From the NCBI GenBank assembly GCA_016844745.1, contig JAERMQ010000013.1:72530-136529 (forward strand): a DNA stretch of 64,000 nucleotides, in the 5' to 3' direction. Positions within the stretch are counted from its first letter, which is position 1. Every line of letters begins with the position of its first letter. This stretch comes from Ignavibacteria bacterium. Its GTDB lineage: Bacteria > Bacteroidota > Ignavibacteria > Kapaibacteriales > UBA2268. The notes under the pieces were generated by a model. That model saw nothing but the letters and a program-made list of their open reading frames with translations. It was not told the DNA's origin and searched no databases. Below are positions 1 through 64,000 of this stretch, in pieces. A program made the translations under genes and the position numbers.

Positions 1-253
1 CTTTACCATTCAAAATTGTAAATGAAGAATCGATTAAAATACCCAAATTCTCTAGATTTTCTGTATCAATAACATGGGAAGCAGTTACCATAAAAAAACG
101 ATCTGATAATTGGACTAGAACACCTGATGCGTATGGCTCTAATGCAATTGGTTCAATGATCGTGATCCTTTTAAAAATTTGAACAGTACACTTCAAAATT
201 TTTTTTGCAGCTTCATCAGATAATTCGTTATAGTAATCCATTAAATTTATCAT
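1..253 (-). CDS. Partial ORF (N-terminal 84 aa, runs off the window edge). Start MINLMDYYNEL...ASGVLVQ...FMVTASHVID resembles the N-terminus of a trypsin-like (S1) serine peptidase domain. Hypothetical.
   Basis: Reverse complement of 1-253 reads as an open frame from an ATG at 253 with no stop before the window edge. A GxGxLV...TAxHV pattern resembles the catalytic-His region of chymotrypsin-fold peptidases. Lies immediately 3' of the tmRNA gene. Confidence 0.3.
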   Translation of the reverse strand, partial: MINLMDYYNELSDEAAKKILKCTVQIFKRITIIEPIALEPYASGVLVQLSDRFFMVTASHVIDTENLENLGILIDSSFTILNGK

Positions 254-378
254 AGAATAACTCAACCTAAAATTTCTTGTTCATTTTTTTTACTTAATGA
301 GGAGAAAAATGTTTTCATCAAAATAACAAAATGCAAATAATTTGGCACGCATTTGACACAAATTTCAGCTCTTAAAAA

Positions 379-402
379 TAAAACCCTGACTAAATCAGGG
401 TT
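379..402 (-). terminator. Rho-independent terminator of ssrA: hairpin aaaccctga/tcagggttt followed by a T-run on the minus strand
   Basis: Perfect 9-bp stem with a 5-nt loop directly after the tmRNA 3' end, followed by TATTTTTAA on the transcribed strand. Confidence 0.6.
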
Positions 403-417
403 TCCATAAATCATTTG

Positions 418-778
418 TGGAGATGGCGGGAGTCGAACCCGCGTCCGAAGCGCTTCTTTCTGGGCATCTACATGTTTAGCCGGTTTATCATTTTAGTAGT
501 TTCGCTTACCAAACGGCAGGTGCGAATCTCCGAGCTCCCTGTTTTCTCACCTGCAACCCGGGAACGATGCGGCAAGCCAGCCCGACTCTTGTTTGACACC
601 CCCGAAAATACCATCAGGCGAGCTTTTCGGTCGATGTGGCTACCTTTTTTTAATTAGGCTGCCATTGCATAGCTATTGTTAGCATTTTTTGTTTGCCAGT
701 TGTATTTACGTGCTCCACCAGCATAGCACGACATGCAGCCTTCGACATCATTCACCCCGTCGAAGCCATTTCATCCCC
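418..778 (-). ncRNA. ssrA: Transfer-messenger RNA (tmRNA, SsrA). CCA is not encoded. The tag-peptide reading frame ends ...ANNSYAMAA*.
   Basis: The minus-strand 5' end GGGGAUGAAAUGGCUUCGACGGGG and 3' end CUAAACAUGUAG...UUCGGACGCGGGUUCGACUCCCGCCAUCUCCA closely match canonical tmRNA termini (E. coli GGGGCUGAUUCUGGAUUCGACGGG ... CUAAGCAUGUAG...GGACGCGGGUUCAACUCCCGCCAGCUCCACCA). The acceptor stem GGGGAUG/CAUCUCC pairs. An internal ORF ending GCU AAC AAU AGC UAU GCA AUG GCA GCC UAA matches the ANDENYALAA-type tag. The 80-aa '+' ORF at 415..657 is therefore spurious. Confidence 0.9.
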
Positions 779-880
779 ATGAATTTGCTTCTAACGTTTA
801 TTGAACAATTATATTTTATTATGAAATTAAATGGAATATTTGTAAATTGGATTTAAGGACGATTTAGTTTCAGCAGATTA

Positions 881-2641
881 TTGCAAGAGGTCTTTATGAA
901 TTATAGGATTTTAGTTTTGTTTCTTGTTGCGTTATCATTTTTTTTTCATTGTAATACTCTAAGTTCTCAAGATAAGCAAATCAAATTCTTTCTGAATGAT
1001 AACACCTTCAAGGCTTATAATATCAATGACATAGATAGTATAAATCTAATCAAATCAACTAACAATTATGTAATGAAGATTTTCTATCGTGATTCTTTGG
1101 AAGCATATTATCCAACAGAAGTAATCACCAAGATTCAATTCAATACTGATAGCATAAACAACCAACTTTTAAATGTTTACGTGTACGGTTATCCCAAAGG
1201 CTATAAATTATTTGAAGTGGATAGTATATATTTTTATATTGATATTTACCAGCCGCTGACAATCGGTACTCAGGTTTGGATGTTGAAGAATCTTGATGTT
1301 TATTACTATCGAAACGAGGATTCAATACCGGAAGTTAGAGATTCGAGCCAATGGTCAAATTTAAAAACCGGAGCTTGTTGCTTTTATAATAATAATGACT
1401 CATTAGGAAAAATATATGGAAAACTTTACAATTGGTATGCTGTTAATCACTCTCGTGGTTTGGCTCCCTATGGTTGGCATATTGCAACTGATGATGAATG
1501 GAATATATTATTTAACTATCTTGGAGGACCAGGTATAGCTGGTGGTAAAATGAAAGAAACAGGAATTTCACACTGGCAAAGCCCTAATGAAGGAGCTACA
1601 AACGAATCCGGTTTTACAGCTCTTCCGGGTGGCTGTCGTTTCAACTTTGGTTCTTATGGTAGTTTTTTTGTAAGCATTGGAAATGGAAGCCATTGGTGGT
1701 CTTCAACAGAGAAATCTGCTAATTTAGGAAGGTACTGGCGACTTAGGTCAGATGGCAGCCATGTCAACTATAGCTTTGAAGATAAAGTGAATGGTTTTTC
1801 AGTTCGGTGTATTAAGGATAATGTATCTACTATTCCAATAATTACCATTATTTCCCCTGACTCTGCTGCAATTGGAGATACAGTTACCATTTACGGTACT
1901 GGTTTTGGTTCTATTCAAAGTACAAGTTTTGTTTCATTCAATAGAGTAACAGCAAATGAATACACAAGCTGGAACTACACTCAAATAAAAGTAAAAGTAC
2001 CTAAAGGAGCAAAAAGTGGGAAATTATCAATTACTGTCAATGGAATTATGAGCAATGAAGTTGATTTTAAAATCATAAAATATTTTGATACAGTAAAGAT
2101 TTGTACTCAAGTTTGGATGCTTAAAAACCTTGATGTTGACCATTATAGAAATGGAGATTCTATACCTGAAGTAAGGGACGCTACCAAATGGGCAAAATTG
2201 ACAACCGGGGCATGGTGCAACTATAATAATGATTTACCAAAGGGAGAAATCTATGGCAAACTATACAATTGGTATGCTGTAAACGACCCTCGTGGTTTGG
2301 CGCCGGCTGGGTGGCATGTGCCATCAGATGGAGAATGGTCAACACTAACAAATTTTCCTGGCAGTTCACCAGGTGGTAAATTGAAAGAAACAGGAACTGC
2401 CCATTGGTGGAGTCCAAACGCAGGAGCAACAAATGAGACAGGCTTTACTGCTCTTCCGGGTGGTACCCTCTCTAACAATACAGTTTATGCTATTGGAAGC
2501 AATGGCCGTTGGTGGACATCTACAGAGTTCTCTGCATCGGATGCATGGTACAGGGACATACCCTACGATTTCCCTTCTGTCTATAGGCAAATTTACGTAA
2601 AGACAAAAGGGTTATCGGTTCGTTGCGTTAGGGATAAGTAG
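881..2641 (+). CDS. Secreted protein with two Fibrobacter-succinogenes-major-paralogous (FISUMP, TIGR02145-like) domains flanking an IPT/TIG-like Ig domain
   Basis: N-terminal signal peptide. A ~140-aa module (TQVWMLKNLDV..YRN.DSIPEVRD...GKLYNWYAVN..RGLAP.GWH.P.D.EW..L....GG.GGK.KETG..HW.SPN.GATNE.GFTALPGG) occurs twice (aa ~125-300 and ~405-580) and matches the FISUMP pattern. The TIG-like segment is ISPDSAAIGDTVTIYGTGFG. The start could be the internal MNYRIL (896). Confidence 0.6.
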   Translation: MQEVFMNYRILVLFLVALSFFFHCNTLSSQDKQIKFFLNDNTFKAYNINDIDSINLIKSTNNYVMKIFYRDSLEAYYPTEVITKIQFNTDSINNQLLNVYVYGYPKGYKLFEVDSIYFYIDIYQPLTIGTQVWMLKNLDVYYYRNEDSIPEVRDSSQWSNLKTGACCFYNNNDSLGKIYGKLYNWYAVNHSRGLAPYGWHIATDDEWNILFNYLGGPGIAGGKMKETGISHWQSPNEGATNESGFTALPGGCRFNFGSYGSFFVSIGNGSHWWSSTEKSANLGRYWRLRSDGSHVNYSFEDKVNGFSVRCIKDNVSTIPIITIISPDSAAIGDTVTIYGTGFGSIQSTSFVSFNRVTANEYTSWNYTQIKVKVPKGAKSGKLSITVNGIMSNEVDFKIIKYFDTVKICTQVWMLKNLDVDHYRNGDSIPEVRDATKWAKLTTGAWCNYNNDLPKGEIYGKLYNWYAVNDPRGLAPAGWHVPSDGEWSTLTNFPGSSPGGKLKETGTAHWWSPNAGATNETGFTALPGGTLSNNTVYAIGSNGRWWTSTEFSASDAWYRDIPYDFPSVYRQIYVKTKGLSVRCVRDK

Positions 2642-2674
2642 AATAATTCATTCAAATTTTCGTTATATGATTTT

Positions 2675-3013
2675 ATGGAAAATAGAATACAAAACGATTA
2701 TTCAGCATATTTGCTTGGAAGAATCAAAAAAGCAATATTGAATGTAGAACCTTCTGCTGAAGTATATCTTTTTGGTTCCAGAGCGCGGGATGATTTTAAG
2801 GAAGATTCTGATTGGGATTTACTGATTTTATTATCTGCCGTTATAAATATGGATATTAAAAAAAGGATTGTTCACAATTTGCTGGAAATTGAAATTTCGG
2901 AAAATCAGACCTTCAATAGAATTTATTATAATTATGATGAATGGCACTCCAGCAAGTTAATTCAAGCAACCCCTTTCTACCAGAGTGTATCGAAGGATGC
3001 TATAAAATTATGA
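2675..3013 (+). CDS. Nucleotidyltransferase-domain protein (MNT-type; antitoxin partner of a HEPN protein)
   Basis: GS-x9-D-x-D minimal nucleotidyltransferase motif (LFGSRARDDFKEDSDWDLLILL). 112 aa. Stop overlaps the start of the following HEPN ORF (ATGA). Confidence 0.7.
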   Translation: MENRIQNDYSAYLLGRIKKAILNVEPSAEVYLFGSRARDDFKEDSDWDLLILLSAVINMDIKKRIVHNLLEIEISENQTFNRIYYNYDEWHSSKLIQATPFYQSVSKDAIKL

Positions 3014-3420
3014 ACGAAGATGTTAAAATAATCATAAACTATAGGATCGAAAAAGCCATTAAATCTTTAGATGAAGCTGAATATTTAATAAATGGAAATA
3101 TGTGGAATCTCACCGTTAATCGTTTATATTATTCCTGCTATTATTCCATAATTGCTTTGCTTCTCTGTATTGAACAATCGCCAAAAACTCATAAAGGAGC
3201 AAGGAATTTATTTCATCAGCATTTTATTGCCACTGGAATATTTAAATACGAATTTGGTGAATTATTAACAATTCTTTTTGATGCAAGACAAGAAGGTGAT
3301 TATAAAGATTTTGTTGAATTTGATTCATCCGATGTTTTACCTTGGATTAATCTAACAAAAGAATTTGTCAAAAGTATCTCGCAATTTATTTATTCTAATT
3401 ATTTCAATATTGATAAATAA
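3010..3420 (+). CDS. HEPN-domain protein (HepT-like putative RNase toxin)
   Basis: Small all-helical protein with an R-x4-6-H motif (ARNLFHQH). It immediately follows the MNT-like gene with a 4-bp overlap. Start set to the ATG at 3010 (MNEDVKII) rather than the longer listed ORF. Confidence 0.6.
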   Translation: MNEDVKIIINYRIEKAIKSLDEAEYLINGNMWNLTVNRLYYSCYYSIIALLLCIEQSPKTHKGARNLFHQHFIATGIFKYEFGELLTILFDARQEGDYKDFVEFDSSDVLPWINLTKEFVKSISQFIYSNYFNIDK

Positions 3421-3589
3421 TAAAATTGAAAATTATGGAAATAATTCATCCTCTCATCTAACTTCATTCATCCCTATCATTATCATTTTGATAATGAATC
3501 ATCAAGTTCTTTGAGTAATTCCTATAATCAATGTAACTAAATTTCTATTGAAGTGTTATTTTTGCTGAAAGACAATAAAGGAAGAAATT

Positions 3590-5797
3590 ATGAGAATTTT
3601 TTATACTATCTTTTTAGCAATTTCATTTTTAAGTATAAGCGTACTTGCCGAACAAAATACACCATATAACCTCAAGGAAGGTACCCCGGATTCCGGAGTA
3701 AAACTTGCAACCCTTGAGCCTCCAAACGGAAGAGTGTATCACGGTGTAGGTCAGGCAGGTCAGGGTGTAAATGAATATTGCACTGCACTTGGCGATTCCA
3801 CAATCCAACCTGCTGTGGTAAAATATTATTATGATATTCCCGGAACTCGAGGAAATAAATTTATCGAATTACGGCAGACATTAGCCAATGAAAAGAAAAT
3901 CGGTCGCATTCCCGAACTCAGCATTGCAATGACAGACGGTAAAGTATGGACGGACAGCATAATCGCAACCAGCAGTCTATATGATAAAATCATCGATACA
4001 TTAGCTCTAATCTGCAAAGATTACGGATTGAAGATGTTCATTCGCCCCGGATTCGAGTTCAATGGCTCATGGAATCCATATCATCCGTATTTGTATCCGA
4101 AAGCATTCCAAAAGATAGTTAATCGATTTCGCACAATTGCCAATAAAGATTCCCTTGCTTTCGAATGGTGCTATTATGCCGGCGGTAATGCCCCGAATGA
4201 TTTTGATTCTATTGATTCCCGCGGCTACCGTTGGTATCCGGGTGATACCGCTGTGGATTGGTTTTCTTTGGATGTATTCAATGTAACTGATTTTCATCCT
4301 GATTCTGCTGCAATGCTTAGGGGTAAATTAACAACTAAAGGTAAATCCGAAAGGTTTTTATCGATGGCACGCGCGAAAGGAAAACCGGTTTATTTATCCG
4401 AAACAACTGCCCAGGGGATTAATATTTCCTCGAATCAATCCGACAGCCAGAATGACTGGAATAAATGGTTTGTTCCGTTTTTTAAATTTATTTCAGATCA
4501 TCCTGAAATTAAGGGATTCAATTATATCAATTGGGATTGGAGTAAGTACCCGACCTGGGCTGCATGGGGCGATGCCCGAATAGAGAACAGTCCTTATATT
4601 ATTTCAAAATATAAAGAAGAGATGAAGAACCCGAAGTATATTCATCTTCCTTTCAAAACAACCGTAAAAGATACATTCAATCTGACTCCGATAACCGAAT
4701 TAGGAACGAATTTATATAAAACATTTCCGGGAGGACTTTATCCCGAAGGCTCAAATACACGCCCTACGAACCATAACGATGCCGGGAAAAAGAAATCTAT
4801 CGAAATTATACCACTCGATACAACAGGGGAATCGAACGAGCAACAAGGCAAAATAGTTCTTTTATCTGTTGGAATGTCGAACTGTACCCAGGAATTCTCG
4901 ACTTTCAAACCAATAGCAGATACTTTAAAAGCAAAAAATCCGAAACTCGTGATTGTCGATGGCGCTCAGGGCGGTCAGACAGCATCAGTAATCCAAAATC
5001 CAAATGCGAATTTCTGGAGTGAAATCAATAGAAGATTAGGTTTAGCCAAAGTATCTGCCCAACAAGTCCAGATTGTCTGGCTCAAAGAAGCAGATGCCGG
5101 ACCCAAGAATGACTTTCCGGTTCATGCACAAACATTGACAAAGGAATTGAAGATAATCTGTCAAATATTGAAAGCCAAATATCCGAATATAAAAATATGT
5201 TATTTTTCAAGTCGGACTTATGGAGGCTATGCCACTACTACACTCAATCCCGAGCCTATGGCTTATGAAACCGGCTTCTCTGTGAAATGGTTAATCGAAT
5301 CTCAAATCAACGGCGATACTACTCTGAGTTATGAAGGCAATAATGTCCGCTCTCCGTGGTTATCGTGGGGACCATATCTTTGGGGAAACGGCACGAAACC
5401 GCGTTTGGATGACGGATTAGTATGGCTCGAAACTGATTTTGTAACTTCGGACTACACTCATCCTTCGCCATCCGGTCGGCTCAAAGTAGCTCAATTACTG
5501 CTTAAATTCTTCACGAATGATGAAACTGCAACTCCTTGGTTCTTAAAGAGTGGGAGCACTTTAGTTGAAGAAAATGAAATTTCTGATATAATTGAAGTAA
5601 ATCCTAATCCTGCTTATGATTATATTTATTTAAATAATATGAATGAACAATTAGAAAAAACAATTACCATATATTCCATTGAAGGATTTGAAGTTTTAAC
5701 TACAAAAAATATTTCGCAAATCTATATTGGCAGCCTAGCCGCGGGAGTTTATATCATAAAAGTAGCGGGGAAGAGTTTCAAATTTGTGAAGATGTAG
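3590..5797 (+). CDS. Secreted multidomain carbohydrate-active enzyme: GH26-like glycoside hydrolase domain + SGNH/GDSL-type esterase-like domain + T9SS (Por) C-terminal sorting domain
   Basis: Signal peptide. IRPGFEFNGSW resembles the GH26 acid/base motif (RFGHEMNG-W) and YLSETT is a candidate nucleophile region. The central LLSVGMSN...DGAQGG segment looks like an SGNH hydrolase block. The C-terminal ~80 aa (IYSIEG...GVYIIKV...FKFVKM) has the pattern of a T9SS CTD. Confidence 0.5.
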   Translation: MRIFYTIFLAISFLSISVLAEQNTPYNLKEGTPDSGVKLATLEPPNGRVYHGVGQAGQGVNEYCTALGDSTIQPAVVKYYYDIPGTRGNKFIELRQTLANEKKIGRIPELSIAMTDGKVWTDSIIATSSLYDKIIDTLALICKDYGLKMFIRPGFEFNGSWNPYHPYLYPKAFQKIVNRFRTIANKDSLAFEWCYYAGGNAPNDFDSIDSRGYRWYPGDTAVDWFSLDVFNVTDFHPDSAAMLRGKLTTKGKSERFLSMARAKGKPVYLSETTAQGINISSNQSDSQNDWNKWFVPFFKFISDHPEIKGFNYINWDWSKYPTWAAWGDARIENSPYIISKYKEEMKNPKYIHLPFKTTVKDTFNLTPITELGTNLYKTFPGGLYPEGSNTRPTNHNDAGKKKSIEIIPLDTTGESNEQQGKIVLLSVGMSNCTQEFSTFKPIADTLKAKNPKLVIVDGAQGGQTASVIQNPNANFWSEINRRLGLAKVSAQQVQIVWLKEADAGPKNDFPVHAQTLTKELKIICQILKAKYPNIKICYFSSRTYGGYATTTLNPEPMAYETGFSVKWLIESQINGDTTLSYEGNNVRSPWLSWGPYLWGNGTKPRLDDGLVWLETDFVTSDYTHPSPSGRLKVAQLLLKFFTNDETATPWFLKSGSTLVEENEISDIIEVNPNPAYDYIYLNNMNEQLEKTITIYSIEGFEVLTTKNISQIYIGSLAAGVYIIKVAGKSFKFVKM

Positions 5798-5875
5798 GGA
5801 ATTAATATGAATATAAAATATTTTTCTTATTTTTGTAAACTAAGAATACTTTAACAAACGTTTGATTTCATCAGA

Positions 5876-6433
5876 ATGACTGGCATTATTGACCTAAAAT
5901 CAGAATTAAAACCTTATTTAAACTCTTATGAAAATATTCTCTGGGTTGGACAACCTAAGAAAGGAATAATAATTCAAAGTTCTGAGTTAATTATGATTCT
6001 ACAAGGTATTTTCTTTTGTGGATTTGGAATTCTTTTGTTTTCGATTGTTATAAAAGCTGAAGTTCCTATCATTATCAAAATCTTTGTCTTTGTTATTATG
6101 ATAATGGGTTTGTATTTTTTATTTGGTAGAATGATGTATGATGCAATACGAAGAGGAAAAACAATTTATGGAGTAACCGATGAAAGAATTATTATGAAAG
6201 AAGGAATAATATTTAAAAAAGTAAAATCTCTAAATATCAGAACTATTTCTGATATTGGATTTGAAGAAAAATCAGATGGAAGCGGGACAATTTTTTTTGG
6301 AACAAAGAACATTTTTAATTTTTTGACTGGCTTGAATTGGCGGTCAAGTATGAAACCAACTCCATCAATAGATAAAATTCAAGAAGTTAGAAAAGTATAT
6401 AATCAAATTATTGAACTTCAGAAGAAAAAATAG
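5876..6433 (+). CDS. Membrane protein with a bacterial PH (bPH_2/YdbS-like) domain
   Basis: Two predicted TM helices followed by a GVTDERIIMKEG...KSLNIRTISDI pattern typical of the membrane-anchored PH-like DUF304 family. Confidence 0.4.
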   Translation: MTGIIDLKSELKPYLNSYENILWVGQPKKGIIIQSSELIMILQGIFFCGFGILLFSIVIKAEVPIIIKIFVFVIMIMGLYFLFGRMMYDAIRRGKTIYGVTDERIIMKEGIIFKKVKSLNIRTISDIGFEEKSDGSGTIFFGTKNIFNFLTGLNWRSSMKPTPSIDKIQEVRKVYNQIIELQKKK

Positions 6434-6543
6434 AAATCATTAACCAAAAGGATTAGTTTTTTTGAAAGGAAGACTCTCCTCCAACTGATTAGCCAGTAAA
6501 ATCCCTTTCAACTATTACTTGAATATATATTTATTTACATTCC

Positions 6544-7122
6544 TTATCTTTTACGAAAAATTATCTTTTCTTCTACCTGTTTGAACTCAATATCAAATTC
6601 ATCAAAAACAACCTCCCTGCCGATTATCATATCATCAATTTCTTCATCCTGAATCCATGCAAAACGATTTTTGATTCTATAACCATCGATTTCAATTTCA
6701 TTCTCCCTCATAAGAAAATTAATTTTACTACCAAAACCTTCGGCAAAACCCATTATTTCATGCTCATCCCTTTTGAATCCAAGTTCTTCACCGAAATTAT
6801 AGTTAATTATTGAAATATCAGCTCCACTATCAATCAACATTCTTTCTTGTTTAATATTCCCATCAGGTAAAATAAAATCTACAGGATAAATTGGCTTCCA
6901 TTCATGTTTTGAAATATTTTTTATTTTAAATGTTAGAATACGGTATGCATCATATTGTTTTGGAACTTTAAAAGTAGAAAATGTCAAATTCTTTTGCATC
7001 ATTTTCTCATCAATTTCATTGTATGAATCAGCGTATTCAACAATTTTTTCATCTACAATTGCTATTACTTTTCCCCAATATTTAGAATTGTGGAAAATTT
7101 CTCTTTGCCAATCATCTTTCAT
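6544..7122 (-). CDS. Fusion protein: N-terminal small domain (resembles DUF5678 by eye, unverified) + retropepsin-like (clan AA) aspartic protease domain. Paralogue of 47539..48129.
   Basis: DSGAD (D-S/T-G-A) aspartic protease motif (LIDSGADISI) and a C-terminal IIGREVVFD flap/dimerisation-like region. ~50% identical over its full length to the protein at 47539..48129. Confidence 0.55.
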   Translation of the reverse strand: MKDDWQREIFHNSKYWGKVIAIVDEKIVEYADSYNEIDEKMMQKNLTFSTFKVPKQYDAYRILTFKIKNISKHEWKPIYPVDFILPDGNIKQERMLIDSGADISIINYNFGEELGFKRDEHEIMGFAEGFGSKINFLMRENEIEIDGYRIKNRFAWIQDEEIDDMIIGREVVFDEFDIEFKQVEEKIIFRKR

Positions 7123-7302
7123 TTTATCACCTTATAATTTATAGTAAAATTTCTTTGAAGAATTAATGTTCATTTTATTTTATTCATACTTATCAACCAA
7201 AGCAAATTACTTCCGTTAATACTCTATAATGCTTCCTTCGAAAATTTTTAATGATAACAGTGATTGTTGAAAAGTTTGTTAATATGTATAAAATCAATTA
7301 TT

Positions 7303-7524
7303 TTATAGAGAATTAAATTCCTCAACAGTTAATCCCGCTTGAATTATTAATTTTTTCAATATTCCAATTCCAAGTTCTTTATGTTGAGGAACAGAAAGTG
7401 TGTATATATAATTTTCTTTAACCATCATAACATGAGAACCAACTTGTCTATCAATTATCCATCCGACATTTATAAATTTTTTGACAGCTTGAGAACCGGA
7501 AACAAGTATAAGTTTGTGGCTCAA
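7303..7524 (-). CDS. hicA: HicA-family mRNA interferase toxin
   Basis: 73 aa, pattern KK...GW...RQ.GSH.......IYTLSVP.H.KELG.G.LK.I..QAGL matches the YcfA/HicA family. 4-bp overlap with the upstream hicB. Confidence 0.75.
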   Translation of the reverse strand: MSHKLILVSGSQAVKKFINVGWIIDRQVGSHVMMVKENYIYTLSVPQHKELGIGILKKLIIQAGLTVEEFNSL

Positions 7525-7721
7525 ACCATAACCTCAACTGTTAGCATTTCAGATTTTTTTGCTTTATCATTCATGACAGCTAACCAGCCTACAATCGCTT
7601 CTTTAATATTTTCCGTTGCTTCGGATATAGTTTTTCCTTGAGAAAAGCATCCTGGCAAAGCAGGCACTTCGGCTACATAATAACCTGATTCGTCCAATTC
7701 AATATTTACTTGGAAATTCAT
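7521..7721 (-). CDS. hicB: HicB-family antitoxin (UPF0150)
   Basis: 66 aa, YYVAEVPALPGCFSQGKTISEATENIKEAI matches the HicB N-terminal RNase-H-like fold signature. Translationally coupled to hicA. Confidence 0.7.
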   Translation of the reverse strand: MNFQVNIELDESGYYVAEVPALPGCFSQGKTISEATENIKEAIVGWLAVMNDKAKKSEMLTVEVMV

Positions 7722-7814
7722 TTATTTATCCTCTTATCGTTTTTCATTTTTTAAATCCATTTTAAGTCAAAATTTAATTGAAGATTAATTAATAATTTTA
7801 TTTTATTCCAATAT

Positions 7815-10800
7815 TCATCTTACTACAGCAAATTTCCTGCGTTCATACTCAACTGTGCTGCCGTCTGCTTTGGTTTCGCGAACATAAAATAAATAAATAC
7901 CCGGGTCGATTAGATTGCCGTTTCTATTATGCAAATCCCAATCGACACCGCCATTACCGTCAATCTCTTTCAAGCGAGCAATTAATTCACCCTGAATTGT
8001 AATGACCACAACTTCACATTTTGAGGGTATTTGTGCAAAAGTTAAATGATTTGCATCTCCTAATTTAATAGGATTAGGATAGGCAAATGCATCATCTCCA
8101 TTCGGTGAAGTAAATAAAAAAGATAGAGAATTGCCCGCTCCTGTGGTCATCAGATGTTCCGAATTAGATTTTACATTTTTGACAGTTAAAGTATATGTTT
8201 TACCAAGAGCAGCAATTAACTCACTCGGTTCCAATTCAATTGATACTTGAGCAGGATTGCTTTGCTTTTGATTTACTTTGATGATTTTACCATAAGGCGA
8301 AATCATATAATTACTAATTTGTTCGGCAGTCTGCTGCTCAGTTGGTTCGGAAAATTCGACTAATAATTGAGTTCTGGAAATTACTTCGAGGCTTTTCAGA
8401 TAAAGGAATATTTCTTTTTGTTGTTTACTTAATTCCAGTGGTAAATAGTTTTCTTTTGTAGGCATACGCCACATATCCCTGAACGATTTACATCGAAGGA
8501 TATATTGACCTTCTGTTATAAAATCCGGTAAGGTAACAATTAAACTCGAATCGTTACCAAAGACAACACTTTTAGCTATTGTAAGGAATTCTTTTTTTAC
8601 ATCCAATAATTCAAATAAAGCAGGCTCGAGAGTTTTATTACCGAGCTTACCTGTGTATTTGACCAACAGACGATTACCATTTTGAAATTCTGCCGATTGT
8701 GCAAATAACGGATTATGTGTATAAATTTTAACAATATTTGTATCCAATAATGAAAATTGACTGTAGAAGTCAGTCATGTTACTATTATATGAACGTATTA
8801 CAAAAGAATAGAATTTATTTTTTCCTAAATTTTCAATGTTGATTGTATTGGAGGTAGTCTGCCCAACCGGGTCTGCAAATACGGATTTACCTTCGAACCG
8901 CAGCGAATCAATTTCGTATCCTTCTGCATCAGGTGAAGGATACCATTGAAAGAAAGCAGTCGAATCGCTCGTTGCCCAGCCATCGAATGATGTAGGTGCC
9001 GATGGTCCCTGGAATTGTGCATTAAATTCATAGAACACTGTCTCATTGCCGGTATTGAAGCCTATTTCATTCACTCCGTTGTTATTGAAATCATAAATTA
9101 CCGCGCTATTCGAAAATGCATTATTATTCCAGTAAAGTGGTTTCATATTCTGGTTTTTTTTATCCCATTTCAAAATATACAAATTCGGAAAAGGCATAAG
9201 CACTATCTCATCACCCGGTTCTTTATCCAAATTCCCTGCAGACACACCATTTCGGTAATCAATACCGCTCCGAACTCCGTAAACATAATCTGTCCAAATT
9301 GATTTATATGAATTTGTTCCAATCTTCTGAAAAATTCTATATTTCCATATAATTACTCCGTTATCATTTTCATTTGGAAGAAGACTACTATCAATGGAGC
9401 CAATAAGTATTTCAGGAATACCGTTACCATCAATATCAACGGTAGAAATATAAAAATTCTCATCAGAGTTGCCGCTTGAATCAATAAATTCAAGATTCAA
9501 AGCGCCCTTCGAAAATTCATAAAACATAATATCTCCACTCCGGTTTCCAAAACACAATTCAATATTTCCATCACCGTCGAAATCACCAATAGCAAGTCCC
9601 GGTAGTGTGCCGATATGCTTCCTTTCTCTGTTTGAATCTAATGCCATTGTCATTAGTTCATAACGATTGTTCATAAAAGTATAAATCAAATATGATGTGT
9701 CGCTGGATGCAATCAGTTCTGGATTACCGTTTCGGTCGAAGTCATACATTCCGGCAGCCCAGAAATTATGATATACTGTATCGGAAAAAATTTTGTTAGA
9801 AAAAGGATTTCCCGATTGGATTGATGCCTGAAAAAGTACTGATTTGCCTGAAGATTTTGCAAATACTTCCATAATTCCGTCACCGTTGGAATCGCCCATG
9901 CCAACCGGTATCCAAAGATTTGGAGTAGAATCCCTTTGAATGAATTTATTATCCTTGAATTGATATATTTTTGTGGGTCCCCAAAGTGCTGAAGCCATCT
10001 CATTAACAGCAATGCAAGGATAGCCGTCGTGATAAAAATCCGATACTTTATTTAGAAGATTCTCAGGTGGCAGGGAATAACCCTGCTGTATGAATTTATC
10101 CGAGGGCATTCCTTCCTGTGGAAGAGTGAAATTGAATTTGTTAATTACGGAATCACAACCTGTGCGAACAGCTACAGCCTCGGCTTCGTAAACGATTCCG
10201 GGCTGAAGGTCGTATGCTGTAATGGAATGAAACCTGCCGCTGGTTTCATATTCGCTTATTTCTTTAAATTCGGAATTGGAATTTAAAGGACGGAATCTTA
10301 CCGAAAATAGGCATTGACTCGAGGTTTGCGCCGCTGCCAGCAGAATTCTTTTACCGTTAAATATTGGATAAAGAATAATCAGTGAATCTATTTTTATTCT
10401 CGTCTTTTCAGAAGCAATCTCAATATATTTGCGAAATTCGATTGTATGAAAATTCTTCAAATTGACGATTACTCTTATAGTATAAACGCTGTCGGAATAG
10501 TTATCAACAGGGATTTCCGCTAATTTACCATCTATGATTTGCGAGTTTGTTTTAATATTCAATGTATCCCAGGGTTTAAGATTAAAGTATTGTTTAATTG
10601 TATCGGGTAAATCCCTTTTCGGGACATATACCGGGTCGATTCCTTTGCCGATAAGAACAAGATAATTATTGAATAAAGGAGTTGCTATCGAGCCGGTTAC
10701 AGGAATGGTTGTTTGATTTTTCCTGTTGAAAACCTGATTATTTTTTGGCGTTGAAATGTATAGGTGAGTTCCTCCAATAATATTTAAGGCTGCTTCGGCA

Positions 10801-12413
10801 TTGAGGATACCGGCTCCGGCTTCAATATTCCAGCCTCCATCACCGAAACCGGTTGCGCTTGCTTCCAGTATCCCTTTTATGTCCTCAGGAGAAGCTAATG
10901 GATTAAGCTGACGTATCATTGCTGAAACTGCAGAAATATGTGGAGCAGCTAATGAAGTGCCTGCCGTTTCTTTGTATGCTCCTCCCATAGCGGTTGTTTT
11001 GATTTCTGAACCGGGAGCAAGTAATGCAAGCCGTGAATTGAAATTGCTGAATGATGCACGTTGATTTTTAATCGTTGAAGCGCCAACTCCAATAACTTCA
11101 TCATAATCGGATGGATAATGCGGTTTGCTTGCGCCGTCGTTGCCGGAAGAACCAATAATTACGCAACCGGATGCATAAGCAAATTTAACTGCTTCATGCA
11201 AAATCGGGGAATCCGAATATTCACCAAAACTACAGTTCAATATTTTAATTCCGTTTAATGCAGCATAAATTATTGCCGATGCTATATCACTCGACTGTCC
11301 GCCGCCAACTGCATCGAGGGCACGAAGTGTGACTATCTTAGCATCGAAAGCTATACCCGTTATTCCAATACCATTATTATTTTGGGCTGCAATAACTCCC
11401 GAAACAATAGTTCCGTGTCCATGATTATCAGTTGGAACAGCATCCCTCTGCCTGTCATCACCAACATTTGCAATCGACTCATCGACGAAATCATAACCAA
11501 TAACATCGTCAGAATATCCATTTCCGTCATCATCTTTTCCGTTGAGGTCGCCGGTTATCCCTTTCAATGTATCAGTAGATGTCCAAGGTTCGAATGTACC
11601 GTTTTGATTCAAATCTTCTTTAGGATTAATCCATAGGCTTTTTTTCAAATCGGGATGGTCGTATTCTATACCCGTATCTATTACTCCAACTAAAACATCT
11701 TTACCGGTGGAAAGTAGCCAGGCTTTATCTGCACCTATGGCTTTGATAGCCCATTGGTCTTTGTAATAAGTGTCATTGGGAGTTACTGATGTAGTATCAA
11801 TATGATAAATTACATTCTTATCAATTCGAATAATATCAGGATTGCTTCTCAATTTTTCCCATGCAGCAGGTATGGAAGCCTCATCGGTGAAATTCAAAAC
11901 AAAATACTTTCTTAATTCATTATAATCTTTGTTTTGTTCACTGGATAGTAGGGAATTACCGTTTTTGTCAGAATTAATCTTGGGAAAAATTTGCTTAAAC
12001 TTTGAATTTTTTAATCCAAGATGAATGAGAACATTGCCGATACTCGATGCTGAACGTAATTTTATAATAATAGAATTATTTCCGCTTTTACAGAATAGGT
12101 TATTTGATGAAAATAAAATTACAATTGATGAAAATAAAACTATAAATAACAGAATAGATGTCCTACATCTGCCAGATGTAGGACATCTTCGTTCCTTCAA
12201 TTGATAGATGTCATTAACAGCAATACGAAGTATTGTATAGAATCTATACAACGCATGAATACTGGATTCTTCACTTCGTTCAGAATGACAATCCTGTAAA
12301 TTTGAAAAATTTCCATGTGTATTTATACAAATTGGAAAGTGGATGGAACGGACATTTTTCATGGATATGCTTACAAACTTTCTACATAATTCAAATATAT
12401 AAAAAGCAATCAA
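7815..12413 (-). CDS. Very large secreted subtilisin-like (S8) serine peptidase with FG-GAP/VCBS-type repeats and a C-terminal T9SS/FlgD-Ig-like sorting domain. The 5' end is uncertain.
   Basis: S8 catalytic triad blocks: VIDTGIEYDHPDL (Asp), HGHGTIVSGVIAA (His), GTSLAAPHISAVSAMI (Ser). Multiple DxDGDG repeat motifs (GDFDGDGNIE, DIDGNGIPE). The C-terminal LTFAQIP...IQGELI...IYLFYV segment resembles a T9SS CTD. The listed N-terminus translates through two REP-like palindromes (12157-12187, 12265-12293) before the hydrophobic signal-like segment (ILLFIVLFSSIVILF). No in-frame ATG lies near that segment, so the true start may be a non-ATG codon around 12170 or the long leader may be real. Confidence 0.75.
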   Translation of the reverse strand: MIAFYIFELCRKFVSISMKNVRSIHFPICINTHGNFSNLQDCHSERSEESSIHALYRFYTILRIAVNDIYQLKERRCPTSGRCRTSILLFIVLFSSIVILFSSNNLFCKSGNNSIIIKLRSASSIGNVLIHLGLKNSKFKQIFPKINSDKNGNSLLSSEQNKDYNELRKYFVLNFTDEASIPAAWEKLRSNPDIIRIDKNVIYHIDTTSVTPNDTYYKDQWAIKAIGADKAWLLSTGKDVLVGVIDTGIEYDHPDLKKSLWINPKEDLNQNGTFEPWTSTDTLKGITGDLNGKDDDGNGYSDDVIGYDFVDESIANVGDDRQRDAVPTDNHGHGTIVSGVIAAQNNNGIGITGIAFDAKIVTLRALDAVGGGQSSDIASAIIYAALNGIKILNCSFGEYSDSPILHEAVKFAYASGCVIIGSSGNDGASKPHYPSDYDEVIGVGASTIKNQRASFSNFNSRLALLAPGSEIKTTAMGGAYKETAGTSLAAPHISAVSAMIRQLNPLASPEDIKGILEASATGFGDGGWNIEAGAGILNAEAALNIIGGTHLYISTPKNNQVFNRKNQTTIPVTGSIATPLFNNYLVLIGKGIDPVYVPKRDLPDTIKQYFNLKPWDTLNIKTNSQIIDGKLAEIPVDNYSDSVYTIRVIVNLKNFHTIEFRKYIEIASEKTRIKIDSLIILYPIFNGKRILLAAAQTSSQCLFSVRFRPLNSNSEFKEISEYETSGRFHSITAYDLQPGIVYEAEAVAVRTGCDSVINKFNFTLPQEGMPSDKFIQQGYSLPPENLLNKVSDFYHDGYPCIAVNEMASALWGPTKIYQFKDNKFIQRDSTPNLWIPVGMGDSNGDGIMEVFAKSSGKSVLFQASIQSGNPFSNKIFSDTVYHNFWAAGMYDFDRNGNPELIASSDTSYLIYTFMNNRYELMTMALDSNRERKHIGTLPGLAIGDFDGDGNIELCFGNRSGDIMFYEFSKGALNLEFIDSSGNSDENFYISTVDIDGNGIPEILIGSIDSSLLPNENDNGVIIWKYRIFQKIGTNSYKSIWTDYVYGVRSGIDYRNGVSAGNLDKEPGDEIVLMPFPNLYILKWDKKNQNMKPLYWNNNAFSNSAVIYDFNNNGVNEIGFNTGNETVFYEFNAQFQGPSAPTSFDGWATSDSTAFFQWYPSPDAEGYEIDSLRFEGKSVFADPVGQTTSNTINIENLGKNKFYSFVIRSYNSNMTDFYSQFSLLDTNIVKIYTHNPLFAQSAEFQNGNRLLVKYTGKLGNKTLEPALFELLDVKKEFLTIAKSVVFGNDSSLIVTLPDFITEGQYILRCKSFRDMWRMPTKENYLPLELSKQQKEIFLYLKSLEVISRTQLLVEFSEPTEQQTAEQISNYMISPYGKIIKVNQKQSNPAQVSIELEPSELIAALGKTYTLTVKNVKSNSEHLMTTGAGNSLSFLFTSPNGDDAFAYPNPIKLGDANHLTFAQIPSKCEVVVITIQGELIARLKEIDGNGGVDWDLHNRNGNLIDPGIYLFYVRETKADGSTVEYERRKFAVVR

Positions 12414-13396
12414 CGTTCATTAAAAATTCTATTCAGTGCATCGATTGCTTTCTTTACTATGCTTTTATCTACAAGATTTGACGAAATCAATTCCGGCATA
12501 TTGTATAATTTATAAGCAGAATCAAAATCCTTCATGTCCAAATATGCTGCCGCCTGAATGAATAATTTTAATCCTTCGTTATCGGAATTAGAGCATTTGA
12601 AATTTAGTAGAGCAAGAACAGCACGGGAATCTCCCTTTTTCAATTTGATTTGGGAAAGTCTTATTGCGGCTTTTTCTCTTTGTTCGACGGAAAGCTGCTG
12701 GGATTGATAAATTGCTGAGAATAATTCTTCGGCACGTGGAAAATTATTCATTGAAAATTCCGTTTCGCCCAAATGATACTTCAGCCACACATCACTTTGA
12801 TTTTGGCTTAATTCCTGTTCTAACAATTCCTTATTTCGGCTTTTTTTGGATTCGGAAGTATTCAAATACCCGTAATGGTGGATTAAGATATCGGATTCAG
12901 CTATTTGTAATCCGTTTCCGGTGATTGTTTCGGCAATTTGTTCGTGGATAGAGCCTTCATAGCGAATTAGCGGATGACGGCGGAATATTCGCGTATATCG
13001 GTGGGTTGACTTTTGTGAAATATCATTCTCATTTAAGAAATTATCAATTATAACGCTGATACCACCAATATCATTATTTAGAAATAAACCGGAATTTCTT
13101 TCAAGCGATTTCGAATCAAGTTCTTCGTCTGTATCGAGCGATATAATCCAATCTGTTCGCATTAGCGAAAGAGCATAGTTACGGGCTTCGGCGAAATTAT
13201 TATTCCACTTTAAAAAAAATACATCAGCACCCAGGAGTGAGGCAATATTCGGGGAATTATCAATAGAGCCGGTATCCACAACTACTATCTGATTGCAATA
13301 CGGTTTTAAAGATTCGATTGCCCGTCTGATAGTTGTCGAGGAATCACGGGAAATGAACGATGCTCCCAGCCGTTCTTTATAATTTGGCATATTCAT
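12410..13396 (-). CDS. Family 2 glycosyltransferase with C-terminal TPR-like repeats
   Basis: GT2 N-terminal motif (IVVVDTGSIDNS...) and DxD (LDTDEEL). The C-terminal half is helical repeats. Confidence 0.6.
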   Translation of the reverse strand: MNMPNYKERLGASFISRDSSTTIRRAIESLKPYCNQIVVVDTGSIDNSPNIASLLGADVFFLKWNNNFAEARNYALSLMRTDWIISLDTDEELDSKSLERNSGLFLNNDIGGISVIIDNFLNENDISQKSTHRYTRIFRRHPLIRYEGSIHEQIAETITGNGLQIAESDILIHHYGYLNTSESKKSRNKELLEQELSQNQSDVWLKYHLGETEFSMNNFPRAEELFSAIYQSQQLSVEQREKAAIRLSQIKLKKGDSRAVLALLNFKCSNSDNEGLKLFIQAAAYLDMKDFDSAYKLYNMPELISSNLVDKSIVKKAIDALNRIFNER

Positions 13397-14747
13397 TCAG
13401 GAACAAAGCCGATGTTTTAATTCCACCAAAGAAATTATTCAAATCCATATTTTCGTTAGGAGAATGGATATTATCTGTGGGCAATCCGAATCCCATTAGT
13501 ACAGTTGGGGCTTTCAATATTTGCTCGAAAAGCGCTAAAACCGGAATTGAGCCACCATCCCGCATATATACGACTTCCTTATCAAATGCAATGTTGAATG
13601 CGTTTTTAGCAGCCTGCATACCTTTAATGTCCCGTGGAACAAGTACAGGACTACCGCCAGGTGAAAATTTCACTTCTGCTTTTACGGTCGGTGGAATCAG
13701 GGATTTGATAAATTCTTCTGTTTTCCGTGCAATTTCAGAAGGATTTTGATTCGGTACCAAACGAAGCGATATCTTTGCAGTTGCATTCGAAGGGATAATA
13801 GTTTTTGAGCCTTCTTCGGTATATCCTCCGAAAATTCCGTTTAATTCAAAGGTTGGACGGGCCCAGACACGTTCGAGAGTTGAGTAACCTTCTTCACCGT
13901 AAGTTTGGGAAATTCCCAAATCTTTGCAATATTCTTCTTCGTCGAAAGGCAATTTCCGGAATTGAACTTTTTCTTCTTCGGTCAATTCCAAAACATCATC
14001 GTAAAATCCGGGGATATTGATTTTCCCTTTTTCGTTTTTCATTTTGGAGATAATATTGCAAAGGGCAATCAATGGATTTTCAATACCTCCACCGAATGAA
14101 CCTGAATGAACATCCCTATTGGGTCCGAAAACGGTGATTTCACCTATAGTAATACCACGTAATGAATAACAAATCGTTGGAATACCATCGGCAAACCATT
14201 CCGTATCCGAAACCAAAACCGTATCACAAGCAAGTAGCTCTGCATTATTTTCAACGAATTCATCCAAGTGGGAGACCGATGCTTCTTCTTCGCCTTCGAA
14301 AATCAGTTTGACATTTACAGGTAGTTTACCTTCAACGGCTAAATATGCTTCTATTGCTTTTAAATGAGTAAATAACTGACCTTTATCATCGGCGGTTCCC
14401 CGGGCAAATATTTTTCCATTGGAAATTTTGGGTTCGAATGGTGGGGAATTCCACAACTTCATTGGGTCAACAGGCTGGACGTCGTAATGCCCGTAAATTA
14501 ATACAGTTTCTGAATCAGTACCGGCACCAAGCCATTCAGCATAAACGATAGGTGAACCTGCTGTTGGGATTATTCTTGTTTGTTTCAATCCGATTTGTTT
14601 TAAATGATTTTCTAACCAAACTGTACATTTTTCTATATCGGGTTTATGCTTTGCCTGGCTGCTTATGCTTGGAATACGAAGGAATTCAATTAATTGATTC
14701 AGGAAGATTTCTTTTTTCTCTTCGATATAAGCGAGGATTTTTTCCAT
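13377..14747 (-). CDS. M20-family dipeptidase / peptidase (ArgE/DapE/PepV-like)
   Basis: YGHYDVQP, GRGTADDKG and FEGEEE metal-binding blocks typical of M20A. Confidence 0.8.
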   Translation of the reverse strand: MEKILAYIEEKKEIFLNQLIEFLRIPSISSQAKHKPDIEKCTVWLENHLKQIGLKQTRIIPTAGSPIVYAEWLGAGTDSETVLIYGHYDVQPVDPMKLWNSPPFEPKISNGKIFARGTADDKGQLFTHLKAIEAYLAVEGKLPVNVKLIFEGEEEASVSHLDEFVENNAELLACDTVLVSDTEWFADGIPTICYSLRGITIGEITVFGPNRDVHSGSFGGGIENPLIALCNIISKMKNEKGKINIPGFYDDVLELTEEEKVQFRKLPFDEEEYCKDLGISQTYGEEGYSTLERVWARPTFELNGIFGGYTEEGSKTIIPSNATAKISLRLVPNQNPSEIARKTEEFIKSLIPPTVKAEVKFSPGGSPVLVPRDIKGMQAAKNAFNIAFDKEVVYMRDGGSIPVLALFEQILKAPTVLMGFGLPTDNIHSPNENMDLNNFFGGIKTSALFLNEYAKL

Positions 14748-14836
14748 ATCTGATTATAATTATTTTATTAAATATTTGTTAATTGTAGTCAAAAAAAGTC
14801 TTTCCTGCGAATGCAGGAATCCCCTCCCAGAGTGTA

Positions 14837-15652
14837 TCAGGAAATTCCAGCACTCCCAGGAATGAAATTTTTTTGATTAATAGAATTACTCTTAAGCAAT
14901 TTAATGATTTTCTCAGGGAAATTGGTTACAAGCGCTTTAATATTGTATCTCAAAAATTTCTTCAAATGCTCCTCCGTATCTATACTATAGACGCCTATGT
15001 AAAGACCGGATTTTTCGGCATCATCCGATATCGTTTGATTTATTTCATTAAGTGAGCAAACAAAAGCTTCACAGCCGATTTCGGAGGCAATTTCCGATGA
15101 CAATCGTTTATCGGCAGGTAATTTTATTGCTGCGGTATGAATATTATTATTACTTATTTTGATTTTTTTAAGTATATCGTAATTAAACGATGCTAAAAGT
15201 GTGTAATCCTCAAGTTCTGCATCCATGATTTTGCCTAATAAATATTCTGCTTCTTCCAAAGTATTGAATTTTCCGGAACTTTTTATTTCTATATTGAGAT
15301 AAACTTTTCCGGCTACTAATTTCAAAACATCATCCATCAATGGAATTTTAGTTCCTGAAAATTCGGATGAAAACCAAGAGCCTGCATCATAAGATTGTAG
15401 TTGTTTATAATCGAAATCTTTCACTTTTCCTTTACCATTTGTGGTGCGCTCCAAAGTCGGGTCATGGAAAGTAATAATCCTGTTATCGGCTGTGGTTTGA
15501 ATATCTATTTCGAGCATCTCGCAGCCGCTTTCAATGGCTTTGATGTACGATGGTAAAGTATTTTCCGGTGCAGTTCCGGAAGAACCTCTGTGACCTACTA
15601 CAAAAAATTTTTCCTCGAGAGCAAACTCCCTCAACGGTTTTAGTTTCTTCAT
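14837..15652 (-). CDS. Glycerophosphodiester phosphodiesterase
   Basis: VVGHRGSSGTAPENTLPSY ... EIDIQTTADNRIITFHDPTLERTT are GDPD catalytic motifs (HR...E.D...HD). Confidence 0.8.
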   Translation of the reverse strand: MKKLKPLREFALEEKFFVVGHRGSSGTAPENTLPSYIKAIESGCEMLEIDIQTTADNRIITFHDPTLERTTNGKGKVKDFDYKQLQSYDAGSWFSSEFSGTKIPLMDDVLKLVAGKVYLNIEIKSSGKFNTLEEAEYLLGKIMDAELEDYTLLASFNYDILKKIKISNNNIHTAAIKLPADKRLSSEIASEIGCEAFVCSLNEINQTISDDAEKSGLYIGVYSIDTEEHLKKFLRYNIKALVTNFPEKIIKLLKSNSINQKNFIPGSAGIS

Positions 15653-15827
15653 ATTCTCCGTATCATATCAAAAAATTTCAAAAATAATCAAAACTTCTCT
15701 TATTAAATAATTTGGATTTCAAATTATCAATAGAAAGATAAAACGATATTCTTTAAAAAGTATTTGGAATTATAAAAAAATTATACGAAATTAACAGAAA
15801 ATTTTTTACAATTGAAAGGGAAGGAAC

Positions 15828-16268
15828 ATGCCGCAAACAGTAACTGTCCAGAAAATAATGACAAAGGATGTCTTTACAATTGGTTTGGAAGACACCGTTC
15901 ATAGAGCAGATGAAATTATGAAAGAAGAAAATGTACGCCATGTTCCGGTCGTCGACGGTGGTAAATTAGTAGGGCTTATTACCGAACGCAGCCTTAGGGA
16001 ATACACACTCAGGAATCTTTATGAATTCGATGAATCAAATGAAACGGAAGGTCGGAATAAAATTTCTGATTTTCATGATATCATGACCGAAGTTCTGCAT
16101 ATTGTTTATCCTGATGATAGCGTTGAAAAGGCTGTTAAGCTTATGACGAAGTATAAAGTCGAATGTTTACCGGTAGTGGATTGGAATAATAACCTGGTTG
16201 GCATATTGACAACTTATGATGCCTTGTTGTTTCTACATAATAAACTCGCTGAAGGTAAGGTCTTATAA
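15828..16268 (+). CDS. CBS-domain pair protein
   Basis: Two CBS repeats (IMTKDVFTI...HVPVVDGGKLVGLITERSL and IMTEVLHIV...LPVVD.NNNLVGILTTYD). Confidence 0.75.
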   Translation: MPQTVTVQKIMTKDVFTIGLEDTVHRADEIMKEENVRHVPVVDGGKLVGLITERSLREYTLRNLYEFDESNETEGRNKISDFHDIMTEVLHIVYPDDSVEKAVKLMTKYKVECLPVVDWNNNLVGILTTYDALLFLHNKLAEGKVL

Positions 16269-16321
16269 CAAGACTTCGGATTGATAATTTTGTTTAGGTG
16301 GGTTCTAAAAATTCAATTTAG

Positions 16322-16402
16322 ACTGTCATTCTGAGCGAAGCGAAGAATCTATCTTGTTGATTTTAAAGAAGACTGGATTCTTCGCTTCGCTTCAGAATGA
16401 CA
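16322..16402. repeat. Hairpin element, family A (arms tgtcattctgagcgaagcgaagaatc / gattcttcgcttcgcttcagaatgaca)
   Basis: ~26-bp inverted arms separated by ~24 bp. Related copies at 39299-39372 and 42442-42521; half-copies at 12265-12293 and ~46447-46466. Confidence 0.8.
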
Positions 16403-16953
16403 ATTTTTAGAAGCCCCCTTTATTCAATTCAACCTATTTTGTTATTTGGTAATAATTTAAAAGATTGATTATAATATTAAAATAAATATACTTTTACATT
16501 CTCTTTATTCGAATAGAATTTAGAGTAACGTATCTTTAAAATTAGTATTTCTTACCTTAATTAGTGATACTAATTAATTTATTATTTCTAAAATATTATA
16601 TTAAATTTAAATTGTTTTGAGGAAATATTGGCTAAATATTAATATAAACATTTAATTACATTATAATAATAATAAAATACTACAAATAATATCATTAATT
16701 TATTGATAATTATATATATTGAAAAAAAAAATTCCATTATAACATATCCCGGAAGAAATAATTGAAAATCAAATAAGTAAAATTTCTTTGAAAAGAACAT
16801 CCTACTTAATTTTTAGGCAGGATGTTCTTTTTTGTAACATTTACGATATAAAAAAATAAATTTCTTTGTTAGAGGTCTGAACTATAAATAAATTTGCTTA
16901 TTAGTAATATTATAAAAATTTGTTTATTATTTGATAACATAAAGGTAGTATTT

Positions 16954-19545
16954 ATGAAAAGTATGAAGCTTAAAACCAAATTAATCATTTCATTCGGAGC
17001 AATTATATTTTTTGCTGTATTAATAGCTGTTGTAGGTTTATTCAGTGTTAATACTATTACAGAGAATTTCCGGCATGTAGCCGGTATCGACCAACCAGCA
17101 ATTATCTCTTTAGGAAATATCAAAACATCGCAGGAAGCCATAAAAGGGTATGAGCGAACGTTGAATATCATTAAATTAAATAACGATACAAAATTCAGCA
17201 GTTCCCAAATTATAAAAATGGAAATGCATTTCAAATTGCTGGATAGTAATTTTAAAATATTAGAAAAACTGAACTTAGATTCCGAAGAAAAAAAATTACT
17301 TGAAGAAACTTTATTAGAGTACAATGTTTGGAAAGAAAATGAAATCCAAACAATTGGACTTTTTAAAAAGAAAATTATTATCCTTGAAAATTATGGAAAA
17401 CCGGATGTTCCTGTGATTGATGCTTTGAATGTTCAAAATTTGGAACAACTTCAAAATAACATTGCTGCATTTGATAATTCCAATAAATTATTGATTAAAT
17501 TAATTGAAAAAATCCATAAAAATACCACAGTAGACCAGGAAACTTCATTTTCCAATACTTACTTATATAAGTTATTAATGACAATCCAGGCAATAGTTTT
17601 CGTTGTTTTGTCATTCGGATTTATGATATATCTGATTATGAACATAATGAAGCAACTTGGCGGCGACCCGCTTATGTGCATGGAAATAGCAAATAAAGTT
17701 TCCATGGGTGATTTGTCAATGAAAATAATTATTAGAGAAAAAGATAATTCAAGTTTATTGGCATCTATGAAAAAGATGTCCGATAATATAAAAAACCTGG
17801 TGTTGGATGCACACGAGCTTTCCAAAGCTGAAATCGACGGGAATCTGAATACAAGAGCAGATACAACAAGACATCAAGGTGAATACTCGGCTATAATGGA
17901 TGGAGTGAATCGCACATTGGATGCGGTAATAAATCCGTTGAAAATGTCTGCCGATTATATTGCACTGATATCAAATGGTCGTATTCCACAGCCTATTACA
18001 GATGAATATAAAGGTGATTTCAATATTATTAAAAATAATCTCAATACATGCATCCGAACGCTGAATACTATGGATTCGGAAACGGATGGATTAATAAATG
18101 CCGCTAAAGCAGGAATATTAGATAAACGTGGCGATGCATCGGAGTTGCACGGTGTTTATAAAAAAATTCTTAAGGGATTCAATGAAGCTCTCGATGCGAT
18201 TGTATTTCCTTTAAAAGTGGCTGCCGATTATATAGATAGAATATCCAAAGGAGATGTCCCACCTCGTATCAATGAAATTTATAATGGTGATTTCAACGAA
18301 ATCAAAAATAACCTGAATACTTGTATTGATGCAATAAATCTGCTTGTATCAGATTCGGCTGCTCTTGTAAATGCCGCAACTAAAGGTGAACTTAATGTAC
18401 GGGCAAGTATAGAACAGCACCAAGGTGATTTCCGCAGGATTATCGATGGACTTAATCGCACTTTCGATGCCGTTGTCGAACCGCTCAACGATGCCAACGA
18501 AGTTCTAAGTATAATGGCAACTGGGGATTTATCCGTTCGAATGGAAAAAGACTATGCCGGCGATTTGCAGAAATTGAAGATGGATGTAAATTCACTTGGT
18601 GATTCATTAATAAATTTAATCATTCAGGTAACTGATACCGTTCATGTTACTGCAAGCTCATCTCATCAAATTTCAGCTACTGCGGACTCATTAGCTGCAT
18701 CGACTCAGCAGCAAAGCGCCCAGGCAGATGAAGTTGCAACTGCCGTCGAAGAAATGTCGCGTACAATAGCCGAGAATGCATCGAATGCCGGCAGGACATC
18801 GACAGAAGCTGAAAAGAATGGCGGAATTGCACGGGATGGCGGAGAAGTAGTCCGGCAAACCGTTATTAAAATGAGGGAAATTGCTAATACCGTTAAAATA
18901 TCTGCTGATAATATACAAAAATTAGGCGAATCGAGTAAGGAAATAGGGGAGATTATTTCGGTTATTAATGATATTGCCGACCAAACGAATTTACTTGCCT
19001 TGAATGCTGCAATCGAAGCGGCTCGTGCAGGCGAGCAGGGGAGAGGCTTTGCCGTCGTTGCCGATGAAGTGAGGAAATTGGCAGAGCGTACTACGGATGC
19101 CACAAAGAAAATAGCGAAAATGATTAAAGCAATCCAGAAAGAAACGGAAGAAGCGGTAAAGATGATGAATAAAGGCACGGCAGAAGTGCAATCCGGAATT
19201 GAATTTGCCGACCGGGCGGGTATATCATTGAATGAAATCGTTAGCAGCAGTCAGGAAGTTATGTATATGATTTCGCAGATAGCTGCTGCCTGCGAAGAGC
19301 AATCCGCAACGAGCGAAGAAATTTCGAAGAATGTAGTTTCTATCTCAAAAGTATCTGCCGACTCAGCCCGGCGTGTGGAAGATGTAGCGCACACAGCCGA
19401 GGATTTAACTAAGATGACGGAGCATTTGAAAGAATTGATGGAGCAATTTAAAATCGAAGGCGATGATAAATATCATGCTATTAGTTCAGGGCATGGAATG
19501 CGGCAAATTACCGGTGGAAGCAGGCAATTGAGGGGGAGGTATTAA
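16954..19545 (+). CDS. Methyl-accepting chemotaxis protein (N-terminal TM sensor region, three tandem ~90-aa repeats, C-terminal MCP signalling domain)
   Basis: The C-terminal [33 protein letters not shown] is the highly conserved MCP signalling hairpin. Three repeats each contain a ...[14 protein letters not shown]... block (aa ~330-620). Start set to MKSMKLKTK (16954) rather than the ORF-track start at 16894. Confidence 0.85.
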
Positions 19546-19902
19546 AAGTCTAGTTTTATTCATTTTATATAGTTTAATAGAAAGAAAATAATCGCCTTGC
19601 AAACAGCATTTTGATGATACTCAGCAAGCCGGAATGGATAAGATGATGATTAAGAAAAATCACAATAATCAAATGAATCATGAAAATCAAAGTTCAGACA
19701 ATTTCATAATATTTTTTTCATTTATGCAAAATATTCATTAATTTAGTAATCGTCTTTTACTATTTTCTTCAATGAAATTATGGAACATTACGTAAATACC
19801 ATAATACAGAACCAATGCGGAAGAAGAGCATTTTTTACAATTTATAATTAAAGCTTGGAAGTAATTGAAGTTAAAGTTATTAACTAATTTATTTCAAAAA
19901 AA

Positions 19903-20619
19903 ATGAATTTAAAACAAAAAATATCACAATGTTTCTTATTTTCATTATTATTACTTTTAATCGGTAACAAACTACTTGCAGATGGTCCCCCTGTTGATAA
20001 TCAAACGGGCAAAGTAAGCATGAAATCCTTAGTAATTATACTTGATTCTTTACAACTTGTACAAGTTAACCGCGCATGGATATTTGAATTGAAAGATGAG
20101 CAGTTATTACAGATTCAAAAATATAATAAGAGATTTAAAACAAAGATTCTTGATGTTATAAGTTTTCCATATTACGACTGTACATGTGGTATGTTTGTTT
20201 ATGCTATATGGAACAAAGAAAATAGTGTTTCACTTCCAATTGAATTTATCAAAGATTATAATAATATGTTGAAAGATAGAAAGGAAAACGACTGGGGAGA
20301 TCATAAATACTTGAAAAACAGAACTTTTAATGATGTAATAAAAAGACTAAGCAGTCATCATATTTATATTGATTTTGAAGGCAGAACATTTATAAAAAAC
20401 AAAAAAGTAACTGAAAAAGAAATACATAGACTCATAGATAAAATTTCAAAATATAATAAATTACAGAAGGAATATCAAGATAAGAAAAATATATTCTTTT
20501 CAACAGCCCCGTTTATTAATAAAAAAATTAAAAAAATTATTCTTGGTAAAATCAAGAGAATTAAAAAGTATTCAAATAAAATGGATGTAAAATGTGGGGA
20601 TTTGGTGACCCGAGGATAG
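19903..20619 (+). CDS. Hypothetical secreted protein (signal peptide, Lys-rich C-terminus)
   Basis: ORF with an N-terminal hydrophobic signal-like segment and no recognisable motifs. Very AT-rich. Lies directly upstream of the RAYT/REP region. Confidence 0.35.
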   Translation: MNLKQKISQCFLFSLLLLLIGNKLLADGPPVDNQTGKVSMKSLVIILDSLQLVQVNRAWIFELKDEQLLQIQKYNKRFKTKILDVISFPYYDCTCGMFVYAIWNKENSVSLPIEFIKDYNNMLKDRKENDWGDHKYLKNRTFNDVIKRLSSHHIYIDFEGRTFIKNKKVTEKEIHRLIDKISKYNKLQKEYQDKKNIFFSTAPFINKKIKKIILGKIKRIKKYSNKMDVKCGDLVTRG

Positions 20620-20890
20620 TAGGTATCAATACTCAAAATTAAAAACTGGTACCCGCAAGATAGCAGTTAAAGGATTTAAAAATTATATTGAAAAGTGTAT
20701 TCGATAAATAACAATAATCCCATCGGGATGAAATATTTATAGAAAAATACATGACAAAATAACCAAAACCCCATAGGGGTGAAATCACGACTTTATGCCG
20801 AATTCATTTACAAAAATCTATCTTCACGTTATTTTTTCCGTTCAACGTCGCAAAAATCTTATCGGCAATAATTGGAAGGTCGAATAAAAA

Positions 20891-21763
20891 ATGACCGGAA
20901 AAGTAGCAATGACACTTCAGCTTAATCAAGAAAAGGTAGCACAGACGCCCCCGTCTGTGCATAAACCAATTAAAGAAGAGGTATCACAAGTACCTCCGTC
21001 AGTGGATAATCTCATCCAAGAAAAGGTAGCACAGACGCCCCCGACTGTACATAATCCGATTAAAGAAGAGGTATCACAAGTACCTCCGTCAGTGGATAAT
21101 CTCATGCAAGAAAAAGTAGCACAGACGCCCCCGTCTGTACAGCATGAAAATGAACCAAAAAACTCAATGTCTTTAAATAATCTAATTCAAAACAAAGAGG
21201 CACAGACGGGGGCGTCTGTGCTACCAAGTGCAGATAATACTTCATCATTTCAACCAATAATAGATTTTACTTTTCATCAAAGAAACCTCCCACACTGGCA
21301 AAATCCAGGAAGTATATATTTTATTACATTTAGAACCTATAAAAATTTAATTCTTGATGATATTTCAAAACAAATAATTTATGAAAATATCATTTATTAT
21401 GGTAAACTTTTTTATAAGTTATTGTCATTTGTAATAATGCCGGACCATATTCATATTATTCTTCAACCCAATGAAATAGAAAAAAATATTTACGTAAACC
21501 TTTCCAAAATTATGCAAGCGATTAAAGGATATGCAGCCAAACAAATAATTAAGCATCTATCTCAACAGACAGAACAGACCTCACAAATTCAAGAGATTGC
21601 ACAGACGGGGGCGTCTGTGCTACTAAATTCCAATTTTCAAATAAAGAATGAGAATACATCGCAGAAAATTGCTTTCTTATTTTATCCATTTTCATATCTT
21701 TTTAAAATCGTTTTAATACTGTTCCTTTTGCGCATATTATATTTGCAAAGCTGTGTTCTTTGA
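20891..21763 (+). CDS. REP-associated tyrosine transposase (RAYT / IS200-like Y1 HuH transposase). The N-terminal ~90 aa as listed are translated from a REP tandem array and may not all be coding.
   Basis: Core FHQRNLPHW...IYFITFRT...MPDHIHIIL (HuH) ...KGYAAKQI (catalytic Tyr helix) matches the Y1_Tnp/RAYT family. The first clear in-frame Met before the core is MSLNNL (~21163). A 91-bp unit is repeated 3x in 20915-21150. Confidence 0.8.
   Translation: MTGKVAMTLQLNQEKVAQTPPSVHKPIKEEVSQVPPSVDNLIQEKVAQTPPTVHNPIKEEVSQVPPSVDNLMQEKVAQTPPSVQHENEPKNSMSLNNLIQNKEAQTGASVLPSADNTSSFQPIIDFTFHQRNLPHWQNPGSIYFITFRTYKNLILDDISKQIIYENIIYYGKLFYKLLSFVIMPDHIHIILQPNEIEKNIYVNLSKIMQAIKGYAAKQIIKHLSQQTEQTSQIQEIAQTGASVLLNSNFQIKNENTSQKIAFLFYPFSYLFKIVLILFLLRILYLQSCVL
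20939..21140. repeat. Array of three 22-bp palindromic REP copies (gcacagacgcccccgtctgtgc, 'CCCCC' orientation) embedded in ~91-bp tandem repeat units
   Basis: Copies at 20939-20960, 21029-21050 and 21119-21140, each within a repeated QEKVAQTPPSV...IKEEVSQVPPSVDNL unit. Confidence 0.85.
21200..21221. repeat. REP copy in inverted orientation (gcacagacgggggcgtctgtgc)
   Basis: Same palindrome with the central GGGGG instead of CCCCC. Lies just upstream of the RAYT catalytic core. Confidence 0.85.
21599..21620. repeat. REP copy (GGGGG orientation) within the 3' end of the RAYT ORF
   Basis: Exact 22-bp match to the copy at 21200. Confidence 0.85.
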
Positions 21764-21867
21764 AAAAGCCGGGATGAAATCCTTCGTGTCCATTGAGAGT
21801 GCCTTTGCGCCCTTTGTGTTAAAATCAGTTCATAAAGTTGAAAGTGAAGGGCGAACTGATAAACACT

Positions 21868-21990
21868 TTCAGAAAGTTTCCCTACTTTCGGAAAGTTGAA
21901 CAAAAAAAATGCAATAAATCCTATTCAATAGTATTCATTCGTACCTTATGAAAAAAACTTTCTGAAAGTAGGGAAACTTTCCGAAAGTAA
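21868..21990. repeat. 33-bp inverted repeat pair (ctttcagaaagtttccctactttcggaaagtt / aactttctgaaagtagggaaactttccgaaagt) separated by ~55 bp
   Basis: Near-perfect reverse-complementary arms between the RAYT gene and the 3' end of the convergent activase gene. Probably a large hairpin element or bidirectional terminator. Confidence 0.6.
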
Positions 21991-22129
21991 AAAATCGAAA
22001 ATACGTAGTAAAAAGTAGTAAAAAGCAGTAATTTGAAAATGTATCAATTTGAAAATGAATTGAAGAAAAGATGTCCAACATCTTCCAGATGTTGGACATC
22101 TAAAATCTTTGGAAAATTTAGAGTTAATT

Positions 22130-25100
22130 CTATTCCTTCTGCACTTTTTCGCTTTTAAAGAAATTGAATTTCTTATCGTCATGCTTGGCTTTGCCGTTTT
22201 TCTGTTTGGCTAATTTCATAAGGCGTGCAGCGCGTTCTGCCTGCAAAGTGAATGTCTCTAACCTTGCCTCGATAATCTGGGGATAAACATTTCCATCCGA
22301 TTCGATTGTTAAGAACGGAATGCTCAGGTTGCCGTTGAAGACTTCTGAAATTTCATAATCAGGGTCGTTTAATCTTTTTGCAAGAATCTTATGCTCTACC
22401 TTCATTTCCGGGATTGCAACTGCCTCTGTGAAACGGGTTGGCATACATCCGAAAGGTCCAAGATTAATTATACCGCAATATTCCTCGAATCCTTCATGAA
22501 GTGCAGTACCGAGAGTTAAACCGGGTTCGCCCTTGATTTCGAGAGGTATAATATGCTTGGAATGGCTGAGCAGCGCCTCGATATTAATTTTAGTAAAATA
22601 ACCTGATTTAGCTAACGCCTTCTTGATTTTCTTTTCGGCATTGTGCATATACATGCTTCGGATATAGCGCTCGGAGCGGTTTTTGATGGAATTGTCAGCT
22701 TCGATTAATCCAATGCTGATTAGATAATCAATATAATATATCCATTCGGTGATATGAGCGATTTTCAGGACAAATCCCTTTTTAGCAAAGACACGATTCA
22801 AATACTTATGTGCAAAATTATCACGGCGGACGAATATTTCACCGGTAAGGGCAACATACTTAGCTTCTTCAATCGGCACTCTGACAGGGACTTCTGCTCG
22901 AATTACTTCAGAGAAATCCTCCAGATAATCGTAAATTTTTTCTGGTTTCAAAGTGTATAATGCTACAACCTTTTTGAATTCCCTGTCAAATACTTCCTCT
23001 CCTTTGATAGGGTCAAGGGAATAAGCTAAAATTGCAGAACGTATATCATCCAAAACATCTGCTGCCATCAAAGCAAGAATGCCGTATTTCGAGAAATTAT
23101 CTCCGATTCCGGCATAACCGTTATCCGTAGAAAGGAAGAACTGGGCGACATTATCTAATCTTTTACGCTTGATAATATCATTCAATAAAACCGGATATTG
23201 ACCAATCCTGCAGCTACCGGAACTTGATATATTGAAGAATGCTATATAATCTTTGCCATTCCATTTGTTTTCAATATAATTCACTAATCCTCCGGCAAGC
23301 AGAATAAGCGGCAGGCATTCTTTTCCGGTAAGATAGGCTCTGCCGTAATGCAGAATTTCCGAATCGCTGTCGGGAAGTTTCTCGGCATTATATCCGATAG
23401 CCCGGAATGCAGCGGCGAAGAACTCGGAAGTTAAATCACCCATAGGAGGAATCAGGATTTTGACTCGTGGGTCTTTCAAGGGAAGTATTTCACCATTCGA
23501 TGTATGGAAGTAACCGCTAACATCATCGAAAGTCACCTGCGACATAACATAACCAGTATAATCAGGGTCATGGATGTTTTCGCTGACCTTGCGATAATTT
23601 TTAATAATATCCAATGCTGCATCTATACGGGTATTTATACCTGCATCGGCAGTATGTCCGTCTAATTCGAGTGTAAGTGAAGGCTTGGTTCCCATGATAT
23701 TCCTGAATGTAGTGATAATCATGGAATCCGGTCCGCATGAGAAATTCGATATATATGTTGCGAATAACTGAGGATGGCGCTTAATTATCTTAGCGATTTT
23801 AAGAATCTTCTTACCTCCCTCCCAAAACATATCTACATCAACTATTTCTTTGCGGTAATCGAACATGTCATAGGGGAGAACATAAATACCACGCGAAGCA
23901 AACTTGCGGGGAATTCCTTTGTTTGCATGTTCGGTAAATGAGTTGTAAGGACGACCGACAATCACCATAGCATAGTCTTCTGGATGTTCTTCCAGATATT
24001 TAAGGAATTCAGCTCCGGTATCGAACATTTCCGTTTCATAAGCGCTCTGCATATCGACGGCAAACCGGTAAGCTTCGCGAGCCTTGTTAACGTCTTCGAT
24101 TCCGAGCTTTTGTGCAATTTCAATAAATTTATCTTCTTCGGCATCGAACCCTGACGCAAAATTGAGTGGTGGTGCGAACAACCGGTCGGCGATTTTGTAT
24201 TCTTTATATGCCTGCTGCAGGAAGAAGGGTTCAGTGATTACGAATACACAAGTAGCATTGTAATCTATATGATAATGTTCTTCATCTTCGACATACATTT
24301 CCAATAAGTTTGGTACGAAAAGATAATCCGGATTCTTGTTTAGTAGGTTCTGGAATAATCCGAGGGATAACTGCCCAGGGAAACAGAAGGATGTCATTTC
24401 ACGTTCCAATCCTTCATCCTCGACGGCATCCGGCATAACGATATTGAATCCAAGCCTGGTAAAGAAGTTATGATAAAGTGGATAGACTGTATGAGTATGG
24501 AAAGAAGCATTGATACCGATTGATTTGGCATCTTCGGGTAATTCAACCATGGGCGCATATTTCTCGAAGCAAAGCCGGCGCCTTAGCTCGACGAAATCGA
24601 AGTGAACAGGGTCAATTTTACTTCTGCTTCGCAGGTTATAATATTTATTACAGGCTCCACCGAAAGTGTAATTTTTACCTTGAACTTCGATTAGGTTTAT
24701 TGAACAGGAACGGTCGCATTTTTCTTTGCCGCCAACGCAGATGAAAGGTTTCTTGTATCTTACGTCGCGTCCTGCAAGTTCAGCCAAGTCATATAGCTGT
24801 TCTTCCATGAACCCAAGTTTGATTTTCTCTTTAACTTCCAATGCTACACCGAAGGCTCCCATTAATCCGGGTTCGGGTGGAACGATAATTTCCTTACCTG
24901 TGAGGGCTGCCATTGCAATCGGAATTGCCTTATTATAACATACTCCGCCTTGCATGAATATTTTCTTGCCAACTGGGCGGTTGCCTTTTACGCGGTTAAC
25001 ATAGTTAAGACAGATAGAATAAACCAGACCGGCAATGATATCTTCTTTAGAAAGATTTTCCTGAAGCGCTGTTTTAATATCAGAACTGATAAATGCGGCA

Positions 25101-26503
25101 CATTGGTCGGAGAAATTCGGCGGAGTTGAGCCACGCATTGCAATTTGCTCGATTTCCTTTACTTTAATTCCTAAGGATTCCCAAGCGGATTCCTCTATGA
25201 ATGAACCTGTGCCGGCTGAGCAGGCTTCGTTCATAGCATAATCAGCAGGTACTTTATTTACGATATATGTGTATTTGGCATCCTGTCCGCCGATTTCGAA
25301 AATAGTATCAACTTCGCTATCGAAATAAACTGCTGCTGTAGCATGAGCTATAATTTCGTTTATTACACCATCGGTCAGGGCATGTAATCCGGCAATTTGC
25401 CTGCCGGAGCCTGTTGTGCCAATTCCTATTATCTGTATAATTTCAGGGATTTGAACTAAAAGCTCACTATAACATTTTCTTGAAGCAGCAATAGGGTCGC
25501 CATTAGTATATAGATAGATTGACCCTAATATCTCATTATCGGATTCCCGGATGATAACCGCTTTTGTTGTTGTTGAACCAACATCCAAGCCTAAAATGCA
25601 TCTGTCTCCATCTCGGGCTTTACTTTGTTTCACATTTTTAAAAGTAACTTTTTCCTGGAATTCTCTCAATGGCTTATGGAAGGGAAAAGAGCTATCTCTG
25701 AATGTAAATAATTCTTCGAAAGATTTGAATTGCTGTACATTATTTTTCAGGCAAAAAAGAGCGGCTCCGAATGCTTCGAAATAGGTTGCCTGTTCAGGAA
25801 TTTCAATCGAAGGATTACTCTTTCTTACAAATTCCATAACTGCCTTATTCTGTGTAACTCCACCAAGAAGTAAAAATTTACCCTCCCGGGTTTTTTTCAG
25901 CAGTTCTTCAACTTTTTCACTAATCATTTGAGCTAAGCCTGAAGTAACCTCTCCTTTTGGAATTCCTTTATTGAGTGCGTGAGTGCAATCGGATTTGCAG
26001 AATACCGAGCATCGTCCGGATACTTTATACGGGTCTGCAGAAACCGATATATCTACCGCTTCATCAACATTGAGATTCATTCTTTTTATTTGCTGTAAAA
26101 AGAATTCCCCTGTTCCTGATGCGCATTGATTTTTTGTTATAACTTCTGTAATTTTGCCTGAATAGTCCAAAGTATAAACCATAAAGGTTTCACCACCAAG
26201 GGTTGCCACGGCAGAAAATTCCCTGCCGGACTCATCGATATATTCCAACCCATGTTCAATTGCTTCCGGTTCGGATATTGTAGTAAGATTTATCAGGTTC
26301 CTGAATTTTCTTCCTGTTACCACAACCGGATTCATTTCCGGATTGAATTCTCTTAATTGGTCAAGAAATACTCCTTTCGGATTGCCGTTATGAACAACCG
26401 AAAGGATATCCGAAACATTAGCTTTACCGTTGCCATTCGATTCTACTCTTACGAATGATATGGTAGAAGCCCCCATACATACGCCAACTGCTATATTTGC
26501 CAT
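22130..26503 (-). CDS. CoA-substrate-specific enzyme activase fusion protein (two BadF/BadG/BcrA/BcrD-type ATPase domains + 2-hydroxyacyl-CoA dehydratase HgdB-like domain)
   Basis: 1457 aa. Two ASKHA ATPase modules (GLDVGSTTTKAVI..., IGIGTTGSGR) with cysteine-cluster regions, and a C-terminal DUF2229/HgdB-like region. Matches the architecture of the ~1400-aa activase-related fusion proteins in anaerobes. Confidence 0.7.
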   Translation of the reverse strand: MANIAVGVCMGASTISFVRVESNGNGKANVSDILSVVHNGNPKGVFLDQLREFNPEMNPVVVTGRKFRNLINLTTISEPEAIEHGLEYIDESGREFSAVATLGGETFMVYTLDYSGKITEVITKNQCASGTGEFFLQQIKRMNLNVDEAVDISVSADPYKVSGRCSVFCKSDCTHALNKGIPKGEVTSGLAQMISEKVEELLKKTREGKFLLLGGVTQNKAVMEFVRKSNPSIEIPEQATYFEAFGAALFCLKNNVQQFKSFEELFTFRDSSFPFHKPLREFQEKVTFKNVKQSKARDGDRCILGLDVGSTTTKAVIIRESDNEILGSIYLYTNGDPIAASRKCYSELLVQIPEIIQIIGIGTTGSGRQIAGLHALTDGVINEIIAHATAAVYFDSEVDTIFEIGGQDAKYTYIVNKVPADYAMNEACSAGTGSFIEESAWESLGIKVKEIEQIAMRGSTPPNFSDQCAAFISSDIKTALQENLSKEDIIAGLVYSICLNYVNRVKGNRPVGKKIFMQGGVCYNKAIPIAMAALTGKEIIVPPEPGLMGAFGVALEVKEKIKLGFMEEQLYDLAELAGRDVRYKKPFICVGGKEKCDRSCSINLIEVQGKNYTFGGACNKYYNLRSRSKIDPVHFDFVELRRRLCFEKYAPMVELPEDAKSIGINASFHTHTVYPLYHNFFTRLGFNIVMPDAVEDEGLEREMTSFCFPGQLSLGLFQNLLNKNPDYLFVPNLLEMYVEDEEHYHIDYNATCVFVITEPFFLQQAYKEYKIADRLFAPPLNFASGFDAEEDKFIEIAQKLGIEDVNKAREAYRFAVDMQSAYETEMFDTGAEFLKYLEEHPEDYAMVIVGRPYNSFTEHANKGIPRKFASRGIYVLPYDMFDYRKEIVDVDMFWEGGKKILKIAKIIKRHPQLFATYISNFSCGPDSMIITTFRNIMGTKPSLTLELDGHTADAGINTRIDAALDIIKNYRKVSENIHDPDYTGYVMSQVTFDDVSGYFHTSNGEILPLKDPRVKILIPPMGDLTSEFFAAAFRAIGYNAEKLPDSDSEILHYGRAYLTGKECLPLILLAGGLVNYIENKWNGKDYIAFFNISSSGSCRIGQYPVLLNDIIKRKRLDNVAQFFLSTDNGYAGIGDNFSKYGILALMAADVLDDIRSAILAYSLDPIKGEEVFDREFKKVVALYTLKPEKIYDYLEDFSEVIRAEVPVRVPIEEAKYVALTGEIFVRRDNFAHKYLNRVFAKKGFVLKIAHITEWIYYIDYLISIGLIEADNSIKNRSERYIRSMYMHNAEKKIKKALAKSGYFTKINIEALLSHSKHIIPLEIKGEPGLTLGTALHEGFEEYCGIINLGPFGCMPTRFTEAVAIPEMKVEHKILAKRLNDPDYEISEVFNGNLSIPFLTIESDGNVYPQIIEARLETFTLQAERAARLMKLAKQKNGKAKHDDKKFNFFKSEKVQKE

Positions 26504-26934
26504 TTTTTTCTATTTTATTATTGATACTAATTTTCTAATCATTCAATTACAAATCCTTCTTAATTCGAATTTATAAAATGTTGTACAAAAATAATCCTTA
26601 CATTTTTCAGAGGTCTCTTTATATCAATTTTGTATGACATTAAGTATATTAAGGTCAATTTAATTTTCTCCGAAATTGAATCGGAGTTGTAATTCTTGTT
26701 CAAACAAATATAAGAAAAATTATTTAAACCTAAAAAATAATTTAGGTTTGTATAATATTGTTGCTTTCATTTTGGTTGATTCCATATTTTCAAGCTTAAT
26801 AAAGATTACAAATTTAATCAATTTTCATTAAAAATGTAACAAAAATGTAACATAATGTATATTGTATATCGAAAAAAATGAGAAATGGAATTTGAACGTC
26901 ACTGAATTTTTGTAAAATTAATATTGGAAAAATC

Positions 26935-27414
26935 ATGAGAAAAATTACTTGCATATCTGCATTCATACTATTATTAATGTTTTTCGGTTCTGCTACAGCA
27001 CAGGAACTGACGGAAAGGGATAGTATTAATAGAGACAACATCTTAAGACTGATAAAAATATTCAAGACAGTTGAACCAGCCTCAGTTGCAAAGGAAGGTA
27101 TGTTATCCACCTTCATGATGTACCATCCGGAAGCTCCGGCAAAGTTCTGGGCAGATATCGACCTCGAAATCAATTATAATGATATTATCGAAGAACAAAT
27201 CAGGATATTCGAATCATTCTTTACATGGGACGAATTAAACGACCTTCGTAAATTCTATGATAGTCCAATTGGTCAGAAACTGCTTACAGTGCAACCTCAA
27301 TTAATAGGTGATTGTTTAAGGGTAGCAAATGAGATGACAATGAGAATCACGAAAAAAATTACCGACAAGCTAATCGAAGCAGGTTTTATTCAAAAGCCCG
27401 AAGAAAGGCGATAA
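26935..27414 (+). CDS. Periplasmic DUF2059-like protein
   Basis: Signal peptide plus the FTWDELNDLRKFYDSPIGQKL motif characteristic of DUF2059. Confidence 0.45.
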   Translation: MRKITCISAFILLLMFFGSATAQELTERDSINRDNILRLIKIFKTVEPASVAKEGMLSTFMMYHPEAPAKFWADIDLEINYNDIIEEQIRIFESFFTWDELNDLRKFYDSPIGQKLLTVQPQLIGDCLRVANEMTMRITKKITDKLIEAGFIQKPEERR

Positions 27415-27480
27415 TTATATTAGTAAGTATAGGTAAACTTTAATCTGGTAAAAACAAACAACTGAAACTATATCAGATTA

Positions 27481-29550
27481 TTACTTATTTTTTTCCGCAA
27501 ATTCCTTAAGAACTTTCTGTTGCAATTCGCTGTTTAAGGGAACATAGTTAAAGAATTCCATCGAGTAATTTGCGCGTCCACTCGATAAACTACGGAGGGA
27601 AGTTGCATACCCGAACATTTCCTTCAATGGAACAAATCCGTTCAATTTCTGAGCGCCTTTACGAAAACGTCTCATCGATTCAATTCGTCCTCTGCGACGA
27701 TTTAAATCGCCTGATACAGCGCCAATAAAATCATCGGGCGTGTTAATTTCAATTTTCATCAATGGCTCAAGTAATATTGGATTTGCTTTCATAAATGCAT
27801 TCTTAAAGCAAATCGATGCACAGATACGGAATGCCATATCCGATGAGTCAACCTCATGGAAGCTGCCGTCAAGAAGCACAACTTTTACATCAACTATTGG
27901 GAAATCAGCCAAAATTCCTTTTTCAATTGTTGCTTCGATACCTTTCCGCACCGATGGGATATATTCAGTTGGAATAGCGCCACCTTTGATAATATCGGTA
28001 AACTCGAATCCTTTTCCTGGATTTGGCTCAAGACGTAATATTGTATGAGCAAATTGTCCCTTACCACCGGATTGTTTAACGTACCGGTAATCTGATTCCA
28101 TTGGTCGAGTTACAGTTTCACGGTATGCAATAGATGGTTCACCAATATTTGCATTTACTCCGAATTCAGTCTTCAATCTATCGATTAATATTTCTAAATG
28201 TAGTTCACCCATACCCGAAATAATAGTTTCTTCAGTTTCATCATTAAACCTGATTTTAAATGAAGGGTCTTCATTTGCTAATTTCCTGAGGGATTCACCA
28301 AGTTTTCTTTCTTCGGCTTTACTCGGAGGAGTAACTTTCAAATCAATTACTGCCGGTGGTATAAAAATATTTTCAAGAAGAAGCGGATATGCCGGGTCGC
28401 AAATTGAATCGCCGGTTTTAGTATTCTTTATTCCGATTAAAGCAACAATATCGCCGGCGCCTGCTGTTTCCAATTCTTCCCTGTCTTTCGCATGAATTCG
28501 CAAAATACGCCCAACTCTTTCATAGGTTTTCTTAGTTGAATTGAAAATCTGCATTCCGCTTTTCACCTGACCTGAATATATACGAACAAAAGTTTGCTGT
28601 CCGACAAACGGGTCATTTATAATCTTGAATGCAAGAGCGCAGAAATGCTCGGAAAGAGAAGGTTTGCGGCTGTGTGTCTTTTCAATATCGTCTATATCAA
28701 GACCAACAATTGCGCCAATATCTAAAGGAGATGGAAGAAAATCGACAACTGCATCGAGCAGGTTCTGGATACCTTTATTCTTATATGCTGAACCGCAAAA
28801 CACGGGTGTAATCAACATTTTCAAAGATGCAGCACGTGTTTCCCTCTTTAATAATTCAGTGGAAGCTTCCTTTCCTTCTATGTATAGTTCCATTATTTCA
28901 TCGCTGAAATCGGCAAGCTTTTCGGTCAGAAAATGGCGGGCGTGATTTGCTTTTTCAATATAACTTTCAGGTATATCAGATTCAATTACTTCGGCATCTT
29001 CATAAGTGAATGCTTTCATTTTAAGAACATCAATTACACCAATAAAGGAATCTTCCGCACCCATTGGAATATGTATTGGAACAGGGTTTGCATCCAAATA
29101 CTTATCCATTGAATCGACTGCTTCTTCGAAATCAGCGCCGGTTCTGTCCATTTTATTAATGAATGCGATTCTCGGTACTTTATATCTATCGGCTTGGTTC
29201 CATACTGTTTCACTTTGCGGCTGGACGCCTGCAACGCCGCAGAAGACAGCTATCATACCGTCGATTACCCGAAGTGAGCGCTCAACTTCGACAGTAAAAT
29301 CAACATGACCGGGAGTATCGATTATATTTACGGTTTTATCCTTCCATGTACAGGAAATTGCTGCCGATGCAATTGTAATGCCACGCTCCTGTTCCTGTTT
29401 CATAAAATCCATCGTAGCCTGACCATCATGCACTTCACCCATTTTGCGGGTAGTACCGGTGAAGAACAACATTCTTTCAGTGACGGTTGTTTTTCCGGCA
29501 TCGATATGGGCAGCTATACCTATATTTCGTAACTTAGTTAATCCCATTTT
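27481..29550 (-). CDS. fusA: Elongation factor G paralogue (stand-alone, not in a str operon context)
   Basis: [23 protein letters not shown]1 motif, [12 protein letters not shown], and EF-G domains II-V throughout. Start set to [11 protein letters not shown] (29550). Confidence 0.85.
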
Positions 29551-29649
29551 AATTTCCTGTTTGATAAAAACATATATAGACAAATTGATTTATGATTTAT
29601 TTTAAATTATTTTTATTTTTCTTTAAAATAATCCTTTATTTATTATATT

Positions 29650-29775
29650 TTTCTTTTACTTTGTGCCCTTTGTGCTAACCCTTTGAGTCCTTTGTGGTAA
29701 AAATAACATCAAAATAAAGGATGAAAATTTTAACACAAAGAACACTAAGGAAATGCACAAAGGGCACAAAGTATG
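29650..29775. repeat. ~125-bp inverted-repeat element (arms actttgtgccctttgtgc...aaaaat / attttaacacaaag...gcacaaagggcacaaagt)
   Basis: Terminal inverted repeats of ~17 bp plus internal complementary segments. A related fragment (cctttgcgccctttgtgttaaaat) lies at 21795-21830. MITE-like. Confidence 0.6.
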
Positions 29776-29872
29776 AAATTCAGAGTTATTTATTATTTGG
29801 AAAAACAAAAAAATAATATCTTATTTCTTTAATCGTTTTATAATCTTTTATTAATCAATTTTTAGAATCATT

Positions 29873-30538
29873 TTGAAACTTTTATCAATTGAAACATCCG
29901 GCTCTGTATGTGCAATAGCATTATCGGAGAACGAATCGATATTAGCTACATATAGCGTTAATGGTCATAATATGCATGACCGCTTATTAGCAGAATTGAC
30001 AAAGCGAATCTTAGCTGACAACAAATTATCTTTCGACGACATTGATGCAATTGCCGTATCTTCAGGTCCAGGTTCATTTACTGGTTTACGTATCGGCGCA
30101 GCATTTGCAAAAGGGATATGCTTTTCCGAAACACCTAAACTAATTTCCGTTCCAACGCTTTCTGCTTTTGCTTATGCCGCTAAAGAATTTTCGGCTTTAT
30201 TAGGAAATTACCAAATTTGTGTTGTCGTTCCATCGCATAAAGACTTAGTCTATTACCAATTCTTTAATATTAATGCCGAAGCACTTTCTGAAATATTTCA
30301 GGGTACAATCGAAGAACTTTTGAAAGCCTCAACCGGACAAACATTCTATTGCGGTCCAGGAGCACACAACCTACCTTATGGAATGAAGAACTACCCATAT
30401 TGGCTCTTAAATGCTGAGTTTATAGCACACTTGGGATATATGTATTATCTTGAAGGGCACTTCGTTACGGCTGCCGAATTTGTTCCTTTATATATCCAGG
30501 AATTTGTTCCGAAGTATGAAGTAGGGGAATTCAAATAA
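29873..30538 (+). CDS. tsaB: tRNA threonylcarbamoyladenosine biosynthesis protein TsaB (YeaZ)
   Basis: MKLLSIETSGSVCAIAL...IDAIAVSSGPGSFTGLRIGAAFAKG is the hallmark of the inactive Kae1 homologue TsaB. TTG start. Confidence 0.8.
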   Translation: MKLLSIETSGSVCAIALSENESILATYSVNGHNMHDRLLAELTKRILADNKLSFDDIDAIAVSSGPGSFTGLRIGAAFAKGICFSETPKLISVPTLSAFAYAAKEFSALLGNYQICVVVPSHKDLVYYQFFNINAEALSEIFQGTIEELLKASTGQTFYCGPGAHNLPYGMKNYPYWLLNAEFIAHLGYMYYLEGHFVTAAEFVPLYIQEFVPKYEVGEFK

Positions 30539-30613
30539 ATTTGGAGTTATCTATTTTTTCATTACAATTAAAAGAAGTAATTTTGAGTTTTTTTACTATT
30601 CGTAAGGTTCGAA

Positions 30614-31909
30614 ATGATAGCTCGTTATACACGCCCGGAAATGGGGACTATATGGTCGGAAGAAAATAAATATTCAATCTGGCTGGAAATTGAAATATTA
30701 GCCTGCGAAGCCCATGCAAACTTAGGACTAATGCCGCAAGAGGATGCGAAAATTATTCGCGAAAAAGCCCGTGTGGATGTCCGGCGAATTGAAGAAATCG
30801 AAGAAACTACGAAGCATGATGTAATTGCGTTCCTAACAAATGTCGAGGAATATGTTGGTGAACCCTCCCGGTATATACATCTCGGCATGACTTCGAGCGA
30901 TGTTTTAGATACTTGCTTTTCAGTGCAGTGCAAACAGGCTGGCGAGCTTATCCTAAAAGACATGGAAGAATTGAGTTCCGTACTTGCCAGCAGGGCTAAA
31001 GAATTCAAATATACAATACAAATCGGGCGTTCGCACGGTATGCACGCTGAGCCGGTCACATTCGGACTGAAATTAGCTCTTTGGTTGGATGAATGTGTAA
31101 GGAACATTGCACGCATGAAAGCCGCAGTAGCGGAAATCTCAGTTGGGAAAATTAATGGAGCAGTCGGCACTTTCGAGCATTTATCTACAGAAGTTGAGAA
31201 GCATGTTTGCGAGAAACTTGGTTTGCAGCCTGCTGCAATCACAACCCAAGTAATCAGCCGTGACCGTTATGCTAATTTCATGTCCGCAATTGCGCTTGTA
31301 GGTTCGCTTATCGAGAAAATTGGTACTGAAATACGCCATCTTCAGCGAACCGAAGTGCGCGAAGCAGAAGAATTTTTCTCGAAAGGGCAGAAGGGGAGTT
31401 CTGCTATGCCGCATAAGCGAAATCCTATTTCCTCGGAGAATATCTGCGGTCAGGCGAGGCTTCTGCGCTCGAATTTAATTGCTGCAATCGAGAATAATGC
31501 GTTATGGCACGAGCGTGATATATCCCATAGCAGCGTGGAGCGCGTGATTTTCCCGGATTCCACAATTTCCTTGGATTATATTTTGCAGCGTACGATTAGA
31601 CTTATCGATAAATTAGTTGTTTATCCGGAACGCATGAAAGAGAATTTGGAATCTTCCAAAGGATTGATATTCTCTCAGAAGGTACTGTTGGAGCTTGCTA
31701 AGAAAGGCATTAAACGTCAATTAGCTTATGAATTGGTGCAGGCATCGGCTATGCGAACAATCAATGAAGGCAATGGCTTTTTGCAGAGCTTGCTTGATAA
31801 TGCAGAATTGATGCAGCATTTCAAGGAAGATGAGGTTCGTATTTTATTCAATTACGACCAGTTATTCAAAAATGTTGACTTCATTTTTGATAGGTGCGGA
31901 ATTAAATAA
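30614..31909 (+). CDS. purB: Adenylosuccinate lyase
   Basis: Fumarate-lyase superfamily signature GSSAMPHKRNP and full-length similarity in pattern to PurB (431 aa). Confidence 0.85.
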   Translation: MIARYTRPEMGTIWSEENKYSIWLEIEILACEAHANLGLMPQEDAKIIREKARVDVRRIEEIEETTKHDVIAFLTNVEEYVGEPSRYIHLGMTSSDVLDTCFSVQCKQAGELILKDMEELSSVLASRAKEFKYTIQIGRSHGMHAEPVTFGLKLALWLDECVRNIARMKAAVAEISVGKINGAVGTFEHLSTEVEKHVCEKLGLQPAAITTQVISRDRYANFMSAIALVGSLIEKIGTEIRHLQRTEVREAEEFFSKGQKGSSAMPHKRNPISSENICGQARLLRSNLIAAIENNALWHERDISHSSVERVIFPDSTISLDYILQRTIRLIDKLVVYPERMKENLESSKGLIFSQKVLLELAKKGIKRQLAYELVQASAMRTINEGNGFLQSLLDNAELMQHFKEDEVRILFNYDQLFKNVDFIFDRCGIK

Positions 31910-31910
31910 T

Positions 31911-31962
31911 GGTCAATGGTTAATTGTTAATTGTTAATTGATAATTGTTAATGGAGTCTTAT
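31911..31962. repeat. Heptamer microsatellite (ttaattg/ttaatgg units), reverse-complement of the array at 41340-41432
   Basis: aatggtcaatggttaattgttaattgttaattgataattgttaatgg. Confidence 0.7.
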
Positions 31963-32025
31963 CTATCTCAAATTCCGATTTGGGAGAGCAGGTAAAGTAA
32001 CATAGATGAAGTGTTATCTCCTTAC

Positions 32026-32520
32026 TTATTCATTATCTATAGAAGAATTCTTGCGAAGATAAATTAGCAGTTTATACCTAAATATTATTATATAAATCAC
32101 AAAAGGCAGGTAGATATTGAATAATAGGAAATATAATATACCAATTCCATAAATAAAAAGAAAAGAAAAAATCACCATTCCGCAATAAATGTAAAGTGTC
32201 AGAAGCAGGGACTGTATTCGGATGGAGCTAATCTCTACCAATGAGGCTTCGTTGTTTTGCTCGACTTTTTCTTTGGAAAGAGCAATAAAAAACAAACCTG
32301 CAAATGAGAAGATTCCGGCTAATTCTTCAGTGATATTATTATCAATTATAGCAAAAAATTTAGTCTCGAAATACTTCGAATACACTGCGAATACATGGAT
32401 ATCGAGTATTTTCAGTTTATAATCGAAAAAAAGCCTTATAACAGCTAAAATTATCCCGGGAATCAATAAGCAATAACCAACTATTTTCCATTTGTATGAG
32501 AGCAAATCAAGTTTAGGCAT
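32026..32520 (-). CDS. Hypothetical integral membrane protein
   Basis: 164 aa with ~4 hydrophobic helices. No motifs recognised. Confidence 0.35.
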   Translation of the reverse strand: MPKLDLLSYKWKIVGYCLLIPGIILAVIRLFFDYKLKILDIHVFAVYSKYFETKFFAIIDNNITEELAGIFSFAGLFFIALSKEKVEQNNEASLVEISSIRIQSLLLTLYIYCGMVIFSFLFIYGIGILYFLLFNIYLPFVIYIIIFRYKLLIYLRKNSSIDNE

Positions 32521-32549
32521 GATTGGATTTGTTTACATTTTTAAATATA

Positions 32550-32580
32550 GATGTCCTACATCTGCCAGATTTAGGACATC
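32550..32580. repeat. REP-like palindrome, family B (gatgtcctacatctgccagatttaggacatc)
   Basis: 31-bp near-perfect palindrome. Copies at 12157-12187 (perfect) and 22070-22100 (variant gatgtccaacatcttccagatgttggacatc). Confidence 0.8.
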
Positions 32581-32589
32581 TCCAGTCAA

Positions 32590-33258
32590 TTAATTTTTCG
32601 AAAATATATACATACTACCGTTCGAGCCGTCCTCCATTACTAACTGAACGAATACCAATCCATATTTATGGTTGGTTTTGTAAATCACTTTTTTCACTCC
32701 CGGCAGGCTCGTATTGCGCTCGGTAGTTATTGTTTTGAGTAATAACATACCATAAGGAAATTCATCGGTTGAAGACTTGGCTGTGATTTCCCTTGTGATT
32801 GTTTTACCGTCGGAGCGCGTCAATACATACTTATCACCGACACTACAATTATATTTAGCAATGGTATGCGGTTTGTCGTCGGGATTAAGGAAATCCTGAA
32901 TGCCTTCCGAAGTGACTTTGAATTTAATGTCGGAATTGATATTCCCTGCACTATCCTTATACTTTGCAGGGAAGAGGTCGATGATATCTTTCAAATCGGT
33001 ACTAAGTTTTGCAGTATTGACAATGGCTTTAACTGTTACTATACCATTATCATTATTGGTTACCTTTAACGAACCGTCAAAATTAACAGCCCGACCTGCA
33101 ACTGTTATTGACGGAGTAAAAACATTACCTACTTTGGCAAGCGCTACATCGGTACTTCCACCCAAAGTGTTTGGGTCTTCATTCGAGGAATCAACACTAC
33201 ATGAAGCTACAAAAATTATGGAAAAAATAACGAGGAAGAAGTTGTAAATTGCTTTCAT
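32590..33258 (-). CDS. Hypothetical lipoprotein
   Basis: Signal peptide with lipobox (IFVASCS). No other motifs. Start set at MKAIYNFF. Confidence 0.4.
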   Translation of the reverse strand: MKAIYNFFLVIFSIIFVASCSVDSSNEDPNTLGGSTDVALAKVGNVFTPSITVAGRAVNFDGSLKVTNNDNGIVTVKAIVNTAKLSTDLKDIIDLFPAKYKDSAGNINSDIKFKVTSEGIQDFLNPDDKPHTIAKYNCSVGDKYVLTRSDGKTITREITAKSSTDEFPYGMLLLKTITTERNTSLPGVKKVIYKTNHKYGLVFVQLVMEDGSNGSMYIFSKN

Positions 33259-33360
33259 TTGCGCTCTCTCCAAAGTGAACAAATTTGTTAATTGACAATT
33301 ACAACTTAGTTATTTTTAAGATGAAAAACAAGAAAAAGTGGATTGTAAATTTATTTTAAA

Positions 33361-33425
33361 AGGACAGACAGGGATGTCTGTCCTACCATATTAAAAAAAG
33401 TAGAATAGACATCCTTGTCTGTTCA
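33361..33425. repeat. Two CAGAC-core palindromes (aggacagacagggatgtctgtcct; gaatagacatccttgtctgttc), probable terminator hairpins
   Basis: Located at the 3' end of the DUF4337 gene and followed by A/T-rich sequence. The core resembles the RAYT-associated REP (acagacg...cgtctgt). Confidence 0.55.
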
Positions 33426-33974
33426 TCAAAAAAAGATAAAAAAGCCGTTAAAGAAATATAAAATACCGAATGCACCTAATGCCAGGCTTATATACCAAAC
33501 GAATTTCTTTTTCGTTAATGCTGAAATTGATGATAGTAAAATGGAAACCTGAAGGTATATAACGGCTATTCCAAATACTTCCGAGTGAATTTTAGCATCT
33601 TCGGAAATCTGCTCGAAAGCCCGTGCATCTTTTTTAATTTGTTCTTTTTCTTCATCGTATTTTTTTATTTTCTTCGAGTAGGCTTCTATTTTCTTTTCAT
33701 AATCTGTGATTTGTACAGTATTTTTAGAAGTATGTTGGATATCCTGAAGCTCCATTTCGAGCTTATCTTTTTGCATTTCGAAGATATACCCTTTGACACT
33801 TTTGGATTGATAGAAAGCCCATTGGTCTGAGGCTTTTGTTTGGTTCATTAGAGCCCGTGTAGAATATCCTCCTCCTTTGAAAGTAGAGAGAGTAGCGCAT
33901 ACGGCAATCAGGACGGTTGTGATTGCCAAAAATGTAGTCCAGGTTTCTTTTTTTTCGGTTGTTGGTTCGGTCAT
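33426..33974 (-). CDS. DUF4337-family membrane protein (N- and C-terminal TM helices flanking a coiled coil)
   Basis: ASDQWAFYQSK motif and overall architecture typical of DUF4337. Confidence 0.5.
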   Translation of the reverse strand: MTEPTTEKKETWTTFLAITTVLIAVCATLSTFKGGGYSTRALMNQTKASDQWAFYQSKSVKGYIFEMQKDKLEMELQDIQHTSKNTVQITDYEKKIEAYSKKIKKYDEEKEQIKKDARAFEQISEDAKIHSEVFGIAVIYLQVSILLSSISALTKKKFVWYISLALGAFGILYFFNGFFIFF

Positions 33975-33983
33975 TTGTGATTC

Positions 33984-34709
33984 CTATGTTTTGATTTGAG
34001 GGGGTATCCATTTAATAAAATCTTCTCGTTTTGGTGGGTTTTTCATCCATGAAGTATCAGGTATTGGATAAGAGAAGCATTCATTAACAGTTTTTATGTC
34101 TTCCATAATCACAAATTGAATCTTACCGTTTTTACTTGTCCATTTAATTCTTTTGGTTTCTATGATTTTTTTAATTAATAATAATGGCTGCCTAACATCT
34201 TCTTTTAAATATTCCAAAACAGCATCATATTCCCCTTTTGCCCAAAATGATGGTGCTTTAGCGCCATCCATATTATAAATAACAGTGCCGTTTTTTAAAG
34301 TAACTTCCTTTTTCTTCCCTTTTAGCTTACTGCCTTCTAAAGCTGTCTGTAAGCTAAGATAATAACCCACTTGAAATGTGACCCAAAGCATCATATCAAA
34401 ATGATTTAAAGCAAGTTGTCCACAAATATCATAGAGTCCTGATTCTTGGGCAAGAACATGAAAATCAAACGATGTTCCGTTCCATGTCACTATTTTATAT
34501 CCTCCATTGTGAAATTCTAGGAGCATATTAACTAAATCAACGGTTTCATCTTTTGATAATTGGGGAATCCCTTTCCAGATTTTTATTTCATCATTATCAC
34601 TAAAAGCAAGAGCAGCACAAGTGATTCCAAGAGGGGAATACTTTTCCCAAGAGCCGAAATTATTTGGAAATTCTTTTGCAATTTCCAAATCAAAGCAAGC
34701 AAATTTCAT
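33984..34709 (-). CDS. DEDDy-type 3'-5' exonuclease (PolB-exonuclease-like / DnaQ superfamily)
   Basis: Exo I (MKFACFDLE), Exo II (WNGTSFDFHVL) and Exo III (YLKEDV, Y-x3-D) motifs in the correct order and spacing. Confidence 0.55.
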   Translation of the reverse strand: MKFACFDLEIAKEFPNNFGSWEKYSPLGITCAALAFSDNDEIKIWKGIPQLSKDETVDLVNMLLEFHNGGYKIVTWNGTSFDFHVLAQESGLYDICGQLALNHFDMMLWVTFQVGYYLSLQTALEGSKLKGKKKEVTLKNGTVIYNMDGAKAPSFWAKGEYDAVLEYLKEDVRQPLLLIKKIIETKRIKWTSKNGKIQFVIMEDIKTVNECFSYPIPDTSWMKNPPKREDFIKWIPPQIKT

Positions 34710-34933
34710 AAATCACCTATAATAGACATTTTTTTTTTACTATTGATACTGAATTATAAAGGCAATTGAAAAACTAAGAAATAACCGTTAAAATGATTTT
34801 GACTTTGAACATTTCAAAATCCCTTTGTTCTTTTTTCGAAAAGACAGCATTAAACTTATCAAGAATATTTTCTTCATCATCACCTTTGTATGGACTAACG
34901 ATTTGAAAAAATGATAGATTGAATACATATTTT

Positions 34934-35812
34934 TTATACTTCGAATAAACTAACTTCTTGTTCTTTTTTATAGCTTTTTATAATAGCCTGGTTATCAATA
35001 TCCCATATCCTTTTCAAATTATCAGTGTGAATGTAATCGTTATAGTACTTTTCGATAATATCGGATTTACGTATAGTATTAAGTCTATCGTGAATTGTCA
35101 TTACATTTTCCGGGTCTATTTCAATACCGATATAATTTCTTTGTAATTGTTTTGCAACTACCAAAGTTGTTCCGGTTCCTGCAAATGGGTCAAGGATTGT
35201 TTCATAAGGATTTGAGGAAGATAATATCACTCTTAATAATAATGATATCGGAGATTGTTGTTTATGAAATCTATCTCCATTTTCAGTACGAATGGCTTCA
35301 TCCCCAGCGTAATAACCGGATGTCAACTCGCGTATATCATCCCAAACATCAGTTACGAAAACACCGTTTTCATAAGCGTTTTTATAATTAGGTGGCAAGG
35401 GCGGAGAGATTCTTAATTTATTAAATATCCTTGCCTTTTCTCCTTTACAAGCAAAAGCAATTATTTGATAATGTTTGCCAAATTTATTTGAATTGGGGAC
35501 TGCAGAGGTTTTTTTCTTCCAAATAATCAAATTTTGCAATGACCATCCGGTTGTTCTCAAACAATTCAGTACATTCTCAGTATTTTTATCCCTTTGCATA
35601 AAATAAATCGCACCTCCGCTTGAAGTAATATTAAATATTTTAGAACAGACTTCCTTCATCATACTCCAATACTCTAAATCAGAAAGGTTATCATTATGAA
35701 ATCTATAATCCTTGTTTTGATTGAAGGGAGGGTCAAGAAATGTTAAATCAATTTTATCTTCGATTGAAGGTAAAATTTCCAAACAATTGCCATTATATAT
35801 TTTATTTTCCAA
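34934..35812 (-). CDS. DNA methyltransferase, beta-class amino-MTase (N6-adenine or N4-cytosine). No adjacent restriction endonuclease recognised.
   Basis: Motif IV DPPF (IDLTFLDPPFNQ) precedes motif I (ILDPFAGTGTT), the circularly permuted order defining beta-class MTases. Confidence 0.7.
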   Translation of the reverse strand: MENKIYNGNCLEILPSIEDKIDLTFLDPPFNQNKDYRFHNDNLSDLEYWSMMKEVCSKIFNITSSGGAIYFMQRDKNTENVLNCLRTTGWSLQNLIIWKKKTSAVPNSNKFGKHYQIIAFACKGEKARIFNKLRISPPLPPNYKNAYENGVFVTDVWDDIRELTSGYYAGDEAIRTENGDRFHKQQSPISLLLRVILSSSNPYETILDPFAGTGTTLVVAKQLQRNYIGIEIDPENVMTIHDRLNTIRKSDIIEKYYNDYIHTDNLKRIWDIDNQAIIKSYKKEQEVSLFEV

Positions 35813-35864
35813 ATATATCTCTATATAAAAATTATAACCAATATCATATAAATAATTTTATTCA

Positions 35865-36611
35865 TCATTTTAACATTGAAATTGATTTTGGTAATAAATC
35901 TAACTGATTATAATCAAATAATGTTTGATTTATATAAATACTTTGATTTTGAAGCATCAAAAAATTATAAATTTTCGATAATGTTGAGTCTCCAATACCA
36001 CTTACCTTCCTTAATTCAATTATTGTAGAAATATCATTGATATCTAAAGCTTTTTGAATTTTTGAAATAACTCTCGTATCTAAATCAATTTCTTTTTTAA
36101 TATCATTGATTCTTTTTCTCAGCAAATATGCTTTGAAAGTTTCGATTAAATCATCCTTGGAAAACTTATCATATTCATAAATTTCGACGGGTATTTCGCA
36201 TTTGCTTAAATATTCGAACATGATTTCTTTAACAGTTTTAGGGTCTAATCCTCCATTCTGCGCACCTAAAAGAGGAAAAGCAATTGATTCTATTTTTTGC
36301 TCATTATAAGTATCTAAAAATTTTTGAAGACCTTTCGTTAAAAATTCTATTTTGGAAGGAAATCTCCAATGTTTTTTCGTTGGAAAATTTAAAATCCATT
36401 TTTTGTCAGTTTTATAAATCCATAATTTTCCTATTTCAATTTGTTTTGCATCACAAAATTTTACATACTTTTCGTACATATCAGGATATCTATACCTGTA
36501 TTCTAAAGCAATACCGGCTCCCATTTCACCATAACAGTTAACGGTATTAACTAAAGTCTGGTAACCCGATGTGAATAGATTCCCTTTAATGATTTTTATA
36601 TTATTTTTCAT
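35865..36611 (-). CDS. darG: Macro-domain protein, DarG-like antitoxin (ADP-ribosyl hydrolase) with C-terminal HhH-like extension
   Basis: The N-terminal IIKGNLFTSGYQTLVNTVNCYGEMGAGIALEYRYRYP matches the macro-domain ADP-ribose-binding loop (G-D/N-I...VNAAN...GGGV). Sits immediately downstream of darT in the canonical toxin-then-antitoxin order. The C-terminus contains VSGIGDSTLSKI (HhH-like). Confidence 0.6.
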   Translation of the reverse strand: MKNNIKIIKGNLFTSGYQTLVNTVNCYGEMGAGIALEYRYRYPDMYEKYVKFCDAKQIEIGKLWIYKTDKKWILNFPTKKHWRFPSKIEFLTKGLQKFLDTYNEQKIESIAFPLLGAQNGGLDPKTVKEIMFEYLSKCEIPVEIYEYDKFSKDDLIETFKAYLLRKRINDIKKEIDLDTRVISKIQKALDINDISTIIELRKVSGIGDSTLSKIYNFLMLQNQSIYINQTLFDYNQLDLLPKSISMLK

Positions 36612-36613
36612 AT

Positions 36614-37351
36614 TTAATTAAGAGTATTGAAAAAATATTTTTTATTAGTATCAATTACAACCTCAATTTTAGACGAAAAATTCATGAATTCATTTTTCAA
36701 AAATATTTCGGATATAAAATATTTTGAACTTTCATTTGGACAAATAATTTGTGTAATATATTTTATATCAATAGATGGAAATACTAAAACTTCAGCACAC
36801 CTTTTCCTTCTCGTTTCAGCTTGAATGATTTTCACTTCTTCAGATCCTAAATAAGGTTCGTTAACAGCCCAAGTTTTCTGTTTTAATATTAACTCCAAGT
36901 CAAGAAAAAATAAATTATCAATTTCTTTATAAAACCTAGTTTTATCAGCACCAGCATTACCATCCGTAAAATAAACATTAGGTTGATAAATAACTTCTGG
37001 ATTTACAAACAGGACAACTAAATCATCTTGAATATCTTTTCTTTTAAATAACATAGGATTTTTTACCTGAAAATATAAGGAAGCGCAATCATGGAGTTTG
37101 ATATTTGTATCTTTTATATATTTAAATTCTCTTCTATCCTGAATTTCTTTCATAGAAATATCTTGCTTTATTAGCCCTCGTTTGTATGCTTCATTATGTG
37201 ATAGAATGCCATATCTGAGTATATTTTCTACATTATTTTTATGAAGCAAATGTTGAAAATTATGAATATAATAGTTCTTTTTATTAAATCGAATTTTAAT
37301 ACAATTTTGATTTTGATCCGAATCATTTTTATAAAAGAAAATATCATCCAT
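36614..37351 (-). CDS. darT: DarT (DUF4433) ssDNA thymidine ADP-ribosyltransferase toxin
   Basis: N-terminal YYIHNFQHLLHKNNVENILRYGILSHN (cf. DarT YHITHIDNL..IL..G.L.HN), central FTDGNAG (cf. FTDRHAA) and C-terminal RRKRCAEVLVFP (cf. RRRMAEVLVWP with the catalytic Glu) match the DarT family. Confidence 0.7.
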   Translation of the reverse strand: MDDIFFYKNDSDQNQNCIKIRFNKKNYYIHNFQHLLHKNNVENILRYGILSHNEAYKRGLIKQDISMKEIQDRREFKYIKDTNIKLHDCASLYFQVKNPMLFKRKDIQDDLVVLFVNPEVIYQPNVYFTDGNAGADKTRFYKEIDNLFFLDLELILKQKTWAVNEPYLGSEEVKIIQAETRRKRCAEVLVFPSIDIKYITQIICPNESSKYFISEIFLKNEFMNFSSKIEVVIDTNKKYFFNTLN

Positions 37352-37354
37352 TTC

Positions 37355-39223
37355 CTATTTCCCACCCTTCTCCAAAAAGCTTTTGAATTTTTCGATATCG
37401 GCATTGTAAACCTCCGTTGCAATGGTTTTATCATTATTTGAAATGATGGCATATAAAGGTAGCTCTGTTGTTCCGAAGCGGTCTAACTGAAATGAGCGAT
37501 TGCCTAAGTATGGTTGTTCCTTGACATCGGTAATCAATTTCACTTTAACCATTTTATTCATCATCGCTTTGATTTCAGGCTTAACAAAAACCGTTCGCTC
37601 CATTTTCTTGCAATTAGTACAATGTACACCTGTAAAATCAACAAAAATCGATTTTCCCTCGGCTTTTGCCTTTTTAAGAGCTTCCATATAATCCGTTAAC
37701 CAGACATCATCAGGACTTTGAGCTGAAGCTGCTGCCAATGCTTCGGATTGTGGAATAAATGTTTCTAATTCTCCAAGATTTCTTCCGAATAAACCCGATA
37801 GGAAGAAGAATGTCATAGCCGCGAAAATTATCGCAAAGAATAAGCGCATTATTCCAATCCGGTCGATCGGGGAGTCGTGCATTAATTTGAATATGCCTAA
37901 TACATATAGTACCATGAGAAATCCAATACCAGACCATATCGACAGGAATAATTCACGGGAAATACCACTTCCCCATGTGATTAATGCATCATTGAAGAAT
38001 TTGAGCGAAACTGCAACGATTATAAATCCCATGACTCCTTTTATATTATTCATCCAGCCGCCGGCTCTGGGCATTTTATTTAATGCTGCGGGGAAGAGCG
38101 CAAGGAGGAAAAAAGGGAAAGCTAAAACCGATGAAAAAGCTAACATACTAATGGTCGGAGCGAACCAATCACCACTTGCAGCAGCACCTAATGCAGCAGC
38201 TACATGAGGTCCGACACAGGAAAAAGATGCCATCGAAAATGTCAATGCCATAAGAATAACGCTGAATATCCCCTGTCCTTCCTGGGACTTCGCATTTAAT
38301 TTATTCATTATTCCGGTTGGAAGCTGAATTTCAAACATCCCGAATAGGTTCAAACCGAAAAAGATGCAGATTGCTCCAATGAAAAAGTAAACATAAGGAT
38401 TGGTTGCAAAGTCCTGTACACCTGTCTTACCGAAGAGTAAAGAAAATACAACACCTATAAAGGTAAAAGTAACGATAATACCGATGGCATAAACCAAAGC
38501 ATCACGCAAACCTTTACCTTTGGATTTCTCTGCACGATTAGTGAAAAATGAAATTGTAATCGGTACCATTGGATACACGCAAGGCATGAGTAAAGCCAAA
38601 GCGCCCATAGTTAGCGATATCCATATATAATCGAATATACTTTCTTTTTCTTCGATGGGTTTTTCTTCCTTTTTCATGGATTCTACTTGCTGAGGTGTTG
38701 CCTCCGAGATTGATGCAGTTTCAGATGGTTGATAAACTTCGGCTGAAATAGCGGTTTTGAAATCTTCAGGCGGCAGGCAGGTAGTGCCTGTACACAATTG
38801 AAGATATGTAACGACAAATACACAATCCCTAACAAAATTTATATTTTTTAAAGCTTTGGAGGGTATCTCAAAAACCTGGTTTCCCTCATAGAATTTAACA
38901 TCCATTTCGAAACCTTCATCGCGTTCTTTTTTAGGCTTTGGGGCTCTTATATTGCCGTTTAAGGAAACCATTTCCTTAGGCTCCAAAGAAATTTCGGTTT
39001 GTAATGGACCTATTCCTTCTTTATTCAATTGCTCATCGAGTGAGTATGTATGATAATCCTTGTCAAGCATCATTGAAAGTTTAATTGAAAACGCTTCACC
39101 TTCTTTCACCTCTGATTTCGAAGGCTGAGCCTTGAATTTGACAAATTTTTGCTGACCAAAAGAATTACCGCTAAATATAAAAAACAATGCTGATATAATG
39201 CTCAAAACAAATAGCTTTCTCAT
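37355..39223 (-). CDS. dsbD: Thiol:disulfide interchange protein DsbD (N-terminal periplasmic domain + cytochrome-c-biogenesis transmembrane core + C-terminal thioredoxin domain)
   Basis: Multi-pass TM core, C-terminal thioredoxin CxxC (VHCTNCKKME), N-terminal signal peptide. 622 aa. Confidence 0.75.
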   Translation of the reverse strand: MRKLFVLSIISALFFIFSGNSFGQQKFVKFKAQPSKSEVKEGEAFSIKLSMMLDKDYHTYSLDEQLNKEGIGPLQTEISLEPKEMVSLNGNIRAPKPKKERDEGFEMDVKFYEGNQVFEIPSKALKNINFVRDCVFVVTYLQLCTGTTCLPPEDFKTAISAEVYQPSETASISEATPQQVESMKKEEKPIEEKESIFDYIWISLTMGALALLMPCVYPMVPITISFFTNRAEKSKGKGLRDALVYAIGIIVTFTFIGVVFSLLFGKTGVQDFATNPYVYFFIGAICIFFGLNLFGMFEIQLPTGIMNKLNAKSQEGQGIFSVILMALTFSMASFSCVGPHVAAALGAAASGDWFAPTISMLAFSSVLAFPFFLLALFPAALNKMPRAGGWMNNIKGVMGFIIVAVSLKFFNDALITWGSGISRELFLSIWSGIGFLMVLYVLGIFKLMHDSPIDRIGIMRLFFAIIFAAMTFFFLSGLFGRNLGELETFIPQSEALAAASAQSPDDVWLTDYMEALKKAKAEGKSIFVDFTGVHCTNCKKMERTVFVKPEIKAMMNKMVKVKLITDVKEQPYLGNRSFQLDRFGTTELPLYAIISNNDKTIATEVYNADIEKFKSFLEKGGK

Positions 39224-39298
39224 AAATATCCTTTATTATTTTTATAATTTATAATTATTTTCAAAATACTATTTCTGTAAAAAGTTTGATTAATCTGG

Positions 39299-39372
39299 AA
39301 TGTCATTCTGAACAAAGTGAAGAATCCAGAAGCAGTATTGGGACTGGATTCTTCACTTCGTTACCAATGACA
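39299..39372. repeat. Hairpin element, family A (aatgtcattctgaacaaagtgaagaatcc / ggattcttcacttcgttaccaatgacag)
   Basis: Inverted arms around a 17-bp spacer, between dsbD and hprK. Both are minus-strand genes, so a terminator role is possible. Confidence 0.75.
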
Positions 39373-39472
39373 GATTTTTCTTATGATTCACACAGCCTCA
39401 TTCGCAGAAATGACATCTTTAATTTTTAAACCTCATGCAAAATTATTAATTAGTAATTATTAATTAGTAATG

Positions 39473-40495
39473 TTATTCCTTATCGCTTTGCAGCCAGGTA
39501 ATATTTCTCTGACCATGAAATGTAGCTTTAGGACCTGACCGTTTCGATATAGAATCGGTTAATTTATCGGAAAATACCTTAGCTGCATTATATCCGTAAG
39601 TTCTCAAAAGGTAATTTATTGCAATAACCTCAGCTATAACAGTAATGTTTTTTCCAGGTAATATCGGCAAACGAACTGATTGAATTTCAACGCCCATAAT
39701 TGCAGCAGGTTCCTCGTCCAGACCGGTTCGATTGTAGTCTGCTTTATCATCCCATTCCTCTAAACGGACTATTATCTCGAGGCGCTTCTGATAACGAATC
39801 GAACGAATCCCGAACATTTGGCGTATATCAATAATACCTAATCCGCGAATTTCCATGAAATGCTGCACCATACTTGTTCCGGTGCCCATAATAATTGCTT
39901 CGCCTTTTTTAATTAACATTACAATATCATCGGCAACAAGACGGTGACCACGCTCAACCAAGTCGAGCGCTACCTCGCTTTTTCCTATGCCGCTCTTACC
40001 AATGAATAAAATTCCTACTCCATAAACATCAACGAATGAACCGTGAACAACAACCTGGCTTGCGAACTGGTCTTCCAAAAAATCAGACATCAAATACATT
40101 GCCTTTGTAGTGTCGTAGGGTGTTGTGAGTACGGCAACATTGTTTGCTGATGCAAGTTTTATTAATTCAGGTTCCAGTGTTCTGCCGTTTGTCAGAACAA
40201 TGCAGGGAATTGGGAACTGCAGTATCGTCTTGAATGCTTTGATTCTTTGTTTGTTATTCAAAGAACGCAAAAAGAAATGCTCTGTATTTCCAATAATCTG
40301 TACCCGGTCGAAACTGAAAAGTCCTACCCATCCGGCTAAAGCAAGCTGTGGGCGTGATAAATTTTTATTTGTAATTTTATTTTTCATACCAACATCTAGA
40401 AGCGGTTTTAGTTGGCACGGCGATTTCATCAGTTCTTCAACTAAAATTTTATCCGATTGAAGGACCTGGAGATTATCGAATTTGTCAAATTTCAT
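39473..40495 (-). CDS. hprK: HPr kinase/phosphorylase
   Basis: Walker A GKSGIGKSE and signature LVADD...IRG.G.ID. Confidence 0.85.
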   Translation of the reverse strand: MKFDKFDNLQVLQSDKILVEELMKSPCQLKPLLDVGMKNKITNKNLSRPQLALAGWVGLFSFDRVQIIGNTEHFFLRSLNNKQRIKAFKTILQFPIPCIVLTNGRTLEPELIKLASANNVAVLTTPYDTTKAMYLMSDFLEDQFASQVVVHGSFVDVYGVGILFIGKSGIGKSEVALDLVERGHRLVADDIVMLIKKGEAIIMGTGTSMVQHFMEIRGLGIIDIRQMFGIRSIRYQKRLEIIVRLEEWDDKADYNRTGLDEEPAAIMGVEIQSVRLPILPGKNITVIAEVIAINYLLRTYGYNAAKVFSDKLTDSISKRSGPKATFHGQRNITWLQSDKE

Positions 40496-40884
40496 GTTTT
40501 CTTATCATTTGTATAATAAATTATTACAAAAATAAACGAATTAGGATTAATTAAATTTGAAAATTTGTAACTTCTCAGCAATTAAGTATATAAAAAAATG
40601 ATTTAAGAACGAGGATTAACGATTTATGATTTATGATTTCGTACATGGCTTTTGAACACCCTTCTGTGCAGTTACGATGATTTCTACTATCTATACCGCA
40701 AAATTAATTAATCGTTTTTCCAGATTGTGTTTATTCATATAATTACTTTTTATTCCTGTTTGCTTTCTTCTAAAATCTTAAATCGTAAATCCTTGTTTGA
40801 TATTCATTCCTGCTGAGTAGTTACAAAAATGTTAATAATTTGGTTTTGACATAAAAAAAGGGGCTTTTAAAAGCCCCTTTGGAT

Positions 40885-41182
40885 TTATGATGTTAATACT
40901 TTACTGTGTTTCGTTTTTAATTTGTTTAATTGGCGAACCATCTTATCTGTTGCCCCGTTTAAGCTTTTGTGAAAGTCATCGGAACTATGTTTTGAAGCAA
41001 GGGTAGAGCCTTGTACATGGACGGTAAACTCAACGGTTTTTTCCGAGTCATTGATAAACTCCACATTAGATGAAATTATATCATCGTAGTACTTGGAAAA
41101 ACCCGATGATGATTCGATAGCTGCCTCGTGTAAGTCCGGGTGCTGTGATTTGAAATGTCTGAATGTTACATTAGTTTTCATA
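40885..41182 (-). CDS. hpf: Ribosome hibernation-promoting factor / ribosome-associated inhibitor (HPF/RaiA family)
   Basis: MKTNVTFRHFKS...LHEAAIE...VEFTVHVQG pattern of the sigma-54-modulation/YfiA family. Start set to the internal MKTNV. Confidence 0.8.
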
Positions 41183-41278
41183 ACAACCTCTGCATATCTA
41201 ATAAAATTAATAAAATATACCTGGTGAAACACTGATATTCTCAATATTTCTACCACTTCCATTTAATAATTACGGATT

Positions 41279-41336
41279 ATGAATTAGGGTCTTGGTTTTG
41301 GGGTATAGGGTTTAGGGTTTGGGGTATAGGATATAA
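41279..41336. repeat. G-rich telomere-like tandem repeat (TTAGGGT / TTTGGGGT units)
   Basis: attagggtcttggttttggggtatagggtttagggtttggggtatagg contains ≥5 G3-4 tracts (G-quadruplex-capable) on the plus strand, i.e. the non-template side upstream of hpf. Confidence 0.7.
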
Positions 41337-41339
41337 TTT

Positions 41340-41432
41340 AAACCAGTAACCATTAACCATTGACCATTAACCATTACCTTTAACAATTAACCATTAATAA
41401 TTAACCATTAAAAATTAACCATTAACAATTGA
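41340..41432. repeat. Heptamer microsatellite (aaccatt/aacaatt/aaccatt...), ~12 units
   Basis: aaccagtaaccattaaccattgaccattaaccattacctttaacaattaaccattaataattaaccattaaaaattaaccattaacaattg is the reverse complement of the short array at 31911-31962. Confidence 0.8.
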
Positions 41433-41536
41433 GTTTCATAATCCGGATTTTCCGTATTATTTCAAAGAACACTTTTTTATCTTTTAATAATTATCGTTAA
41501 TATATAAAAATAATTTATCTAAGTCAAGAAATTTTT

Positions 41537-42346
41537 TTATTTTGGCTGTTGACTATAATCAATTTGCGAACCCAACACACTATGTGGAATAAGGAAAATT
41601 GCTATTTGTACCACTGCTGCAGCAATAATCCAACCTTTTGCTGGAGGATTTTTCCTCATTCGCCAAAGTGCTATAAACCACATTGCAAGTGAAATAAATG
41701 TTTTATTATCCGTTAAATCGTGACCAAAGGGCCAACCCGTCCAATAAGCTCCGAAGGCATATTTCTGCATAATGGGACCAAAGACCATACCACCCAGAAT
41801 AAGGAAACCTAAAGTCCAAAGCAACAATTTAAATGAATTATTTCGATTAAGCATGGCTTCAATACCGGTTCTGGTTGAAAGTACCATTGAAAAGAAAATA
41901 AAGAATACGTGTAATACGAGAATACCTGTGGGAACGGCTCCTTTATAACGAAGAATTGCCGGGGTTTCATTTATTATAACTTCTTTTCCTGTTTCAGGTT
42001 TCAATATCACATGATACATAATTTTACCGGCAGCATCAAGCTGAGGAAGGGAAAAGGTGAGTGAATCGACCTTGCGAACCATATCAACAGTTTGAAAGGG
42101 GTCTTGACTCGGATGCCTTTTGAATTTCACAAATCCATTTACACTTTTATCAGGTACGAAAATCGAGACCGGAGCCGGTGAACCGGTGTTATAGGTTCTT
42201 AAAAGAATAAAATCTATATTTTGAGAATTTATCGTTACTGAACCGGAAATCGGATAGGTTGGTCCGGTCATGCGTTGATAAATTCCGAAAGCAGCCATAA
42301 GTATTATACATATAGTCCAAATGCCTATTGTTTTAAATTTATTCAT
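41537..42346 (-). CDS. Hypothetical integral membrane protein (N-terminal TM, periplasmic-like domain, 4-5 C-terminal TM helices)
   Basis: Hydrophobicity pattern only. No recognisable catalytic motifs. Confidence 0.35.
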   Translation of the reverse strand: MNKFKTIGIWTICIILMAAFGIYQRMTGPTYPISGSVTINSQNIDFILLRTYNTGSPAPVSIFVPDKSVNGFVKFKRHPSQDPFQTVDMVRKVDSLTFSLPQLDAAGKIMYHVILKPETGKEVIINETPAILRYKGAVPTGILVLHVFFIFFSMVLSTRTGIEAMLNRNNSFKLLLWTLGFLILGGMVFGPIMQKYAFGAYWTGWPFGHDLTDNKTFISLAMWFIALWRMRKNPPAKGWIIAAAVVQIAIFLIPHSVLGSQIDYSQQPK

Positions 42347-42441
42347 TCATTTCCTTTATATATGGTTAGAAATTCAATATTAATAATATTTCAACTTTGA
42401 GATTCTAAATTAAAAATTGAAATTGTCTCAATAGTCAAGAA

Positions 42442-42521
42442 GAATGTCATTCGTAAGCGAAGTGAAGAATCCAGAAATAGCATTGGGAATGGATTCTTCA
42501 CTTCGCTTACGAATGACATTC
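42442..42521. repeat. Hairpin element, family A (gaatgtcattcgtaagcgaagtgaagaatcc / ggattcttcacttcgcttacgaatgacattc)
   Basis: 31-bp perfect inverted arms separated by an 18-bp loop. Lies 3' of the membrane-protein gene / 5' region of metH. Confidence 0.85.
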
Positions 42522-42596
42522 TTCCATTTTTTAGATTAATAAAACAAAATAATTTTTTTTTATAATAATTCATAACTTATAATTCATAACTCATAA

Positions 42597-45500
42597 TTAC
42601 TTATAACTAATAAGGTGATTTAAAAACTTTTCAGCCACTTCCAAACTAATCCCTTTACGCCTGCGGTAATCGTTGGTTTGTGCAAAATCAATTTTGCCGA
42701 CAGGAAAATACTTCGATTCCGGATTAGCGAAATAAAATCCGCTGACTGATGCAGCAGGTTGCATCATAAAGTTTTCTGTCAATTCTATTCCAACATTCTT
42801 CCGGATATTAAGCAAATCAAATATAACAGCATTTACAGATTGGTCGGGAAGTGATGGATAACCCGCTGCCGGTCTTATACCGGAATATTTCCCTGACAGT
42901 AAATCATCTATAGATTGCTCTTTTTCAATGGAATATCCCCAGATTTCATTCCGAACTTTTTTATGCAGTAATTCGGCAAAAGCTTCAGCCAGGCGGTCAG
43001 CTAATGCTTGTGATATTATACTTCTATAATCGTCGCCTTCAGCTCTATATTTTTCGGATAGAGCAGCAGAGCCAATTCCTGCTGTCAATGCAAATGCACC
43101 GATATAGTCATCTATTTCAATTCCGGCAGTAGCTATGAAATCCGCTAAAGAAAGATACGGACTATTTTCCGATGTTTTTAATTCTTGTTGTCGGAGTGTA
43201 TGCAGAACTTTCGAAATTCCATGTCGAGTATCATCTGAATATATTTCAATATCATCGTCGGATACAGTATTTGCTGGGAATATACCAACTGCTGCATTGG
43301 CTTTCAGAAGCTTTCCGGAGATAATTTCATCCAGAAGCAAGTTAGCTTCAAAGAATAATTTCCTTGCTTCTTCTCCTTTTTCAGGATGTTCGAATACAGC
43401 CGGATACCGGCCTTTAATATCCCAAAGAAGAAAAAATTGAGTCCAGTTGATATATTTCCTGATTTCCTCTAACGGATAATCATGAAAAAGGGTAATTCCT
43501 GTTTTTATTGGTTTTTTTATATCTGAGTTTGACCAATCAATTCTCTTTTTCTTTTTCCTGGCATCCAGTAGGCTTACCAGCTTTTTCTTTGCCGTATTGT
43601 TCAGGTAATTTTCCCTCAACTCGGTGTATTCTTTACGTTTTGAATCAACGAATGTCTGCTTGCCTGTTTCTGATAATAAACTACTGACGACAGGTACACT
43701 CTTTCCTGCATCAGTTACATGTACAACAGGCTGTGAATATGCCGGAGCTATTTTAACCGCCGTATGCATTCTCGATGTAGTTGCTCCGCCAATTAAAAGT
43801 GGTAGTTTGACGTTGTTTTTCTCAAGCATTGCTGCTACATTAATCATCTCTTCGAGCGATGGAGTAATAAGCCCTGATAAACCAATAACATCAACCTGGT
43901 TTGCCTGTGCTTGCTGAATGATTTTTTCGGCAGGAACCATTACGCCGAGGTCAATTACTTCATAATTATTGCATGCAAGCACAACTCCAACAATATTTTT
44001 ACCAATATCATGTACGTCGCCTTTGACGGTTGCTAACAGCACTTTGCCTGCTTTTTGTTTTCCGGATACAGTAAGTTCCTCTGTTAAGAATGGAGTTAAA
44101 TAAGCAACCGATTTCTTCATTACACGAGCACTTTTGACAACCTGTGGCAAAAACATCTTTCCTGAACCGAATAATTCGCCAACCTGCTCCATTCCTTTCA
44201 TCAAGGTACCTTCAATAACGGCTAATGAGTTGCTCGATTCTTTGCGGAGTTCTTCGGTATCAGCTTCAATATAAGTATCATTACCTTTAATCATGGAATA
44301 AATCAACCGTTCGGTAGGGGGGAGGCTTCGCCATTCTTCCTGTTTTACCGCATCCTGAACCGTAGCAGTAAGTCCGGTCGAATATTCTGTTAATCGCTCT
44401 GTTGCATCATTCCGACGATTGAAAATTACATCTTCGATTAAATCGCGTAACTCTTTAGGAACTGCTTCATAAACATCCAATTGAGCAGGATTAACTATTC
44501 CCATATCCAAACCGGCTTGTACGGCATGATATAGAAATACAGAATGAAATGCTTCACGAACGGGATTATTGCCTCTGAATGAAAATGAAATATTGCTTAT
44601 GCCGCCGCTGGTCGATACTCCCGGCAAATTTGTTTTGACCCACCTGACTGCTTCCAAATAATTTACAGCATATTCTGAGTGTTCTTCTATACCTGTAGCT
44701 ACGGTTAAAATATTGGGGTCGAAAATTATGTCCTGTGGCGGAAATCCGATTTCATCGACTAAAATATTATATGAACGTTGAATTATATCAATTTTATTCT
44801 TAGTAGTTACTGCCTGACCTGTTTCATCGAATGCCATAACGACAACGGCAGCGCCTAATTTGCGAATGATTTTCGCTTTTTCTTTGAATTTCTCTTCGCC
44901 TTCTTTCAGGGAAATTGAGTTAACGATACCCTTTCCTTGAATACACTTTAAGCCTGCTTCCAGAATATCCCAATTGGAGGAATCAATCATAACGGGCACG
45001 CGGCTTATATCGGGTTCGGCAGCAATTAAATTGAGGAATTTCTTCATAGATTCGATGCCGTCTAACATAGCTTCGTCCATACTTACATCTATTATCTGAG
45101 CGCCGCCTTCTACCTGCTGACGAGCAACACTTAAGGCTTCATCGAATTTTCCGTCAATAATTAATTTTTTGAATTTGATGGAACCCGCTACATTTGTACG
45201 TTCACCGATATTTACAAAATTAATTTCCTGACGGAAGACAAGGGGCTCCAATCCGCTTAATCTCAAATATTTCGGAACATCGGGAATAATGCGAGGTTTG
45301 TATCGTGCCGCTGTTTCGCTGATGAGTTGAATATGTTCGGGAGTTGTGCCACAGCAGCCGCCTAAAATATTTACTAATCCATCGCCGGCATATTCTTCGA
45401 TGATTTTTGCCATTATGTCGGGTGTTTCGTCGTATCCACCAAAGGAATTAGGCAATCCGGCATTGGGATAGAGACTTGTAAAGTGAGGTGTAATTTTTGA

Positions 45501-46277
45501 TAACTCCTCGATATATGGTTTCATTTGTTCGGTGCCAAGCGCACAATTCAATCCGACGCTTAATAAATACGGTGTATGGGCAATAGAAATAAGGAATGCT
45601 TCCAAAGTCTGACCTGATAATGTCCTGCCACTCTGGTCGGTTATAGTACCGGAAATCATTATCGGCAATGAATTTCCGCTTTGCTCAAAGTATTGGGAAG
45701 CAGCGTTAATAGCAGCTTTGCAATTAAGTGTATCGAAGATAGTTTCTATAAGTAGAATATCAGCACCGCCTTCAGCCAAACCTCGGATTTGTTCATAATA
45801 TGCAGTCACGAAATCATCAAAATAAAAGCGTCGAAAGCCCGGACGCTCTACATCGGGCGACATCGAAGCAGATTGATTTGTCGGACCGATAGCGCCGGCT
45901 ACGAATCTGGGTTTGTCGTTAAATTCATTTGCAACCTGCCGGGCTATTTTAGCAGATTCGTAGTTAATTTGAAAAACTAAGCTTTCAAACTTATAATCCA
46001 ACTGTGAGAGTCCATTGGCATTGAATGTATTTGTTTCGATAATATCAGCGCCGGCTTGCAGGTATTTGCGATGAATTTCCTTTATAGCTTCGGGTTGTGT
46101 CAGTGATAAAATATCGTTATTGCCTTTGATGTCGTAATCGAGATTACGGAATTGTTCACCGCGGAAGTCCTGTTCTGTCAAGCCGAGCCTTTGAATCATC
46201 GTGCCCATAGCGCCGTCGAGGACTAATATTCTTTCTTGAAGTATTTTATATAAAGTGTTGAATTTATTATTAAGCAT
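42597..46277 (-). CDS. metH: Cobalamin-dependent methionine synthase
   Basis: 1226 aa with the Hcy-binding (S-methyltransferase) domain, pterin-binding domain, B12-binding [10 protein letters not shown] motif, and C-terminal AdoMet-activation domain. Confidence 0.9.
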
Positions 46278-46467
46278 TTATTTCAAAATCAATCTTTATT
46301 TTTTTAAGTTCACAAAATCCGAACCACTCACGGTTTCAATAACGAAATAATTGTCAAAGAATTTTATTCAAATATGTTTTGAGAAAATATCTGATATAAA
46401 GGTTAAGAAGTAATTTATAAAAAGACATATATTTGGTATTTGTAAATTGAAGTGAAGAATCAGGTTA

Positions 46468-46776
46468 TCATGCGATTATCATGGATAAATCAACGTTATC
46501 AAAGAGCCTTGCAGAATGAAATACTGTCAGGATTCTAACATTATCGTCAATTAAATGATAGATAATTCTGTAATTACCATATATTAATTCCCTGATATCT
46601 TCCTTCTTAAGTTCAGGGATAATTCTTCCCGAAAAAGGAAAAATTTCTAACTTTTCGGTTACTTCAATAATGTTATCTATGGTAATATCAGCATATTTGG
46701 GAGAGTCTCTAAAAATGTATTCATATATTAATTTTAAGTCATCTCTTGCCTGCTCAGACCAGATTATCTTTTCCAT
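46468..46776 (-). CDS. RelE/ParE-family type II toxin
   Basis: 102 aa. IIWSEQARDDLKLIYEYI ... RILTVFHSAR pattern of ParE/RelE toxins. Overlaps the upstream small antitoxin gene by 13 bp. Confidence 0.65.
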   Translation of the reverse strand: MEKIIWSEQARDDLKLIYEYIFRDSPKYADITIDNIIEVTEKLEIFPFSGRIIPELKKEDIRELIYGNYRIIYHLIDDNVRILTVFHSARLFDNVDLSMIIA

Positions 46777-46955
46777 TCCAAAACCTGATTTTTTAATTCT
46801 GAATGCGAAATTGATTGACCAGCATTGACTTGTTGCAATCCTTTTTCAATTTTATAAATTAAAAACATTCTTTCCATAATATCATCAAATGTCGTTTCAG
46901 AATTGATATTTTCAGTTACTTCGATGAGTTTATCTTTTATTGATAATAATTCCAT
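46764..46955 (-). CDS. Putative antitoxin partner of the ParE/RelE-like toxin (small addiction-module component)
   Basis: ~63-aa acidic helical protein immediately upstream of and overlapping the toxin gene. Start taken at MELLSIKDK. Confidence 0.45.
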   Translation of the reverse strand: MELLSIKDKLIEVTENINSETTFDDIMERMFLIYKIEKGLQQVNAGQSISHSELKNQVLEWKR

Positions 46956-47048
46956 TTTAAAAAGCCTCCAAAAGTTAATAGAACTCAAATAACAGGTTTA
47001 ATATTATTTTTTACATAAAGATTCGATAAAGAATTTTATTAGACCTCT

Positions 47049-47489
47049 TTAATACATATCTACAACCCATTTACCATCATTGATTGGATTACCGATAATT
47101 CCCTGACTTTTAGGGTCAACCACCCAGTCCATTGTTTTGAGTACCAAATATCCGATTAAAGCCGGAACATTGTCATCTTTATTTTCCATTACTTGCATTT
47201 GAATAGTCCGCTCTTTTATTGTTATTTTTGCACCATCGAATATCCTAAGTTCAAGGCTGCCATTCCCAGTCTTTACAGGTGTTGATTTCGCAAAACGAAG
47301 ACCAAGTTCCTTAATAACTTTCGGAGGCAGGCAAAGATAGGCAGCACCGGTATCAACCAAAGCATCAATTTCTAAGCTCCGGATTTGATTAGGTTTGATG
47401 TAACCTTTATCAGATAACACAATATCATCATAGTTAGTTATCACTACTTTTTCTGACGTTCTACCCCTTTTATTTTCCCTTAGTTTCAT
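47049..47489 (-). CDS. Stand-alone retropepsin-like (clan AA) aspartic protease
   Basis: DTGAAY active-site motif (ALVDTGAAYLCLP) and C-terminal LIGYLVLKTMDWVVD flap/dimer region. 146 aa. Compare the AF_0612 / Asp_protease_2 families. Confidence 0.6.
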   Translation of the reverse strand: MKLRENKRGRTSEKVVITNYDDIVLSDKGYIKPNQIRSLEIDALVDTGAAYLCLPPKVIKELGLRFAKSTPVKTGNGSLELRIFDGAKITIKERTIQMQVMENKDDNVPALIGYLVLKTMDWVVDPKSQGIIGNPINDGKWVVDMY

Positions 47490-47538
47490 TTATTAGAACT
47501 ATTTAATTATAAAAATTCTATACGATGAAAATTATTAA

Positions 47539-48129
47539 TTATTGCATATTGTCCCTTTTTTTAAATATTATTTCTTCGTCTGCTTGTTTGAATTCGATAT
47601 CGAATAGGTCGAATACTGTTTCGCGTCCAATAATCAAATCGTTAATATCTTCATCCTGAAGCCATGCTACACGAATTTTAAAACGGTAGCTGTCAATTTC
47701 AATTTCCGTCTCTCTAATTAGGTATTCGACTGAACCGCCAATCCCTATAACGATAGAAACTGATTCATGTTTGCCTTTAGTAAATCCAAGTTTTTCACCA
47801 AATTTTTTGCCGACTGCTGTAATATCGGCTCCACTATCAATCAATACATTTTCAGAAATATTACTGCCATCGTCAAGAAAAAACATTATCGGATATTCAG
47901 GATACCACTCATGCAATTTCATACTTTTAAGTCTCAAAGGTAAAATTCGGTACAAATCAGGTCTTTTAGGAACAGCAAAACATGAAAATTTTTGAGTGAT
48001 TATTTTTGCCTTTTTTTCTATTTCATCATAATCATCAGCGACTGCAATTATTTTATCATCTGCAATAGCTATGATCCTTCCCCAATATTCCCGGTTGTTG
48101 AACATTTCCTTTTGCCATTCGTTTTTCAT
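47539..48129 (-). CDS. Fusion protein: N-terminal small domain (resembles DUF5678 by eye, unverified) + retropepsin-like aspartic protease. Paralogue of 6544..7122.
   Basis: LIDSGADITAVG active site. ~50% identity to 6544..7122 including the N-terminal EYWGRIIAIADDKIIAVADDYDEI segment and the C-terminal IIGRETVFDLFDIEFKQ. Confidence 0.55.
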   Translation of the reverse strand: MKNEWQKEMFNNREYWGRIIAIADDKIIAVADDYDEIEKKAKIITQKFSCFAVPKRPDLYRILPLRLKSMKLHEWYPEYPIMFFLDDGSNISENVLIDSGADITAVGKKFGEKLGFTKGKHESVSIVIGIGGSVEYLIRETEIEIDSYRFKIRVAWLQDEDINDLIIGRETVFDLFDIEFKQADEEIIFKKRDNMQ

Positions 48130-48243
48130 AAAATACTCCTTGATAAATTTTTTGCAAATATACTAAAAACCGTTATTAAAAAATTCCTGAGAAATATTCT
48201 TATTTTATCAAAAAGAACAACGTATTGAGAGTAATTATATTTA

Positions 48244-49284
48244 CTATTCCTGCTTCATCAATTCGGATAATTTTTCAATTTGCTCCGCAGTACCAACTGT
48301 TATCAACTGGTCTGCTCTCTTCAACTTGAAATCCGAAGGAGGATTCAAATGCGGTATTCCATGACGGTAAACACCTAAAACAGTAGCCCCGGTATGCTTT
48401 CTTATATTAATTTCCTTCATTGTCTTATCAATCCATACCGAACCATCGGGAAGTATAATATTTTTAAAATTCAAATTATTTTCGCCGGGGGAAAAGCTCT
48501 GGTCGAAAAAATCATACATGTTAGGATTCATTGCTTCTCCAGCTAAACGCTGCCCACCAATGGAATATGGATTTACAATCCTGTCTGCTCCGGCACGCTT
48601 CAACTTTTCGACGGAAGTATCGTCATCGCAGCGGGCAATAATAAATATTTTTGGATTCAACACACGGGCAGAAAGAACAACGTAAAGCGTAATTGCATGG
48701 TCCCCGGTAGCTACTATTACTGCTTTGGCTCTGTCGATACCGGCTTTAAGTAGTACTTTATCTTCGGTAGCATCACCTTCGATGGCTATATAATCACATT
48801 CGTCAATAATTGAAGTTCTATCTTCTAATGATGTTTCAATAATAACAAAGGGAACATTTGCATCTGATAGTTCCGAAGCGGCTAAGCTGCCAACGCGACC
48901 GAAGCCGACTAAAATAATATGGTTCGTTAATTCCGAGATTTTTTTCATTGCTTTTTTTTCCGATTTTACGTTTGATAATTGAATAATCACTAAGTTTTCC
49001 ATAATAATACTAAGCAGGTAGAATAGGCTGCCAATGCCCGAAACGGCTATTATTATAGTAAAAATCCTGCCCGTAGTATCTAATGGATGAATTTCCTGAA
49101 AACCAATAGTTGTAATCGTTATAAATGTCATATACAATTGGTCAATGAAAGTAGGATTTGAGGAATGCCAGATAATACCATAGCCAACGGTACCGACAAT
49201 TAATACCACAAGCAAAATAATTGCAGGAAGAACCGGTTTTCTGGTATCCGGTTTAGCTCTGTGTTGTCTTAATTTAACAATCAT
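48244..49284 (-). CDS. Potassium channel protein with RCK (TrkA-N/TrkA-C) domains
   Basis: 2-TM pore module with a selectivity-filter-like TTIGFQE segment, then a Rossmann GxGxxG (ILVGFGRVG) TrkA-N domain and a TrkA-C domain. Confidence 0.65.
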   Translation of the reverse strand: MIVKLRQHRAKPDTRKPVLPAIILLVVLIVGTVGYGIIWHSSNPTFIDQLYMTFITITTIGFQEIHPLDTTGRIFTIIIAVSGIGSLFYLLSIIMENLVIIQLSNVKSEKKAMKKISELTNHIILVGFGRVGSLAASELSDANVPFVIIETSLEDRTSIIDECDYIAIEGDATEDKVLLKAGIDRAKAVIVATGDHAITLYVVLSARVLNPKIFIIARCDDDTSVEKLKRAGADRIVNPYSIGGQRLAGEAMNPNMYDFFDQSFSPGENNLNFKNIILPDGSVWIDKTMKEINIRKHTGATVLGVYRHGIPHLNPPSDFKLKRADQLITVGTAEQIEKLSELMKQE

Positions 49285-49408
49285 TAATTTCTACTGATAA
49301 ATCAACAATTCTACAAAAATAAATTAAATAATTCATTCAAAATATGATTTAATGCAAAGTAGTCGTATTTTTGTGTTTTTGTTTTTTGCATAAATAATAG
49401 TTGGTTGA

Positions 49409-50350
49409 ATGAGAATAAGCGTGATTATAATTACCCGGAACAGGAAAGATGATGTAAAGCAAACGATTGAAGGTTATTTGTCACAGACTTATTCAGATAA
49501 GGAAATAGTAGTAATTGACAACGAATCGCGAGATGGTACAAGGGAAATGATGGAAGTTGATTATCCGGATATTAAATATTTATGGCTGCCGGATAACTTC
49601 GATATTCGTTCGATTAACTTAGGAGTTGAATTATCAACCGGTGATATTATTTGGCGCACAGATAGCGATTCGCATCCCGAATCGCCTGATACATTCGAGA
49701 GAGTAGCCGGGATATTTAAAAACCATCCGGATATAGATATTGTCTGCTCGGAAAACATTGAAGTCAAGAAGGCTTATACGGTTTGGGAATGGTATCCCTT
49801 TCAAGTGGATAAAACAAAGGAGCCGCCAGACGGCTTTCCGGCTAATATTTTTGCAGGAACAGGCGCAGGAATCCGGCGCAATGTATTTGATAAAATAGGC
49901 GGTTTTTGGGAATTTGGTTTCGAAGAACTGGATTTCTGTACTCGTGCCATTTTGGCTGGGTGCAAAGTCAGGTACTTCCCATCTGTTAGAACTTTACACT
50001 TTTCCTCGCCCTTCGATAGAAATAATAATAACCGATGGATACAAATCTTAAAGCAAAATGTCCGGTATTCATGGCGGTATTTCCCATTTTTTCAGGCAAT
50101 AGGACGAGTCATACAATTCTATTCAACACATCTGTTTTTCGGAGTATTGAAAGGAGTAAGTATTGGGGCAGTTTTCGAAAGCTTTTTCACGGTTTTGGCA
50201 GTATCTTTTTCAACATTTCGAAATGAAAGAAAAGTAGTAACTACTGCTCAATTGAAGGAAATAACAATGGGAGTGAGTGTTTTCAGGACTCAGGTTAATT
50301 ACTTTAGGGAAATTATAAAAAGAAATATTAAAAAATGGCGGAACCATTGA
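49409..50350 (+). CDS. Family 2 glycosyltransferase
   Basis: ISVIIITRNRKDDV...IVVIDNESRDGT. Confidence 0.7.
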   Translation: MRISVIIITRNRKDDVKQTIEGYLSQTYSDKEIVVIDNESRDGTREMMEVDYPDIKYLWLPDNFDIRSINLGVELSTGDIIWRTDSDSHPESPDTFERVAGIFKNHPDIDIVCSENIEVKKAYTVWEWYPFQVDKTKEPPDGFPANIFAGTGAGIRRNVFDKIGGFWEFGFEELDFCTRAILAGCKVRYFPSVRTLHFSSPFDRNNNNRWIQILKQNVRYSWRYFPFFQAIGRVIQFYSTHLFFGVLKGVSIGAVFESFFTVLAVSFSTFRNERKVVTTAQLKEITMGVSVFRTQVNYFREIIKRNIKKWRNH

Positions 50351-51552
50351 GAATATTACAGCTTGTACCACAATTCCCATTTCCGATGATTGACGGAGGA
50401 AAAATCGGGATTGCCAGTATATTGAGGGAATTTTCGCGCCAGGGAGCCGAAGTAACTTTATTTTATCTTTCCCAGAACGAACCAAGTGAAGAAGCTTTAA
50501 AAGAAGCAAGGCAATATTGCGAGCCGATTATGTGCAAGTATTCCACAAAGAATACCGCAAGAAGAATTATAGCCTCGGTGCTTTACGACAGACCAATTTA
50601 TGTTGCTAAGCATGAAAATGATTTCGTTTTCGATACATTAAAGAAAAATATTGAGAACCGCCATTTCGATATAATCCATGCAGACCATTCTTCAATGGCT
50701 CCATTGGGATTCTTTGCTAAACAGCTACTGAAAAAACCTGTCGGATTGCGTCTCCATAATGTTGAATGGTTGATATGGAAAAGATATTCAGATAGTATAG
50801 CCTCATGGAATCCTAAGAAATTATATTTGAGACGTCAGGCACATTTGCTTCGAAAAGAAGAAGTCAACTTTTATTCGAGCATGGATATTTGCTTTGCAAT
50901 CACCGATAAAGACCGTGATAAAGCAATCAGTATGGCACCAAATGCAAAAATTGTAATTGCTTCCGCCGGAGTGGATACCGAAGACTGGAAGCCGAAAGAT
51001 TATATTCGCCGTAATCCTTACGAATTGGTGTTGGCAGCATATTATAAGTGGGTACATAATGTAGATGCCGTTCGTTGGTTTGTCGATGAAGTATTGCCGA
51101 TAGTAAAGGAACGTTTTCCTGAAACGACGGTTTTTCTGATAGGTAAAGATGGTCCTTCATGGTTTAAGCATATAAGGAGTAAGGGTGTGTTCTATATTGG
51201 ATTTGTTCCAAAGGTTCAACCTTACTTAAACAGGGCAGCGGCTTATGTGGCTCCACTGTTCGTAGGGAGTGGAATACGAATAAAAATATTGGAAGCAATG
51301 GCTATGGAATTACCGGTAGTGTCCACACCGATAGGCGCTGAAGGAATTAATTGCACCGAAAATGAGGGATTATTTATAGCCCGTGATGCCCAGGGATTTG
51401 CTAATCAAATCATAAAAATACTTGCCAACAGGGAATTTTCTTTAAAGGCTGGAAAATCAGCACGGGAGTTTATCGTCAATAATTATTCATGGAATCGCAA
51501 TGTTGGCATAATGCTTGAAGAATATGAAAAACTTGCTAATAAACAACAATAA
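50335..51552 (+). CDS. Family 4 (GT-B) glycosyltransferase
   Basis: C-terminal E-x7-E-type motif region (EAMAMELPVVSTPIGAEG). Confidence 0.7.
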   Translation: MAEPLRILQLVPQFPFPMIDGGKIGIASILREFSRQGAEVTLFYLSQNEPSEEALKEARQYCEPIMCKYSTKNTARRIIASVLYDRPIYVAKHENDFVFDTLKKNIENRHFDIIHADHSSMAPLGFFAKQLLKKPVGLRLHNVEWLIWKRYSDSIASWNPKKLYLRRQAHLLRKEEVNFYSSMDICFAITDKDRDKAISMAPNAKIVIASAGVDTEDWKPKDYIRRNPYELVLAAYYKWVHNVDAVRWFVDEVLPIVKERFPETTVFLIGKDGPSWFKHIRSKGVFYIGFVPKVQPYLNRAAAYVAPLFVGSGIRIKILEAMAMELPVVSTPIGAEGINCTENEGLFIARDAQGFANQIIKILANREFSLKAGKSAREFIVNNYSWNRNVGIMLEEYEKLANKQQ

Positions 51553-51560
51553 ATATTAAT

Positions 51561-53306
51561 ATGAAAAGAAAAATCACAAAAATAATAACATTTCTATTTT
51601 TCCTCACTTCATCAATAACTTTTGGTCAGATGAAAGGGGGTTATTCCATCGATACAAAAGAACTATTGATACCCTCGACTGATAAAATTTCTTCTCAAAA
51701 CGACCTGATAAGAAAAGAATCAAATCCTGTTGGCAATCCGGTTATTGCGGAATATTACTTAATTGGACCCGGTGATGTTCTATCGTTTTTGGTAACCAGT
51801 TTATCTCCGGTTGAACAACCTATAATAGTTTCTCCTGAAAATTTATTAATGATACCACGCATAGGTCTCATCAATACGGCAGGAAAAACCCTTTATCAGG
51901 TAAAAAAAGAAATCTACGATTCAATTAAAAGCAGAATCCCGGATGCGATTGTGAGCATTTCACTTAGCAAGCCAAGAGATATTATTGTTACTATAACCGG
52001 AGATGTTACTTTTCCGGGAACATATATTTTTCCTGCTTCTTATAGATTATCAACCGGAATTAAAATAGTTAATCAAAAAAAGATAGGCGCTGAAGTTTAC
52101 AACCAACAGGCATACTCACTTTATAAACTTCGGGAAAAGGAATCCGAAGCCGAGAAACCTTATTCCGAATCCGGTCTTGCCGGTTCATTCACTAAGATAT
52201 ATCGAAATATAATAATTCATCATTCAGATGGTTCTTCTACAACAGCCGATATGGAAAAAGCATCTGTTATAATGGATGCACAATCCGACCCATATCTACG
52301 GGAAGGTGATGTAATTAATATTCCTTATGAAAATTACTCAGCGCCCCAGATAACTATTAGCGGAGCTGTTTATCGCCCATGTCAAATTCCATTCAAAACG
52401 AGTGATAAAGCATCCTTCCTTCTTAAAGCCGGATATTCATTCAGGGATGGTGCCGATTTAAGTAATATAATTCTTCTTTTCCCTGAAGAAGGTAAGAGTA
52501 TAAAACTTCGCTCCGATTCATTAATGAATTTGATCGGAAGCGATATTAAGCTTACTGCCGGTTGTGCAATTATTGTAGGTGAAAAAAAGATAACAAACAC
52601 TAATCCTTTTGGTTTGGTTGCCGTTAAGGGAAATGTAAATTCTCCGGGTGTTTATCCCATCAAATCAGGACAGACAAAACTCAAAGATGTAATCGATATG
52701 GCAGGGGGTTTTACTCTTGAAGCATATCTTCCTGCTTCTTATATTTTAAGACGGGAGACAAATGGTATGTCAACGATTAATCCCAGGTTGAATGCAATGA
52801 AATTATTTCAATATAGCGACCTGACCTTAGATGATACCTCCCGTTATAATCTACATTCAGATTATATGTCATCCATGGTTTCATGTGATTTTGATAAATT
52901 ATTTAACTCTAATTCCGGCACTGAAAATGTAAGACTCGATGATGGAGACCTAATTGTAGTACCTTCAACTCCAAAGCGTGTATATGTTTTCGGGCAGGTA
53001 AATCAACCTGGTTATATTGAATTTGTGCCTAATAAAACCCTATCATATTATGTAGAAAAGGCAGGAGGCTATGCTCAAGGCGCAGAGAAAGGACGTTCCA
53101 GAATTATCAGGGCTAAAACAAAGGTATGGATTGAAGGCACTGATGATGTTATGGTAATGGCAGGTGATAATATTTATGTGCCGCCTCCGCCTGATATTTC
53201 CACAGCTTTGAAATTACAAACTTATAGCGTTTACGCAAGTTTAATGGCGACAACCGTCGGAATAATCGCATTTATTTTATCTACATATCAGGCTTATAAT
53301 AAATAG
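51561..53306 (+). CDS. Polysaccharide export protein (Wza-like; Poly_export + SLBB domains, C-terminal TM helix)
   Basis: YLIGPGDVLSFLV Poly_export motif, repeated SLBB-like segments, C-terminal hydrophobic helix. Confidence 0.65.
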   Translation: MKRKITKIITFLFFLTSSITFGQMKGGYSIDTKELLIPSTDKISSQNDLIRKESNPVGNPVIAEYYLIGPGDVLSFLVTSLSPVEQPIIVSPENLLMIPRIGLINTAGKTLYQVKKEIYDSIKSRIPDAIVSISLSKPRDIIVTITGDVTFPGTYIFPASYRLSTGIKIVNQKKIGAEVYNQQAYSLYKLREKESEAEKPYSESGLAGSFTKIYRNIIIHHSDGSSTTADMEKASVIMDAQSDPYLREGDVINIPYENYSAPQITISGAVYRPCQIPFKTSDKASFLLKAGYSFRDGADLSNIILLFPEEGKSIKLRSDSLMNLIGSDIKLTAGCAIIVGEKKITNTNPFGLVAVKGNVNSPGVYPIKSGQTKLKDVIDMAGGFTLEAYLPASYILRRETNGMSTINPRLNAMKLFQYSDLTLDDTSRYNLHSDYMSSMVSCDFDKLFNSNSGTENVRLDDGDLIVVPSTPKRVYVFGQVNQPGYIEFVPNKTLSYYVEKAGGYAQGAEKGRSRIIRAKTKVWIEGTDDVMVMAGDNIYVPPPPDISTALKLQTYSVYASLMATTVGIIAFILSTYQAYNK

Positions 53307-53324
53307 TTCAAATCTTTTTATCGA

Positions 53325-54980
53325 ATGAAAAAACCGGAAAAAAAAATTGTATTAATTTTGTTGATGTTGGTAGGTATTCTATTTATCCGTAATGATATGT
53401 TTGCCCAGATTGAAGATGTACCTGTAACACATCCTGTTTATAATTTTTTGCAACGGATGCAAACACGTGGATTCTTACCTCATTTTTCTTTATCTCAATT
53501 GCCCCTGCAACGTAAGGATGTATTAACTGCTCTCAACAAAATTAAATTGAATAATCAAAGTCTCGAAGAGAATGAATTGAACTCACAATTGCATTTTGAG
53601 AAAGAATTTGGAATTAGCACTTCTGAAAAAGCAGTTGTATTCTATAGCTCATCGGATTCCACCCAGGTTTTCTCAAAAAAAATGTTCCAGGAAACCGACA
53701 AGTTTATATATAGATTATTAGATTCTGCCAAATCGGTTTTTGTAAGACCATTAGGTTCAATTGATTATTTCTTTAAAGACTCATCCTTCAATCAATCCAA
53801 TTCCACACTCGCCACTCTTGGTGTAAGGTTATATGGCAGTCTCGGCTCTCATTTCGGTTATTATTTCCAGGCTACAAACGGCAGGCTGTTCGGTGGTAGC
53901 AGGTCTCTTGCCTTGGAGGATAATCATTTAAATAGAAATATAAAATTTACATATTTGAATAGCGATGTTGATTTCTCTGAGTCGCATATACGATATGAGT
54001 ATGACTGGTTCTATGCAAAAATCGGAAGGGAAACCCAGCTTATTGGTTCGGGACTGAATCATCATTTAGTCGTATCTGATAACTCCAATCCTTTCGATGC
54101 AATAACATTGGGCTGCAAATTTCAAGGATTTGAATACCGTTATATTTATGGAAGCTTATTGGGACTCCCAAACAGCACTAACCAGACCGGAGCCGGATTG
54201 CAAATTCCTCCGAAATATTTTGTTTTCCATAGGTTTGCACTTCGCCCCGAATGGGGTGAGATTTCATTCTGGGAGAATATTATTTATTCCGAACGCAGCT
54301 TCGATTTGGGATATTTGAACCCGTTAAGTTTCTTTAAATCAATTGAACATGCTCTTCATGACAGGGATAATGCATCTATGGGTCTTGATTGGACGGTTGT
54401 GCCATTTAGTGGCTTGGCTGTTAAAGGGACTTTTTATCTTGACGATATCATCTTCGAGAAAATCGGCAAAGGATTCTGGGCAAATAAAATGGCATGGAAT
54501 ATCGCTTTAATTGCTGCTTTGCCATATTCTATTGATTTAGCAGCAGAATATGCCAGAGTAGAGCCATATACATTTTCACATTTCAATCCCCAGAATGCTT
54601 ATTCCAATGATAAAATCAGCATTGGTTCTTATCTTCCGCCAAATTCCGATGAGTTCCTTATGAAAACTCAATGGTGGTTCGGAGGACGCTATCCATTATA
54701 TGCTGTCTATTCATATAACAGGCATGGGGATAATATCTATAACAATTATGGTGTGTTGACCAAAAATGTTGGCGGCAGAATTGACCAGACAAAACGTGAT
54801 ATTGATTCGATGAGTGTCACATTTCTGGAAGGAAATCTAATTAAAAAATCTGCGCTTGAAATCGGTGGAGGGATAGAACTCATCAAGGGATTCAGCTTTC
54901 ATGCATCACTCAATTATACAAAAATGAATAATGGTTCAAGCATTGGCGGACATCTCAATTTAAGATTTGAGGATTTTTAA
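53325..54980 (+). CDS. Outer-membrane beta-barrel protein, possibly Wzi-like capsule assembly protein
   Basis: Signal peptide, alternating beta-strand pattern, ends in an aromatic residue (F). Position in the EPS locus next to Wza. Confidence 0.35.
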   Translation: MKKPEKKIVLILLMLVGILFIRNDMFAQIEDVPVTHPVYNFLQRMQTRGFLPHFSLSQLPLQRKDVLTALNKIKLNNQSLEENELNSQLHFEKEFGISTSEKAVVFYSSSDSTQVFSKKMFQETDKFIYRLLDSAKSVFVRPLGSIDYFFKDSSFNQSNSTLATLGVRLYGSLGSHFGYYFQATNGRLFGGSRSLALEDNHLNRNIKFTYLNSDVDFSESHIRYEYDWFYAKIGRETQLIGSGLNHHLVVSDNSNPFDAITLGCKFQGFEYRYIYGSLLGLPNSTNQTGAGLQIPPKYFVFHRFALRPEWGEISFWENIIYSERSFDLGYLNPLSFFKSIEHALHDRDNASMGLDWTVVPFSGLAVKGTFYLDDIIFEKIGKGFWANKMAWNIALIAALPYSIDLAAEYARVEPYTFSHFNPQNAYSNDKISIGSYLPPNSDEFLMKTQWWFGGRYPLYAVYSYNRHGDNIYNNYGVLTKNVGGRIDQTKRDIDSMSVTFLEGNLIKKSALEIGGGIELIKGFSFHASLNYTKMNNGSSIGGHLNLRFEDF

Positions 54981-54983
54981 TTA

Positions 54984-56171
54984 ATGGAAATCAACATTCT
55001 ACCTGAAATTGTCTGCTTATTAGCTTTCCTCATAATGCTATATACTTTCTTATGTTATCCTGTTTTATTAAAATTATTAGCAAAACTTAAACAAACACCA
55101 ATAAAGTTAAATAAACCTTATGAGCCTGAAGTTACTGTGCTTATAGCTGCATATAACGAAGAGAAATATATCAGGGACGCAATTGAATCAATCAATAATT
55201 CCAATTACCCGATTAATAAAATAAAAATAATTGTCGGTTCGGACGGCTCGACAGATAATACTTCAGGTTTTGTCAGGGAATTAGCCGCTAAATATTCAAA
55301 TATCCAAATATTCGAATTTGCTCGTTTAGGTAAAAACAGGTTATTAAATGAATTATTATCGAAATTCAATACTGAATTAACTTTTTTCCTGGATGCAGAT
55401 TGCCGAATAAATGCAGATGCATTAGGTTTGTTAGTTGAAAAATTTTCAGACCCGGACGTTGGTGCATCCCTTGCAAGTCTCGATATTCTTACTTCAAAAG
55501 ATAACGATAATACGGGCAGATTCGGTGAAATGATGTATCAAAAATATGAAGCATCCATTCGTCATTACGAAACTATAATCCAAAGTACGGTTAATAGTTT
55601 AGGTACCCTCTATGGTGTTCGAAGTAATTTAATTGATAAATTGCCGAACGACCTCGTATGCGATGACATGTTCATGCTAATGATTACAAATCTAAAAAAG
55701 AAAAGAGTTGTTTACGAACATAGAGCCAAGGTATATGAAGTCAGGGAAAAATCACTTCCGGATGAAAGGAAACGACGTGTAAGATTGATTGCAGGCGGTT
55801 TGGAAACAATTCTGCAAGTAAAAAAACTACTTCTTCCGGGTTATGGATGGGTGTCATTTTTTCTTTGGTCACATAAGGTATTAAGGTGGCTTTCACCAAT
55901 TTATTTGATTGTTATTGCAATTTGCACATTTTATATGCAAGTTTTCTCTATAATGTGGTATTTTTTCGTTATCGGACAAATCTTATTCTATCTTAGTGGA
56001 ATTTTTGGCTGGCTTTGTGAAAAAACCGGAATAAAGATTTTCATATTCCGGGCAGCCTTATTTTTTATTTCAATGAATGTAGCCTTTTTACAAGGTTTAA
56101 CCCGTTTTGCGGTACGAGGACAAAATGCTAAATGGGAGAGAATAGATACCGAAACTGCTTTAAAAAATTAG
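54984..56171 (+). CDS. Membrane-bound family 2 glycosyltransferase
   Basis: VLIAAYNEEKYI...IIVGSDGSTDNT, DAD motif (FLDADCR), C-terminal TM helices. Confidence 0.65.
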   Translation: MEINILPEIVCLLAFLIMLYTFLCYPVLLKLLAKLKQTPIKLNKPYEPEVTVLIAAYNEEKYIRDAIESINNSNYPINKIKIIVGSDGSTDNTSGFVRELAAKYSNIQIFEFARLGKNRLLNELLSKFNTELTFFLDADCRINADALGLLVEKFSDPDVGASLASLDILTSKDNDNTGRFGEMMYQKYEASIRHYETIIQSTVNSLGTLYGVRSNLIDKLPNDLVCDDMFMLMITNLKKKRVVYEHRAKVYEVREKSLPDERKRRVRLIAGGLETILQVKKLLLPGYGWVSFFLWSHKVLRWLSPIYLIVIAICTFYMQVFSIMWYFFVIGQILFYLSGIFGWLCEKTGIKIFIFRAALFFISMNVAFLQGLTRFAVRGQNAKWERIDTETALKN

Positions 56172-56189
56172 GGAAGTATTTAAACTGAT

Positions 56190-57614
56190 ATGAGAAGAAC
56201 GTTCAATAGTAAGAATTCACCAGTATTTACACAAATGATTGCCGATTTCTCTGCAATTTGGTTCACAAATATTTTACATTATTTAATACGTTTCGAGTCT
56301 GGTCTGGTTCAACCATACATAAGAATAGAACTGATGGATATATTTCGTTCCGGTTTTGTTCTGGCAATTTATTGGATGTTTTTGTTCTTCCTTTCCGGGC
56401 TTTATAAAAATTGGTATGAAAGACCAAGATTTGATGAGATAACAACAATTTTAAAGGTTACTTTTGTCGGCAGTTTGATTATAGGTTTCCTGGTTATTTC
56501 GGACAGTACCCAATCGCCGAGAATGATGTTTATTTTATACTTTACAATTTTATTCTTTTCGGTTTCGATAGGCAGAAGTATTGCAAGGCGTCTGCAGGTA
56601 AAATTCCGGACCAAAGGATATATTTCCGTACCGGCTCTGATTATTGGTTCGGAAGAGATGGCTCTCAATCTTTATAAAGAAATATTAAAATCACCTGCAT
56701 GGGGTTATAAAATCGTTGGTTTTGTTATCCTGAAGGACAAGGCTCAGTCTATTGAAAATCATTCGCAGTTAATTAACGGAATACCCGTATTTAGCGGTGA
56801 AGAAAATTTAAAAGATATAATTGTTCATAACAGACCATCCGAAGTATTGATTGCTGCAGATAATCACCAGCATCTTTTATTGCTCGATATTGTGGGTATA
56901 TGTTCGGAAGCAAATATCAGGGTAAAAATACGTCCGGATTTGTTCGATATTTTCTCCGGTCAAACAAGGGCTTTTCATATATATGGAATACCTCTTATTG
57001 AGATAAGCCCTCAGCTTATGAAACCCTGGCAGGAATTTATGAAAAGAGTTTTTGATTTTTTATTTAGTTTATCGGTTTTACTAATTGGCATGCCAATCTG
57101 GCTTTTAATTGCACTTCTAATCAAACTCGAATCAAAAGGTCCTATTTTCTATCAACAGGAGAGAGTTGGAAAAGACGGCAAAATATTCCGGATTCATAAA
57201 TTCCGCTCGATGGTTACAAATGCTGATAAAATAGGAGAGAAATGGACTTTGATTAATGACCCGCGTGTTACTAAATTCGGGAAATTCTTAAGGAAAAGCC
57301 ATCTGGATGAAATACCCCAATTCTGGGATGTGCTTCGGGGAGTAATGAGTATAGTCGGACCAAGACCCGAACAGCCTCACTACGTTGAGGAATTTGCCCA
57401 GAATATACCTTATTATAAGCGTAGGTTAAAAGTAAGACCCGGGATTACCGGTTGGTGGCAAGTAAAATACCAGCCTCACGTCCTTACCATGGAGGAAATT
57501 GAAAACCGGTTGAAGGATGATTTTTATTACATTGAGAATTTTTCTTTGCAACTTGATTTCGAGATTATTCTTCGAACAGTTTGGTGTGTTGTAACAGGAC
57601 ATGGTCAGGCATGA
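56190..57614 (+). CDS. Undecaprenyl-phosphate sugar phosphotransferase (WbaP/EPS priming glycosyltransferase; bacterial sugar transferase domain)
   Basis: C-terminal VGPRPE...RLKVRPGITGWWQV signature of PF02397, N-terminal TM helices and a central CoA-binding-like domain. Confidence 0.8.
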   Translation: MRRTFNSKNSPVFTQMIADFSAIWFTNILHYLIRFESGLVQPYIRIELMDIFRSGFVLAIYWMFLFFLSGLYKNWYERPRFDEITTILKVTFVGSLIIGFLVISDSTQSPRMMFILYFTILFFSVSIGRSIARRLQVKFRTKGYISVPALIIGSEEMALNLYKEILKSPAWGYKIVGFVILKDKAQSIENHSQLINGIPVFSGEENLKDIIVHNRPSEVLIAADNHQHLLLLDIVGICSEANIRVKIRPDLFDIFSGQTRAFHIYGIPLIEISPQLMKPWQEFMKRVFDFLFSLSVLLIGMPIWLLIALLIKLESKGPIFYQQERVGKDGKIFRIHKFRSMVTNADKIGEKWTLINDPRVTKFGKFLRKSHLDEIPQFWDVLRGVMSIVGPRPEQPHYVEEFAQNIPYYKRRLKVRPGITGWWQVKYQPHVLTMEEIENRLKDDFYYIENFSLQLDFEIILRTVWCVVTGHGQA

Positions 57615-57744
57615 TGAAATAATTAAGGTAGTTCTTAGAATTAATTCTTTTTATATATATATTAAAATAACTTTTGCAATAAAACGATATTCAAAATTTA
57701 TATTTTTAATTTAAATAAATGATTTAAGCACAAATAAAAACAAT

Positions 57745-58452
57745 ATGAAATCAATTGTTGTAATCCCGACATATAACGAAAAAGAAAATATTTCCAGAAT
57801 GATTCATACCATTTTTAGTGTTCAGCCGGACATAGAAATACTTATCGTTGATGATAATTCTCCGGACGGAACATCTAAAGATGTGAAGGAAATTATGTTA
57901 AACGAACCAAGGGTTCATTTAATCGAACGTACCGGGAAAATGGGGCTTGGAACTGCTTATTGCGAAGGATTTGCGTATGCTCTTGAAAGGGGATTCGAAG
58001 CAATATTTGAAATGGATGCGGATTTTTCACATGACCCCAAAGAAATACCAAACTTTCTTGAAGAAATCAAGAATTATGATTTGGTTATCGGTTCACGTTA
58101 TATAACCGGGGTAAATGTAGTTAACTGGCCCCTTGGAAGATTGATATTAAGTTATTTTGCAAGTGTTTATACAAGAGTAATTACCCGGTTACCTGTGCGC
58201 GATACAACCGGCGGATTCAAATGTTTTCGAGCTGAAATGCTCCGAAAAATCGACCTTACGAAAATTCACTCCAATGGTTATGGATTCCAAATAGAAATGA
58301 ACTACCTTATGTGGAAAAACGGAGCCAGAATTAAAGAAATCCCGATTATTTTTATCGACCGGATAAATGGTGTTTCGAAAATGAACAGGAAGATAATTTA
58401 TGAAGCTATCTTTTTAGTTTGGAAACTGAGAATATTTTCAATATTTAAATAA
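57745..58452 (+). CDS. GT2 polyprenol-phosphate glycosyltransferase (dolichol-phosphate-mannose-synthase-like)
   Basis: IVVIPTYNEKENI...LIVDDNSPDGT, soluble ~235 aa. Confidence 0.7.
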   Translation: MKSIVVIPTYNEKENISRMIHTIFSVQPDIEILIVDDNSPDGTSKDVKEIMLNEPRVHLIERTGKMGLGTAYCEGFAYALERGFEAIFEMDADFSHDPKEIPNFLEEIKNYDLVIGSRYITGVNVVNWPLGRLILSYFASVYTRVITRLPVRDTTGGFKCFRAEMLRKIDLTKIHSNGYGFQIEMNYLMWKNGARIKEIPIIFIDRINGVSKMNRKIIYEAIFLVWKLRIFSIFK

Positions 58453-58457
58453 TTGAA

Positions 58458-60407
58458 TTGAACACTAAACCCGATATATCAATTATCATAGTCAATTATA
58501 ACGTTAAGGAGTTCCTATACGATTGTATTCGTTCAATTGAAAAAGCAAAGAAAGACTTACAAATTGAAATAATCGTTGTTGATAATAATTCTTCCGACGC
58601 TTCAGTACAGTTTTTACAACCAATTTTCCCATATATTCGTTTTATTTCCCTTGATGAAAATATTGGTTTCGGAAGAGCTAATAATATAGCCATTGAGCAG
58701 TCTACCGGAAAATTTGTACTTATTCTTAATCCTGATACGATTTTAAATGAAGATACTCTATCAGATATAAATAATTATATGCAGGCTCATCCTGAAGCAG
58801 GGATTGCCGGAGTAAAAATTTTGAATAAGGATGGTAGTTTTCAGCTTGCATGTAGGCGTGGCTTTCCAACTCCCTGGGCTGCTTTCTGCAAATTATACGG
58901 GTTGCAGAAACTATTCCCAAAATCTCCTTTCTTTGCCAGGTACAACCAGACTTTCAGGGATATTGACCAAACTTATGAAGTCGATGCAGTTATGGGAGCC
59001 TTTATGTTTTGCCGAAGAGAAGTTCTACAGGAATTAAATGGCTTCGACCCGGAATTTTTCATGTACGGTGAAGACCTCGATTTATGCTACCGCGCCAAAA
59101 AAATAGGGTGGAAGGTTGTATATGTTCATTCAACTTCAATCGTACATTTCAAAGGGGAGAGTACCCGAAGAAGTTCTTTGAATGATGTAAAAATTTTCTA
59201 TGATGCTATGGCAATATTTGCCCGAAAGCATACCGGTTCTTCAATTTTCCTGATTTTTATAAAGATTGGTATTTTTCTAAGAACACTTATAGCTCATTTT
59301 ATCAAACATAAATCAGACTTTCTCCTTATTCTGTACGATATTATATCTGTTAACTTTTCGCTGATTTTAGCTACAAAAATCCGTAAGGGAGAATTTTTCA
59401 ATTTCCCCGATTATGCTTATCCTACTGTATTCATTGTTGCATCTTTGGTTATATTTTCTTCAATGTTTTTTATCGGTGAGTATTTTGAATCGAAGCCATC
59501 TGTCAGGCGTTCATTTACAGGTATGATGTCGAGTTTTTTTATATTATCCTCGCTAACTTATTTCTTTAATGAATATGCATTTAGTCGTGGAATTTTGTTG
59601 ATGACCATTGGTTTTTCAATCATTCTGACATCTGCATTACGATTGGTTTTGGATATATATGATAAAAATTTCGGCAGAACATCTGTCAAACGAGTAGCAT
59701 TCATTGGAATAAATGAGTTAACCGACAGGATTATTCAATCGATAACATCTGAAAATCTACATAAAATAGATATTGCAGGATTGATTATATTTAAAGATAA
59801 CCTACAACATCAAAAATATCCGATTATCGGTCATGCTGATTATATACAAAAAATTATCGATGATTATAGATTAGATGAGGTAATAATTACCGATTCAAAA
59901 TTCTCCGGAACAAATCTGATACGCATTTTGGAAAATTCACATAATCCTTCTGTCCGTTTTCATATAGCCCATCGATACGAAGAATTTATTATATCAAATC
60001 TTATTGAAAATATAGTCGGATTGGGATCAACCGCAGCCCGTTACAACTTAACTTTACCGCGTTACCGCTTTGCAAAGCGAACAATCGATATAATTTTTTC
60101 TTTTATACTATTAACAATTTGTTTACCTTTGCTTTTTGTAACCGTTGAAAATAGAAAAAAAACGATAAGGGATATTTATTACGTTTTAATCGGGAAATAT
60201 TCATTAATAGGTTTATTTCATCTGAATAAAGATAAAATCGAAACAGGTAAAATAGGATTGACCGGATTAGCTCATTTAAGCAGACCGGAAAACCTGTCCC
60301 CTGAAGCAATTAATGACCTTAATAATTATTACTTGCAGAATTACAAATACTCTTTGGATATTGATATATTTTTCAAATTTATATTCAGGAAAAAACGTGG
60401 CTTCTAA
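58458..60407 (+). CDS. Family 2 glycosyltransferase fused to a C-terminal membrane/sugar-transferase-like region
   Basis: [14 protein letters not shown]...[14 protein letters not shown]2 N-terminal domain, central TM helices, C-terminal segment with weak similarity to polyprenyl glycosylphosphotransferase. Confidence 0.55.
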
Positions 60408-61356
60408 ATTTACTCTTGAATTCGAAAAACCGATTTTCGAATTGGAAAAGAAAATCGACGAAATGCGGCAGTTGTCTGTCGATTCGCTCGATTTAACTGA
60501 AGAAATCAGCGTTTTGGAAAAAAAAGTGGAAGAACTACGTCTTTCTATTTATAAGAACTTAACACGTTGGCAAAGAGTTCAAATTGCTCGTCATCCGGAA
60601 CGTCCTTTAACATCAGATTATATTGAAAATATTTTTACCGATTTCGTTGAATTATTCGGTGACCGTAATGTGCGGGACGACCCTGCCATAATAGGTGGAA
60701 TGGCTCAATTCAACGGAGAATCGGTTATGGTAATCGGGCATCAAAAAGGCAGGGATACAAAAGGCAATATTCATAGAAATTTCGGTATGCCTCATCCCGA
60801 AGGTTATAGAAAAGCGTTGCGTTTAGTTAAATTAGCCGAAAAATTCCGAAAACCTGTATTTACTTTCATTGATACACCTGGCGCTTTCCCGGGTATTGAA
60901 GCTGAGGAACGTGGTCAAGCCGAAGCAATTGCCCGGAATCTGTTTTCTTTTTCGAGCCTGAAAGTTCCGATTATTGTAATTATTATAGGTGAGGGAGCCT
61001 CTGGTGGCGCTATTGGTATTGCAGTTGGTGACAGGATACTTATGCTGGAAAATGCATGGTATTCGGTTATATCGCCTGAATCATGCTCTTCGATTTTATG
61101 GCGAAGCTGGGATTACAAGGAAACAGCAGCCGAAGCTTTGCAATTAACAGCGCCGGATTTGAAGCATCAGGGAATAATAGATACCATTGTTCCGGAACCG
61201 GTAGGTGGCGCTCATCGAAATCCAAATGAAATGTTCTCCATTCTTAAGGACGTTTTAACTGTGGAATTGAATAGTCTCAGGAAAATTGCACCTGAGGAAT
61301 TGGTAAAACAACGTCGGGAGAAGTTCTATTCGATGGGTGTGTATAATGAGATTTGA
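60397..61356 (+). CDS. accA: Acetyl-CoA carboxylase carboxyltransferase alpha subunit
   Basis: [15 protein letters not shown]...[26 protein letters not shown] probable GTG start at 60397 ([11 protein letters not shown]) would overlap the upstream gene by 11 nt. The ORF-track start at 60313 adds an implausible leader. Confidence 0.85.
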
Positions 61357-61367
61357 GAATATAAAAA

Positions 61368-61442
61368 TTAAGAGAAACCCCCTAACCCCCTTTGAAAAAG
61401 GGGGAATTTATTATTCCACCTTTTTCAAAGGGGGTTAGGGGG
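61368..61442 (+). terminator. Strong rho-independent terminator / long palindrome after accA
   Basis: aaaccccctaaccccctttgaaaaaggggg ... cctttttcaaagggggttagggggttt forms a ~28-bp stem followed by ttttcttt. Confidence 0.7.
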
Positions 61443-61497
61443 TTTTTCTTTGTATATTGAATTAAATTGACAATTTTATTAACTAAACAAGAAAAAT

Positions 61498-62166
61498 ATG
61501 CAATCAGGGGAATTTGATTTATTTAAAAATGTTATCGATGTCTTTTTACATTTAGATAAGTATCTGGACAAGATTATTTCTCAATATGGCATGTTAACTT
61601 ATGCCATTCTTTTTTTCATTATATTTTGCGAAACAGGATTGGTTATAGCGCCCTTCCTTCCGGGTGATTCACTTTTATTTGCCGCCGGCTCGATAGCAGC
61701 TCTCGGTAGCATTAATCCCTGGATATTATTCATTCTGTTAAGTATTGCCGCAATTATCGGTGATACTGTCAATTATTGGATAGGGCATTATATCGGACCA
61801 AGGGTATTCAAGGAAAATGTAAGATTTCTGAAAAAGGAATATTTAGACAGAACACATGCATTTTATGAAAAACACGGAGGGAAGACTATTATCATAGCTC
61901 GCTTCGTGCCTATTATCCGCACATTTGCACCATTTGTAGCCGGAATCGGAGCTATGACTTATAGTAAATTTATTTTATACAACATAGTTGGTGGCATTGC
62001 CTGGACCGGCATATTCATTTTTGCAGGCTATTTATTCGGAAGTCATCCTTATGTAAAAAAGAATTTCAGTATTGTAATTATTGTTATTATATTAATATCC
62101 GTATTGCCGATTGTTATAGAATTTTTGAAAAGCAGAGCGAGAAAGCAGAAGATTTCGCAGGAGTAG
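61498..62166 (+). CDS. DedA-family (SNARE-associated) membrane protein
   Basis: [16 protein letters not shown] signature. Confidence 0.8.
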
Positions 62167-62176
62167 ATAGTAAAGA

Positions 62177-63337
62177 GTGGCAAAGATAATATATGTGTGG
62201 AAGGGAGTTTACCCCTGGGACGTTCGGGTCGAAAAAATATGCAAAGCGCTCGTTAAGCAAGGGCATCAGGTGCACCTGTTGGCGCGCTGCGATTATAACC
62301 AATATCCTCGTGAATATATCGATGATTACGAAGTAATCCGGGTTGGTTCGAATCATAAACGTTTTATTTCCACACCGATATCCAATAATCCCATGTGGCG
62401 TAATGCTATTAAAATGGCAATCGAGGAAATAAAGCCTGACCTGATTATACCCCGGGAGGTTATGTTGGCGGAAGTATGTTCTGAGTTTGCCCATAGAAAA
62501 GGAATCCCTGTCGTTATGGACATGGCAGAAAATTATCCGGAAGTTATGCGTGGTTGGAAGCAATATCAGAGCAAAATGTATTTGCGTTTATTAGTGCATT
62601 ATCTTCGTTATCCTGATTTTGTCGAGCGCAGGAGCGTTGGGATGATGGATGGGATTATTACAGTCTGCAGTGAACAAAGGGACCGCTTGAATAAACGATT
62701 TGGCTTCCCTTATGAAAAGATGCAAATTGTCCATAATACCCCTGAACTTTCATGGTTCGAAGGAGCGCGAAGAGGCTCATCAAATCCCCCGACAGTTTTT
62801 GCCTATCATGGATTTATTAATTATGAGCGAAATTTAAGTAATCTTATTAAAGGATTTGTCCGTGCATGTAAATCGGTTGATAATATCAAGTTGGTCATTG
62901 CAGGAAAAGGGGAAGAGTATAACGAGCTTTTAAATCAGGCAAAAAGCTCGACGGCAAGCGAGCATATTCATTTCAAAGGCGAATACGACCAAAGCGATAT
63001 GAAGCACCTTGTAGGAGAGATGGATATCGGAATTCTGCCATACAGGATTAATGCACATATCAATAATACGATTTCAAATAAGTTATTTGATTATTTAGCT
63101 GTCGGGAAACCGGTTATAGTATCTCAATCTCCACCCATGATAAGAATTATGGAAGAAACGAAAAGCGGAATTGTTGTGGATTGCACTTCGGAAAAATCAA
63201 TTGCAGAAGGCATTATTTCCGTAATGAATATGAATCTTGATGCAATGTCACGTAACGGATTGAAAGCTGCCCAGGAAAAATATAATTGGGAAGTTGACAG
63301 CCAGGTTATGGTAGGATTTCTGAATAGATTTTTGTAG
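62177..63337 (+). CDS. Family 4 (GT-B) glycosyltransferase
   Basis: GT-B two-domain pattern. C-terminal KLFDYLAVGKPVIVS motif region. Confidence 0.65.
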   Translation: MAKIIYVWKGVYPWDVRVEKICKALVKQGHQVHLLARCDYNQYPREYIDDYEVIRVGSNHKRFISTPISNNPMWRNAIKMAIEEIKPDLIIPREVMLAEVCSEFAHRKGIPVVMDMAENYPEVMRGWKQYQSKMYLRLLVHYLRYPDFVERRSVGMMDGIITVCSEQRDRLNKRFGFPYEKMQIVHNTPELSWFEGARRGSSNPPTVFAYHGFINYERNLSNLIKGFVRACKSVDNIKLVIAGKGEEYNELLNQAKSSTASEHIHFKGEYDQSDMKHLVGEMDIGILPYRINAHINNTISNKLFDYLAVGKPVIVSQSPPMIRIMEETKSGIVVDCTSEKSIAEGIISVMNMNLDAMSRNGLKAAQEKYNWEVDSQVMVGFLNRFL

Positions 63338-63390
63338 TTTCGGATAAATATTGTATCTTATCAATTTAAATAATATTAGTAATAAAATAT

Positions 63391-63855
63391 ATGCCAGAAT
63401 TTATATCCAACTCCGTTCAGGTGCATGTAGCGGCATTTGATGATACAACAGGCGATTTATCATTTCTGTTGCTTCAACGCTCTGAATCTGTTAATCCTTA
63501 TCCAATGCTCTGGCAAACCATTACCGGTTGGATTGAAGATGGTGAAACGGCACTTGAAGCTGCTATCCGGGAACTTAAAGAAGAAGTATCACTTGAGCCG
63601 CTAAAAATCTGGACATTACCTTATGTAGCCAATTTTTTTGATGCCGATAATGATTTAGTACATTCTTCCCCGGTTTTCGGCATTCTTGTCGATTTTAAGA
63701 AAGATATTACTATATCAGATGAGCATCAGGAATTTCTTTGGTTGAGATACAAACCTGCTTTGAAAAAATTAATGCTCCCTTCTCATAGAGATGGTCTTAA
63801 GATATTTAAAAAATTTATACTTACAAATATTAATGAAAATTATTTCTTAAGTTAA
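63391..63855 (+). CDS. NUDIX hydrolase
   Basis: Nudix box GETALEAAIRELKEEVSL (G-x5-E-x7-REuxEExGu). Confidence 0.8.
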   Translation: MPEFISNSVQVHVAAFDDTTGDLSFLLLQRSESVNPYPMLWQTITGWIEDGETALEAAIRELKEEVSLEPLKIWTLPYVANFFDADNDLVHSSPVFGILVDFKKDITISDEHQEFLWLRYKPALKKLMLPSHRDGLKIFKKFILTNINENYFLS

Positions 63856-63912
63856 TATTATAATTATATGTATTATCAATTTATTATAGCGTTTATATAA
63901 AGAACTTTAAAT

Positions 63913-64000
63913 TATGCTGAAAATAGCTTCAATTGTAGTTACTTACAATCGTTTAGAACTGTTAAAAAAGGTTATATCATCATTAAAAAGTCAGACCAGA
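63913..64000 (+). CDS. Partial family 2 glycosyltransferase (N-terminus; continues beyond window)
   Basis: MLKIASIVVTYNRLELLKKVISSLKSQT is the classic GT2 N-terminal beta-alpha motif. Confidence 0.5.

What the first reader, a model, noticed from the sequence alone, without database searches (positions are those of the whole stretch)
6544..7721. First copy of the retropepsin-fusion gene sits immediately downstream of a hicB-hicA operon
hicB (7521-7721), hicA (7303-7524, 4-bp overlap) and the 192-aa retropepsin fusion (6544-7122) are co-oriented with a 180-bp AT-rich gap. This mirrors the arrangement at 46.4-48.1 kb (retropepsin genes followed by ParE/antitoxin). The repeated TA association is what makes the retropepsin genes worth a functional look.
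Basis: seen in the sequence. Interest (0 to 1): 0.5.

Follow-up and report, generated by a model that had tools for sequence, protein, structure and literature searches.

The report
Fused DUF5678–retropepsin cassette beside hicBA
The gene next to the hicB-hicA toxin-antitoxin pair is a single-chain fusion of a previously undescribed two-gene cassette, made of a small DUF5678 protein and an HIV-protease-like enzyme. That cassette looks like a mobile accessory module in its own right, and its position next to hicBA is not conserved in related genomes.

Summary
hicB (7521-7721), hicA (7303-7524, 4-bp overlap) and a 192-aa DUF5678+retropepsin gene (6544-7122) are co-oriented, with a 180-bp gap that is 79% A+T. 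A 54%-identical paralog lies upstream of a stand-alone retropepsin and an antitoxin/ParE pair at 46.4-48.1 kb.

The hicBA adjacency is not conserved: the 74%-identical relative has no TA neighbour. Other close relatives sit beside different TA families or none. Gene order differs between the two window loci. Across 61 related loci, TA density next to the module is at most about twice that 2.5-4 kb away.

The main result is different. In about 19 archaeal, Planctomycetota and candidate-phylum loci the same protein is split into two tightly coupled genes: DUF5678 (60-100 aa), then a 131-154 aa retropepsin. So the window gene is a fusion of a TA-like bicistronic cassette.

All retropepsin hallmarks are conserved (DSGA, GIGG flap, IIGRE). 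The family is rare, chromosomal, patchily distributed, sometimes decayed, and multi-copy: this MAG carries at least 12 retropepsin genes.

I infer a cytoplasmic protease controlled by its DUF5678 partner, in trans or in cis. This has not been tested, and I found no paper describing it.

The parts
7521..7721 (-). hicB, a short (66 aa) HicB/UPF0150-type antitoxin with no C-terminal DNA-binding domain
   Evidence: PF15919 E=1.3e-11 and PF21748 E=6.3e-9. ORF.
7303..7524 (-). hicA toxin (73 aa, TTG start overlapping the hicB stop by 4 bp)
   Evidence: PF07927 E=3.1e-14. Sequence.
7123..7302 (-). 180-bp gap (79% A+T) between hicA and the fusion gene, with no predicted terminator and no TAnnTTTG box
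7146..7185 (-). 40-nt element upstream of the fusion gene. It is an imperfect direct repeat (32/40) of 7769-7808, which lies upstream of hicB, so the two copies bracket the hicBA cassette.
   Evidence: 0 of 1000 shuffles reach 32/40. The 14-mer core occurs only at these two sites in the window.
7769..7808 (-). second copy of the 40-nt element, 48-87 nt upstream of the hicB ATG
6955..7122 (-). fusion gene aa 1-56: DUF5678 domain (alpha-beta-beta-alpha-beta)
   Evidence: Pfam DUF5678 E=2e-3 here and 2.2e-7 in the paralog. It aligns with stand-alone DUF5678 proteins. AF2 pLDDT is 80-94.
6886..6954 (-). fusion gene aa 57-79: conserved linker (consensus RILPIRIKS.K.HEW.P.Y). The stop/start junction of the split gene pairs maps to aa ~61-63.
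   Evidence: Junction alignment. Conservation is 2.5-2.8 bits versus 1.6-2.3 in the N-domain. pLDDT is low.
6544..6885 (-). fusion gene aa 80-192 plus stop: retropepsin domain with catalytic D98-S-G-A, flap G129-F-G-S (family consensus GIGG), I166-I-G-R-E and the conserved C-terminal hairpin FDIEFKQ..E.IIF
   Evidence: Invariant columns. Foldseek matches HIV/SIV/EIAV proteases at E~4e-6, target TM 0.65-0.72.
47539..48129 (-). paralogous DUF5678-retropepsin fusion (196 aa, 54% identity), with a TAnnTTTG box starting 33 nt upstream of its start codon
47049..47489 (-). stand-alone retropepsin (146 aa; DTGA) from a different, highly conserved solo family with at least 7 copies in this MAG
46764..46988 (-). 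74-aa putative antitoxin that overlaps parE by 13 nt
   Evidence: Position and overlap. Only a weak RelB/ParD hit, E=0.046.
46468..46776 (-). ParE/RelE-family toxin (102 aa)
   Evidence: PF05016 E=2e-18 and TIGR02385 E=1.9e-9.

Best explanation
SHOWN. The 192-aa gene is an end-to-end fusion of a conserved two-gene cassette. In about 19 loci from archaea, Phycisphaerae/Planctomycetes and Saccharibacteria, a stand-alone DUF5678 gene (60-100 aa) is followed within -16 to +21 nt (mostly -4 or +1) by a 131-154 aa retropepsin gene. The junction of these pairs maps to residues ~61-63 of the window protein. Starting instead from stand-alone DUF5678 proteins, all three that I looked up are followed by such a retropepsin. 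The protease part keeps every retropepsin hallmark, has an HIV-protease fold, and has no signal peptide or membrane segment visible in the sequence, so it is probably cytoplasmic. The family is rare, chromosomal, taxonomically patchy, multi-copy in some genomes and sometimes decayed. Its neighbours vary.

INFERRED. DUF5678 binds its retropepsin; the isoelectric points of the two partners are anticorrelated. DUF5678 probably restrains or regulates the protease. A likely route is through its conserved hydrophobic C-terminal tail or linker, which could occupy the substrate cleft or the N-terminal dimer-interface strand. In the fused form this control would act in cis, possibly relieved by autoprocessing near residue 60 as in retroviral Gag-Pol. 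The module would then behave like a toxin-antitoxin or defence-type accessory element. That would explain why copies accumulate in the same variable, TA-rich spots as hicBA, parDE, vapBC and MNT/HEPN, without a specific functional link to hicBA.

The overall confidence of 0.6 combines about 0.85 for the shown part (a fused two-gene cassette whose hicBA adjacency is non-specific) with about 0.35 for the inferred part (a TA-like regulated protease).
For: - Split versus fused architecture.
- Reverse check from the DUF5678 side.
- Invariant D-S-G-A-D, GIGG flap, IIGRE and C-terminal hairpin.
- Fold: AF2 pLDDT 88.8; Foldseek to HIV/SIV/EIAV proteases at E~4e-6.
- The linker is more conserved than the N-domain although modelled with low confidence in the monomer.
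- pI anticorrelation of the partners: Spearman -0.69, p=0.001, n=19; -0.62, p=0.017 after collapsing close relatives.
- Accessory behaviour: patchy taxonomy; only 46 clusters at E<=1e-30 among 1.84 billion representatives; at least 5 fused plus at least 7 solo retropepsin genes in this MAG, which co-cluster (P~7e-4); fragments and pseudogenes in L032, L057 and P0347.
- Variable contexts and changing TA neighbours.
- HIV-1 protease is toxic when expressed in E. coli (my own knowledge, not checked here), so a retropepsin is a credible toxin.
Against: - There are no experimental data of any kind.
- In eight Poribacteria MAGs the fused gene sits in one conserved position beside an N6_N4 DNA-methylase/Mrr_cat gene. 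That is stable vertical inheritance, which is unlike a typical selfish TA.
- TA enrichment near the module is at most about 2-fold over the distal flank and is not significant.
- Covalent fusion of a toxin to its antitoxin is unusual.
- PADLOC gives only weak hits to candidate-system components.
- The interaction and the inhibition mode were not modelled, because no multimer prediction was available.
Confidence: 0.6

Rival explanations
1. One reading: the retropepsin fusion is functionally coupled to the adjacent TA system, for example as a co-transcribed third component that degrades the antitoxin or processes the toxin. The repeat of this arrangement at the ParE locus would then reflect a real three-part system.
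For: The genes are co-oriented and no terminator is predicted in the 180-bp gap. Two of the three TA modules in the window abut the two fusion genes (P=0.015-0.06). TA genes are again next to relatives in L094 and L100.
Against: The hicBA adjacency is absent in the 74%-identical relative and in other paralogs and orthologs. Gene order is inverted between the two window loci. The TA families next to relatives differ (HicAB, ParDE, VapBC, DUF2283, PemK, MNT-HepT), and the two ParE pairs are unrelated in sequence. Only 3-4 of 41 fused loci have a TA gene within 1.5 kb. The conserved partner of the protease is DUF5678, not a TA protein. A 40-nt repeat brackets hicBA, which suggests an independently inserted cassette or separate promoters.
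Confidence: 0.07
2. A non-selfish cellular protease with a built-in adaptor, pro-domain or cognate substrate. DUF5678 would recruit substrates, chaperone folding, or itself be the processed precursor. The module would serve ordinary proteostasis or regulation, and the TA neighbours would be incidental in TA-rich genomes.
For: The position is stable and syntenic in eight Poribacteria MAGs. Many fused loci lie among housekeeping genes such as tyrS, mnmG, carAB and glycosyltransferases. TA density near the module is not significantly above the distal control. Domain fusion is common for enzyme-adaptor pairs. Characterised bacterial retropepsin-like enzymes (APRc, RloA) have physiological rather than toxic roles.
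Against: The distribution is very patchy and the family rare. There are five to twelve paralogs in one genome. Copies are frequently fragmented. The tightly overlapping small-gene/larger-gene architecture is typical of TA modules. No conserved additional partner or pathway genes were found.
Confidence: 0.25
3. A remnant of a virus or retroelement: a protease left behind by an integrated mobile element, with no present cellular role.
For: The fold is retroviral-type. Pandoravirus DUF5678 proteins are the top, non-significant BFVD structural matches to the N-domain.
Against: There is one distant hit in 2.9 million viral contigs and none in the phage or plasmid collections. No reverse transcriptase, integrase or capsid genes are nearby. 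Catalytic and structural motifs are under strong conservation in all five paralogs.
Confidence: 0.03

Closest known systems
Type II toxin-antitoxin modules, including fused single-chain forms such as CapRel(SJ46) (named from my own knowledge)
   Same: In the split relatives a small upstream gene overlaps a larger downstream effector gene. The distribution is patchy and driven by horizontal transfer. Copies are multiple per genome, decay occurs, and the modules co-reside with other TA modules. The partners show charge complementarity.
   Different: The effector is a clan AA aspartic protease, which I found in no described TA system. DUF5678 has no recognisable DNA-binding or antitoxin fold. Toxicity and neutralisation are untested. 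In some lineages the gene is stably syntenic.
Retroviral protease embedded in Gag-Pol (HIV-1 PR)
   Same: Same fold and the same DSGA / GIGG flap / G-R-(D/N/E) motifs. Like the embedded retroviral enzyme, the protease carries an N-terminal extension joined through a conserved linker. That makes regulation by N-terminal autoprocessing and dimerisation plausible, but this is an inference.
   Different: It is a prokaryotic chromosomal gene with no Gag, RT or IN. The N-terminal partner is a folded DUF5678 domain that in many genomes is a separate gene.
Characterised bacterial retropepsin-like enzymes: Rickettsia APRc and Pseudomonas RloA/RimB
   Same: They are single-domain, dimeric-type aspartic proteases of prokaryotes. 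APRc autoprocesses in a manner that depends on the catalytic Asp.
   Different: APRc is embedded in the outer membrane and the Rlo enzymes carry signal peptides. The window protein shows neither. The only RloA-model hit was to the separate 146-aa stand-alone retropepsin at 47049-47489 (E=0.067, not significant); the fusion proteins gave no NCBIfam hit at all. Neither APRc nor RloA is paired with DUF5678.
PADLOC candidate defence systems PDC-M08 and PDC-M52 (component B)
   Same: Their B components are retropepsin-like. The window and split proteases hit them weakly (E 1e-4 to 1e-6).
   Different: The scores are far below family level. No DUF5678 protein hits any PADLOC model that would correspond to component A. 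These systems are themselves only candidates.
Ddi1-type UBL-retropepsin proteins of eukaryotes
   Same: The architecture is an N-terminal small domain followed by a retropepsin. There is a weak hit to Pfam Asp_protease (PF09668), E=1.7e-4.

Membership tests
Retropepsin-like aspartic protease (clan AA; Pfam Asp_protease_2 / gag-asp_proteas) | Catalytic Asp in a D-[ST]-G-A motif | tested here: met
   D98-S-G-A-D is invariant or nearly invariant in 28- and 68-sequence alignments.
Retropepsin-like aspartic protease (clan AA; Pfam Asp_protease_2 / gag-asp_proteas) | Profile match above the curated threshold | tested here: met
   PF13650 37.2 bits (cut-off 24.3) and PF13975 33.5 bits (cut-off 28.2).
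Retropepsin-like aspartic protease (clan AA; Pfam Asp_protease_2 / gag-asp_proteas) | Retropepsin fold with a flap and a G-R-x helix motif | tested here: met
   AF2 pLDDT 88.8. Foldseek matches HIV/SIV/EIAV PR at E~4e-6, target TM 0.65-0.72. Flap consensus is GIGG (GFGS in this copy) and IIGRE is conserved.
Retropepsin-like aspartic protease (clan AA; Pfam Asp_protease_2 / gag-asp_proteas) | Homodimerisation and proteolytic activity | not testable with these tools
   This needs multimer modelling or biochemistry.
DUF5678 (PF18929) | Profile match above the gathering score | tested here: inconclusive
   This copy scores 18.3 bits against a 23.2 cut-off. The paralog at 47539-48129 scores 31.0 bits. 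A profile of the fused family detects stand-alone DUF5678 proteins, which themselves match Pfam at E 1e-10 to 1e-17. Membership holds for the family and is sub-threshold for this copy alone.
Type II toxin-antitoxin system | Two adjacent, co-oriented, tightly coupled small genes | tested here: inconclusive
   Met in about 19 split relatives (gaps -16 to +21 nt). In the window the two parts are fused into one ORF.
Type II toxin-antitoxin system | The toxin arrests growth and the antitoxin neutralises it by binding | not testable with these tools
   The only indirect evidence is the pI anticorrelation of the partners.
Type II toxin-antitoxin system | The antitoxin carries a DNA-binding domain for autoregulation | tested here: not met
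HicAB (the neighbouring genes) | HicA and HicB profile matches in an overlapping gene pair | tested here: met
   PF07927 53.2 bits, PF15919 45.2 bits, 4-bp overlap. This HicB is the short form, without an RHH/HTH extension.
ParDE/RelBE (second locus) | ParE/RelE toxin with an overlapping upstream antitoxin | tested here: met
   ParE scores 67.2 bits and overlaps the 74-aa upstream ORF by 13 nt. The antitoxin itself gives only a weak RelB/ParD hit, E=0.046.
PADLOC PDC-M08 / PDC-M52 candidate defence systems | Significant match to component B together with a cognate component A | tested here: not met
   B hits are E 6e-5 to 1e-6 at best. No A-type hit was found for any DUF5678 protein.

The most novel reading that the evidence does not exclude
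DUF5678-retropepsin is a new class of toxin-antitoxin or abortive-infection module. Its effector would be a cytoplasmic, HIV-protease-like homodimeric aspartic protease. The DUF5678 partner would keep it inactive, as a separate protein in archaea and candidate phyla and as a cis-acting N-terminal domain in the bacterial fused forms. Activation would be by autoprocessing at the conserved linker, as in retroviral Gag-Pol maturation. The expansion to at least 12 retropepsin genes in one Ignavibacteria genome would then be an arsenal of such modules.
Probability: 0.3. Interest if true: 0.75.

Novelty: new variant of a known kind. Interest (0 to 1): 0.45.

Why it matters
Aspartic proteases of the retroviral type are barely studied in prokaryotes, and I found none described as the effector of a TA-like or defence-like module. 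If the inference holds, this cassette adds a new enzymatic activity to prokaryotic toxin and defence effectors. It would also give a function to DUF5678. It would further provide a natural, genetically separable model (split versus fused) for how an N-terminal partner controls retropepsin dimerisation and activation, which is the question at the centre of HIV protease maturation. For annotation, it shows that TA neighbours of such genes mark accessory hot spots rather than functional partners.

Tried and rejected
- Sigma-70 promoter and terminator scan of 6300-7900: 15 promoter-like sites against 10.2+-2.9 expected, and no terminator. Uninformative.
- Bacteroidota-type TAnnTTTG box: present 33-48 nt upstream of eight operon-leading genes in the window, including the second fusion copy, but absent upstream of the first copy and of hicB. 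Transcription of the first copy stays undecided.
- Rfam on the whole window: only tmRNA, nothing in the gap.
- phmmer of the N-domain against PDB sequences: nothing significant.
- hhalign of DUF5678 against the neighbouring HicB: probability 2%.
- NCBIfam: no hit for the fusion proteins.
- PADLOC: weak candidate-system hits only.
- Literature: 'DUF5678', 'retropepsin'+'toxin-antitoxin', 'PDC-M08', 'Asp_protease_2'+'toxin' and 'retropepsin'+'defense islands' gave nothing relevant.
- Plasmid, phage and viral-contig searches: essentially empty.
- Two encoding-contig look-ups (P0007, P0005) found no record.
- Search for a conserved partner of the 139-aa solo retropepsin family: none.
- The AFDB fold library was unavailable.
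- P0347, a 605-aa longer fusion, turned out to be a decayed copy (D->G in the catalytic motif) read through into a membrane protein.
Full report
**1. The observation**

The ORFs are exactly as described, all on the minus strand:
- hicB at 7521-7721 (66 aa; HicB_lk_antitox E=1.3e-11).
- hicA at 7303-7524 (73 aa, TTG start; HicA_toxin E=3.1e-14), overlapping hicB by 4 bp.
- After a 180-bp gap that is 79% A+T, a 192-aa ORF at 6544-7122.

The C-terminal half of the 192-aa ORF matches retropepsin families (Asp_protease_2 E=4.9e-9, gag-asp_proteas E=6.3e-8). Its N-terminus matches DUF5678 weakly (E=2e-3, below the Pfam cut-off).

At 46.4-48.1 kb there are four more genes:
- a 54%-identical 196-aa paralog (DUF5678 E=2.2e-7);
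- an unrelated stand-alone 146-aa retropepsin;
- a 74-aa putative antitoxin;
- ParE (E=2e-18).

Gene order is not the same at the two loci. At locus 1 the TA pair is upstream of the fusion gene. At locus 2 it is downstream, with another gene in between.

The window contains a third TA module, MNT+HEPN at 2675-3420. Two of the three TA modules abutting the two fusion genes has a chance probability of about 0.015-0.06 in a simple placement simulation.

The source is an Ignavibacteria MAG with locus tags HW421_. The finding's gene is HW421_1207.

**2. What the 192-aa gene is**

Homologs of 190-230 aa share several invariant or nearly invariant features:
- L-x-D-S-G-A-D, which contains the catalytic Asp98;
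- a G-I/V-G-G flap motif (GFGS in this copy);
- I-I-G-R-E;
- a very conserved C-terminal hairpin, FDIEFKQ..E.IIF.

AlphaFold2 with a 68-sequence alignment gives mean pLDDT 88.8. The model has an N-terminal alpha-beta-beta-alpha-beta domain (aa 1-52), a low-confidence linker (aa ~57-77) and a beta-rich C-domain. The best PDB matches of the C-domain are HIV, SIV and EIAV proteases (E~4e-6, target TM 0.65-0.72). The sequence shows no signal peptide or membrane segment, so the enzyme is probably cytoplasmic. This is read from the sequence and was not run through a predictor.

**3. The key comparative result**

A scan of one genome per species returned 80 loci. I searched crude ORF sets from these loci with a profile of the fused family.

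41 loci carry the fused gene. They come from Thiomargarita/Thioploca, Desulfobacterales, Poribacteria, Ignavibacteria/Kapaibacterium, cyanobacteria, Saprospiraceae and other Bacteroidota, and Acidobacteriota.

About 19 loci carry the same sequence split into two co-oriented genes. They come from Methanoperedens, Woese-, Nano- and Pacearchaeota, Archaeoglobales, Phycisphaerae/Planctomycetes and Saccharibacteria. In these loci:
- a 60-100 aa gene covers profile positions ~3-56;
- it is followed, at -16 to +21 nt (mostly -4 or +1), by a 131-154 aa retropepsin covering positions ~63/76-192.

The small proteins are bona fide DUF5678 (Pfam E 1e-10 to 1e-17). In an alignment of concatenated pairs with fused proteins, the stop/start junction falls at residues ~61-63 of the window protein.

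I then started from the other side, with stand-alone DUF5678 proteins. All three that I looked up, including one 65-aa protein with only a weak DUF5678 hit, are followed at 0-4 nt by a 139-145 aa gene. That gene is Pfam-annotated as a retropepsin in two of the three cases. The genomic contexts are unrelated to each other: a ribosomal operon with RadC and a type I R-M gene, UvrA, and a small-gene island.

The conserved partner of this protease is therefore DUF5678. The window gene is a fusion of a bicistronic cassette whose layout is that of a type II TA module.

**4. Is the TA association real?**

The hicBA adjacency is not conserved. Contexts of close relatives are:
- P0003 (74% identity): penicillin amidase, a 127-aa stand-alone retropepsin, the fusion, then a 619-aa gene.
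- HW421_152 and HW421_154: after tyrS, with a small T9SS-tail gene between them.
- P0012: a T9SS-tail gene, the fusion, then a TIG/Fib_succ_major gene.
- P0014: DUF2283, the fusion, then a 71-aa gene plus PIN.

I took a Pfam census of small ORFs within 1.5 kb of the module.
- In the 41 fused loci it found one YoeB, one MazE, one ParE and one HTH_3. This census missed at least one larger fused MNT-HepT gene.
- In the 20 split loci it found many more: ParE x3, PIN_2 x2, HicA, HicB-like, DUF2283 x2, DUF4258, Fic, YoeB and MNT.

A control zone 2.5-4 kb away in the same loci also contains DUF5615 x2, BrnT x2, PIN, PIN_10, MNT and DUF6036. Only 25 of 40 families were listed, so this count is a lower bound. 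Local enrichment is therefore at most about 2-fold and not significant.

The solo 139-aa retropepsin family shows the same pattern. It has no conserved partner and its neighbours are scattered YoeB/Phd, HepT, PIN and ParE genes. In locus L100 two tandem copies are followed by ParE and PemK pairs, and that ParE pair is unrelated in sequence to the window's.

My conclusion is that these genes live in TA-rich accessory neighbourhoods, or in TA-rich genomes. They do not form a unit with any particular TA system.

**5. Accessory behaviour**

- The family is rare. Among 1.84 billion cluster representatives there are 1382 hits at E<=1e-3 and 46 at E<=1e-30, with about 35-40 full-length fused clusters.
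- It is absent from the plasmid and phage collections, and has one distant hit in 2.9 million viral contigs.
- Fragments and decayed copies occur in L032, L057 and P0347.
- The HW421 MAG carries at least five fused genes (HW421_152, _154, _1207, _1238, _3950) and at least seven solo retropepsins (HW421_168, _858, _1237, _3218, _3940, _3941, _3943).
- By locus-tag distance, three of the four fused-gene clusters have a solo retropepsin within 16 genes (P~7e-4, assuming ~4000 genes and sequential tags).
- Against purely selfish behaviour, eight Poribacteria MAGs keep the fused gene in one syntenic position, between a methylase/Mrr gene and carAB.

**6. Mechanism (inferred)**

In the split pairs the isoelectric points of the two partners are anticorrelated. 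Either N is basic and C acidic, or the reverse (Spearman -0.69, p=0.001; -0.62, p=0.017 after collapsing close relatives). This points to a physical complex.

Stand-alone DUF5678 proteins end in a conserved VP-x-E-x-T-M-I-F type tail. The corresponding linker of the fused proteins (RILPIRIKS.K.HEW.P.Y) is more conserved than the DUF5678 domain itself, although it is unstructured in the monomer model. That is what one expects of a segment that docks in trans, either in the substrate cleft or in the N-/C-terminal beta-sheet that forms the retropepsin dimer interface.

I therefore propose that DUF5678 restrains or regulates the protease. In the fused form this control would be intramolecular, possibly released by autoprocessing near residue 60, by analogy with Gag-Pol-embedded HIV protease and with the Asp-dependent autoprocessing of Rickettsia APRc.

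**7. Transcription**

Transcription of the first copy cannot be settled from sequence.
- No terminator is predicted in the gap, and sigma-70-like matches are at chance level.
- A Bacteroidota-type TAnnTTTG box lies 33-48 nt upstream of eight operon-leading genes in the window, including the second fusion copy. None lies upstream of the first copy or of hicB.
- A 40-nt imperfect direct repeat (32/40) lies upstream of both hicB (7769-7808) and the fusion gene (7146-7185), so it brackets the hicBA cassette. None of 1000 shuffles reached this level of identity. It is either a shared promoter-like element or the footprint of hicBA insertion in front of the fusion gene. Both readings argue for separate origins of the two units.

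**8. Comparison with what is known, and verdict**

The protease part is a clear member of the retropepsin-like clan. The N-terminal part belongs to DUF5678 at the family level.

The pairing, its fusion, and any role are not described in the searchable literature. The characterised bacterial retropepsin-like enzymes are membrane-bound or secreted, and are not DUF5678-linked. PADLOC candidate systems PDC-M08 and PDC-M52 contain distantly similar proteases but are not matched as systems.

The proposed TA coupling is not supported as a specific unit. The gene is best described as a fused member of an uncharacterised, TA-like DUF5678-retropepsin cassette. I rate it of moderate interest, and it would need experiments to go further.

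Noticed in passing
window 7146-7185 and 7769-7808: A 40-nt imperfect direct repeat (32/40; the minus strand starts GAATAAAATAAAAT) brackets the hicBA cassette. One copy is upstream of hicB and the other upstream of the fusion gene. It may be an insertion footprint or a shared promoter element.
   Followed up: partly
window 415-778 (-): tmRNA (ssrA) gene, Rfam RF00023, 172.6 bits, full length. It is the only Rfam hit in the window.
   Followed up: no
window 2675-3013 and 2941-3420 (+): A third TA-type module in the window: an MNT-like nucleotidyltransferase (Polbeta/NTP_transf_2) overlapping a HEPN-domain gene. It lies 3.1 kb from the first fusion gene.
   Followed up: partly
window 47049-47489; HW421_168, _858, _3218, _3940, _3941, _3943: The stand-alone ~139-aa retropepsin belongs to an unusually conserved solo family (55-88% identity across Ignavibacteria, Nitrospirota, Hydrogenedentota and Desantisbacteria). 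It has at least 7 copies in this MAG, which co-cluster with the fused genes, and no conserved partner gene.
   Followed up: partly
L093 4465-4848 and window 47049-47489: A stand-alone retropepsin lies directly next to a DUF5678-retropepsin fusion in two independent loci. It is upstream in one and downstream in the other, and the two solo proteins are 23% identical (pairwise E=3e-7). This might hint at heterodimers or at islands of retropepsin genes.
   Followed up: partly
L082 2425-2883; L096 4572-4988; L101 835-1302; L103 86-385: Small (99-155 aa) proteins recur immediately beside retropepsin genes of both families in Ignavibacteria-like contigs; those in L082 and L096 are annotated FlgD_ig + Por_Secre_tail (T9SS-sorted).
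   Followed up: no
window, upstream of starts at 3590, 5876, 15652, 30614, 40495, 48129, 49284, 49409: The Bacteroidota-type -7 box TAnnTTTG sits 33-48 nt upstream of eight operon-leading start codons. This suggests the Ignavibacteria MAG uses Bacteroidota-like promoters.
   Followed up: partly
L005, L006, L010, L012, L013, L014, L017 (Poribacteria): The fused gene is syntenic in Poribacteria MAGs. The order, annotated in L012, is GNAT acetyltransferase, an N6_N4 DNA methylase fused to Mrr_cat, the fusion gene, then carA and carB.
   Followed up: partly
L032 6166-6725; L057 4950-7188; P0347: Fragmented or degenerate copies of the fused gene occur. One 605-aa protein has the catalytic Asp replaced by Gly and is read through into a membrane protein. 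This is evidence of frequent decay.
   Followed up: partly
proteins P0076, P0083, P0088, P0100, P0104, P0129: Public annotations give stand-alone DUF5678 proteins unrelated names ('succinyl-CoA synthetase subunit alpha', 'disulfide oxidoreductase YuzD', 'orotate phosphoribosyltransferase-like'). These are almost certainly propagated misannotations.
   Followed up: no
BFVD hits A0A2U7UG46, A0A2U7UD66 (Pandoravirus): DUF5678-annotated proteins exist in Pandoraviruses and are the best structural matches to the N-domain, though not significant (E~0.02, TM 0.67).
   Followed up: no

Follow-up and report, generated by a model that had tools for sequence, protein, structure and literature searches.

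Rickettsia palindromic elements (RPEs), which are ~150 bp long, are inserted in frame in many genes, with 44 such insertions in one genome (PMC10969869). Other short palindromic repeats, including the REP and BIME elements of enterobacteria and the REPIN/RAYT systems, are mostly extragenic (PMC3116915, PMC3337134), and SPRITE-type repeats are terminator-like (PMC10969869). Here, we analyzed a stretch of 64,000 nucleotides (hereafter, the window) from an Ignavibacteria bacterium, in which a palindromic repeat lies at the 5′ end of an S8 serine protease gene. According to our preferred reading, to which we give a probability of about one half, a mosaic repeat was inserted in frame into the n-region of the signal peptide and is read through from the ATG at 12362. 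The features concerned, in window positions, are as follows.

12410–13396, minus strand: gene for a GT2 glycosyltransferase, upstream of the protease, with its TGA stop at 12412–12410.
7815–12362, minus strand: S8 serine protease gene, S8 domain intact (PF00082, 4e-53, full length).
12360–12362, minus strand: ATG (ATG AAA AAT), the most likely and probable ancestral start, giving MKNVRSIHFP..., 45 nt after the GT2 stop.
12156–12308, minus strand: whole mosaic repeat unit, 153 nt or 51 codons by profile alignment, reading FSNLQDCHSERSEESSIHALYRFYTILRIAVNDIYQLKERRCPTSGRCRTS.
12264–12290, minus strand: 5′ arm of an A-type hairpin (GGATTCTTCACTTCGTTCAGAATGACA; on the minus strand, TGTCATTCTGAACGAAGTGAAGAATCC), encoding CHSERSEES.
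12233–12251, no strand assigned: short palindrome (9+1+9) within the A hairpin loop, TTGTATAGA-T-TCTATACAA.
12209–12231, minus strand: decayed 3′ arm of the A hairpin, ACTTCGT-attgctgtt-AATGACA, identified by alignment to the second arm of A-type hairpins (profile and MAFFT) and by folding.
12189–12208, minus strand: linker of the unit (ATCTATCAATTGAAGGAACGA region), the complement of a decayed T-tract, holding the in-frame TTG 12200–12198.
12198–12200, minus strand: this TTG, the alternative start, giving MKERRCPTSGRCRTS-ILLFIVLF... with an n-region of 15 aa.
12156–12188, no strand assigned: palindrome B, copy B1, AGATGTCCTACATCTG-C-CAGATGTAGGACATCT, perfect over 33 nt (16+1+16).
12111–12155, minus strand: hydrophobic core of the signal peptide, ILLFIVLFSSIVILF, followed by SSNNLFC and KSGNNSIIIKLRSA.

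The longest open reading frame of the protease (7815–12413, minus strand) begins with TTG, encodes 1532 aa and spans all of the palindromic repeats, and its first codon at 12413 overlaps the GT2 stop. An earlier note on this DNA had stated that the frame reads through the palindromes and that the GT2 gene stops at 12410, and both statements were confirmed. The public annotation starts at ATG 12362 and gives 1515 aa. A homologue search returned >1000 homologues of the S8 protease, and its accessory domains include an FG-GAP repeat (PF13517, 43.6 bits) and an fn3 domain (PF00041) that, at 23 bits, lies below the 25-bit cut-off. The last 80 aa of the protein match the PorZ/PorU CTD, a T9SS-type C-terminal domain, and the protease therefore needs a Sec signal.

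We found that the two REP-like palindromes reported by the earlier note in this 5′ end are both present, but that they are not separate: they belong to a single mosaic unit, in which an A hairpin with a decayed second arm is followed by a linker and by palindrome B. Using a profile of 27 units of the CAZOBD01 type, we obtained 43.5 bits for 12156–12308 (nhmmer, E = 2.5e-13), compared with ~33 bits for the palindrome alone, and repeat matches were absent from the flanks at 12309–12420 and 12060–12155. The unit length of 153 nt is taken from this alignment and may be several bases off. By inspection, no convincing target-site duplication, a trait of MITEs, was seen at 12155/12156 or 12308/12309; the exact ends are uncertain because no empty site is available. 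Palindrome B had been given as a perfect 31-bp palindrome at 12157–12187; it is perfect but longer by one base on each side. Similarly, the supposed half-hairpin of family A at 12265–12293 corresponds to the arm at 12264–12290, but it is not truly half, as it has a decayed partner at 12231–12209. The A-type arm had four matches in the 64-kb window and none in shuffles, and the B palindrome had no match in 100 shuffles. B1 forms a 15-bp stem with a 3-nt loop, and the folding energy of its RNA is –24.7 kcal/mol (z = –6.9).

Only one of the six frames of the unit is free of stop codons, and it is in phase with the protease, in which B1 is translated as exactly 11 codons (RCPTSGRCRTS). The remaining two sense frames of 12156–12413 carry 5 and 8 stops. 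In intergenic DNA of the window, stop-free runs of 69–86 codons have a chance of 0.1–3%, an argument that is weakened because the case was picked for its long ORF.

We also compared the unit with its other copies. The earlier note had located the same element at 22070–22100 and 32550–32580; these copies are real, although they are not identical to B1, and they have the following positions.

22069–22101, no strand assigned: palindrome B, copy B2, 28 nt after the stop of the gene 22130–26503 (minus strand), differing by 3 bases, including a stem pair changed from T-A to A-T by compensatory substitution.
32549–32581, no strand assigned: palindrome B, copy B3, with one stem mismatch, 8 nt past the stop of 32590–33282 (minus strand) and 28 nt before the ATG of 32026–32520 (minus strand).

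Full A hairpins are present at 16324–16402, 39301–39372 and 42439–42524, and all other A and B copies within the window are intergenic. The linker AATTGAAG adjoins both B2 (22058–22068) and B3 (32582–32592), and cagTTGAAGGAAaaa adjoins B in copies from the CAZOBD01 MAG. In total, at least 107 copies of palindrome B were found in the window and 88 fetched loci, with two MAGs each contributing dozens of these loci, and related MAGs of ~36% GC display the same mosaic architecture. Its stem is kept complementary while the loop varies: 49 copies carry the A-T variant and 48 the T-A variant, in addition to G-C and G.T forms. An A-type arm lies within ~50 nt of B in 36 of the 97 copies with enough flank, compared with ~2% expected by our own estimate. 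The arrangement of A hairpin, linker and B recurs across several MAGs, a BIME-like mosaic trait, and a further family, C, has its core directly next to B in CAZCLJ01 and, in the window, ~80 nt away from B2.

For 81 of the 107 B copies listed, no open frame of at least 100 codons spans the palindrome, and none of the ~106 other copies examined has a clear in-frame intragenic position; the protease case is therefore a single event rather than a habit of the family. A T-rich tail is present on exactly one side in 82 of 102 copies, compared with a background of 3.3%, and B2 passes a terminator scan in the correct orientation for the gene 22130–26503. These results suggest a mostly intergenic family whose members usually look like one-sided terminators, an activity that is predicted from sequence. 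At the protease, the T-rich side of B1 is on the plus strand, antisense to the gene, and its T-tract has decayed; on the sense strand, hairpin plus tail only just passes the scan. As part of the preferred reading, we consider the family to belong to genomes of the Ignavibacteria and Kapaibacteria type, as a high-copy, mostly intergenic and terminator-like repeat.

No name seems to exist for the family or its mosaic partners. Chance-level matches aside, Rfam returned no family at the gathering score or with E ≤ 10, and a literature search by repeat sequence retrieved only unrelated primer matches. A RAYT-like remnant is located at 21272–21600 (NF047646, 47.7 bits against a cut-off of 80, profile positions 3–100 of 146; PF01797, 27.6 bits). 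Family D palindromes flank it, the region expected to hold the catalytic tyrosine is missing, and B2 is found 306 nt past the stop of the listed RAYT-like ORF. In 533 kb around other B copies, we detected no RAYT homologue by tblastn with the RAYT-like domain of the window and an approximate IS200 TnpA query. The REP head GTAG/GTGG is present in family D of the window (GGTAGCACAGACG...) but is not conserved in B, where GTAG is confined to the stem of the T-A subfamily and the equally common A-T subfamily has GTTG.

We then compared the N-terminus of the protease with those of 25 full-length orthologous proteins (36–50% identity) and 10 metagenome loci. All of the orthologues begin with Met and 2–20 residues, followed by a hydrophobic core and an S(Y/I)I(I/V)K motif; their signal peptide aligns with ILLFIVLF, and homology resumes at this core, from 12155. 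The repeat segment of ~60 residues is absent from all orthologues examined. One of them begins MKNIVSIIIVLILSS, to be compared with MKNVRS|ILLFIVLFSS in this protease. In the MAFFT alignment, the orthologue Met falls on M18 with a gap of ~62 columns opposite the repeat, a placement partly forced by global alignment. A close relative or an allele with an empty site was not found, the best matches having 48–52% identity overall (50% in the metagenome scan; 52% for a protein matched to the N-terminal 218 aa). GT2 and M20 genes are not adjacent to the protease in the ten orthologous loci, and spacer lengths are therefore not comparable.

The idea in the earlier note that REPs were inserted at this site is thus supported, as the segment is a dispersed repeat unit that orthologues lack. 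The note had named an N-terminal extension shared by orthologues as the observation that would speak against its proposal, and at the amino-acid level the alignment showed no such extension, so the proposal stands in this respect. It is accordingly extremely improbable that the 86 additional residues are a genuine conserved N-terminal domain of the protease family, a view for which nothing can be cited but the long open frame and its overlap, through TTGA, with the GT2 stop. This view is contradicted by the alignment, and most of the extension is dispersed repeat DNA. Moreover, the 94-aa leader matched no protein when used as a query, a negative that is weak because the search also missed the protein itself.

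Next, we examined the start codons available to the gene. The in-frame canonical starts are TTG 12413, ATG 12362, TTG 12251 and TTG 12200, and the next one, TTG 11897, is past the signal peptide; ATG, GTG and TTG are all absent in frame between 12155 and 11897. Repeat-encoded residues must therefore be translated if the protease is exported. The earlier note was correct that no in-frame ATG occurs near the hydrophobic stretch, but it missed TTG 12200, which lies 15 codons upstream of ILLFIVLF. Its proposal of a non-ATG start at the stretch itself was not supported. Only ATT 12155, CTG 12152 and ATA 12143 follow the palindrome directly; they occupy exactly the start position of orthologues, two of which (P0005 and P0017) have almost no charged n-region. 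However, codons of the ATT, CTG and ATA type initiate very poorly, the hairpin of –24.7 kcal/mol would cover the whole ribosome-binding region, and the signal peptide would have no n-region. In addition, a canonical start is found 13–53 nt downstream in all five other clean B copies that precede a long ORF. We regard initiation at these codons as very improbable. A leader encoded by the repeat, the other option in the note, is the better alternative, with the single stop-free frame of six and a typical ATG just upstream of the unit.

Such a leader could arise from either of two codons. MK- starts are typical in this genome, as at ATG 12362; initiation there would yield peptides such as NVRSIHFPICINTHGNFSNLQDCHSER. 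The predicted n-region has ~69 residues from ATG 12362 and 15 from TTG 12200, compared with 1–20 in orthologues. Initiation at TTG 12200 is possible as a hybrid of the two readings in the note, a non-ATG start within the repeat linker, but we judge it unlikely on balance. In this case, the repeat would supply both the start and a positively charged n-region, and 12201–12413 would be untranslated and open by chance. TTG 12200 is the closest in-frame canonical start, its 15 residues with a net charge of ~+4 fit the orthologue range, and the palindrome adds exactly 11 codons to them. However, the linker with this TTG and its context is also seen next to B2, B3 and further copies from other MAGs; the codon is therefore not ancestral, and the reading needs loss of the original start. 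It also lacks an SD-like motif, TTG is a weak start codon, and the hairpin begins at +13, inside the footprint of the initiating ribosome. In addition, the frame stays free of stops for another 54 codons, as far as an in-frame ATG AAA, which under this reading would be a coincidence of roughly 1–6%. The codon-usage log-odds were –6.4 bits for the extension and –9.2 bits for the true N-terminal signal-peptide region; the test is thus uninformative, as the scores do not separate the extension from true coding sequence.

Two other candidates were rejected. One was the out-of-frame ATG 12185, preceded by AAGGAA, which gives MSYIWQM and then a stop inside the palindrome. The other was a simple 33-nt insertion just after an ancestral start at TTG 12200; it was dropped because this codon turned out to belong to the repeat linker.

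A further explanation, rather unlikely in our view, is that the insertion removed or displaced the real start, leaving a young pseudogene that is silent or barely expressed, or that the junction arose artificially during assembly of the MAG. No canonical start exists where all orthologues have one, the hairpin and tail in the sense direction were called terminator-like by the scan, and the source is a metagenome-assembled genome. Furthermore, exact look-up of the annotated protein found no identical record, and no near-identical record was found elsewhere. However, the 1446 downstream codons form an intact frame, in which the S8 match is full length and every accessory domain is present. The decayed A part suggests that the copy is not very recent, which argues against an unselected ORF of 4.3 kb, although its decay may have preceded the insertion. 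The stretch of high identity to other copies in the window measures only ~45 nt, probably short for a mis-join with usual assembler k-mers, and even in a chimera the palindrome would still abut ILLFIVLF.

Our preferred reading, insertion with read-through from ATG 12362, can be outlined as follows. A unit of ~153 nt, comprising the A-type hairpin, the linker and the 33-nt palindrome B, would have entered the n-region of the Sec signal peptide in frame, and the ancestral start ATG 12362 (MKNVRS...) would now be separated from the hydrophobic core by ~51–63 repeat-derived residues. Translation would most likely begin at this ATG and pass through both palindromes, with the hairpin melted by elongating ribosomes. 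The hydrophobic segment presumably still directs export, with the Arg-rich stretch encoded by the repeat remaining on the cytoplasmic side. The start codon in use and continued export are both predictions, and export with an n-region of ~69 residues may be poor. The copy seems to persist because it uses the only stop-free frame of six, because its length keeps the downstream frame, and because it lies antisense to the T-tract side that most copies carry.

We also considered a more far-reaching and quite improbable possibility, namely that the mosaic, terminator-like A, B and C palindromes common to Ignavibacteria-, Kapaibacteria- and Chloroherpeton-type MAGs constitute an undescribed mobile repeat system, of which the protease copy has become a working part of the signal peptide (an Arg-rich n-region or even a TTG start) or a translation-dependent switch. 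If the latter were true, the transcript would escape termination or folding only when ribosomes read through the hairpin, and protease output would be tuned accordingly.

The insertion would explain why gene callers assign a leader of 70–86 residues that is absent from all relatives, and it narrows the real start to two codons. It is also a clear case, in a phylum other than the Proteobacteria, of a dispersed palindromic repeat that has survived in a coding region: in its single open frame, in its non-terminating orientation and in the n-region, the one part of a secreted protein where almost any sequence is tolerated. The repeat family and its mosaic partners could serve to mark these poorly known lineages, and the scientific weight of the case is modest.

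The family as a whole resembles the REP and BIME elements of enterobacteria and REPIN/RAYT systems in its short palindromes, high copy number and mostly extragenic location (PMC3116915, PMC3337134). As in BIMEs, palindrome types and conserved linkers form mosaic clusters, and stems are complementary across variants; a RAYT-like gene remnant is found in the same window. However, B has no constant GTAG head, and the remnant, without its catalytic-tyrosine region, is flanked by family D instead. Terminator-like repeats of the SPRITE type (PMC10969869) are comparable in their strong hairpin, with a one-sided T-tract in 80% of B copies and the correct orientation of B2, but the protease copy is antisense with a decayed T-tract, and the terminator role of the copies is a prediction. 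The insertion itself is most similar to RPEs and other intragenic MITE-like repeats (ERIC, BOX): a palindromic unit of ~150 bp lies in a gene, in frame and without stops (PMC10969869), and adds a peptide segment that orthologues lack while the host gene remains intact. The two differ in that RPEs do so repeatedly, whereas here 1 of ~107 copies examined is in frame and the family is otherwise intergenic; they are unrelated in sequence and occur in different phyla, and here a signal peptide rather than a folded domain is split. The protease insertion is thus an annotation-level curiosity, an event of a known kind and not a new system.

The S8 protease matches the full length of the Pfam S8 domain at residues 237-535 (E = 4e-53); it also has an FG-GAP repeat and an fn3 match that falls below threshold. 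Over its final ~80 residues the protein matches the C-terminal domains of PorZ and PorU, two type IX secretion proteins, and so should require a Sec signal peptide. Elsewhere in the window, a tmRNA gene lies at 415-778 (minus; RF00023, 172.6 bits), and retropepsin-like aspartyl protease domains (PF13650/PF13975) occur in three small minus-strand ORFs (6544-7122, 47049-47489 and 47539-48129); in two of these, the first 113 nt at the 5' end (7010-7122 and 48017-48129) are 73% identical.

Features of the protease 5' end and related repeats in the window
12413 to 7815, minus: mechanical ORF of the S8 serine protease, TTG start, 1532 aa
12410-13396, minus: upstream GT2 glycosyltransferase gene; its TGA stop overlaps the TTG at 12413
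12264-12290, minus: A-type arm (pattern match)
12233-12251: third small palindrome, in the loop of the A hairpin
12231-12209, minus: decayed partner arm of the A hairpin
12200, minus: in-frame TTG
12156-12188: palindrome B1, perfect, 33 nt (pattern match; 0 matches in 100 shuffles)
22069-22101: palindrome B2, 3 differences, including a compensatory stem swap
32549-32581: palindrome B3, one stem mismatch
16324-16402, 39301-39372, 42439-42524: full A hairpins

In-frame codon inspection found no ATG, GTG or TTG between 12155 and 11897; therefore, any start that keeps the signal peptide lies upstream of palindrome B, and B is then necessarily translated, as RCPTSGRCRTS. The earlier note had correctly reported the lack of an ATG here, but overlooked the TTG at 12200. 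Translation of B inside a gene is unusual for the family, as in the five other clean copies with a long ORF behind them a canonical start lies 13-53 nt past the palindrome. As RNA, B1 was computed to fold into a 15-bp stem (-24.7 kcal/mol, z = -6.9). A non-canonical start at 12143-12155 is highly improbable, since it would lie directly behind this hairpin and leave no n-region, the signal-peptide stretch before the hydrophobic core.

We compared the N-terminus with those from ten metagenome loci and from 25 full-length homologues, which are 1400-1445 aa long and show 36-43% identity. Each of these N-termini starts with Met, usually has Lys or Arg within 2-20 residues, and goes on to a hydrophobic core followed by the motif S-(Y/I)-I-(I/V)-K; the counterparts in the window protein are the core ILLFIVLFSSIVILF (from 12155) and the motif NSIIIKLRSA. 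MAFFT placed the orthologue Met on M18 (ATG 12362), opened a gap of ~62 columns opposite the repeat and picked up the homology again at ILLFIVLF. The shared extension that the earlier note had asked about was absent from all 25 homologues and all ten loci. The long N-terminus derives from the repeat and is no conserved domain. No close relative was found in the searched collections.

We favor, with a probability of roughly one half, a start at ATG 12362 followed by translation through the repeat. This codon, at which the publicly annotated protein begins (P0001, 1515 aa), lies 45 nt past the GT2 stop in unique DNA just upstream of the ~153-nt mosaic unit (12156-12308), and reads ATG AAA AAT, a typical start in this genome, as about a third of the window genes begin with MK. 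Without the 153-nt unit the N-terminus becomes MKNVRSIHFPICINTHGN-ILLFIVLF..., resembling the orthologues, and a slightly larger deletion yields MKNVRS-ILLFIVLFSS, near that of one orthologue, P0006 (MKNIVSIIIVLILSS). The unit is stop-free in only one of six frames, the one in phase with the protease, and the other two sense frames of 12156-12413 contain 5 and 8 stops. Stop-free runs of 69-86 codons were found at 0.1-3% of positions in the other intergenic DNA of the window; the open-frame argument was given cautious weight, since it was a long ORF that led to this case being chosen. Codon statistics did not discriminate the extension from the signal-peptide coding region. The mosaic unit may have been inserted in frame, surviving only because its frame and orientation were tolerated, and such an insertion accounts for all of the ATG 12362 facts without any deletion. 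A canonical 3' arm of the A hairpin (...CTTCGTTCAGAATGACA), read in phase with the protease, would give CTT CGT TCA GAA TGA, a stop; the window arm (12209-12231, minus) has ATTGCTGTT where TCAG is expected, bringing AAT GAC into frame, so that the frame is open because the arm has decayed.

A start at TTG 12200 is a serious rival, if an unlikely one. It would yield a neat, positively charged n-region of 15 residues; however, this TTG, a weak start codon, is part of the repeat linker and lacks an SD-like motif, and the hairpin begins at +13, inside the footprint of the initiating ribosome. It is also doubtful that the gene is silent or a MAG assembly artefact, as the 1446 codons downstream of the repeat are intact and the stretch common to other copies is short.

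A B-pattern scan of species-representative genomes found at least 88 loci; among the matches listed, dozens each occurred in the MAGs CAZOBD01 and CAZCLJ01, and others in Kapaibacterium and Chloroherpeton MAGs. The mean GC of the listed loci was 36% (window, 35.6%). Among the 108 copies in the matches listed, the variable stem position was A-T in 49, T-A in 48, G.T in 4 and G-C in 1, with only a handful mismatched, and the central 3 nt varied freely; this stem complementarity with a free loop is the pattern of a maintained hairpin. In the same matches, flanks were conserved within genomes, and an A-type arm ending in AATGAC lay within ~50 nt of B in 36 of the 97 copies with enough flank (estimated chance, ~2%), in the recurring order A hairpin, short linker, B. 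A profile of 27 CAZOBD01 units aligned to window positions 12308 down to 12156 (43.5 bits, E = 2.5e-13, versus about 33 bits for B alone), and the flanks 12309-12420 and 12060-12155 gave no repeat matches, either in the window or across 533 kb of loci. The cluster seen earlier as two different REP-like palindromes is real, but its A-type arm and palindrome B are one mosaic unit of a large dispersed repeat family. The supposed family-A half-hairpin has a partner arm, though decayed, and a small palindrome in its loop; B is perfect as described, but 33 nt long rather than 31, and its two other copies are present but not identical.

Among the matches listed, a T-rich tail occurred on exactly one side in 82 of 102 B copies (background, 3.3%), a pattern by which the family looks like a one-sided intrinsic terminator. 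The linker beside B, CAATTGAAGGAACGA at B1, AATTGAAGAAA at B2 and TAATTGACTGG at B3, with a further match to cagTTGAAGGAAaaa in CAZOBD01, is the complement of the family's T-tract. B2 lies 28 nt past the stop of gene 22130-26503 in terminating orientation; B1 lies antisense to the protease, with a decayed T-tract. Palindrome B opens with ATG on both strands (window 12185-12165, minus; CAZOBD01 copies), giving a mini-ORF of 7-10 codons (MSYIWQM* in the window). In CAZOBD01, GGAGGAAAAAG, the complement of the T-tract, precedes this ATG; the resulting SD-plus-ATG look-alike is likely to be a by-product of the terminator-like sequence.

Family C palindromes (core AACTTTCNGAAAGTT) lie at 21865-21897 and 21956-21988, between B2 and a remnant like a REP-associated tyrosine transposase (RAYT), and a similar core directly abuts B in CAZCLJ01 copies (loci L001-L080), so the mosaics are shuffled from no fewer than three types of palindrome. 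In CAZOBD01-type contigs (L006, L077, L082, L025, L079), paired B units lie ~200 nt (197-216 nt) or 460-560 nt apart, and the sequence that follows one unit resembles the one preceding the next A hairpin, suggestive of tandem arrays of the entire mosaic unit. Two more long inverted repeats lie at 29657-29773 and 61370-61450, one with 54-nt arms (80% complementarity) and the other with 38-nt arms (95%; CCCCTAACCCCC...GGGGG); in CAZOBD01 loci, B units have a similar GGGG/CCCC-rich hairpin next to them. The loci from MAGs titled 'uncultured Hyphomicrobiales bacterium' (CAZOBD01, CAZCLJ01, CAZCHH01, CAZIIZ01, CAZEHW01) have about 36% GC, and their repeat family also occurs in Chloroherpeton and Kapaibacterium MAGs and in the Ignavibacteria-annotated window; the Hyphomicrobiales label looks wrong.

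The RAYT-like remnant (ORF 20891-21763, plus, 290 aa; domain at about 21272-21600) matches NF047646 (E = 1.4e-12, 47.7 bits, cut-off 80, profile positions 3-100 of 146) and PF01797 (27.6 bits). It has the HUH motif (HIH) but not the section expected to hold the catalytic Tyr, which was not found in any downstream frame. Family D (20927-21151, 21200-21225, 21598-21623, 33362-33389) looks like a classical REP, with a GTAG head (GGTAGCACAGACGCCCCCGTCTGTGC). Its copies are arrayed in tandem with a 45-nt period just upstream of the domain, and it occurs once before the domain and once within it; the listed ORF translates family D as AQTPPSV or AQTGASV.

In architecture, the repeat family is similar to REP/BIME mosaics and to terminator-like dispersed repeats; no Rfam family matched the repeats. 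Unlike RAYT-mobilised REPs, B has no constant GTAG head. No RAYT was found in the 533 kb of loci around other B copies, and the remnant in the window is flanked by family D, not B; B is at most a candidate member of the RAYT-mobilised REPs. Intragenic MITE-like repeats, among them the Rickettsia palindromic elements, are ~150-bp palindromic units that lie in frame and add a peptide that orthologues lack (PMC10969869). The likeness to these repeats is one of function, in that the in-frame repeat in the protease adds a peptide absent from orthologues; however, this is a single event, in a family that is otherwise intergenic. The repeat inside the protease start adds one more case to a type of event that is already known, and is of modest interest.

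Follow-up and report, generated by a model that had tools for sequence, protein, structure and literature searches.

The arms of the dispersed hairpins that lie in a 64-kb stretch of DNA from an Ignavibacteria MAG (hereafter the window, meaning the whole stretch analysed) are, in all probability, Ssn-related motifs (SRM), and the hairpins themselves gene-less inverted SRM pairs, to be compared with NIMEs or REPINs. The underlying repeat-enzyme system has been known since 2025, when the NTS/SRM-Ssn system was described (Chenal et al., Nat Commun 2025; PMC11893778). What is new here is the gene-less element, the host lineage, and a subclass of arms that is missed by the published motif.

According to the reading favoured here, an SRM would be a short, oriented DNA hairpin, recognised in its single-stranded form by Ssn, a small single-domain GIY-YIG nuclease expected to cut a few bases 5' of the motif. 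The window pairs would correspond to the SRM–ssn–SRM arrangement of other genomes minus the gene. An Ssn enzyme, either encoded in the source Ignavibacteria genome or coming from outside, would bind and cut the window sites when the DNA becomes single-stranded, as may happen with incoming transforming or conjugating DNA, during replication, or during repair. The family would have spread by the copying of whole pairs, and any terminator effect would be secondary.

Repeat sites in the window

A first-pass annotation of this DNA had reported five sites of a dispersed family of hairpins of some 75-80 bp, bounded by GAATGACA/TGTCATTC termini. All five are present within a few bases of where they had been placed (Table 1), far above chance expectation, and the termini had been read correctly. 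The site at 12265-12293, formerly taken for a half-copy, is in fact a complete single arm carrying the complete motif (the solo arm of Table 1).

A profile built from the arms of other genomes recovers exactly seven arms in the window, with E values from 3.8e-12 to 4.6e-3; beyond these seven and one relic, it finds nothing notable in the 64 kb. The left arm of copy 1 is identical to the cross-phylum consensus. When up to 3 mismatches are allowed, a 27-nt pattern has four matches in the window, compared with 0.00 expected from 100 shuffles. The relic contains an exact 12-mer, AAGTGAAGAATC, which is common to five of the seven window arms and for which base composition gives an estimate of ~0.01 or fewer chance occurrences per window. 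By extrapolation, seven arms in 64 kb would amount to several hundred per genome.

Table 1. Arms, relic and neighbouring genes of the repeat family in the window (positions are those of the 64-kb stretch)
Feature	Position	Strand	Sequence and remarks	Support	Neighbouring genes
Copy 1, left arm	16324..16350	+	one SRM-type motif, TGTCATTCTGAGCGAAGCGAAGAATCT	profile E = 3.8e-12	CBS-domain gene / chemoreceptor gene; upstream gene on +
Copy 1, right arm	16375..16402	-	SRM-type motif, TGTCATTCTGAAGCGAAGCGAAGAATCC, with one extra A, then AG, giving an NTS-like CAG tail	profile E = 6.6e-8	
Copy 1, full palindrome	16296..16419	.	full extent; the motif pair is enclosed by the outer inverted repeat AGGTGGGTTCTAAAAATT / AATTTTTAGAAGCCCCCT	inverted-repeat scan and RNA fold	
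Copy 2, left arm	39301..39329	+	TGTCATTCTGAACAAAGTGAAGAATCCAG; inner pair in its A..T version	profile E = 6.9e-9	HPr kinase / DsbD; upstream gene on minus strand
Copy 2, right arm	39344..39372	-	TGTCATTGGTAACGAAGTGAAGAATCCAG; degenerate 5' half	profile E = 4.6e-3, 3' half alone aligned	
Copy 3, left arm	42439..42473	+	GAAGAA + TGTCATTCGTAAGCGAAGTGAAGAATCCA	profile E = 7e-5	methionine synthase / hypothetical gene; upstream gene on minus strand
Copy 3, right arm	42490..42524	-	exact reverse complement of the left arm	profile E = 5.9e-5	
Solo arm	12264..12290	-	complete single motif, TGTCATTCTGAACGAAGTGAAGAATCC, then AG	profile E = 3.1e-10	family-2 glycosyltransferase / S8 subtilase
Relic	46449..46461	+	3' half of the motif only, GAAGTGAAGAATC	profile E = 0.27, plus the common 12-mer	ParE toxin gene 46468-46776, minus strand; stop codon 7 nt away

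The inverted-repeat scan resolves the three pairs further. Copy 1 has arms of ~27 nt with an exact 16-nt core (16334-16349 / 16376-16391), and the 18-nt arms of its outer inverted repeat (16296-16313 / 16402-16419) are 89% complementary. In copy 2, arms of 29 nt are 86% complementary around a loop of 14 nt; in copy 3, arms of 35 nt are 100% complementary around a loop of 16 nt, and both carry a private variant, CGTAAGCG. Copies 2 and 3 are identical at 64 of 74 positions, loop included, and descend from one whole element, arms and loop together. Since their likeness extends to the loops, it follows that whole pairs have been copied.

The intergenic location reported earlier holds for all sites, each of which lies between two genes on the same strand, and the view of a dispersed family with a conserved sequence, rather than a conserved structure alone, is borne out. 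As to the genes around the repeats, the closest other relative of the window's MetH is 64% identical to it.

Anatomy and fold of the arm

The basic unit of the family is a single arm of ~26 nt, each arm being a small hairpin of its own, and not the 75-80-bp hairpin; the 75-85-bp hairpins of the window are two such motifs in inverted orientation, separated by a spacer of 14-26 nt. The arm reads TGTC + ATTCT-GA-GC-GAA-GC-GA-AGAAT + C. It consists of an oriented 5' flank (TGTC), a basal stem (ATTCT/AGAAT), a tandem G·A/A·G mismatch, an apical mini-hairpin (GC-GAA-GC) and a 3' C, often extended by AG to CAG. TGTC opens all seven window arms; in the alignment of arms (A2), T5 and C6 never vary, the conservation of G4 is at least 90%, and column 28 is a C in at least 90% of arms. 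What follows GAATC is CAG in five of the seven window arms (the right arm of copy 1, both arms of copy 2, the left arm of copy 3, and the solo arm), CAT in the right arm of copy 3, and TAT in the left arm of copy 1.

The hairpin within the arm is supported by covariation, measured on 47 distinct arms from ssn loci, picked by sequence profile alone, together with four window arms. Along the seven-pair helix (ATTCT/AGAAT plus GC/GC), 96% of cells are paired in the 47 arms, which are related copies. In the same related copies, double-change cells number 35, compared with 7.9±2.2 in shuffles (none of 500 shuffles reaches 35), compensatory changes are found at four of the seven pairs, and slid controls collapse. 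The compensatory swaps turn T-A into C-G, G-C or A-T in the basal stem, and G-C into A-T at the apex, which varies in length and sequence and keeps its self-complementarity. Among 206 arms, retrieved with a search pattern that placed no constraint on the inner-pair positions, the inner pair is G..C in 134, A..T in 37, G..T in 5 and A..C in 3. The swap is seen within the window too, where the G-C inner pair of copy 1 becomes A-T in copy 2 and in the solo arm.

With nearest-neighbour DNA energies, single arms fold at -1 to -3 kcal/mol, mostly no better than shuffles; as these folds are weak under standard DNA parameters, it is covariation, not energy, that carries the case for the arm hairpin. 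The known extra stability of GCGAAGC and tandem G·A is not part of the standard energy model. The consensus arm has exactly GCGAAGC as its apex, the sequence of the DNA mini-hairpin d(GCGAAGC), which Hirao and co-workers, in the 1990s, reportedly described as an unusually stable DNA hairpin with a GAA loop, and the 5'-GA/3'-AG tandem mismatch that flanks it in the window arms is likewise known to be stable in DNA. Those studies dealt with isolated oligonucleotides, whereas the window arms are part of a genomic repeat.

When the whole pair is folded as DNA, a long hairpin of -20 to -41 kcal/mol is obtained; folded as RNA, copy 1 (16290-16425) reaches -65.8 kcal/mol, with z = -10.2. In copy 3 the regular basal stem of the arms is lost, yet a perfect 35-nt palindrome persists, which points to some constraint on the long palindrome itself.

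Distribution of the arm and its link to ssn genes

The arm sequence is by no means private to this MAG, a point on which the first-pass annotation had made its reading depend. The pattern TGTCATTC-N5-8-AAGYGAAGAATC occurs in at least 118 stretches of a one-genome-per-species collection, spread over many phyla, as well as in 56 stretches of viral contigs, and the arm shows hardly any change across some 18 or more phyla and the viral contigs. The hosts comprise Bacteroidota, Ignavibacteria/Kapaibacteria, Chlorobiales, Saccharibacteria, Gracilibacteria, Nitrospirota, Nitrospinota, Acidobacteriota, Chloroflexota, Armatimonadota, Planctomycetota, Verrucomicrobiota, Cyanobacteria, Melainabacteria, Firmicutes, Spirochaetes, several proteobacterial classes and Aquificota. 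Because isolates are found among them (Lacinutrix, Bizionia, Mucilaginibacter, Pedobacter, Calothrix PCC 7716 and Sulfurihydrogenibium), the phylum breadth is not only a binning artefact. The 26 nt of the arm stay almost constant while the flanking DNA spans from A+T-rich to G+C-rich. In these other loci solo arms are common, and most loops of inverted pairs measure 1-63 nt. A search of Rfam gave no family at gathering thresholds, and below threshold only generic hairpin (miRNA-like) matches; a literature search by arm sequence returned nothing relevant.

In other genomes the arms are linked to a particular gene. All five GIY-YIG genes found in 1.3 Mb of motif-selected DNA adjoin arms: left and right arms enclose the ORF in loci L058 and L065, arms adjoin it in L050 and L174, and in L070 it stands between near-perfect inverted arms, the right one bearing a one-base deletion. 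In L065, from Gracilibacteria, the 406-nt loop between the arms encodes a protein of ~100 aa with the GIY-YIG signature, and the ORF stops inside the right arm (…RDSSLRSE*). In many homologues of 104 aa the right arm is likewise translated, as a C-terminal …DSSLRSE, …DPSLRSG or similar, and in some the left arm is, as an initial …CHSERSEES.

The link also emerges when one starts from the protein, with 80 metagenome loci chosen by protein alone. With the motif defined as GTC, an exact 5-bp stem and then C (background density 0.26 per kb), copies oriented like the gene (+) are present within 200 nt upstream in 42 of 79 metagenome ssn loci, copies in the reverse orientation (-) within 200 nt downstream in 46 of 75, and both in 29 of 74. 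In 39 of the 80 loci, a window-type arm (profile E <= 0.01) is found within 300 nt of ssn.

The proteins encoded between arms are ~95 aa long (93-109 aa), with PF01541 as single domain; in two of four, a weaker, overlapping match to the GIY-YIG-related T5orf172 family appears besides. A database search yielded 1,896 homologues, ~70% identical across Deltaproteobacteria, Chloroflexota, Nitrospirae and others; in the PADLOC and PHROGs libraries there is no family for this nuclease. The protein is homologous to the product of ssnA. Its consensus matches the gonococcal chromosome at 44.7% identity (tblastn, E = 6e-17), and the arm-associated proteins align end to end with gonococcal SsnA over 87 columns (hhalign 99.8%, E = 2e-27). 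The gonococcal ssnA gene is surrounded by canonical NTS repeats. In plasmid p1 of Planktothrix agardhii, an annotated 'GIY-YIG nuclease family protein', WP_083616022.1, 79% identical, is located within arrays of window-type pairs. The viral contigs hold one complete ssn gene and two fragments only; given so few genes against so many motifs, the motif is much commoner in phages than the gene.

The 94-aa SsnA of Neisseria meningitidis (cd10448) consists of a single GIY-YIG domain; it binds the NTS (CGTCATTCCCGCGMAVGCGGGAATCYRG) as single-stranded DNA only and cuts a few bases upstream, while duplex DNA is not cut by the Neisseria enzyme (PMC11893778). In the N. meningitidis NTS, the three bases before the palindrome are the most important for cutting and the C after it the most critical for binding, and single-stranded-only, one-strand cleavage has been demonstrated for only four enzymes, from Neisseria/Wolbachia (PMC11893778). 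In Neisseria, the Ssn system lowers the integration of transforming DNA that bears the NTS, and the NTS–ssnA–NTS layout resembles an insertion sequence (PMC11893778). Ssn homologues are present in many phyla, with at least one flanking SRM in 71% and SRMs on both sides in 42% of cases; among genomes with more than 200 SRMs, 81% encode an Ssn homologue (PMC11893778).

The Neisseria NTS repeat (CGTCATTCCCGCG…GCGGGAATCYRG) and the window arm can be aligned position by position. The NTS can be written CGTC-ATTCCCGCG-MAV-GCGGGAAT-C-YRG (or, with an alternative split, as CGTC, ATTCCCGC-GMAV-GCGGGAAT, C and YRG), and the window arm TGTC-ATTCTGAGC-GAA-GCGAAGAAT-C-CAG; the palindromes measure 20 nt (NTS) and 21 nt (window arm), each with GTC before it and C after it. 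Both are short, oriented hairpins that start with GTCATTC and end with GAATC(YRG), lie between genes and come in many copies; in other genomes, though not in the window, inverted motifs of the window type are likewise found on both sides of a single-domain GIY-YIG gene of ~94 aa. They differ in that the NTS has a continuous 8-bp G+C-rich stem, whereas the window arm has the tandem G·A mismatch and the GC-GAA-GC cap, and the Ssn clade tied to window-type arms is ~45% identical to the Neisseria enzyme. The host is here an Ignavibacteria MAG and the variant is known from its sequence; moreover, tblastn detects no ssn gene in the 64-kb window, so that cleavage in this MAG is what we infer rather than observe.

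The SRM search string of the Ssn paper, HGTCWYN(0-2)YYVSBRHN(0-5)WNVSBRGN(0-2)RNCYNB, was built from 29 genomes (PMC11893778). As run here, it finds the NTS consensus and six gonococcal NTS copies. It has no match in the window, where no arm is hit, it matches none of 201 window-type arms, and it occurs near only one of 80 ssn genes of the window-arm clade. The window arms escape it because the tandem G·A and the GCGAAGC apex take the place of the continuous G+C stem. The string is a search heuristic and not a definition of the family, and the window arms are a subclass outside the published search motif, yet endowed with the features that give the NTS its function. The main text of the Ssn paper makes no mention of Bacteroidota, Ignavibacteria or MITEs, and phage is mentioned only in connection with dRS3 (PMC11893778); the occurrence of a window-type motif in viral contigs thus finds no counterpart there. 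A literature search found no follow-up papers to it.

Like the dRS3/NIMEs of Neisseria, the window elements are inverted repeat pairs with a short spacer, scattered between genes. Their spacers, of 14-26 nt, are to be compared with 52-53 nt for the inverted NTS pairs beside gonococcal ssnA. In copy 3, unlike in NIMEs, the arms are exact complements, the whole unit being one long perfect palindrome; dRS3 is, in addition, the integration target of a Neisseria phage recombinase, whereas nothing similar was seen for the window elements. On a strand carrying both arms, perfect pairs might mask themselves, folding into a long duplex which Ssn does not cut, because the long hairpin far outweighs the single-arm folds and SsnA spares duplex DNA; this tells against the favoured reading.

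Alternative readings and spread of the pairs

Alternatively, the hairpins might be mainly intrinsic terminators or 3'-end stabilisers, their sequence likeness reflecting nothing more than recent duplication, which appears unlikely. All copies are located 50-120 nt past a stop codon between same-strand genes, their RNA folds are very stable (-35 to -66 kcal/mol across copies, z = -4.9 to -14), and in all three pairs the + strand has a T-run after the right arm. For copy 1, where ATTTTT comes after the stem, the upstream gene is on that + strand; copies 2 and 3 have minus-strand upstream genes, and on the minus strand no T-run directly follows the stem. A terminator scan does not list the copies, but its loop rule of 3-8 nt excludes loops of 14-26 nt. 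Further, structure is all that a terminator requires, whereas the arm keeps its 26 nt almost unaltered from Bacteroidota to Chloroflexota, Cyanobacteria and Firmicutes, beyond any structural need; covariation backs the small hairpin within the arm and not only the long one, solo arms are common, and elsewhere the arms flank one particular gene family. Termination as the main role, as entertained by the first-pass annotation, is not supported, given the invariance of the arm and the missing T-runs of copies 2 and 3; terminator activity is plausible for copy 1 only, and at most as a side effect.

Two further readings would make of the hairpins the passive partners of a transposase. The likeness to the REP/BIME/REPIN elements and their RAYT is real: both are short extragenic palindromes, single or in inverted doublets, that flank a cognate nuclease gene, both are recognised as single-stranded hairpins (presumably so for the window arms), and both may represent a domesticated mobile element; the same REP/RAYT analogy is drawn in the Ssn paper (PMC11893778). 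The REP/REPIN systems rely on an HUH/Y1 transposase and a GTAG head, whereas window-type arms go with a GIY-YIG nuclease and lack the GTAG head. That the window pairs are REPINs proper, namely REP pairs mobilised by the window's own RAYT-type Y1 transposase, is highly improbable. A Y1_Tnp (IS200-like) ORF does lie at 20891-21763, and the inverted-pair architecture is REPIN-like; this ORF goes, however, with a different palindrome family, GTAGCACAGACGCCCCCGTCTGT at 20941-21224, and no RAYT homologue is present in ~260 arm-bearing loci, whereas GIY-YIG genes are. The RAYT link was rejected on the grounds that the RAYT-like ORF of the window has no homologue in any of these loci, and the earlier distinction between this family and the RAYT-associated, GTAG-type REPs, which are unrelated to it, was well founded. 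It is scarcely credible, too, that the hairpins are classical MITEs, that is, deletion derivatives of a DDE-type IS bounded by terminal inverted repeats (TGTCATTC…) and by target-site duplications. The inverted ends, the small size, the dispersed intergenic copies and a loop sequence common to copies 2 and 3 would all fit, but no direct duplication is found at the ends of any of the three copies, each arm has a conserved internal hairpin, and searches for empty sites and for cassette termini yielded one indel between direct repeats (L006, see below) and no clean ends. A search for a cognate transposase with matching ends had been suggested. The only gene found between such arms encodes the ~95-aa GIY-YIG nuclease of the Ssn family, not a known transposase, DDE or otherwise. 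The label REP/MITE-like is largely right, with the unit (the single arm), the cognate protein and the function corrected.

To return to the gene-less inverted SRM pairs, the copying of whole pairs seen within the window has a possible counterpart between genomes. A 149-bp composite, made of a pair enclosed by an outer inverted repeat, has 95% identity between MAG contigs of Acidobacteriota and Saccharimonadales, for which mis-binning is possible; its flanks are unrelated, and it is 89-91% identical to a second copy in the Saccharimonadales MAG. When the joined flanks of 215 pairs were searched against all retrieved DNA for empty sites, the output consisted mostly of tandem arrays, with a single clean case, L006, an 89-nt indel; as it sits between direct repeats, it is not diagnostic of transposition. 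Clean termini of ssn cassettes were not found either when similar cassettes in different contexts were compared, similarity ending inside the neighbouring arms or loops. It is conceivable, albeit rather doubtful, that SRM–ssn–SRM forms an autonomous mobile element, mechanistically of a new class and exceptionally broad in host range, mobilised by its ~95-aa GIY-YIG nuclease, the window pairs being its non-autonomous derivatives. The near-identical 26-nt arms in ~18 or more phyla and in viral contigs, the ~70% identity of Ssn across phyla, and the 149-bp composite shared by two MAGs are compatible with such an element.

As far as annotation is concerned, such hairpins deserve a more precise label than anonymous REP, MITE or terminator, for they would mark the presence, or the past presence, of an Ssn-type system cutting single-stranded DNA. 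For the Ssn field, the arm type represents a large subclass of many phyla that the published string misses completely; since it does so, Ssn homologues recorded as 'without SRM' may actually possess one. The subclass offers, in addition, a new enzyme/site pair for single-stranded DNA tools. Finally, the conservation of site and enzyme across phyla, the motifs of the viral contigs and the copying of whole pairs all bear on the mobility of Ssn cassettes.

Repeats in the window other than the SRM-type arms

The RAYT-like ORF and its GTAG-type REPs constitute a second repeat/nuclease system, separate from the SRM-type arms (hairpin units of about 26 nt carrying the Ssn-related motif). The REP palindromes lie inside the called 5' part of the ORF, and since this part crosses them, the true start of the gene is probably downstream of the called one.

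Three further long palindromes (see the table) are of unrelated sequence. A shorter palindrome is present in two copies of the same sequence, and some 75 nt separate the first of them from the solo arm. The heptamer-like tandem repeats adjoin the second and third inverted pairs, and comparable heptamer runs follow solo arms in the viral contigs L010, L033 and L039.

Features of the window and of related loci in other genomes
Feature	Location	Strand	Basis or remark
tmRNA gene	415-778	-	Rfam RF00023, 172.6 bits, full length
ParE-family toxin gene and small upstream ORF	46468-46988	-	Pfam PF05016 (toxin)
RAYT-like ORF, IS200-like	20891-21763	+	Pfam Y1_Tnp
GTAG-type REP palindromes	20941-21224		GTAGCACAGACGCCCCCGTCTGT…
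Long palindrome	29657-29773		54-nt arms at 80%
Long palindrome	61370-61450		38-nt arms at 95%, AAACCCCCTAACCCCC…GGGGG
Long palindrome	21865-21988		33-nt arms at 94%
33-nt palindrome	12156-12188 and 32549-32581		AGATGTCCTACATCTG / CAGATGTAGGACATCT
Heptamer-like tandem repeats	39441-39470 and 42560-42610		A+T-rich (taattagtaattattaattagtaat; cataacttataattcataactcataatt)
Composite element, ~149 bp	L128 3121-3269; L089 715-862; L099 5046-5193		other genomes
ssn homologue WP_083616022.1 and motif-pair arrays	NZ_LR882964.1 17347-20616		L256, Planktothrix agardhii plasmid p1

Genes and strand landmarks

The small ORF upstream of the ParE-family toxin gene is presumably its antitoxin; the toxin stop codon lies 7 nt from the repeat relic. 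Within the window the cumulative GC skew is lowest at ~46000-49400, and at about 49.3 kb minus-strand genes give way to plus-strand genes; this could be the site of a replication origin or of a rearrangement.

Among the homologues of the window's methionine synthase (MetH), two from Melioribacteraceae (P0215 and P0218) exceed the others by about 150 aa and bear the additional Pfam domains PF04480 and PF18741, whose presence suggests a nuclease-like insertion.

The motif and ssn in other genomes and in viral contigs

Among the viral contigs (L001-L056, L257-L259) 56 stretches carry the motif, with solo arms predominating; across the whole viral collection, ssn, the gene of a ~95-aa GIY-YIG nuclease, is represented by one complete gene and two fragments only.

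In the composite element, an outer inverted repeat (ACAGGCTGCGGAAAAA / TTTTTCCGCAGCCTGT) encloses a pair of the window type. Its copies on an Acidobacteriota and a Saccharimonadales MAG contig are 95% identical within unrelated flanks, and therefore reflect either a recent cross-phylum transfer or mis-binning.

The nuclease encoded by the ssn homologue of Planktothrix agardhii p1 matched none of the PADLOC models. The gene and its pair arrays are bordered by an MmeI-type restriction-modification gene on one side and by DISARM drmA on the other, and sit inside a defence island.

Follow-up and report, generated by a model that had tools for sequence, protein, structure and literature searches.

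Genes for TnpA_REP enzymes (REP-associated tyrosine transposases, RAYTs) that carry their own REPs in frame have been known since 2018, when Quentin, Siguier, Chandler and Fichant described them in subclasses 2.4, 2.7 and 2.8 (PMC6006769). Subclass 2.7 has the signature [ND]HVH / WQ / YI[LR][NQ]NP and includes AEB09570.1 of Desulfobacca acetoxidans, whose REP is GTAG-GCACAGACC-TCCA-GGTCTGTGC (PMC6006769). Subclass 2.4, the Group 4 of Bertels, occurs in Cyanobacteria, Bacteroidetes, Chlorobia and others, carries the Y motif YIxNNP and has a low REP copy number, the flanking 16-mers occurring about 14 times per replicon (PMC6006769). The sample of Quentin et al., as far as its supplementary listings go, contains no Ignavibacteria (PMC6006769). 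Group 4 RAYTs are common in Chlorobia (Bertels et al. 2017, PMC5581495), and this, together with the survey of Quentin et al., counts against the view taken in a preliminary description of the present locus that such a combination is not expected in Bacteroidota/Ignavibacteria-type genomes. In-frame palindromes are also tolerated in coding loops and linkers of other genes, the RPEs of Rickettsia and intragenic REPs being examples (Di Nocera et al. 2013, PMC3733652).

The locus described here lies in a 64-kb window (the whole stretch of DNA that was analysed) from an Ignavibacteria bacterium. It is very probably a decaying REPtron, that is, a single-copy, domesticated class 2 RAYT/TnpA_REP gene, now truncated, with its cognate REP hairpins. 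This conclusion follows from the in-frame hairpins of its orthologues, the flanking REPs, the compensatory changes in the stems, and 51 contigs on which the hairpin occurs without a RAYT.

The truncated RAYT gene is a 290-amino acid ORF at 20891-21763 on the + strand, as given by the ORF list, Pfam and NCBIfam. Its product is 100% identical to NCBI entry HW421_1217 (P0001), from an Ignavibacteria bacterium metagenome-assembled genome (MAG). Pfam Y1_Tnp matches with an E value of 3.4e-6 over profile positions 37-90 of 121. The best family model is NF047646 (REP-associated tyrosine transposase, NCBIfam), which gives 47.7 bits over positions 3-100 of 146; this falls below the curated cut-off of 80 bits, which the orthologues P0002 (82.1 bits) and P0009 (88.0 bits) pass. 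The IS200 model NF033573 (cut-off 55 bits) scores 23.9 bits for the window protein and 19.7-19.8 bits for the orthologues, and all of them fail it. The conserved N-terminal half of the Y1/HUH core occupies 21281-21586 (+) and comprises RNLPHW, the beta1 strand IYFITFRT, DHIH and the helix IMQAIKGYAAKQI. The HUH motif proper is the DHIH at 21443-21454, and D185, H186 and H188 are invariant in the alignment of the window ORF with its relatives (A1). Across the window gene and its orthologues this motif reads DH[VIA]H, and DHxH is the form in 151 of 159 family members for which both motifs could be located. The orthologues carry DH[VI]H, [FW]Q and YILNNP, their tyrosine motif being Y-x3-NP (class 2).

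Fold comparison was made for the orthologue P0002. Its AlphaFold model (pLDDT 80.4) has as top structure match 4er8_A, the E. coli RAYT with REP (E 5.3e-8, TM 0.69, rmsd 2.9 Å), followed by the TnpA structures of IS200, IS608 and ISDra2 (rmsd 7-16 Å). 4ER8 is also the best solved-structure match by sequence, and phmmer aligns the orthologue HUH motif and NYILNN segment to it, the latter to Y115. The RAYT-type Y1 core recognized in the preliminary description is thus borne out by the Pfam, NCBIfam and P0002 matches; the palindrome is not unique to the locus and the profiles do match, and the basic RAYT/REP reading stands.

A single RAYT copy is present in the window, among neighbours of housekeeping type: a chemoreceptor, a 238-amino acid ORF of unknown function and a CoA-enzyme activase, with no tnpB nearby. 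Blastn of the flanks (20620-20930 and 21625-22135) against the fetched orthologue and metagenome loci revealed no similarity. The mini-ORF at 20795-20887 (MPNSFTKIYLHVIFSVQRRKNLIGNNWKVE) was considered as the start of a second Y1 gene and rejected, since Pfam, NCBIfam, PDB, a search of 5.8 billion proteins and tblastn against all loci returned nothing.

Homology to the full-length orthologues ends near 21640, the tblastn alignments ending at 21622 and the last alignable codons lying at 21624-21641 (+; LNSNFQ versus PIKHIFQ). By alignment, tblastn and HMM the ORF tail at 21642-21763 (+) is unrelated to the orthologues and stands in place of their ESFDRIIRN...NYILNNPVKKGL segment with the catalytic Tyr; the window ORF has neither the WQ/ESFDR motif nor the catalytic Y-x3-NP motif. 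In 24 full-length relatives 18 alignment columns are invariant, among them the catalytic Tyr (Y180 in P0002), and the C-terminal ones, Tyr included, are missing from the window ORF. A search for the missing C-terminus, with full-length and C-terminal orthologue fragments in tblastn and a C-terminal HMM against the six frames, found nothing significant; the top HMM match (E about 1, non-significant) lies at 21900-21959 and has a stop codon at the position of the Tyr. Because the catalytic tyrosine segment is absent the window copy is, judged on sequence, a 3'-truncated relic whose tyrosine half is gone, and the gene is best read as a pseudogene. The preliminary description, in which the truncation does not appear, had inverted REPs bracketing the catalytic core. 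The G-loop copies at 21200 and 21599 do form such a bracket, but it encloses the HUH half only (Pfam positions 37-90 of 121, NCBIfam positions 3-100 of 146).

Two other explanations of the truncation were weighed. The sequence comes from a metagenome-assembled genome and the homology breaks some 20 nt past a perfect repeat that is present five times within 700 nt, so that the real genome might have an intact RAYT and the contig might be mis-joined near the 21599 hairpin. We regard such an assembly artefact as improbable. Homology persists for about 20 nt beyond the hairpin (LNSNFQ versus PIKHIFQ), which puts the break past the repeat, and the next 490 nt run straight to a convergent BadF/BcrA-type gene with no other anomaly. 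Moreover, the best C-terminal match, a non-significant one, is found 260 nt downstream; it is in a different frame and has a stop codon where the Tyr should be, which suggests real decay. That the ORF is instead an intact functional derivative, in which HUH/REP binding is retained beside a novel C-terminus and which might serve, for instance, as a REP-binding regulator, is very improbable. Its frame does remain open for 41 codons beyond the homology break and its HUH half is well conserved (50-60% identity to the orthologues), but none of the 27 relatives retrieved in searches with the ORF has a counterpart of the tail, the C-terminal columns invariant in the 24 full-length relatives are missing, catalytic Tyr included, and the ORF fails the curated NF047646 cut-off.

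Five GTAG-headed hairpins, each with a 9-bp stem and a 4-nt loop, lie inside the ORF at 20891-21763 in one common reading frame, in agreement with the earlier proposal that the REPs are translated in frame. The pattern GCACAGACGCCCCCGTCTGTGC occurs at 20939, 21029 and 21119 on the + strand and in opposite polarity, with a G-rich centre as previously reported, at 21200 and 21599; the 64 kb hold no other match at up to three mismatches (0.00 expected by chance). The repeat unit extends beyond 22 nt and is not symmetric, with GTA before the C-loop copies and TAC after the G-loop copies. Including GTA/TAC, the inverted identity is perfect over 26-27 nt, and the unit has a GTAG head; three heads are on the + strand and two on the - strand.

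A GTAGCA REP head that has lost its palindrome body lies 12 nt on from the start codon (20891-20908, +), an ATG-N9-GTAG arrangement shared with the orthologues, and 20899-20913 is 87% identical to 21112-21126. A repeat search identified a tandem array at 20926-21141 (+) of 2.4 x 90 nt (4.7 x 45 nt) with 94% identity. In each 90-nt unit, which encodes (Q/K)E(K/E)VAQTPPSV... / VSQVPPSV..., a REP is accompanied by a decayed REP-like unit, and all of these have the same orientation. REP1 (20936-20960, +) is a perfect hairpin, GTA + GCACAGACG.CCCC.CGTCTGTGC, headed (GTAG) on the coding strand and with a predicted single-stranded DNA folding energy, the measure of stability used throughout, of -11 kcal/mol (z -8.3). 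REP2 (21026-21050, +; -3.7 kcal/mol) has two stem mismatches and REP3 (21116-21140, +; -7 kcal/mol) has one, so that of three palindromes previously called perfect only the first is so, although their positions are correct. The period given as 91 bp is in fact 90 nt, with the 45-nt sub-period and 2.4 copies noted above. Folding is lost in the decayed unit GTATCACAAGTACCTCCGTCAGTGG at 20981-21005 (+; -2.2 kcal/mol, z -0.6), a second copy of which lies at 21071-21095.

REP4 (21200-21224, -) is a perfect hairpin that encodes AQTGASVL; its GTAG head belongs to the non-coding strand, the coding strand showing a G-rich loop and CTAC. Together with REP3, REP4 is predicted to be capable of forming a REPIN-like long hairpin with a 23-bp stem (-31 kcal/mol, z -8.9). 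REP5 (21599-21623, -), also perfect and also headed on the non-coding strand, falls, in frame, within the loop that joins helix alphaC to strand beta4. A search of Rfam matched only sub-threshold miRNA-precursor models, on account of the long hairpins. In BIMEs the orientation of the REPs alternates; here the three 5' copies are co-oriented in a recent 90-nt tandem duplication with a decayed REP-like half in each unit, and a BIME-like array, as once suggested, is therefore unsupported. The 5' array probably originated by tandem duplication of the 90-nt unit. Upstream, the small GGG/CCC hairpins already pointed out are real, at 20717-20734 and 20768-20785.

The window contains a second REP locus, an intergenic inverted pair of variant REPs at 33362-33424 that adjoins the stop codon of a DUF4337 gene, found in Python with the pattern CAGACGNNNNNCGTCTG. 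The first copy (33362-33383) reads GGACAGACA.GGGA.TGTCTGTCC followed by TACC, and the second (33403-33424) GTA + GAATAGACA.TCCT.TGTCTGTTC; they correspond to the second palindrome class previously placed at 33361-33425. This brings the REP copies in the 64 kb to seven at two loci. A scan of genome contigs with the loose pattern GNACAGACRNNNNNYGTCTGTNC gave at least 120 hairpins, mostly unrelated and terminator-like, and none of the matches listed is near a RAYT.

Nine further contigs of Ignavibacteria/Kapabacteria-like type bear orthologues, and these have the same hairpins at the N-terminus, again in frame. Eight of the nine also have a REP or REP remnant between the HUH and Tyr motifs, at the REP5 site, the exception being L177; internal REPs there, all in frame 0, were found in L121, L124 (five copies), L125, L180, L181, L182 and L183. 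The internal array varies from 1 to 5 copies among orthologues, and most of the nine loci have REPs outside the ORF as well, upstream and/or downstream. In total 56 GT[AG]G-headed hairpins lie in or beside the ten RAYT loci (the nine and that of the window): 32 inside genes, all in frame 0, and 24 outside, either up- or downstream. When oriented by the head nearly all of the loops are pyrimidine-rich; one double-foot copy was seen, in L139. ATG/GTG-N9-GTAG[AC]ACAGACG is found in L121, L125, L180, L181 and L183, so that the ATG-N9-GTAG spacing is common to five of nine orthologue loci and the window, placing a stable hairpin at +15 of the mRNA. The exact 22-mer is also present, with GT[AG]G heads, on 51 metagenome contigs without a RAYT, and in low-GC metagenome contigs it is mostly outside ORFs. 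With such heads, with copies that flank and invade the gene, and with recurrence at the second window locus and on the 51 RAYT-free contigs, the palindromes are, as first proposed, the REPs of this enzyme.

Of nine stem pairs, six have undergone double (compensatory) changes, and the covariation score of 0.358 compares with 0.143 in shuffles, 0 of 500 of which reach the observed value. The proportion of paired stem cells (95.4%) is partly circular, since the hairpins had been selected for near-perfect pairing. Where the stems differ (GAACGGGCG in L177, GGACAGGCG in L179) so do the peptides (VERAPSPV and VGQAPSPV, respectively), which indicates that the DNA structure is conserved and not the peptide. 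VAQTPPSV and QTGASVLP do recur across the orthologues, and T-rich runs come after several of the copies on the minus strand (8 terminator-like sites versus 1.1 expected), as might be anticipated if the palindromes were the by-product of a selected proline-rich peptide repeat, or terminators or operators, instead of mobile REPs. We find this hardly credible, as the same hairpins are found beside the orthologues outside ORFs, as well as between genes; substitutions in the stems come in compensatory pairs, with the peptides changing accordingly; and the P0002 model predicts disorder or loop for the segments that the REPs encode. The constancy of frame may be due to shared descent from a small number of ancient insertions and not to selection. 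L177 and L179 share synteny (tRNA_SAD, ABC-F, RAYT), an indication of vertical descent.

An insertion sequence of IS200/IS605 type, with the palindromes as left-end and right-end subterminal hairpins, would account for the Pfam Y1_Tnp match and for hairpins either side of the HUH region, but is almost certainly wrong given an IS200 model score of 23.9 bits against a cut-off of 55, an orthologue Tyr motif of Y-x3-NP (class 2) and not Y-x3-Q, no nearby tnpB, one copy in the window, vertical descent in L177/L179 and hairpins widespread without the gene. We have rejected it, together with the selected peptide repeat and the BIME-like alternating 5' array.

By analogy with the E. coli RAYT, intact members of such a REPtron would use the HUH metal site and the tyrosine in the Y-x3-NP helix to bind single-stranded REP hairpins, and would cut and rejoin DNA beside the GT[AG]G head, a reaction by which REPs, singly and in pairs, are presumed to be dispersed over the chromosome. 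For a full-length orthologue such as P0002 the putative substrate is single-stranded GTAGCACAGACGCCCCCGTCTGTGC. The REPs of this clade both flank the gene and occur within it, there always in the same frame, in two groups, one just after the start codon and the other in the surface loop alphaC-beta4, between the HuH and Tyr motifs; they would be translated as xQTPPSV / xQTGASVLP linkers, disordered according to the model. The window copy has lost all sequence 3' of the internal REP, and with it the GTAG-recognition and catalytic-tyrosine segment, such that catalysis would no longer be possible.

It is doubtful that the intragenic REPs are more than tolerated passengers, namely maintained cis-acting control sites. 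The fixed ATG-N9-GTAG spacing, and the perfect hairpins with compensatory substitutions that persist at one alphaC-beta4 loop site, would speak for such a role. Were it correct, the enzyme or the hairpin RNA/ssDNA could throttle RAYT expression or target its own gene, and REP-proximal breakage, as in the window, might be the usual death of such genes.

The gene in the window is a clean but ordinary example of a known arrangement, since REPs in frame were described for this enzyme family in 2018, and the locus leaves current understanding of REP/RAYT systems unchanged. It adds an Ignavibacteria/Kapabacteria clade to the RAYT subclasses that carry their own REPs in frame, provides a clear case in which the DNA hairpin and not the encoded peptide is conserved, the stems co-varying and the peptides following, and illustrates the decay of a RAYT beside an internal REP. 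For annotation purposes, stop-free REP arrays inflate or fuse the ORFs of this family, the "proline-rich N-terminal domains" of these proteins are translated REPs, and the window gene should be flagged as a pseudogene.

Likeness to subclasses 2.7 and 2.4 was judged from the motifs and the REP sequences of Table S1. The orthologues carry the motif signature of subclass 2.7 (DH[VI]H / [FW]Q / YILNNP), and the REPs are likewise short, with a GT[AG]G head, a nearly identical stem of ca. 9 bp and a pyrimidine-rich loop of 3-4 nt; the window copy differs in having the first motif only, and no Y motif. The subclass 2.4 REP GTAG-GGACAGAC-TTTAT-GTCTGTCC has the same stem as the window copy at 33362, and the YIxNNP motif and low REP copy number of that subclass are further points of likeness. 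However, the HuH motif of that subclass is NH[IFV]H as against DHIH in the window, its REPs are long or "double foot" whereas those of the clade are short, and its modelled insertion is in the beta3-alphaC loop while that of the clade is predicted in the alphaC-beta4 loop. The E. coli RAYT (YafM/TnpA_REP, 4ER8) has the same fold as the P0002 model, the HUH and Y-x3-NP helix being common to it and the orthologues, and its REPtron likewise has GTAG-headed REPs, inverted around the gene, with several REP subtypes per locus. The E. coli REPs differ in being longer and bulged and in lying outside genes, while those of the window and clade are inside the ORF; and there are hundreds of copies per E. 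coli genome as opposed to an apparently low density in the 64 kb seen here. The TnpA proteins of IS200, IS608 and ISDra2 belong to the same HUH/Y1 superfamily and recognize single-stranded hairpins, but have Y-x3-Q, are multi-copy, often accompany tnpB and match the structure less well (rmsd 7-16 Å). Lastly, the RPEs and intragenic REPs of Di Nocera et al. reside in genes unrelated to the mobilising enzyme, whereas here the host gene is that of the REP's presumed transposase.

The ORF at 20891-21763 (+) is present on direct reading; it specifies 290 amino acids and is identical to NCBI 'hypothetical protein HW421_1217 [Ignavibacteria bacterium]', from a 157,619-bp MAG contig. As the preliminary description of this locus anticipated, it matches Pfam Y1_Tnp, and its best model is NCBIfam NF047646, 'REP-associated tyrosine transposase' (RAYT); but its 47.7 bits fall below the NF047646 cut-off of 80 bits, and the matches cover only positions 3-100 of 146 (NF047646) and 37-90 of 121 (Y1_Tnp). 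The full-length orthologues P0002 (82.1 bits) and P0009 (88.0 bits) match positions 3-145 of NF047646, both above the cut-off. The IS200 model gave about 20-24 bits, under its cut-off of 55 bits. The 26 relatives recovered show 25-61% identity in the aligned set, and beyond the internal hairpin their alignments read (P)IKHIFQxESFDRIIRNxxELxEKMNYILNNPVKKGL, a C-terminal segment which phmmer aligns to IWQPRFWEHAIRN...DY115IYINPVKHG of E. coli TnpA_REP (PDB 4ER8). Past the hairpin the window ORF has '...VLLNSNFQ' alone in common with them, followed by complete divergence. Because DNA-level homology to the relatives stops at ~21640, tblastn alignments end at 21622, and none of the six frames yields a significant match to a C-terminal segment profile, the gene has lost the half responsible for GTAG recognition and carrying the catalytic Tyr. 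No second RAYT fragment was found by tblastn in the 64 kb. Unless the contig is mis-assembled the gene is a relic, truncated and catalytically dead, a point overlooked in the preliminary description.

The best, non-significant C-terminal profile match in the six frames of the window (E about 1) lies at 21900-21959 (+), in a frame other than that of the ORF. Here TKKMQ*ILFNSIHSYLMKKT (TKKMQ*ILFNSI) is aligned with yEKMNYILNNPVKKGLVENG (EKMNYILNNPV), a stop codon occupying the position of the catalytic Tyr; this may be a decayed Tyr-motif remnant that has moved away from its expected position by about 210 nt. The match falls exactly between the arms of a 33-nt inverted repeat in 21865-21988 (94% complementary, 58-nt spacer), made up of four copies of the 13-bp palindrome ACTTTCnGAAAGT at 21865, 21884, 21957 and 21976, which is absent elsewhere in the window (0.24 expected). 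These sit between convergent genes, in the intergenic stretch downstream of the RAYT relic, and resemble paired operator sites or else some small structured element.

For P0002, an intact orthologue, AlphaFold gives a model with a pLDDT of 80.4. In its N-terminal REP-encoded stretch the confidence is very low, residues 12-32 falling under pLDDT 50, and the internal stretch (residues 144-158) is modelled as coil that joins helix 117-143 to strand 159-168. The closest solved structure to the model is 4ER8 (E 5.3e-8, TM 0.69, rmsd 2.9 A), with the IS200/IS608/ISDra2 transposases ranking behind.

A pattern search of the window for the 22-nt palindrome GCACAGACG-CCCC-CGTCTGTGC, with up to 3 mismatches allowed, gave five matches against a chance expectation of 0.00. 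Three are on the plus strand at 20939, 21029 and 21119 (0, 2 and 1 mismatches, respectively), and two, with the loop inverted, are at 21200 and 21599 (0 mismatches each). The latter were described as bracketing the catalytic core; the inverted copies are there, but the catalytic-Tyr half is absent from the ORF. The first three do belong to a tandem array, though its period is 90 nt rather than 91 (2.4 copies, 94% identity, sub-period 45 nt), and only the copy at 20939 is perfect; in the alternate 45-nt half lies GTATCACAAGTACCTCCGTCAGTGG, a REP-like unit which by fold prediction has lost its folding. Canonical REPs are defined by a GT[AG]G 'foot', to which the flanks of the window copies correspond: GTA lies 5' of the C-loop copies and TAC lies 3' of the G-loop copies, the perfect inverted identity extending over 26-27 nt. 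The copies at 21119 and 21200 are predicted to pair as a REPIN-like long hairpin (23-bp stem, -31 kcal/mol, z -8.9). The suggestion of a BIME-like 5' array is not supported, as this is a tandem duplication with all copies in one orientation, unlike the N-terminal array of orthologue locus L125, in which two REP types alternate in orientation and which is truly BIME-like. The further palindrome class reported around 33361-33425 proved to be a second REP locus, an inverted pair of variant copies at 33362-33424 with identical foot and compensated stem changes, which is intergenic and adjoins the stop codon of a DUF4337 gene.

In the window and nine orthologue loci we found 56 GT[AG]G-footed hairpins (9-bp stem, 4-nt loop), 32 within RAYT ORFs and 24 outside, up- or downstream. 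The intragenic copies are all in the same reading frame, encoding V-x-Q-T-P-P-S-V when the head is on the coding strand and x-Q-T-G-A-S-V-L-P when it is on the opposite strand. The core of the original reading, in which the locus is a RAYT whose own REPs are translated in frame, is right. An internal site directly 5' of the FQxES strand is occupied in 8 of the 9 orthologue loci, with one to five copies at some and decayed remnants at others (none in L177). The stems vary between and within loci (GCAC.., GAAC.., GCTC.., GGTC..; GAACGGGCG / GGACAGGCG in L177/L179) yet remain complementary, and the peptides shift along with them (VERAPSPV, VGQAPSPV). Among 54 oriented copies 95.4% of stem cells are paired, a percentage that is partly circular since copies were picked for near-perfect pairing; six of the nine stem pairs contain double substitutions, and the covariation score of 0.358, vs 0.143 in shuffles, was reached by 0 of 500 shuffles.

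Five orthologue loci have ATG/GTG-N9-GTAG in common. The window retains ATG-N9-GTAGCA, the palindrome body being gone, so that by its shared spacing the annotated ATG at 20891 is the positional homologue of the family start codon. Upstream, in the RAYT frame, is a mini-ORF of 30 codons (20795-20887; MPNSFTKIYLHVIFSVQRRKNLIGNNWKVE*), separated from this ATG by one TAA and one codon. It may be similar to the N-terminal beta-strand of IS200-like Y1 proteins; no match came from Pfam, NCBIfam, PDB or a large protein search. The two small hairpins described at 20700-20790 are present upstream of both ORFs, ATCCCATCGGGATGAAAT (20717-20734) and ACCCCATAGGGGTGAAAT (20768-20785), 51 nt apart; they differ by a compensatory T-A to C-G change and have a GAAAT tail in common. 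Counterparts were not found in the nine orthologue loci. A second palindromic family, unrelated to the REPs, is AGATGTCC[AT]ACATCT-NCC-AGATGT[TA]GGACATCT, whose 15-bp stems carry a compensated change at the centre. It occurs at 12156-12188 (within the 1532-aa ORF 7815-12413(-)), 22069-22101 and 32549-32581, with six half-site matches vs 0.22 expected; a similar hairpin, AGACATCCAATGTT..AACATTGGATGTCT, is found four times in L121, a Kapabacteria locus, within 15305-16655.

The loci L177 and L179 (around position 10001) encode the divergent orthologues P0009 and P0013 in common synteny (tRNA_SAD gene, ABC-F ATPase, RAYT) with diverged REP stems (CGGGCG vs CAGGCG), which is consistent with vertical co-evolution of RAYT and REPs. 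Locus L124 (744-1363) carries arrays of a different GTAG-footed type, GAGACGAAA..TTTCGTCTC+TAC alternating with GTA+GAGACGCAT..ATGCGTCTC at 45-nt spacing and overlapping a called 125-aa ORF, ~2.4 kb upstream of a RAYT with CAGACG-type REPs, so that this contig holds two REP families. Directly 5' of the RAYT start, L121 (9960-10001), L180 (236-275) and L183 (5960-6000) share a conserved sequence encoding ..(L)TEEEIKIVEG, a motif also seen at the N-terminus of protein P0014. In L121 it forms the C-terminal end encoded by an MmeI/Eco57I-type restriction-modification gene, the stop codon of that gene overlapping the RAYT ATG, and RhuM and DUF1016 genes lie nearby. This suggests that the clade is recurrently associated with a defence island.

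Among JGI metagenome contigs, exact matches to GMACAGACGCCCYCGTCTGTKC occur on 51 contigs of 31 to 66% GC, all with GT[AG]G-type feet and none with a RAYT; the palindrome is therefore not unique to the RAYT locus. On the low-GC, Ignavibacteria-like contigs 8 of 14 REP copies lie outside any stop-to-stop ORF of at least 100 aa, and these contigs also hold REP pairs and one 'double-foot' copy. Copies of the form G[CG]ACAGACA-loop-TGTCTGT[GC]C with a GTA/TAC foot were seen in Acidobacteriota MAGs (L029, L097 and L115 from one Thermoanaerobaculia MAG; L039, L094 and L099 from Pyrinomonadaceae/Blastocatellia), and acGTAG-GCACAGACG-CCCT-CGTCTGTGC was seen on soil metagenome contigs of high GC (about 60%); the stem type thus spans several phyla.

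The family is large: the cluster representatives recovered by a profile search number 27,581 at E <= 1e-3, and 408 when the threshold is set at E <= 1e-30. From a sample of 174 sequences (the best 150 of this search plus earlier matches), 159 had both motifs, with a median HuH-to-Y distance of 66 residues; in 18 it exceeds 85, and in most of these the space is filled by repeated REP-like peptides. Several very long 'proteins' start with apparently unrelated upstream genes and may be read-through fusions across REP arrays. Many top representatives (e.g. P0033, P0050, P0057, P0069, P0089, P0091, P0092) are 600-1500 aa with a C-terminal or central RAYT domain; by eye, their N-termini look like housekeeping enzymes (tRNA synthetases, purine-synthesis and DNA-repair enzymes), and repeated REP-like peptides occur in some. 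Probably these are fusions made in gene calling, where REP arrays lack stops.

Family membership, fold, the GTAG-footed co-varying hairpins with their in-frame positions, their dispersal to a second window locus and onto metagenome contigs, and the truncation are shown by the present analysis; by analogy with the E. coli RAYT, intact members would bind the single-stranded hairpin and cleave at the foot by HUH/Tyr chemistry. A regulatory role for the start-proximal and internal REPs is speculative. TnpA-Y1 proteins have been classified by Quentin, Siguier, Chandler & Fichant 2018 (PMC6006769), whose Table S1 lists REPs with stems almost identical to ours in subclass 2.7 (Desulfobacca, GTAG-GCACAGACC-TCCA-GGTCTGTGC) and subclass 2.4 (GTAG-GGACAGAC-TTTAT-GTCTGTCC). 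The motifs of the present clade (DH[VI]H, [FW]Q, YILNNP) fit those of subclass 2.7 ([ND]HVH, WQ, YI[LR][NQ]NP) better than subclass 2.4, whose HuH motif is NH[IFV]H, and on this signature we provisionally assign the clade to 2.7. GTAG-tagged REPs, some intragenic, were described by Di Nocera et al. 2013 (PMC3733652), and Bertels et al. 2017 (PMC5581495) found that Group 4 is common among Chlorobia and that its REP copy numbers are low. Neither novelty nor the supposed taxonomic unexpectedness can be maintained, and the window locus is a decayed example of an already known type of RAYT.
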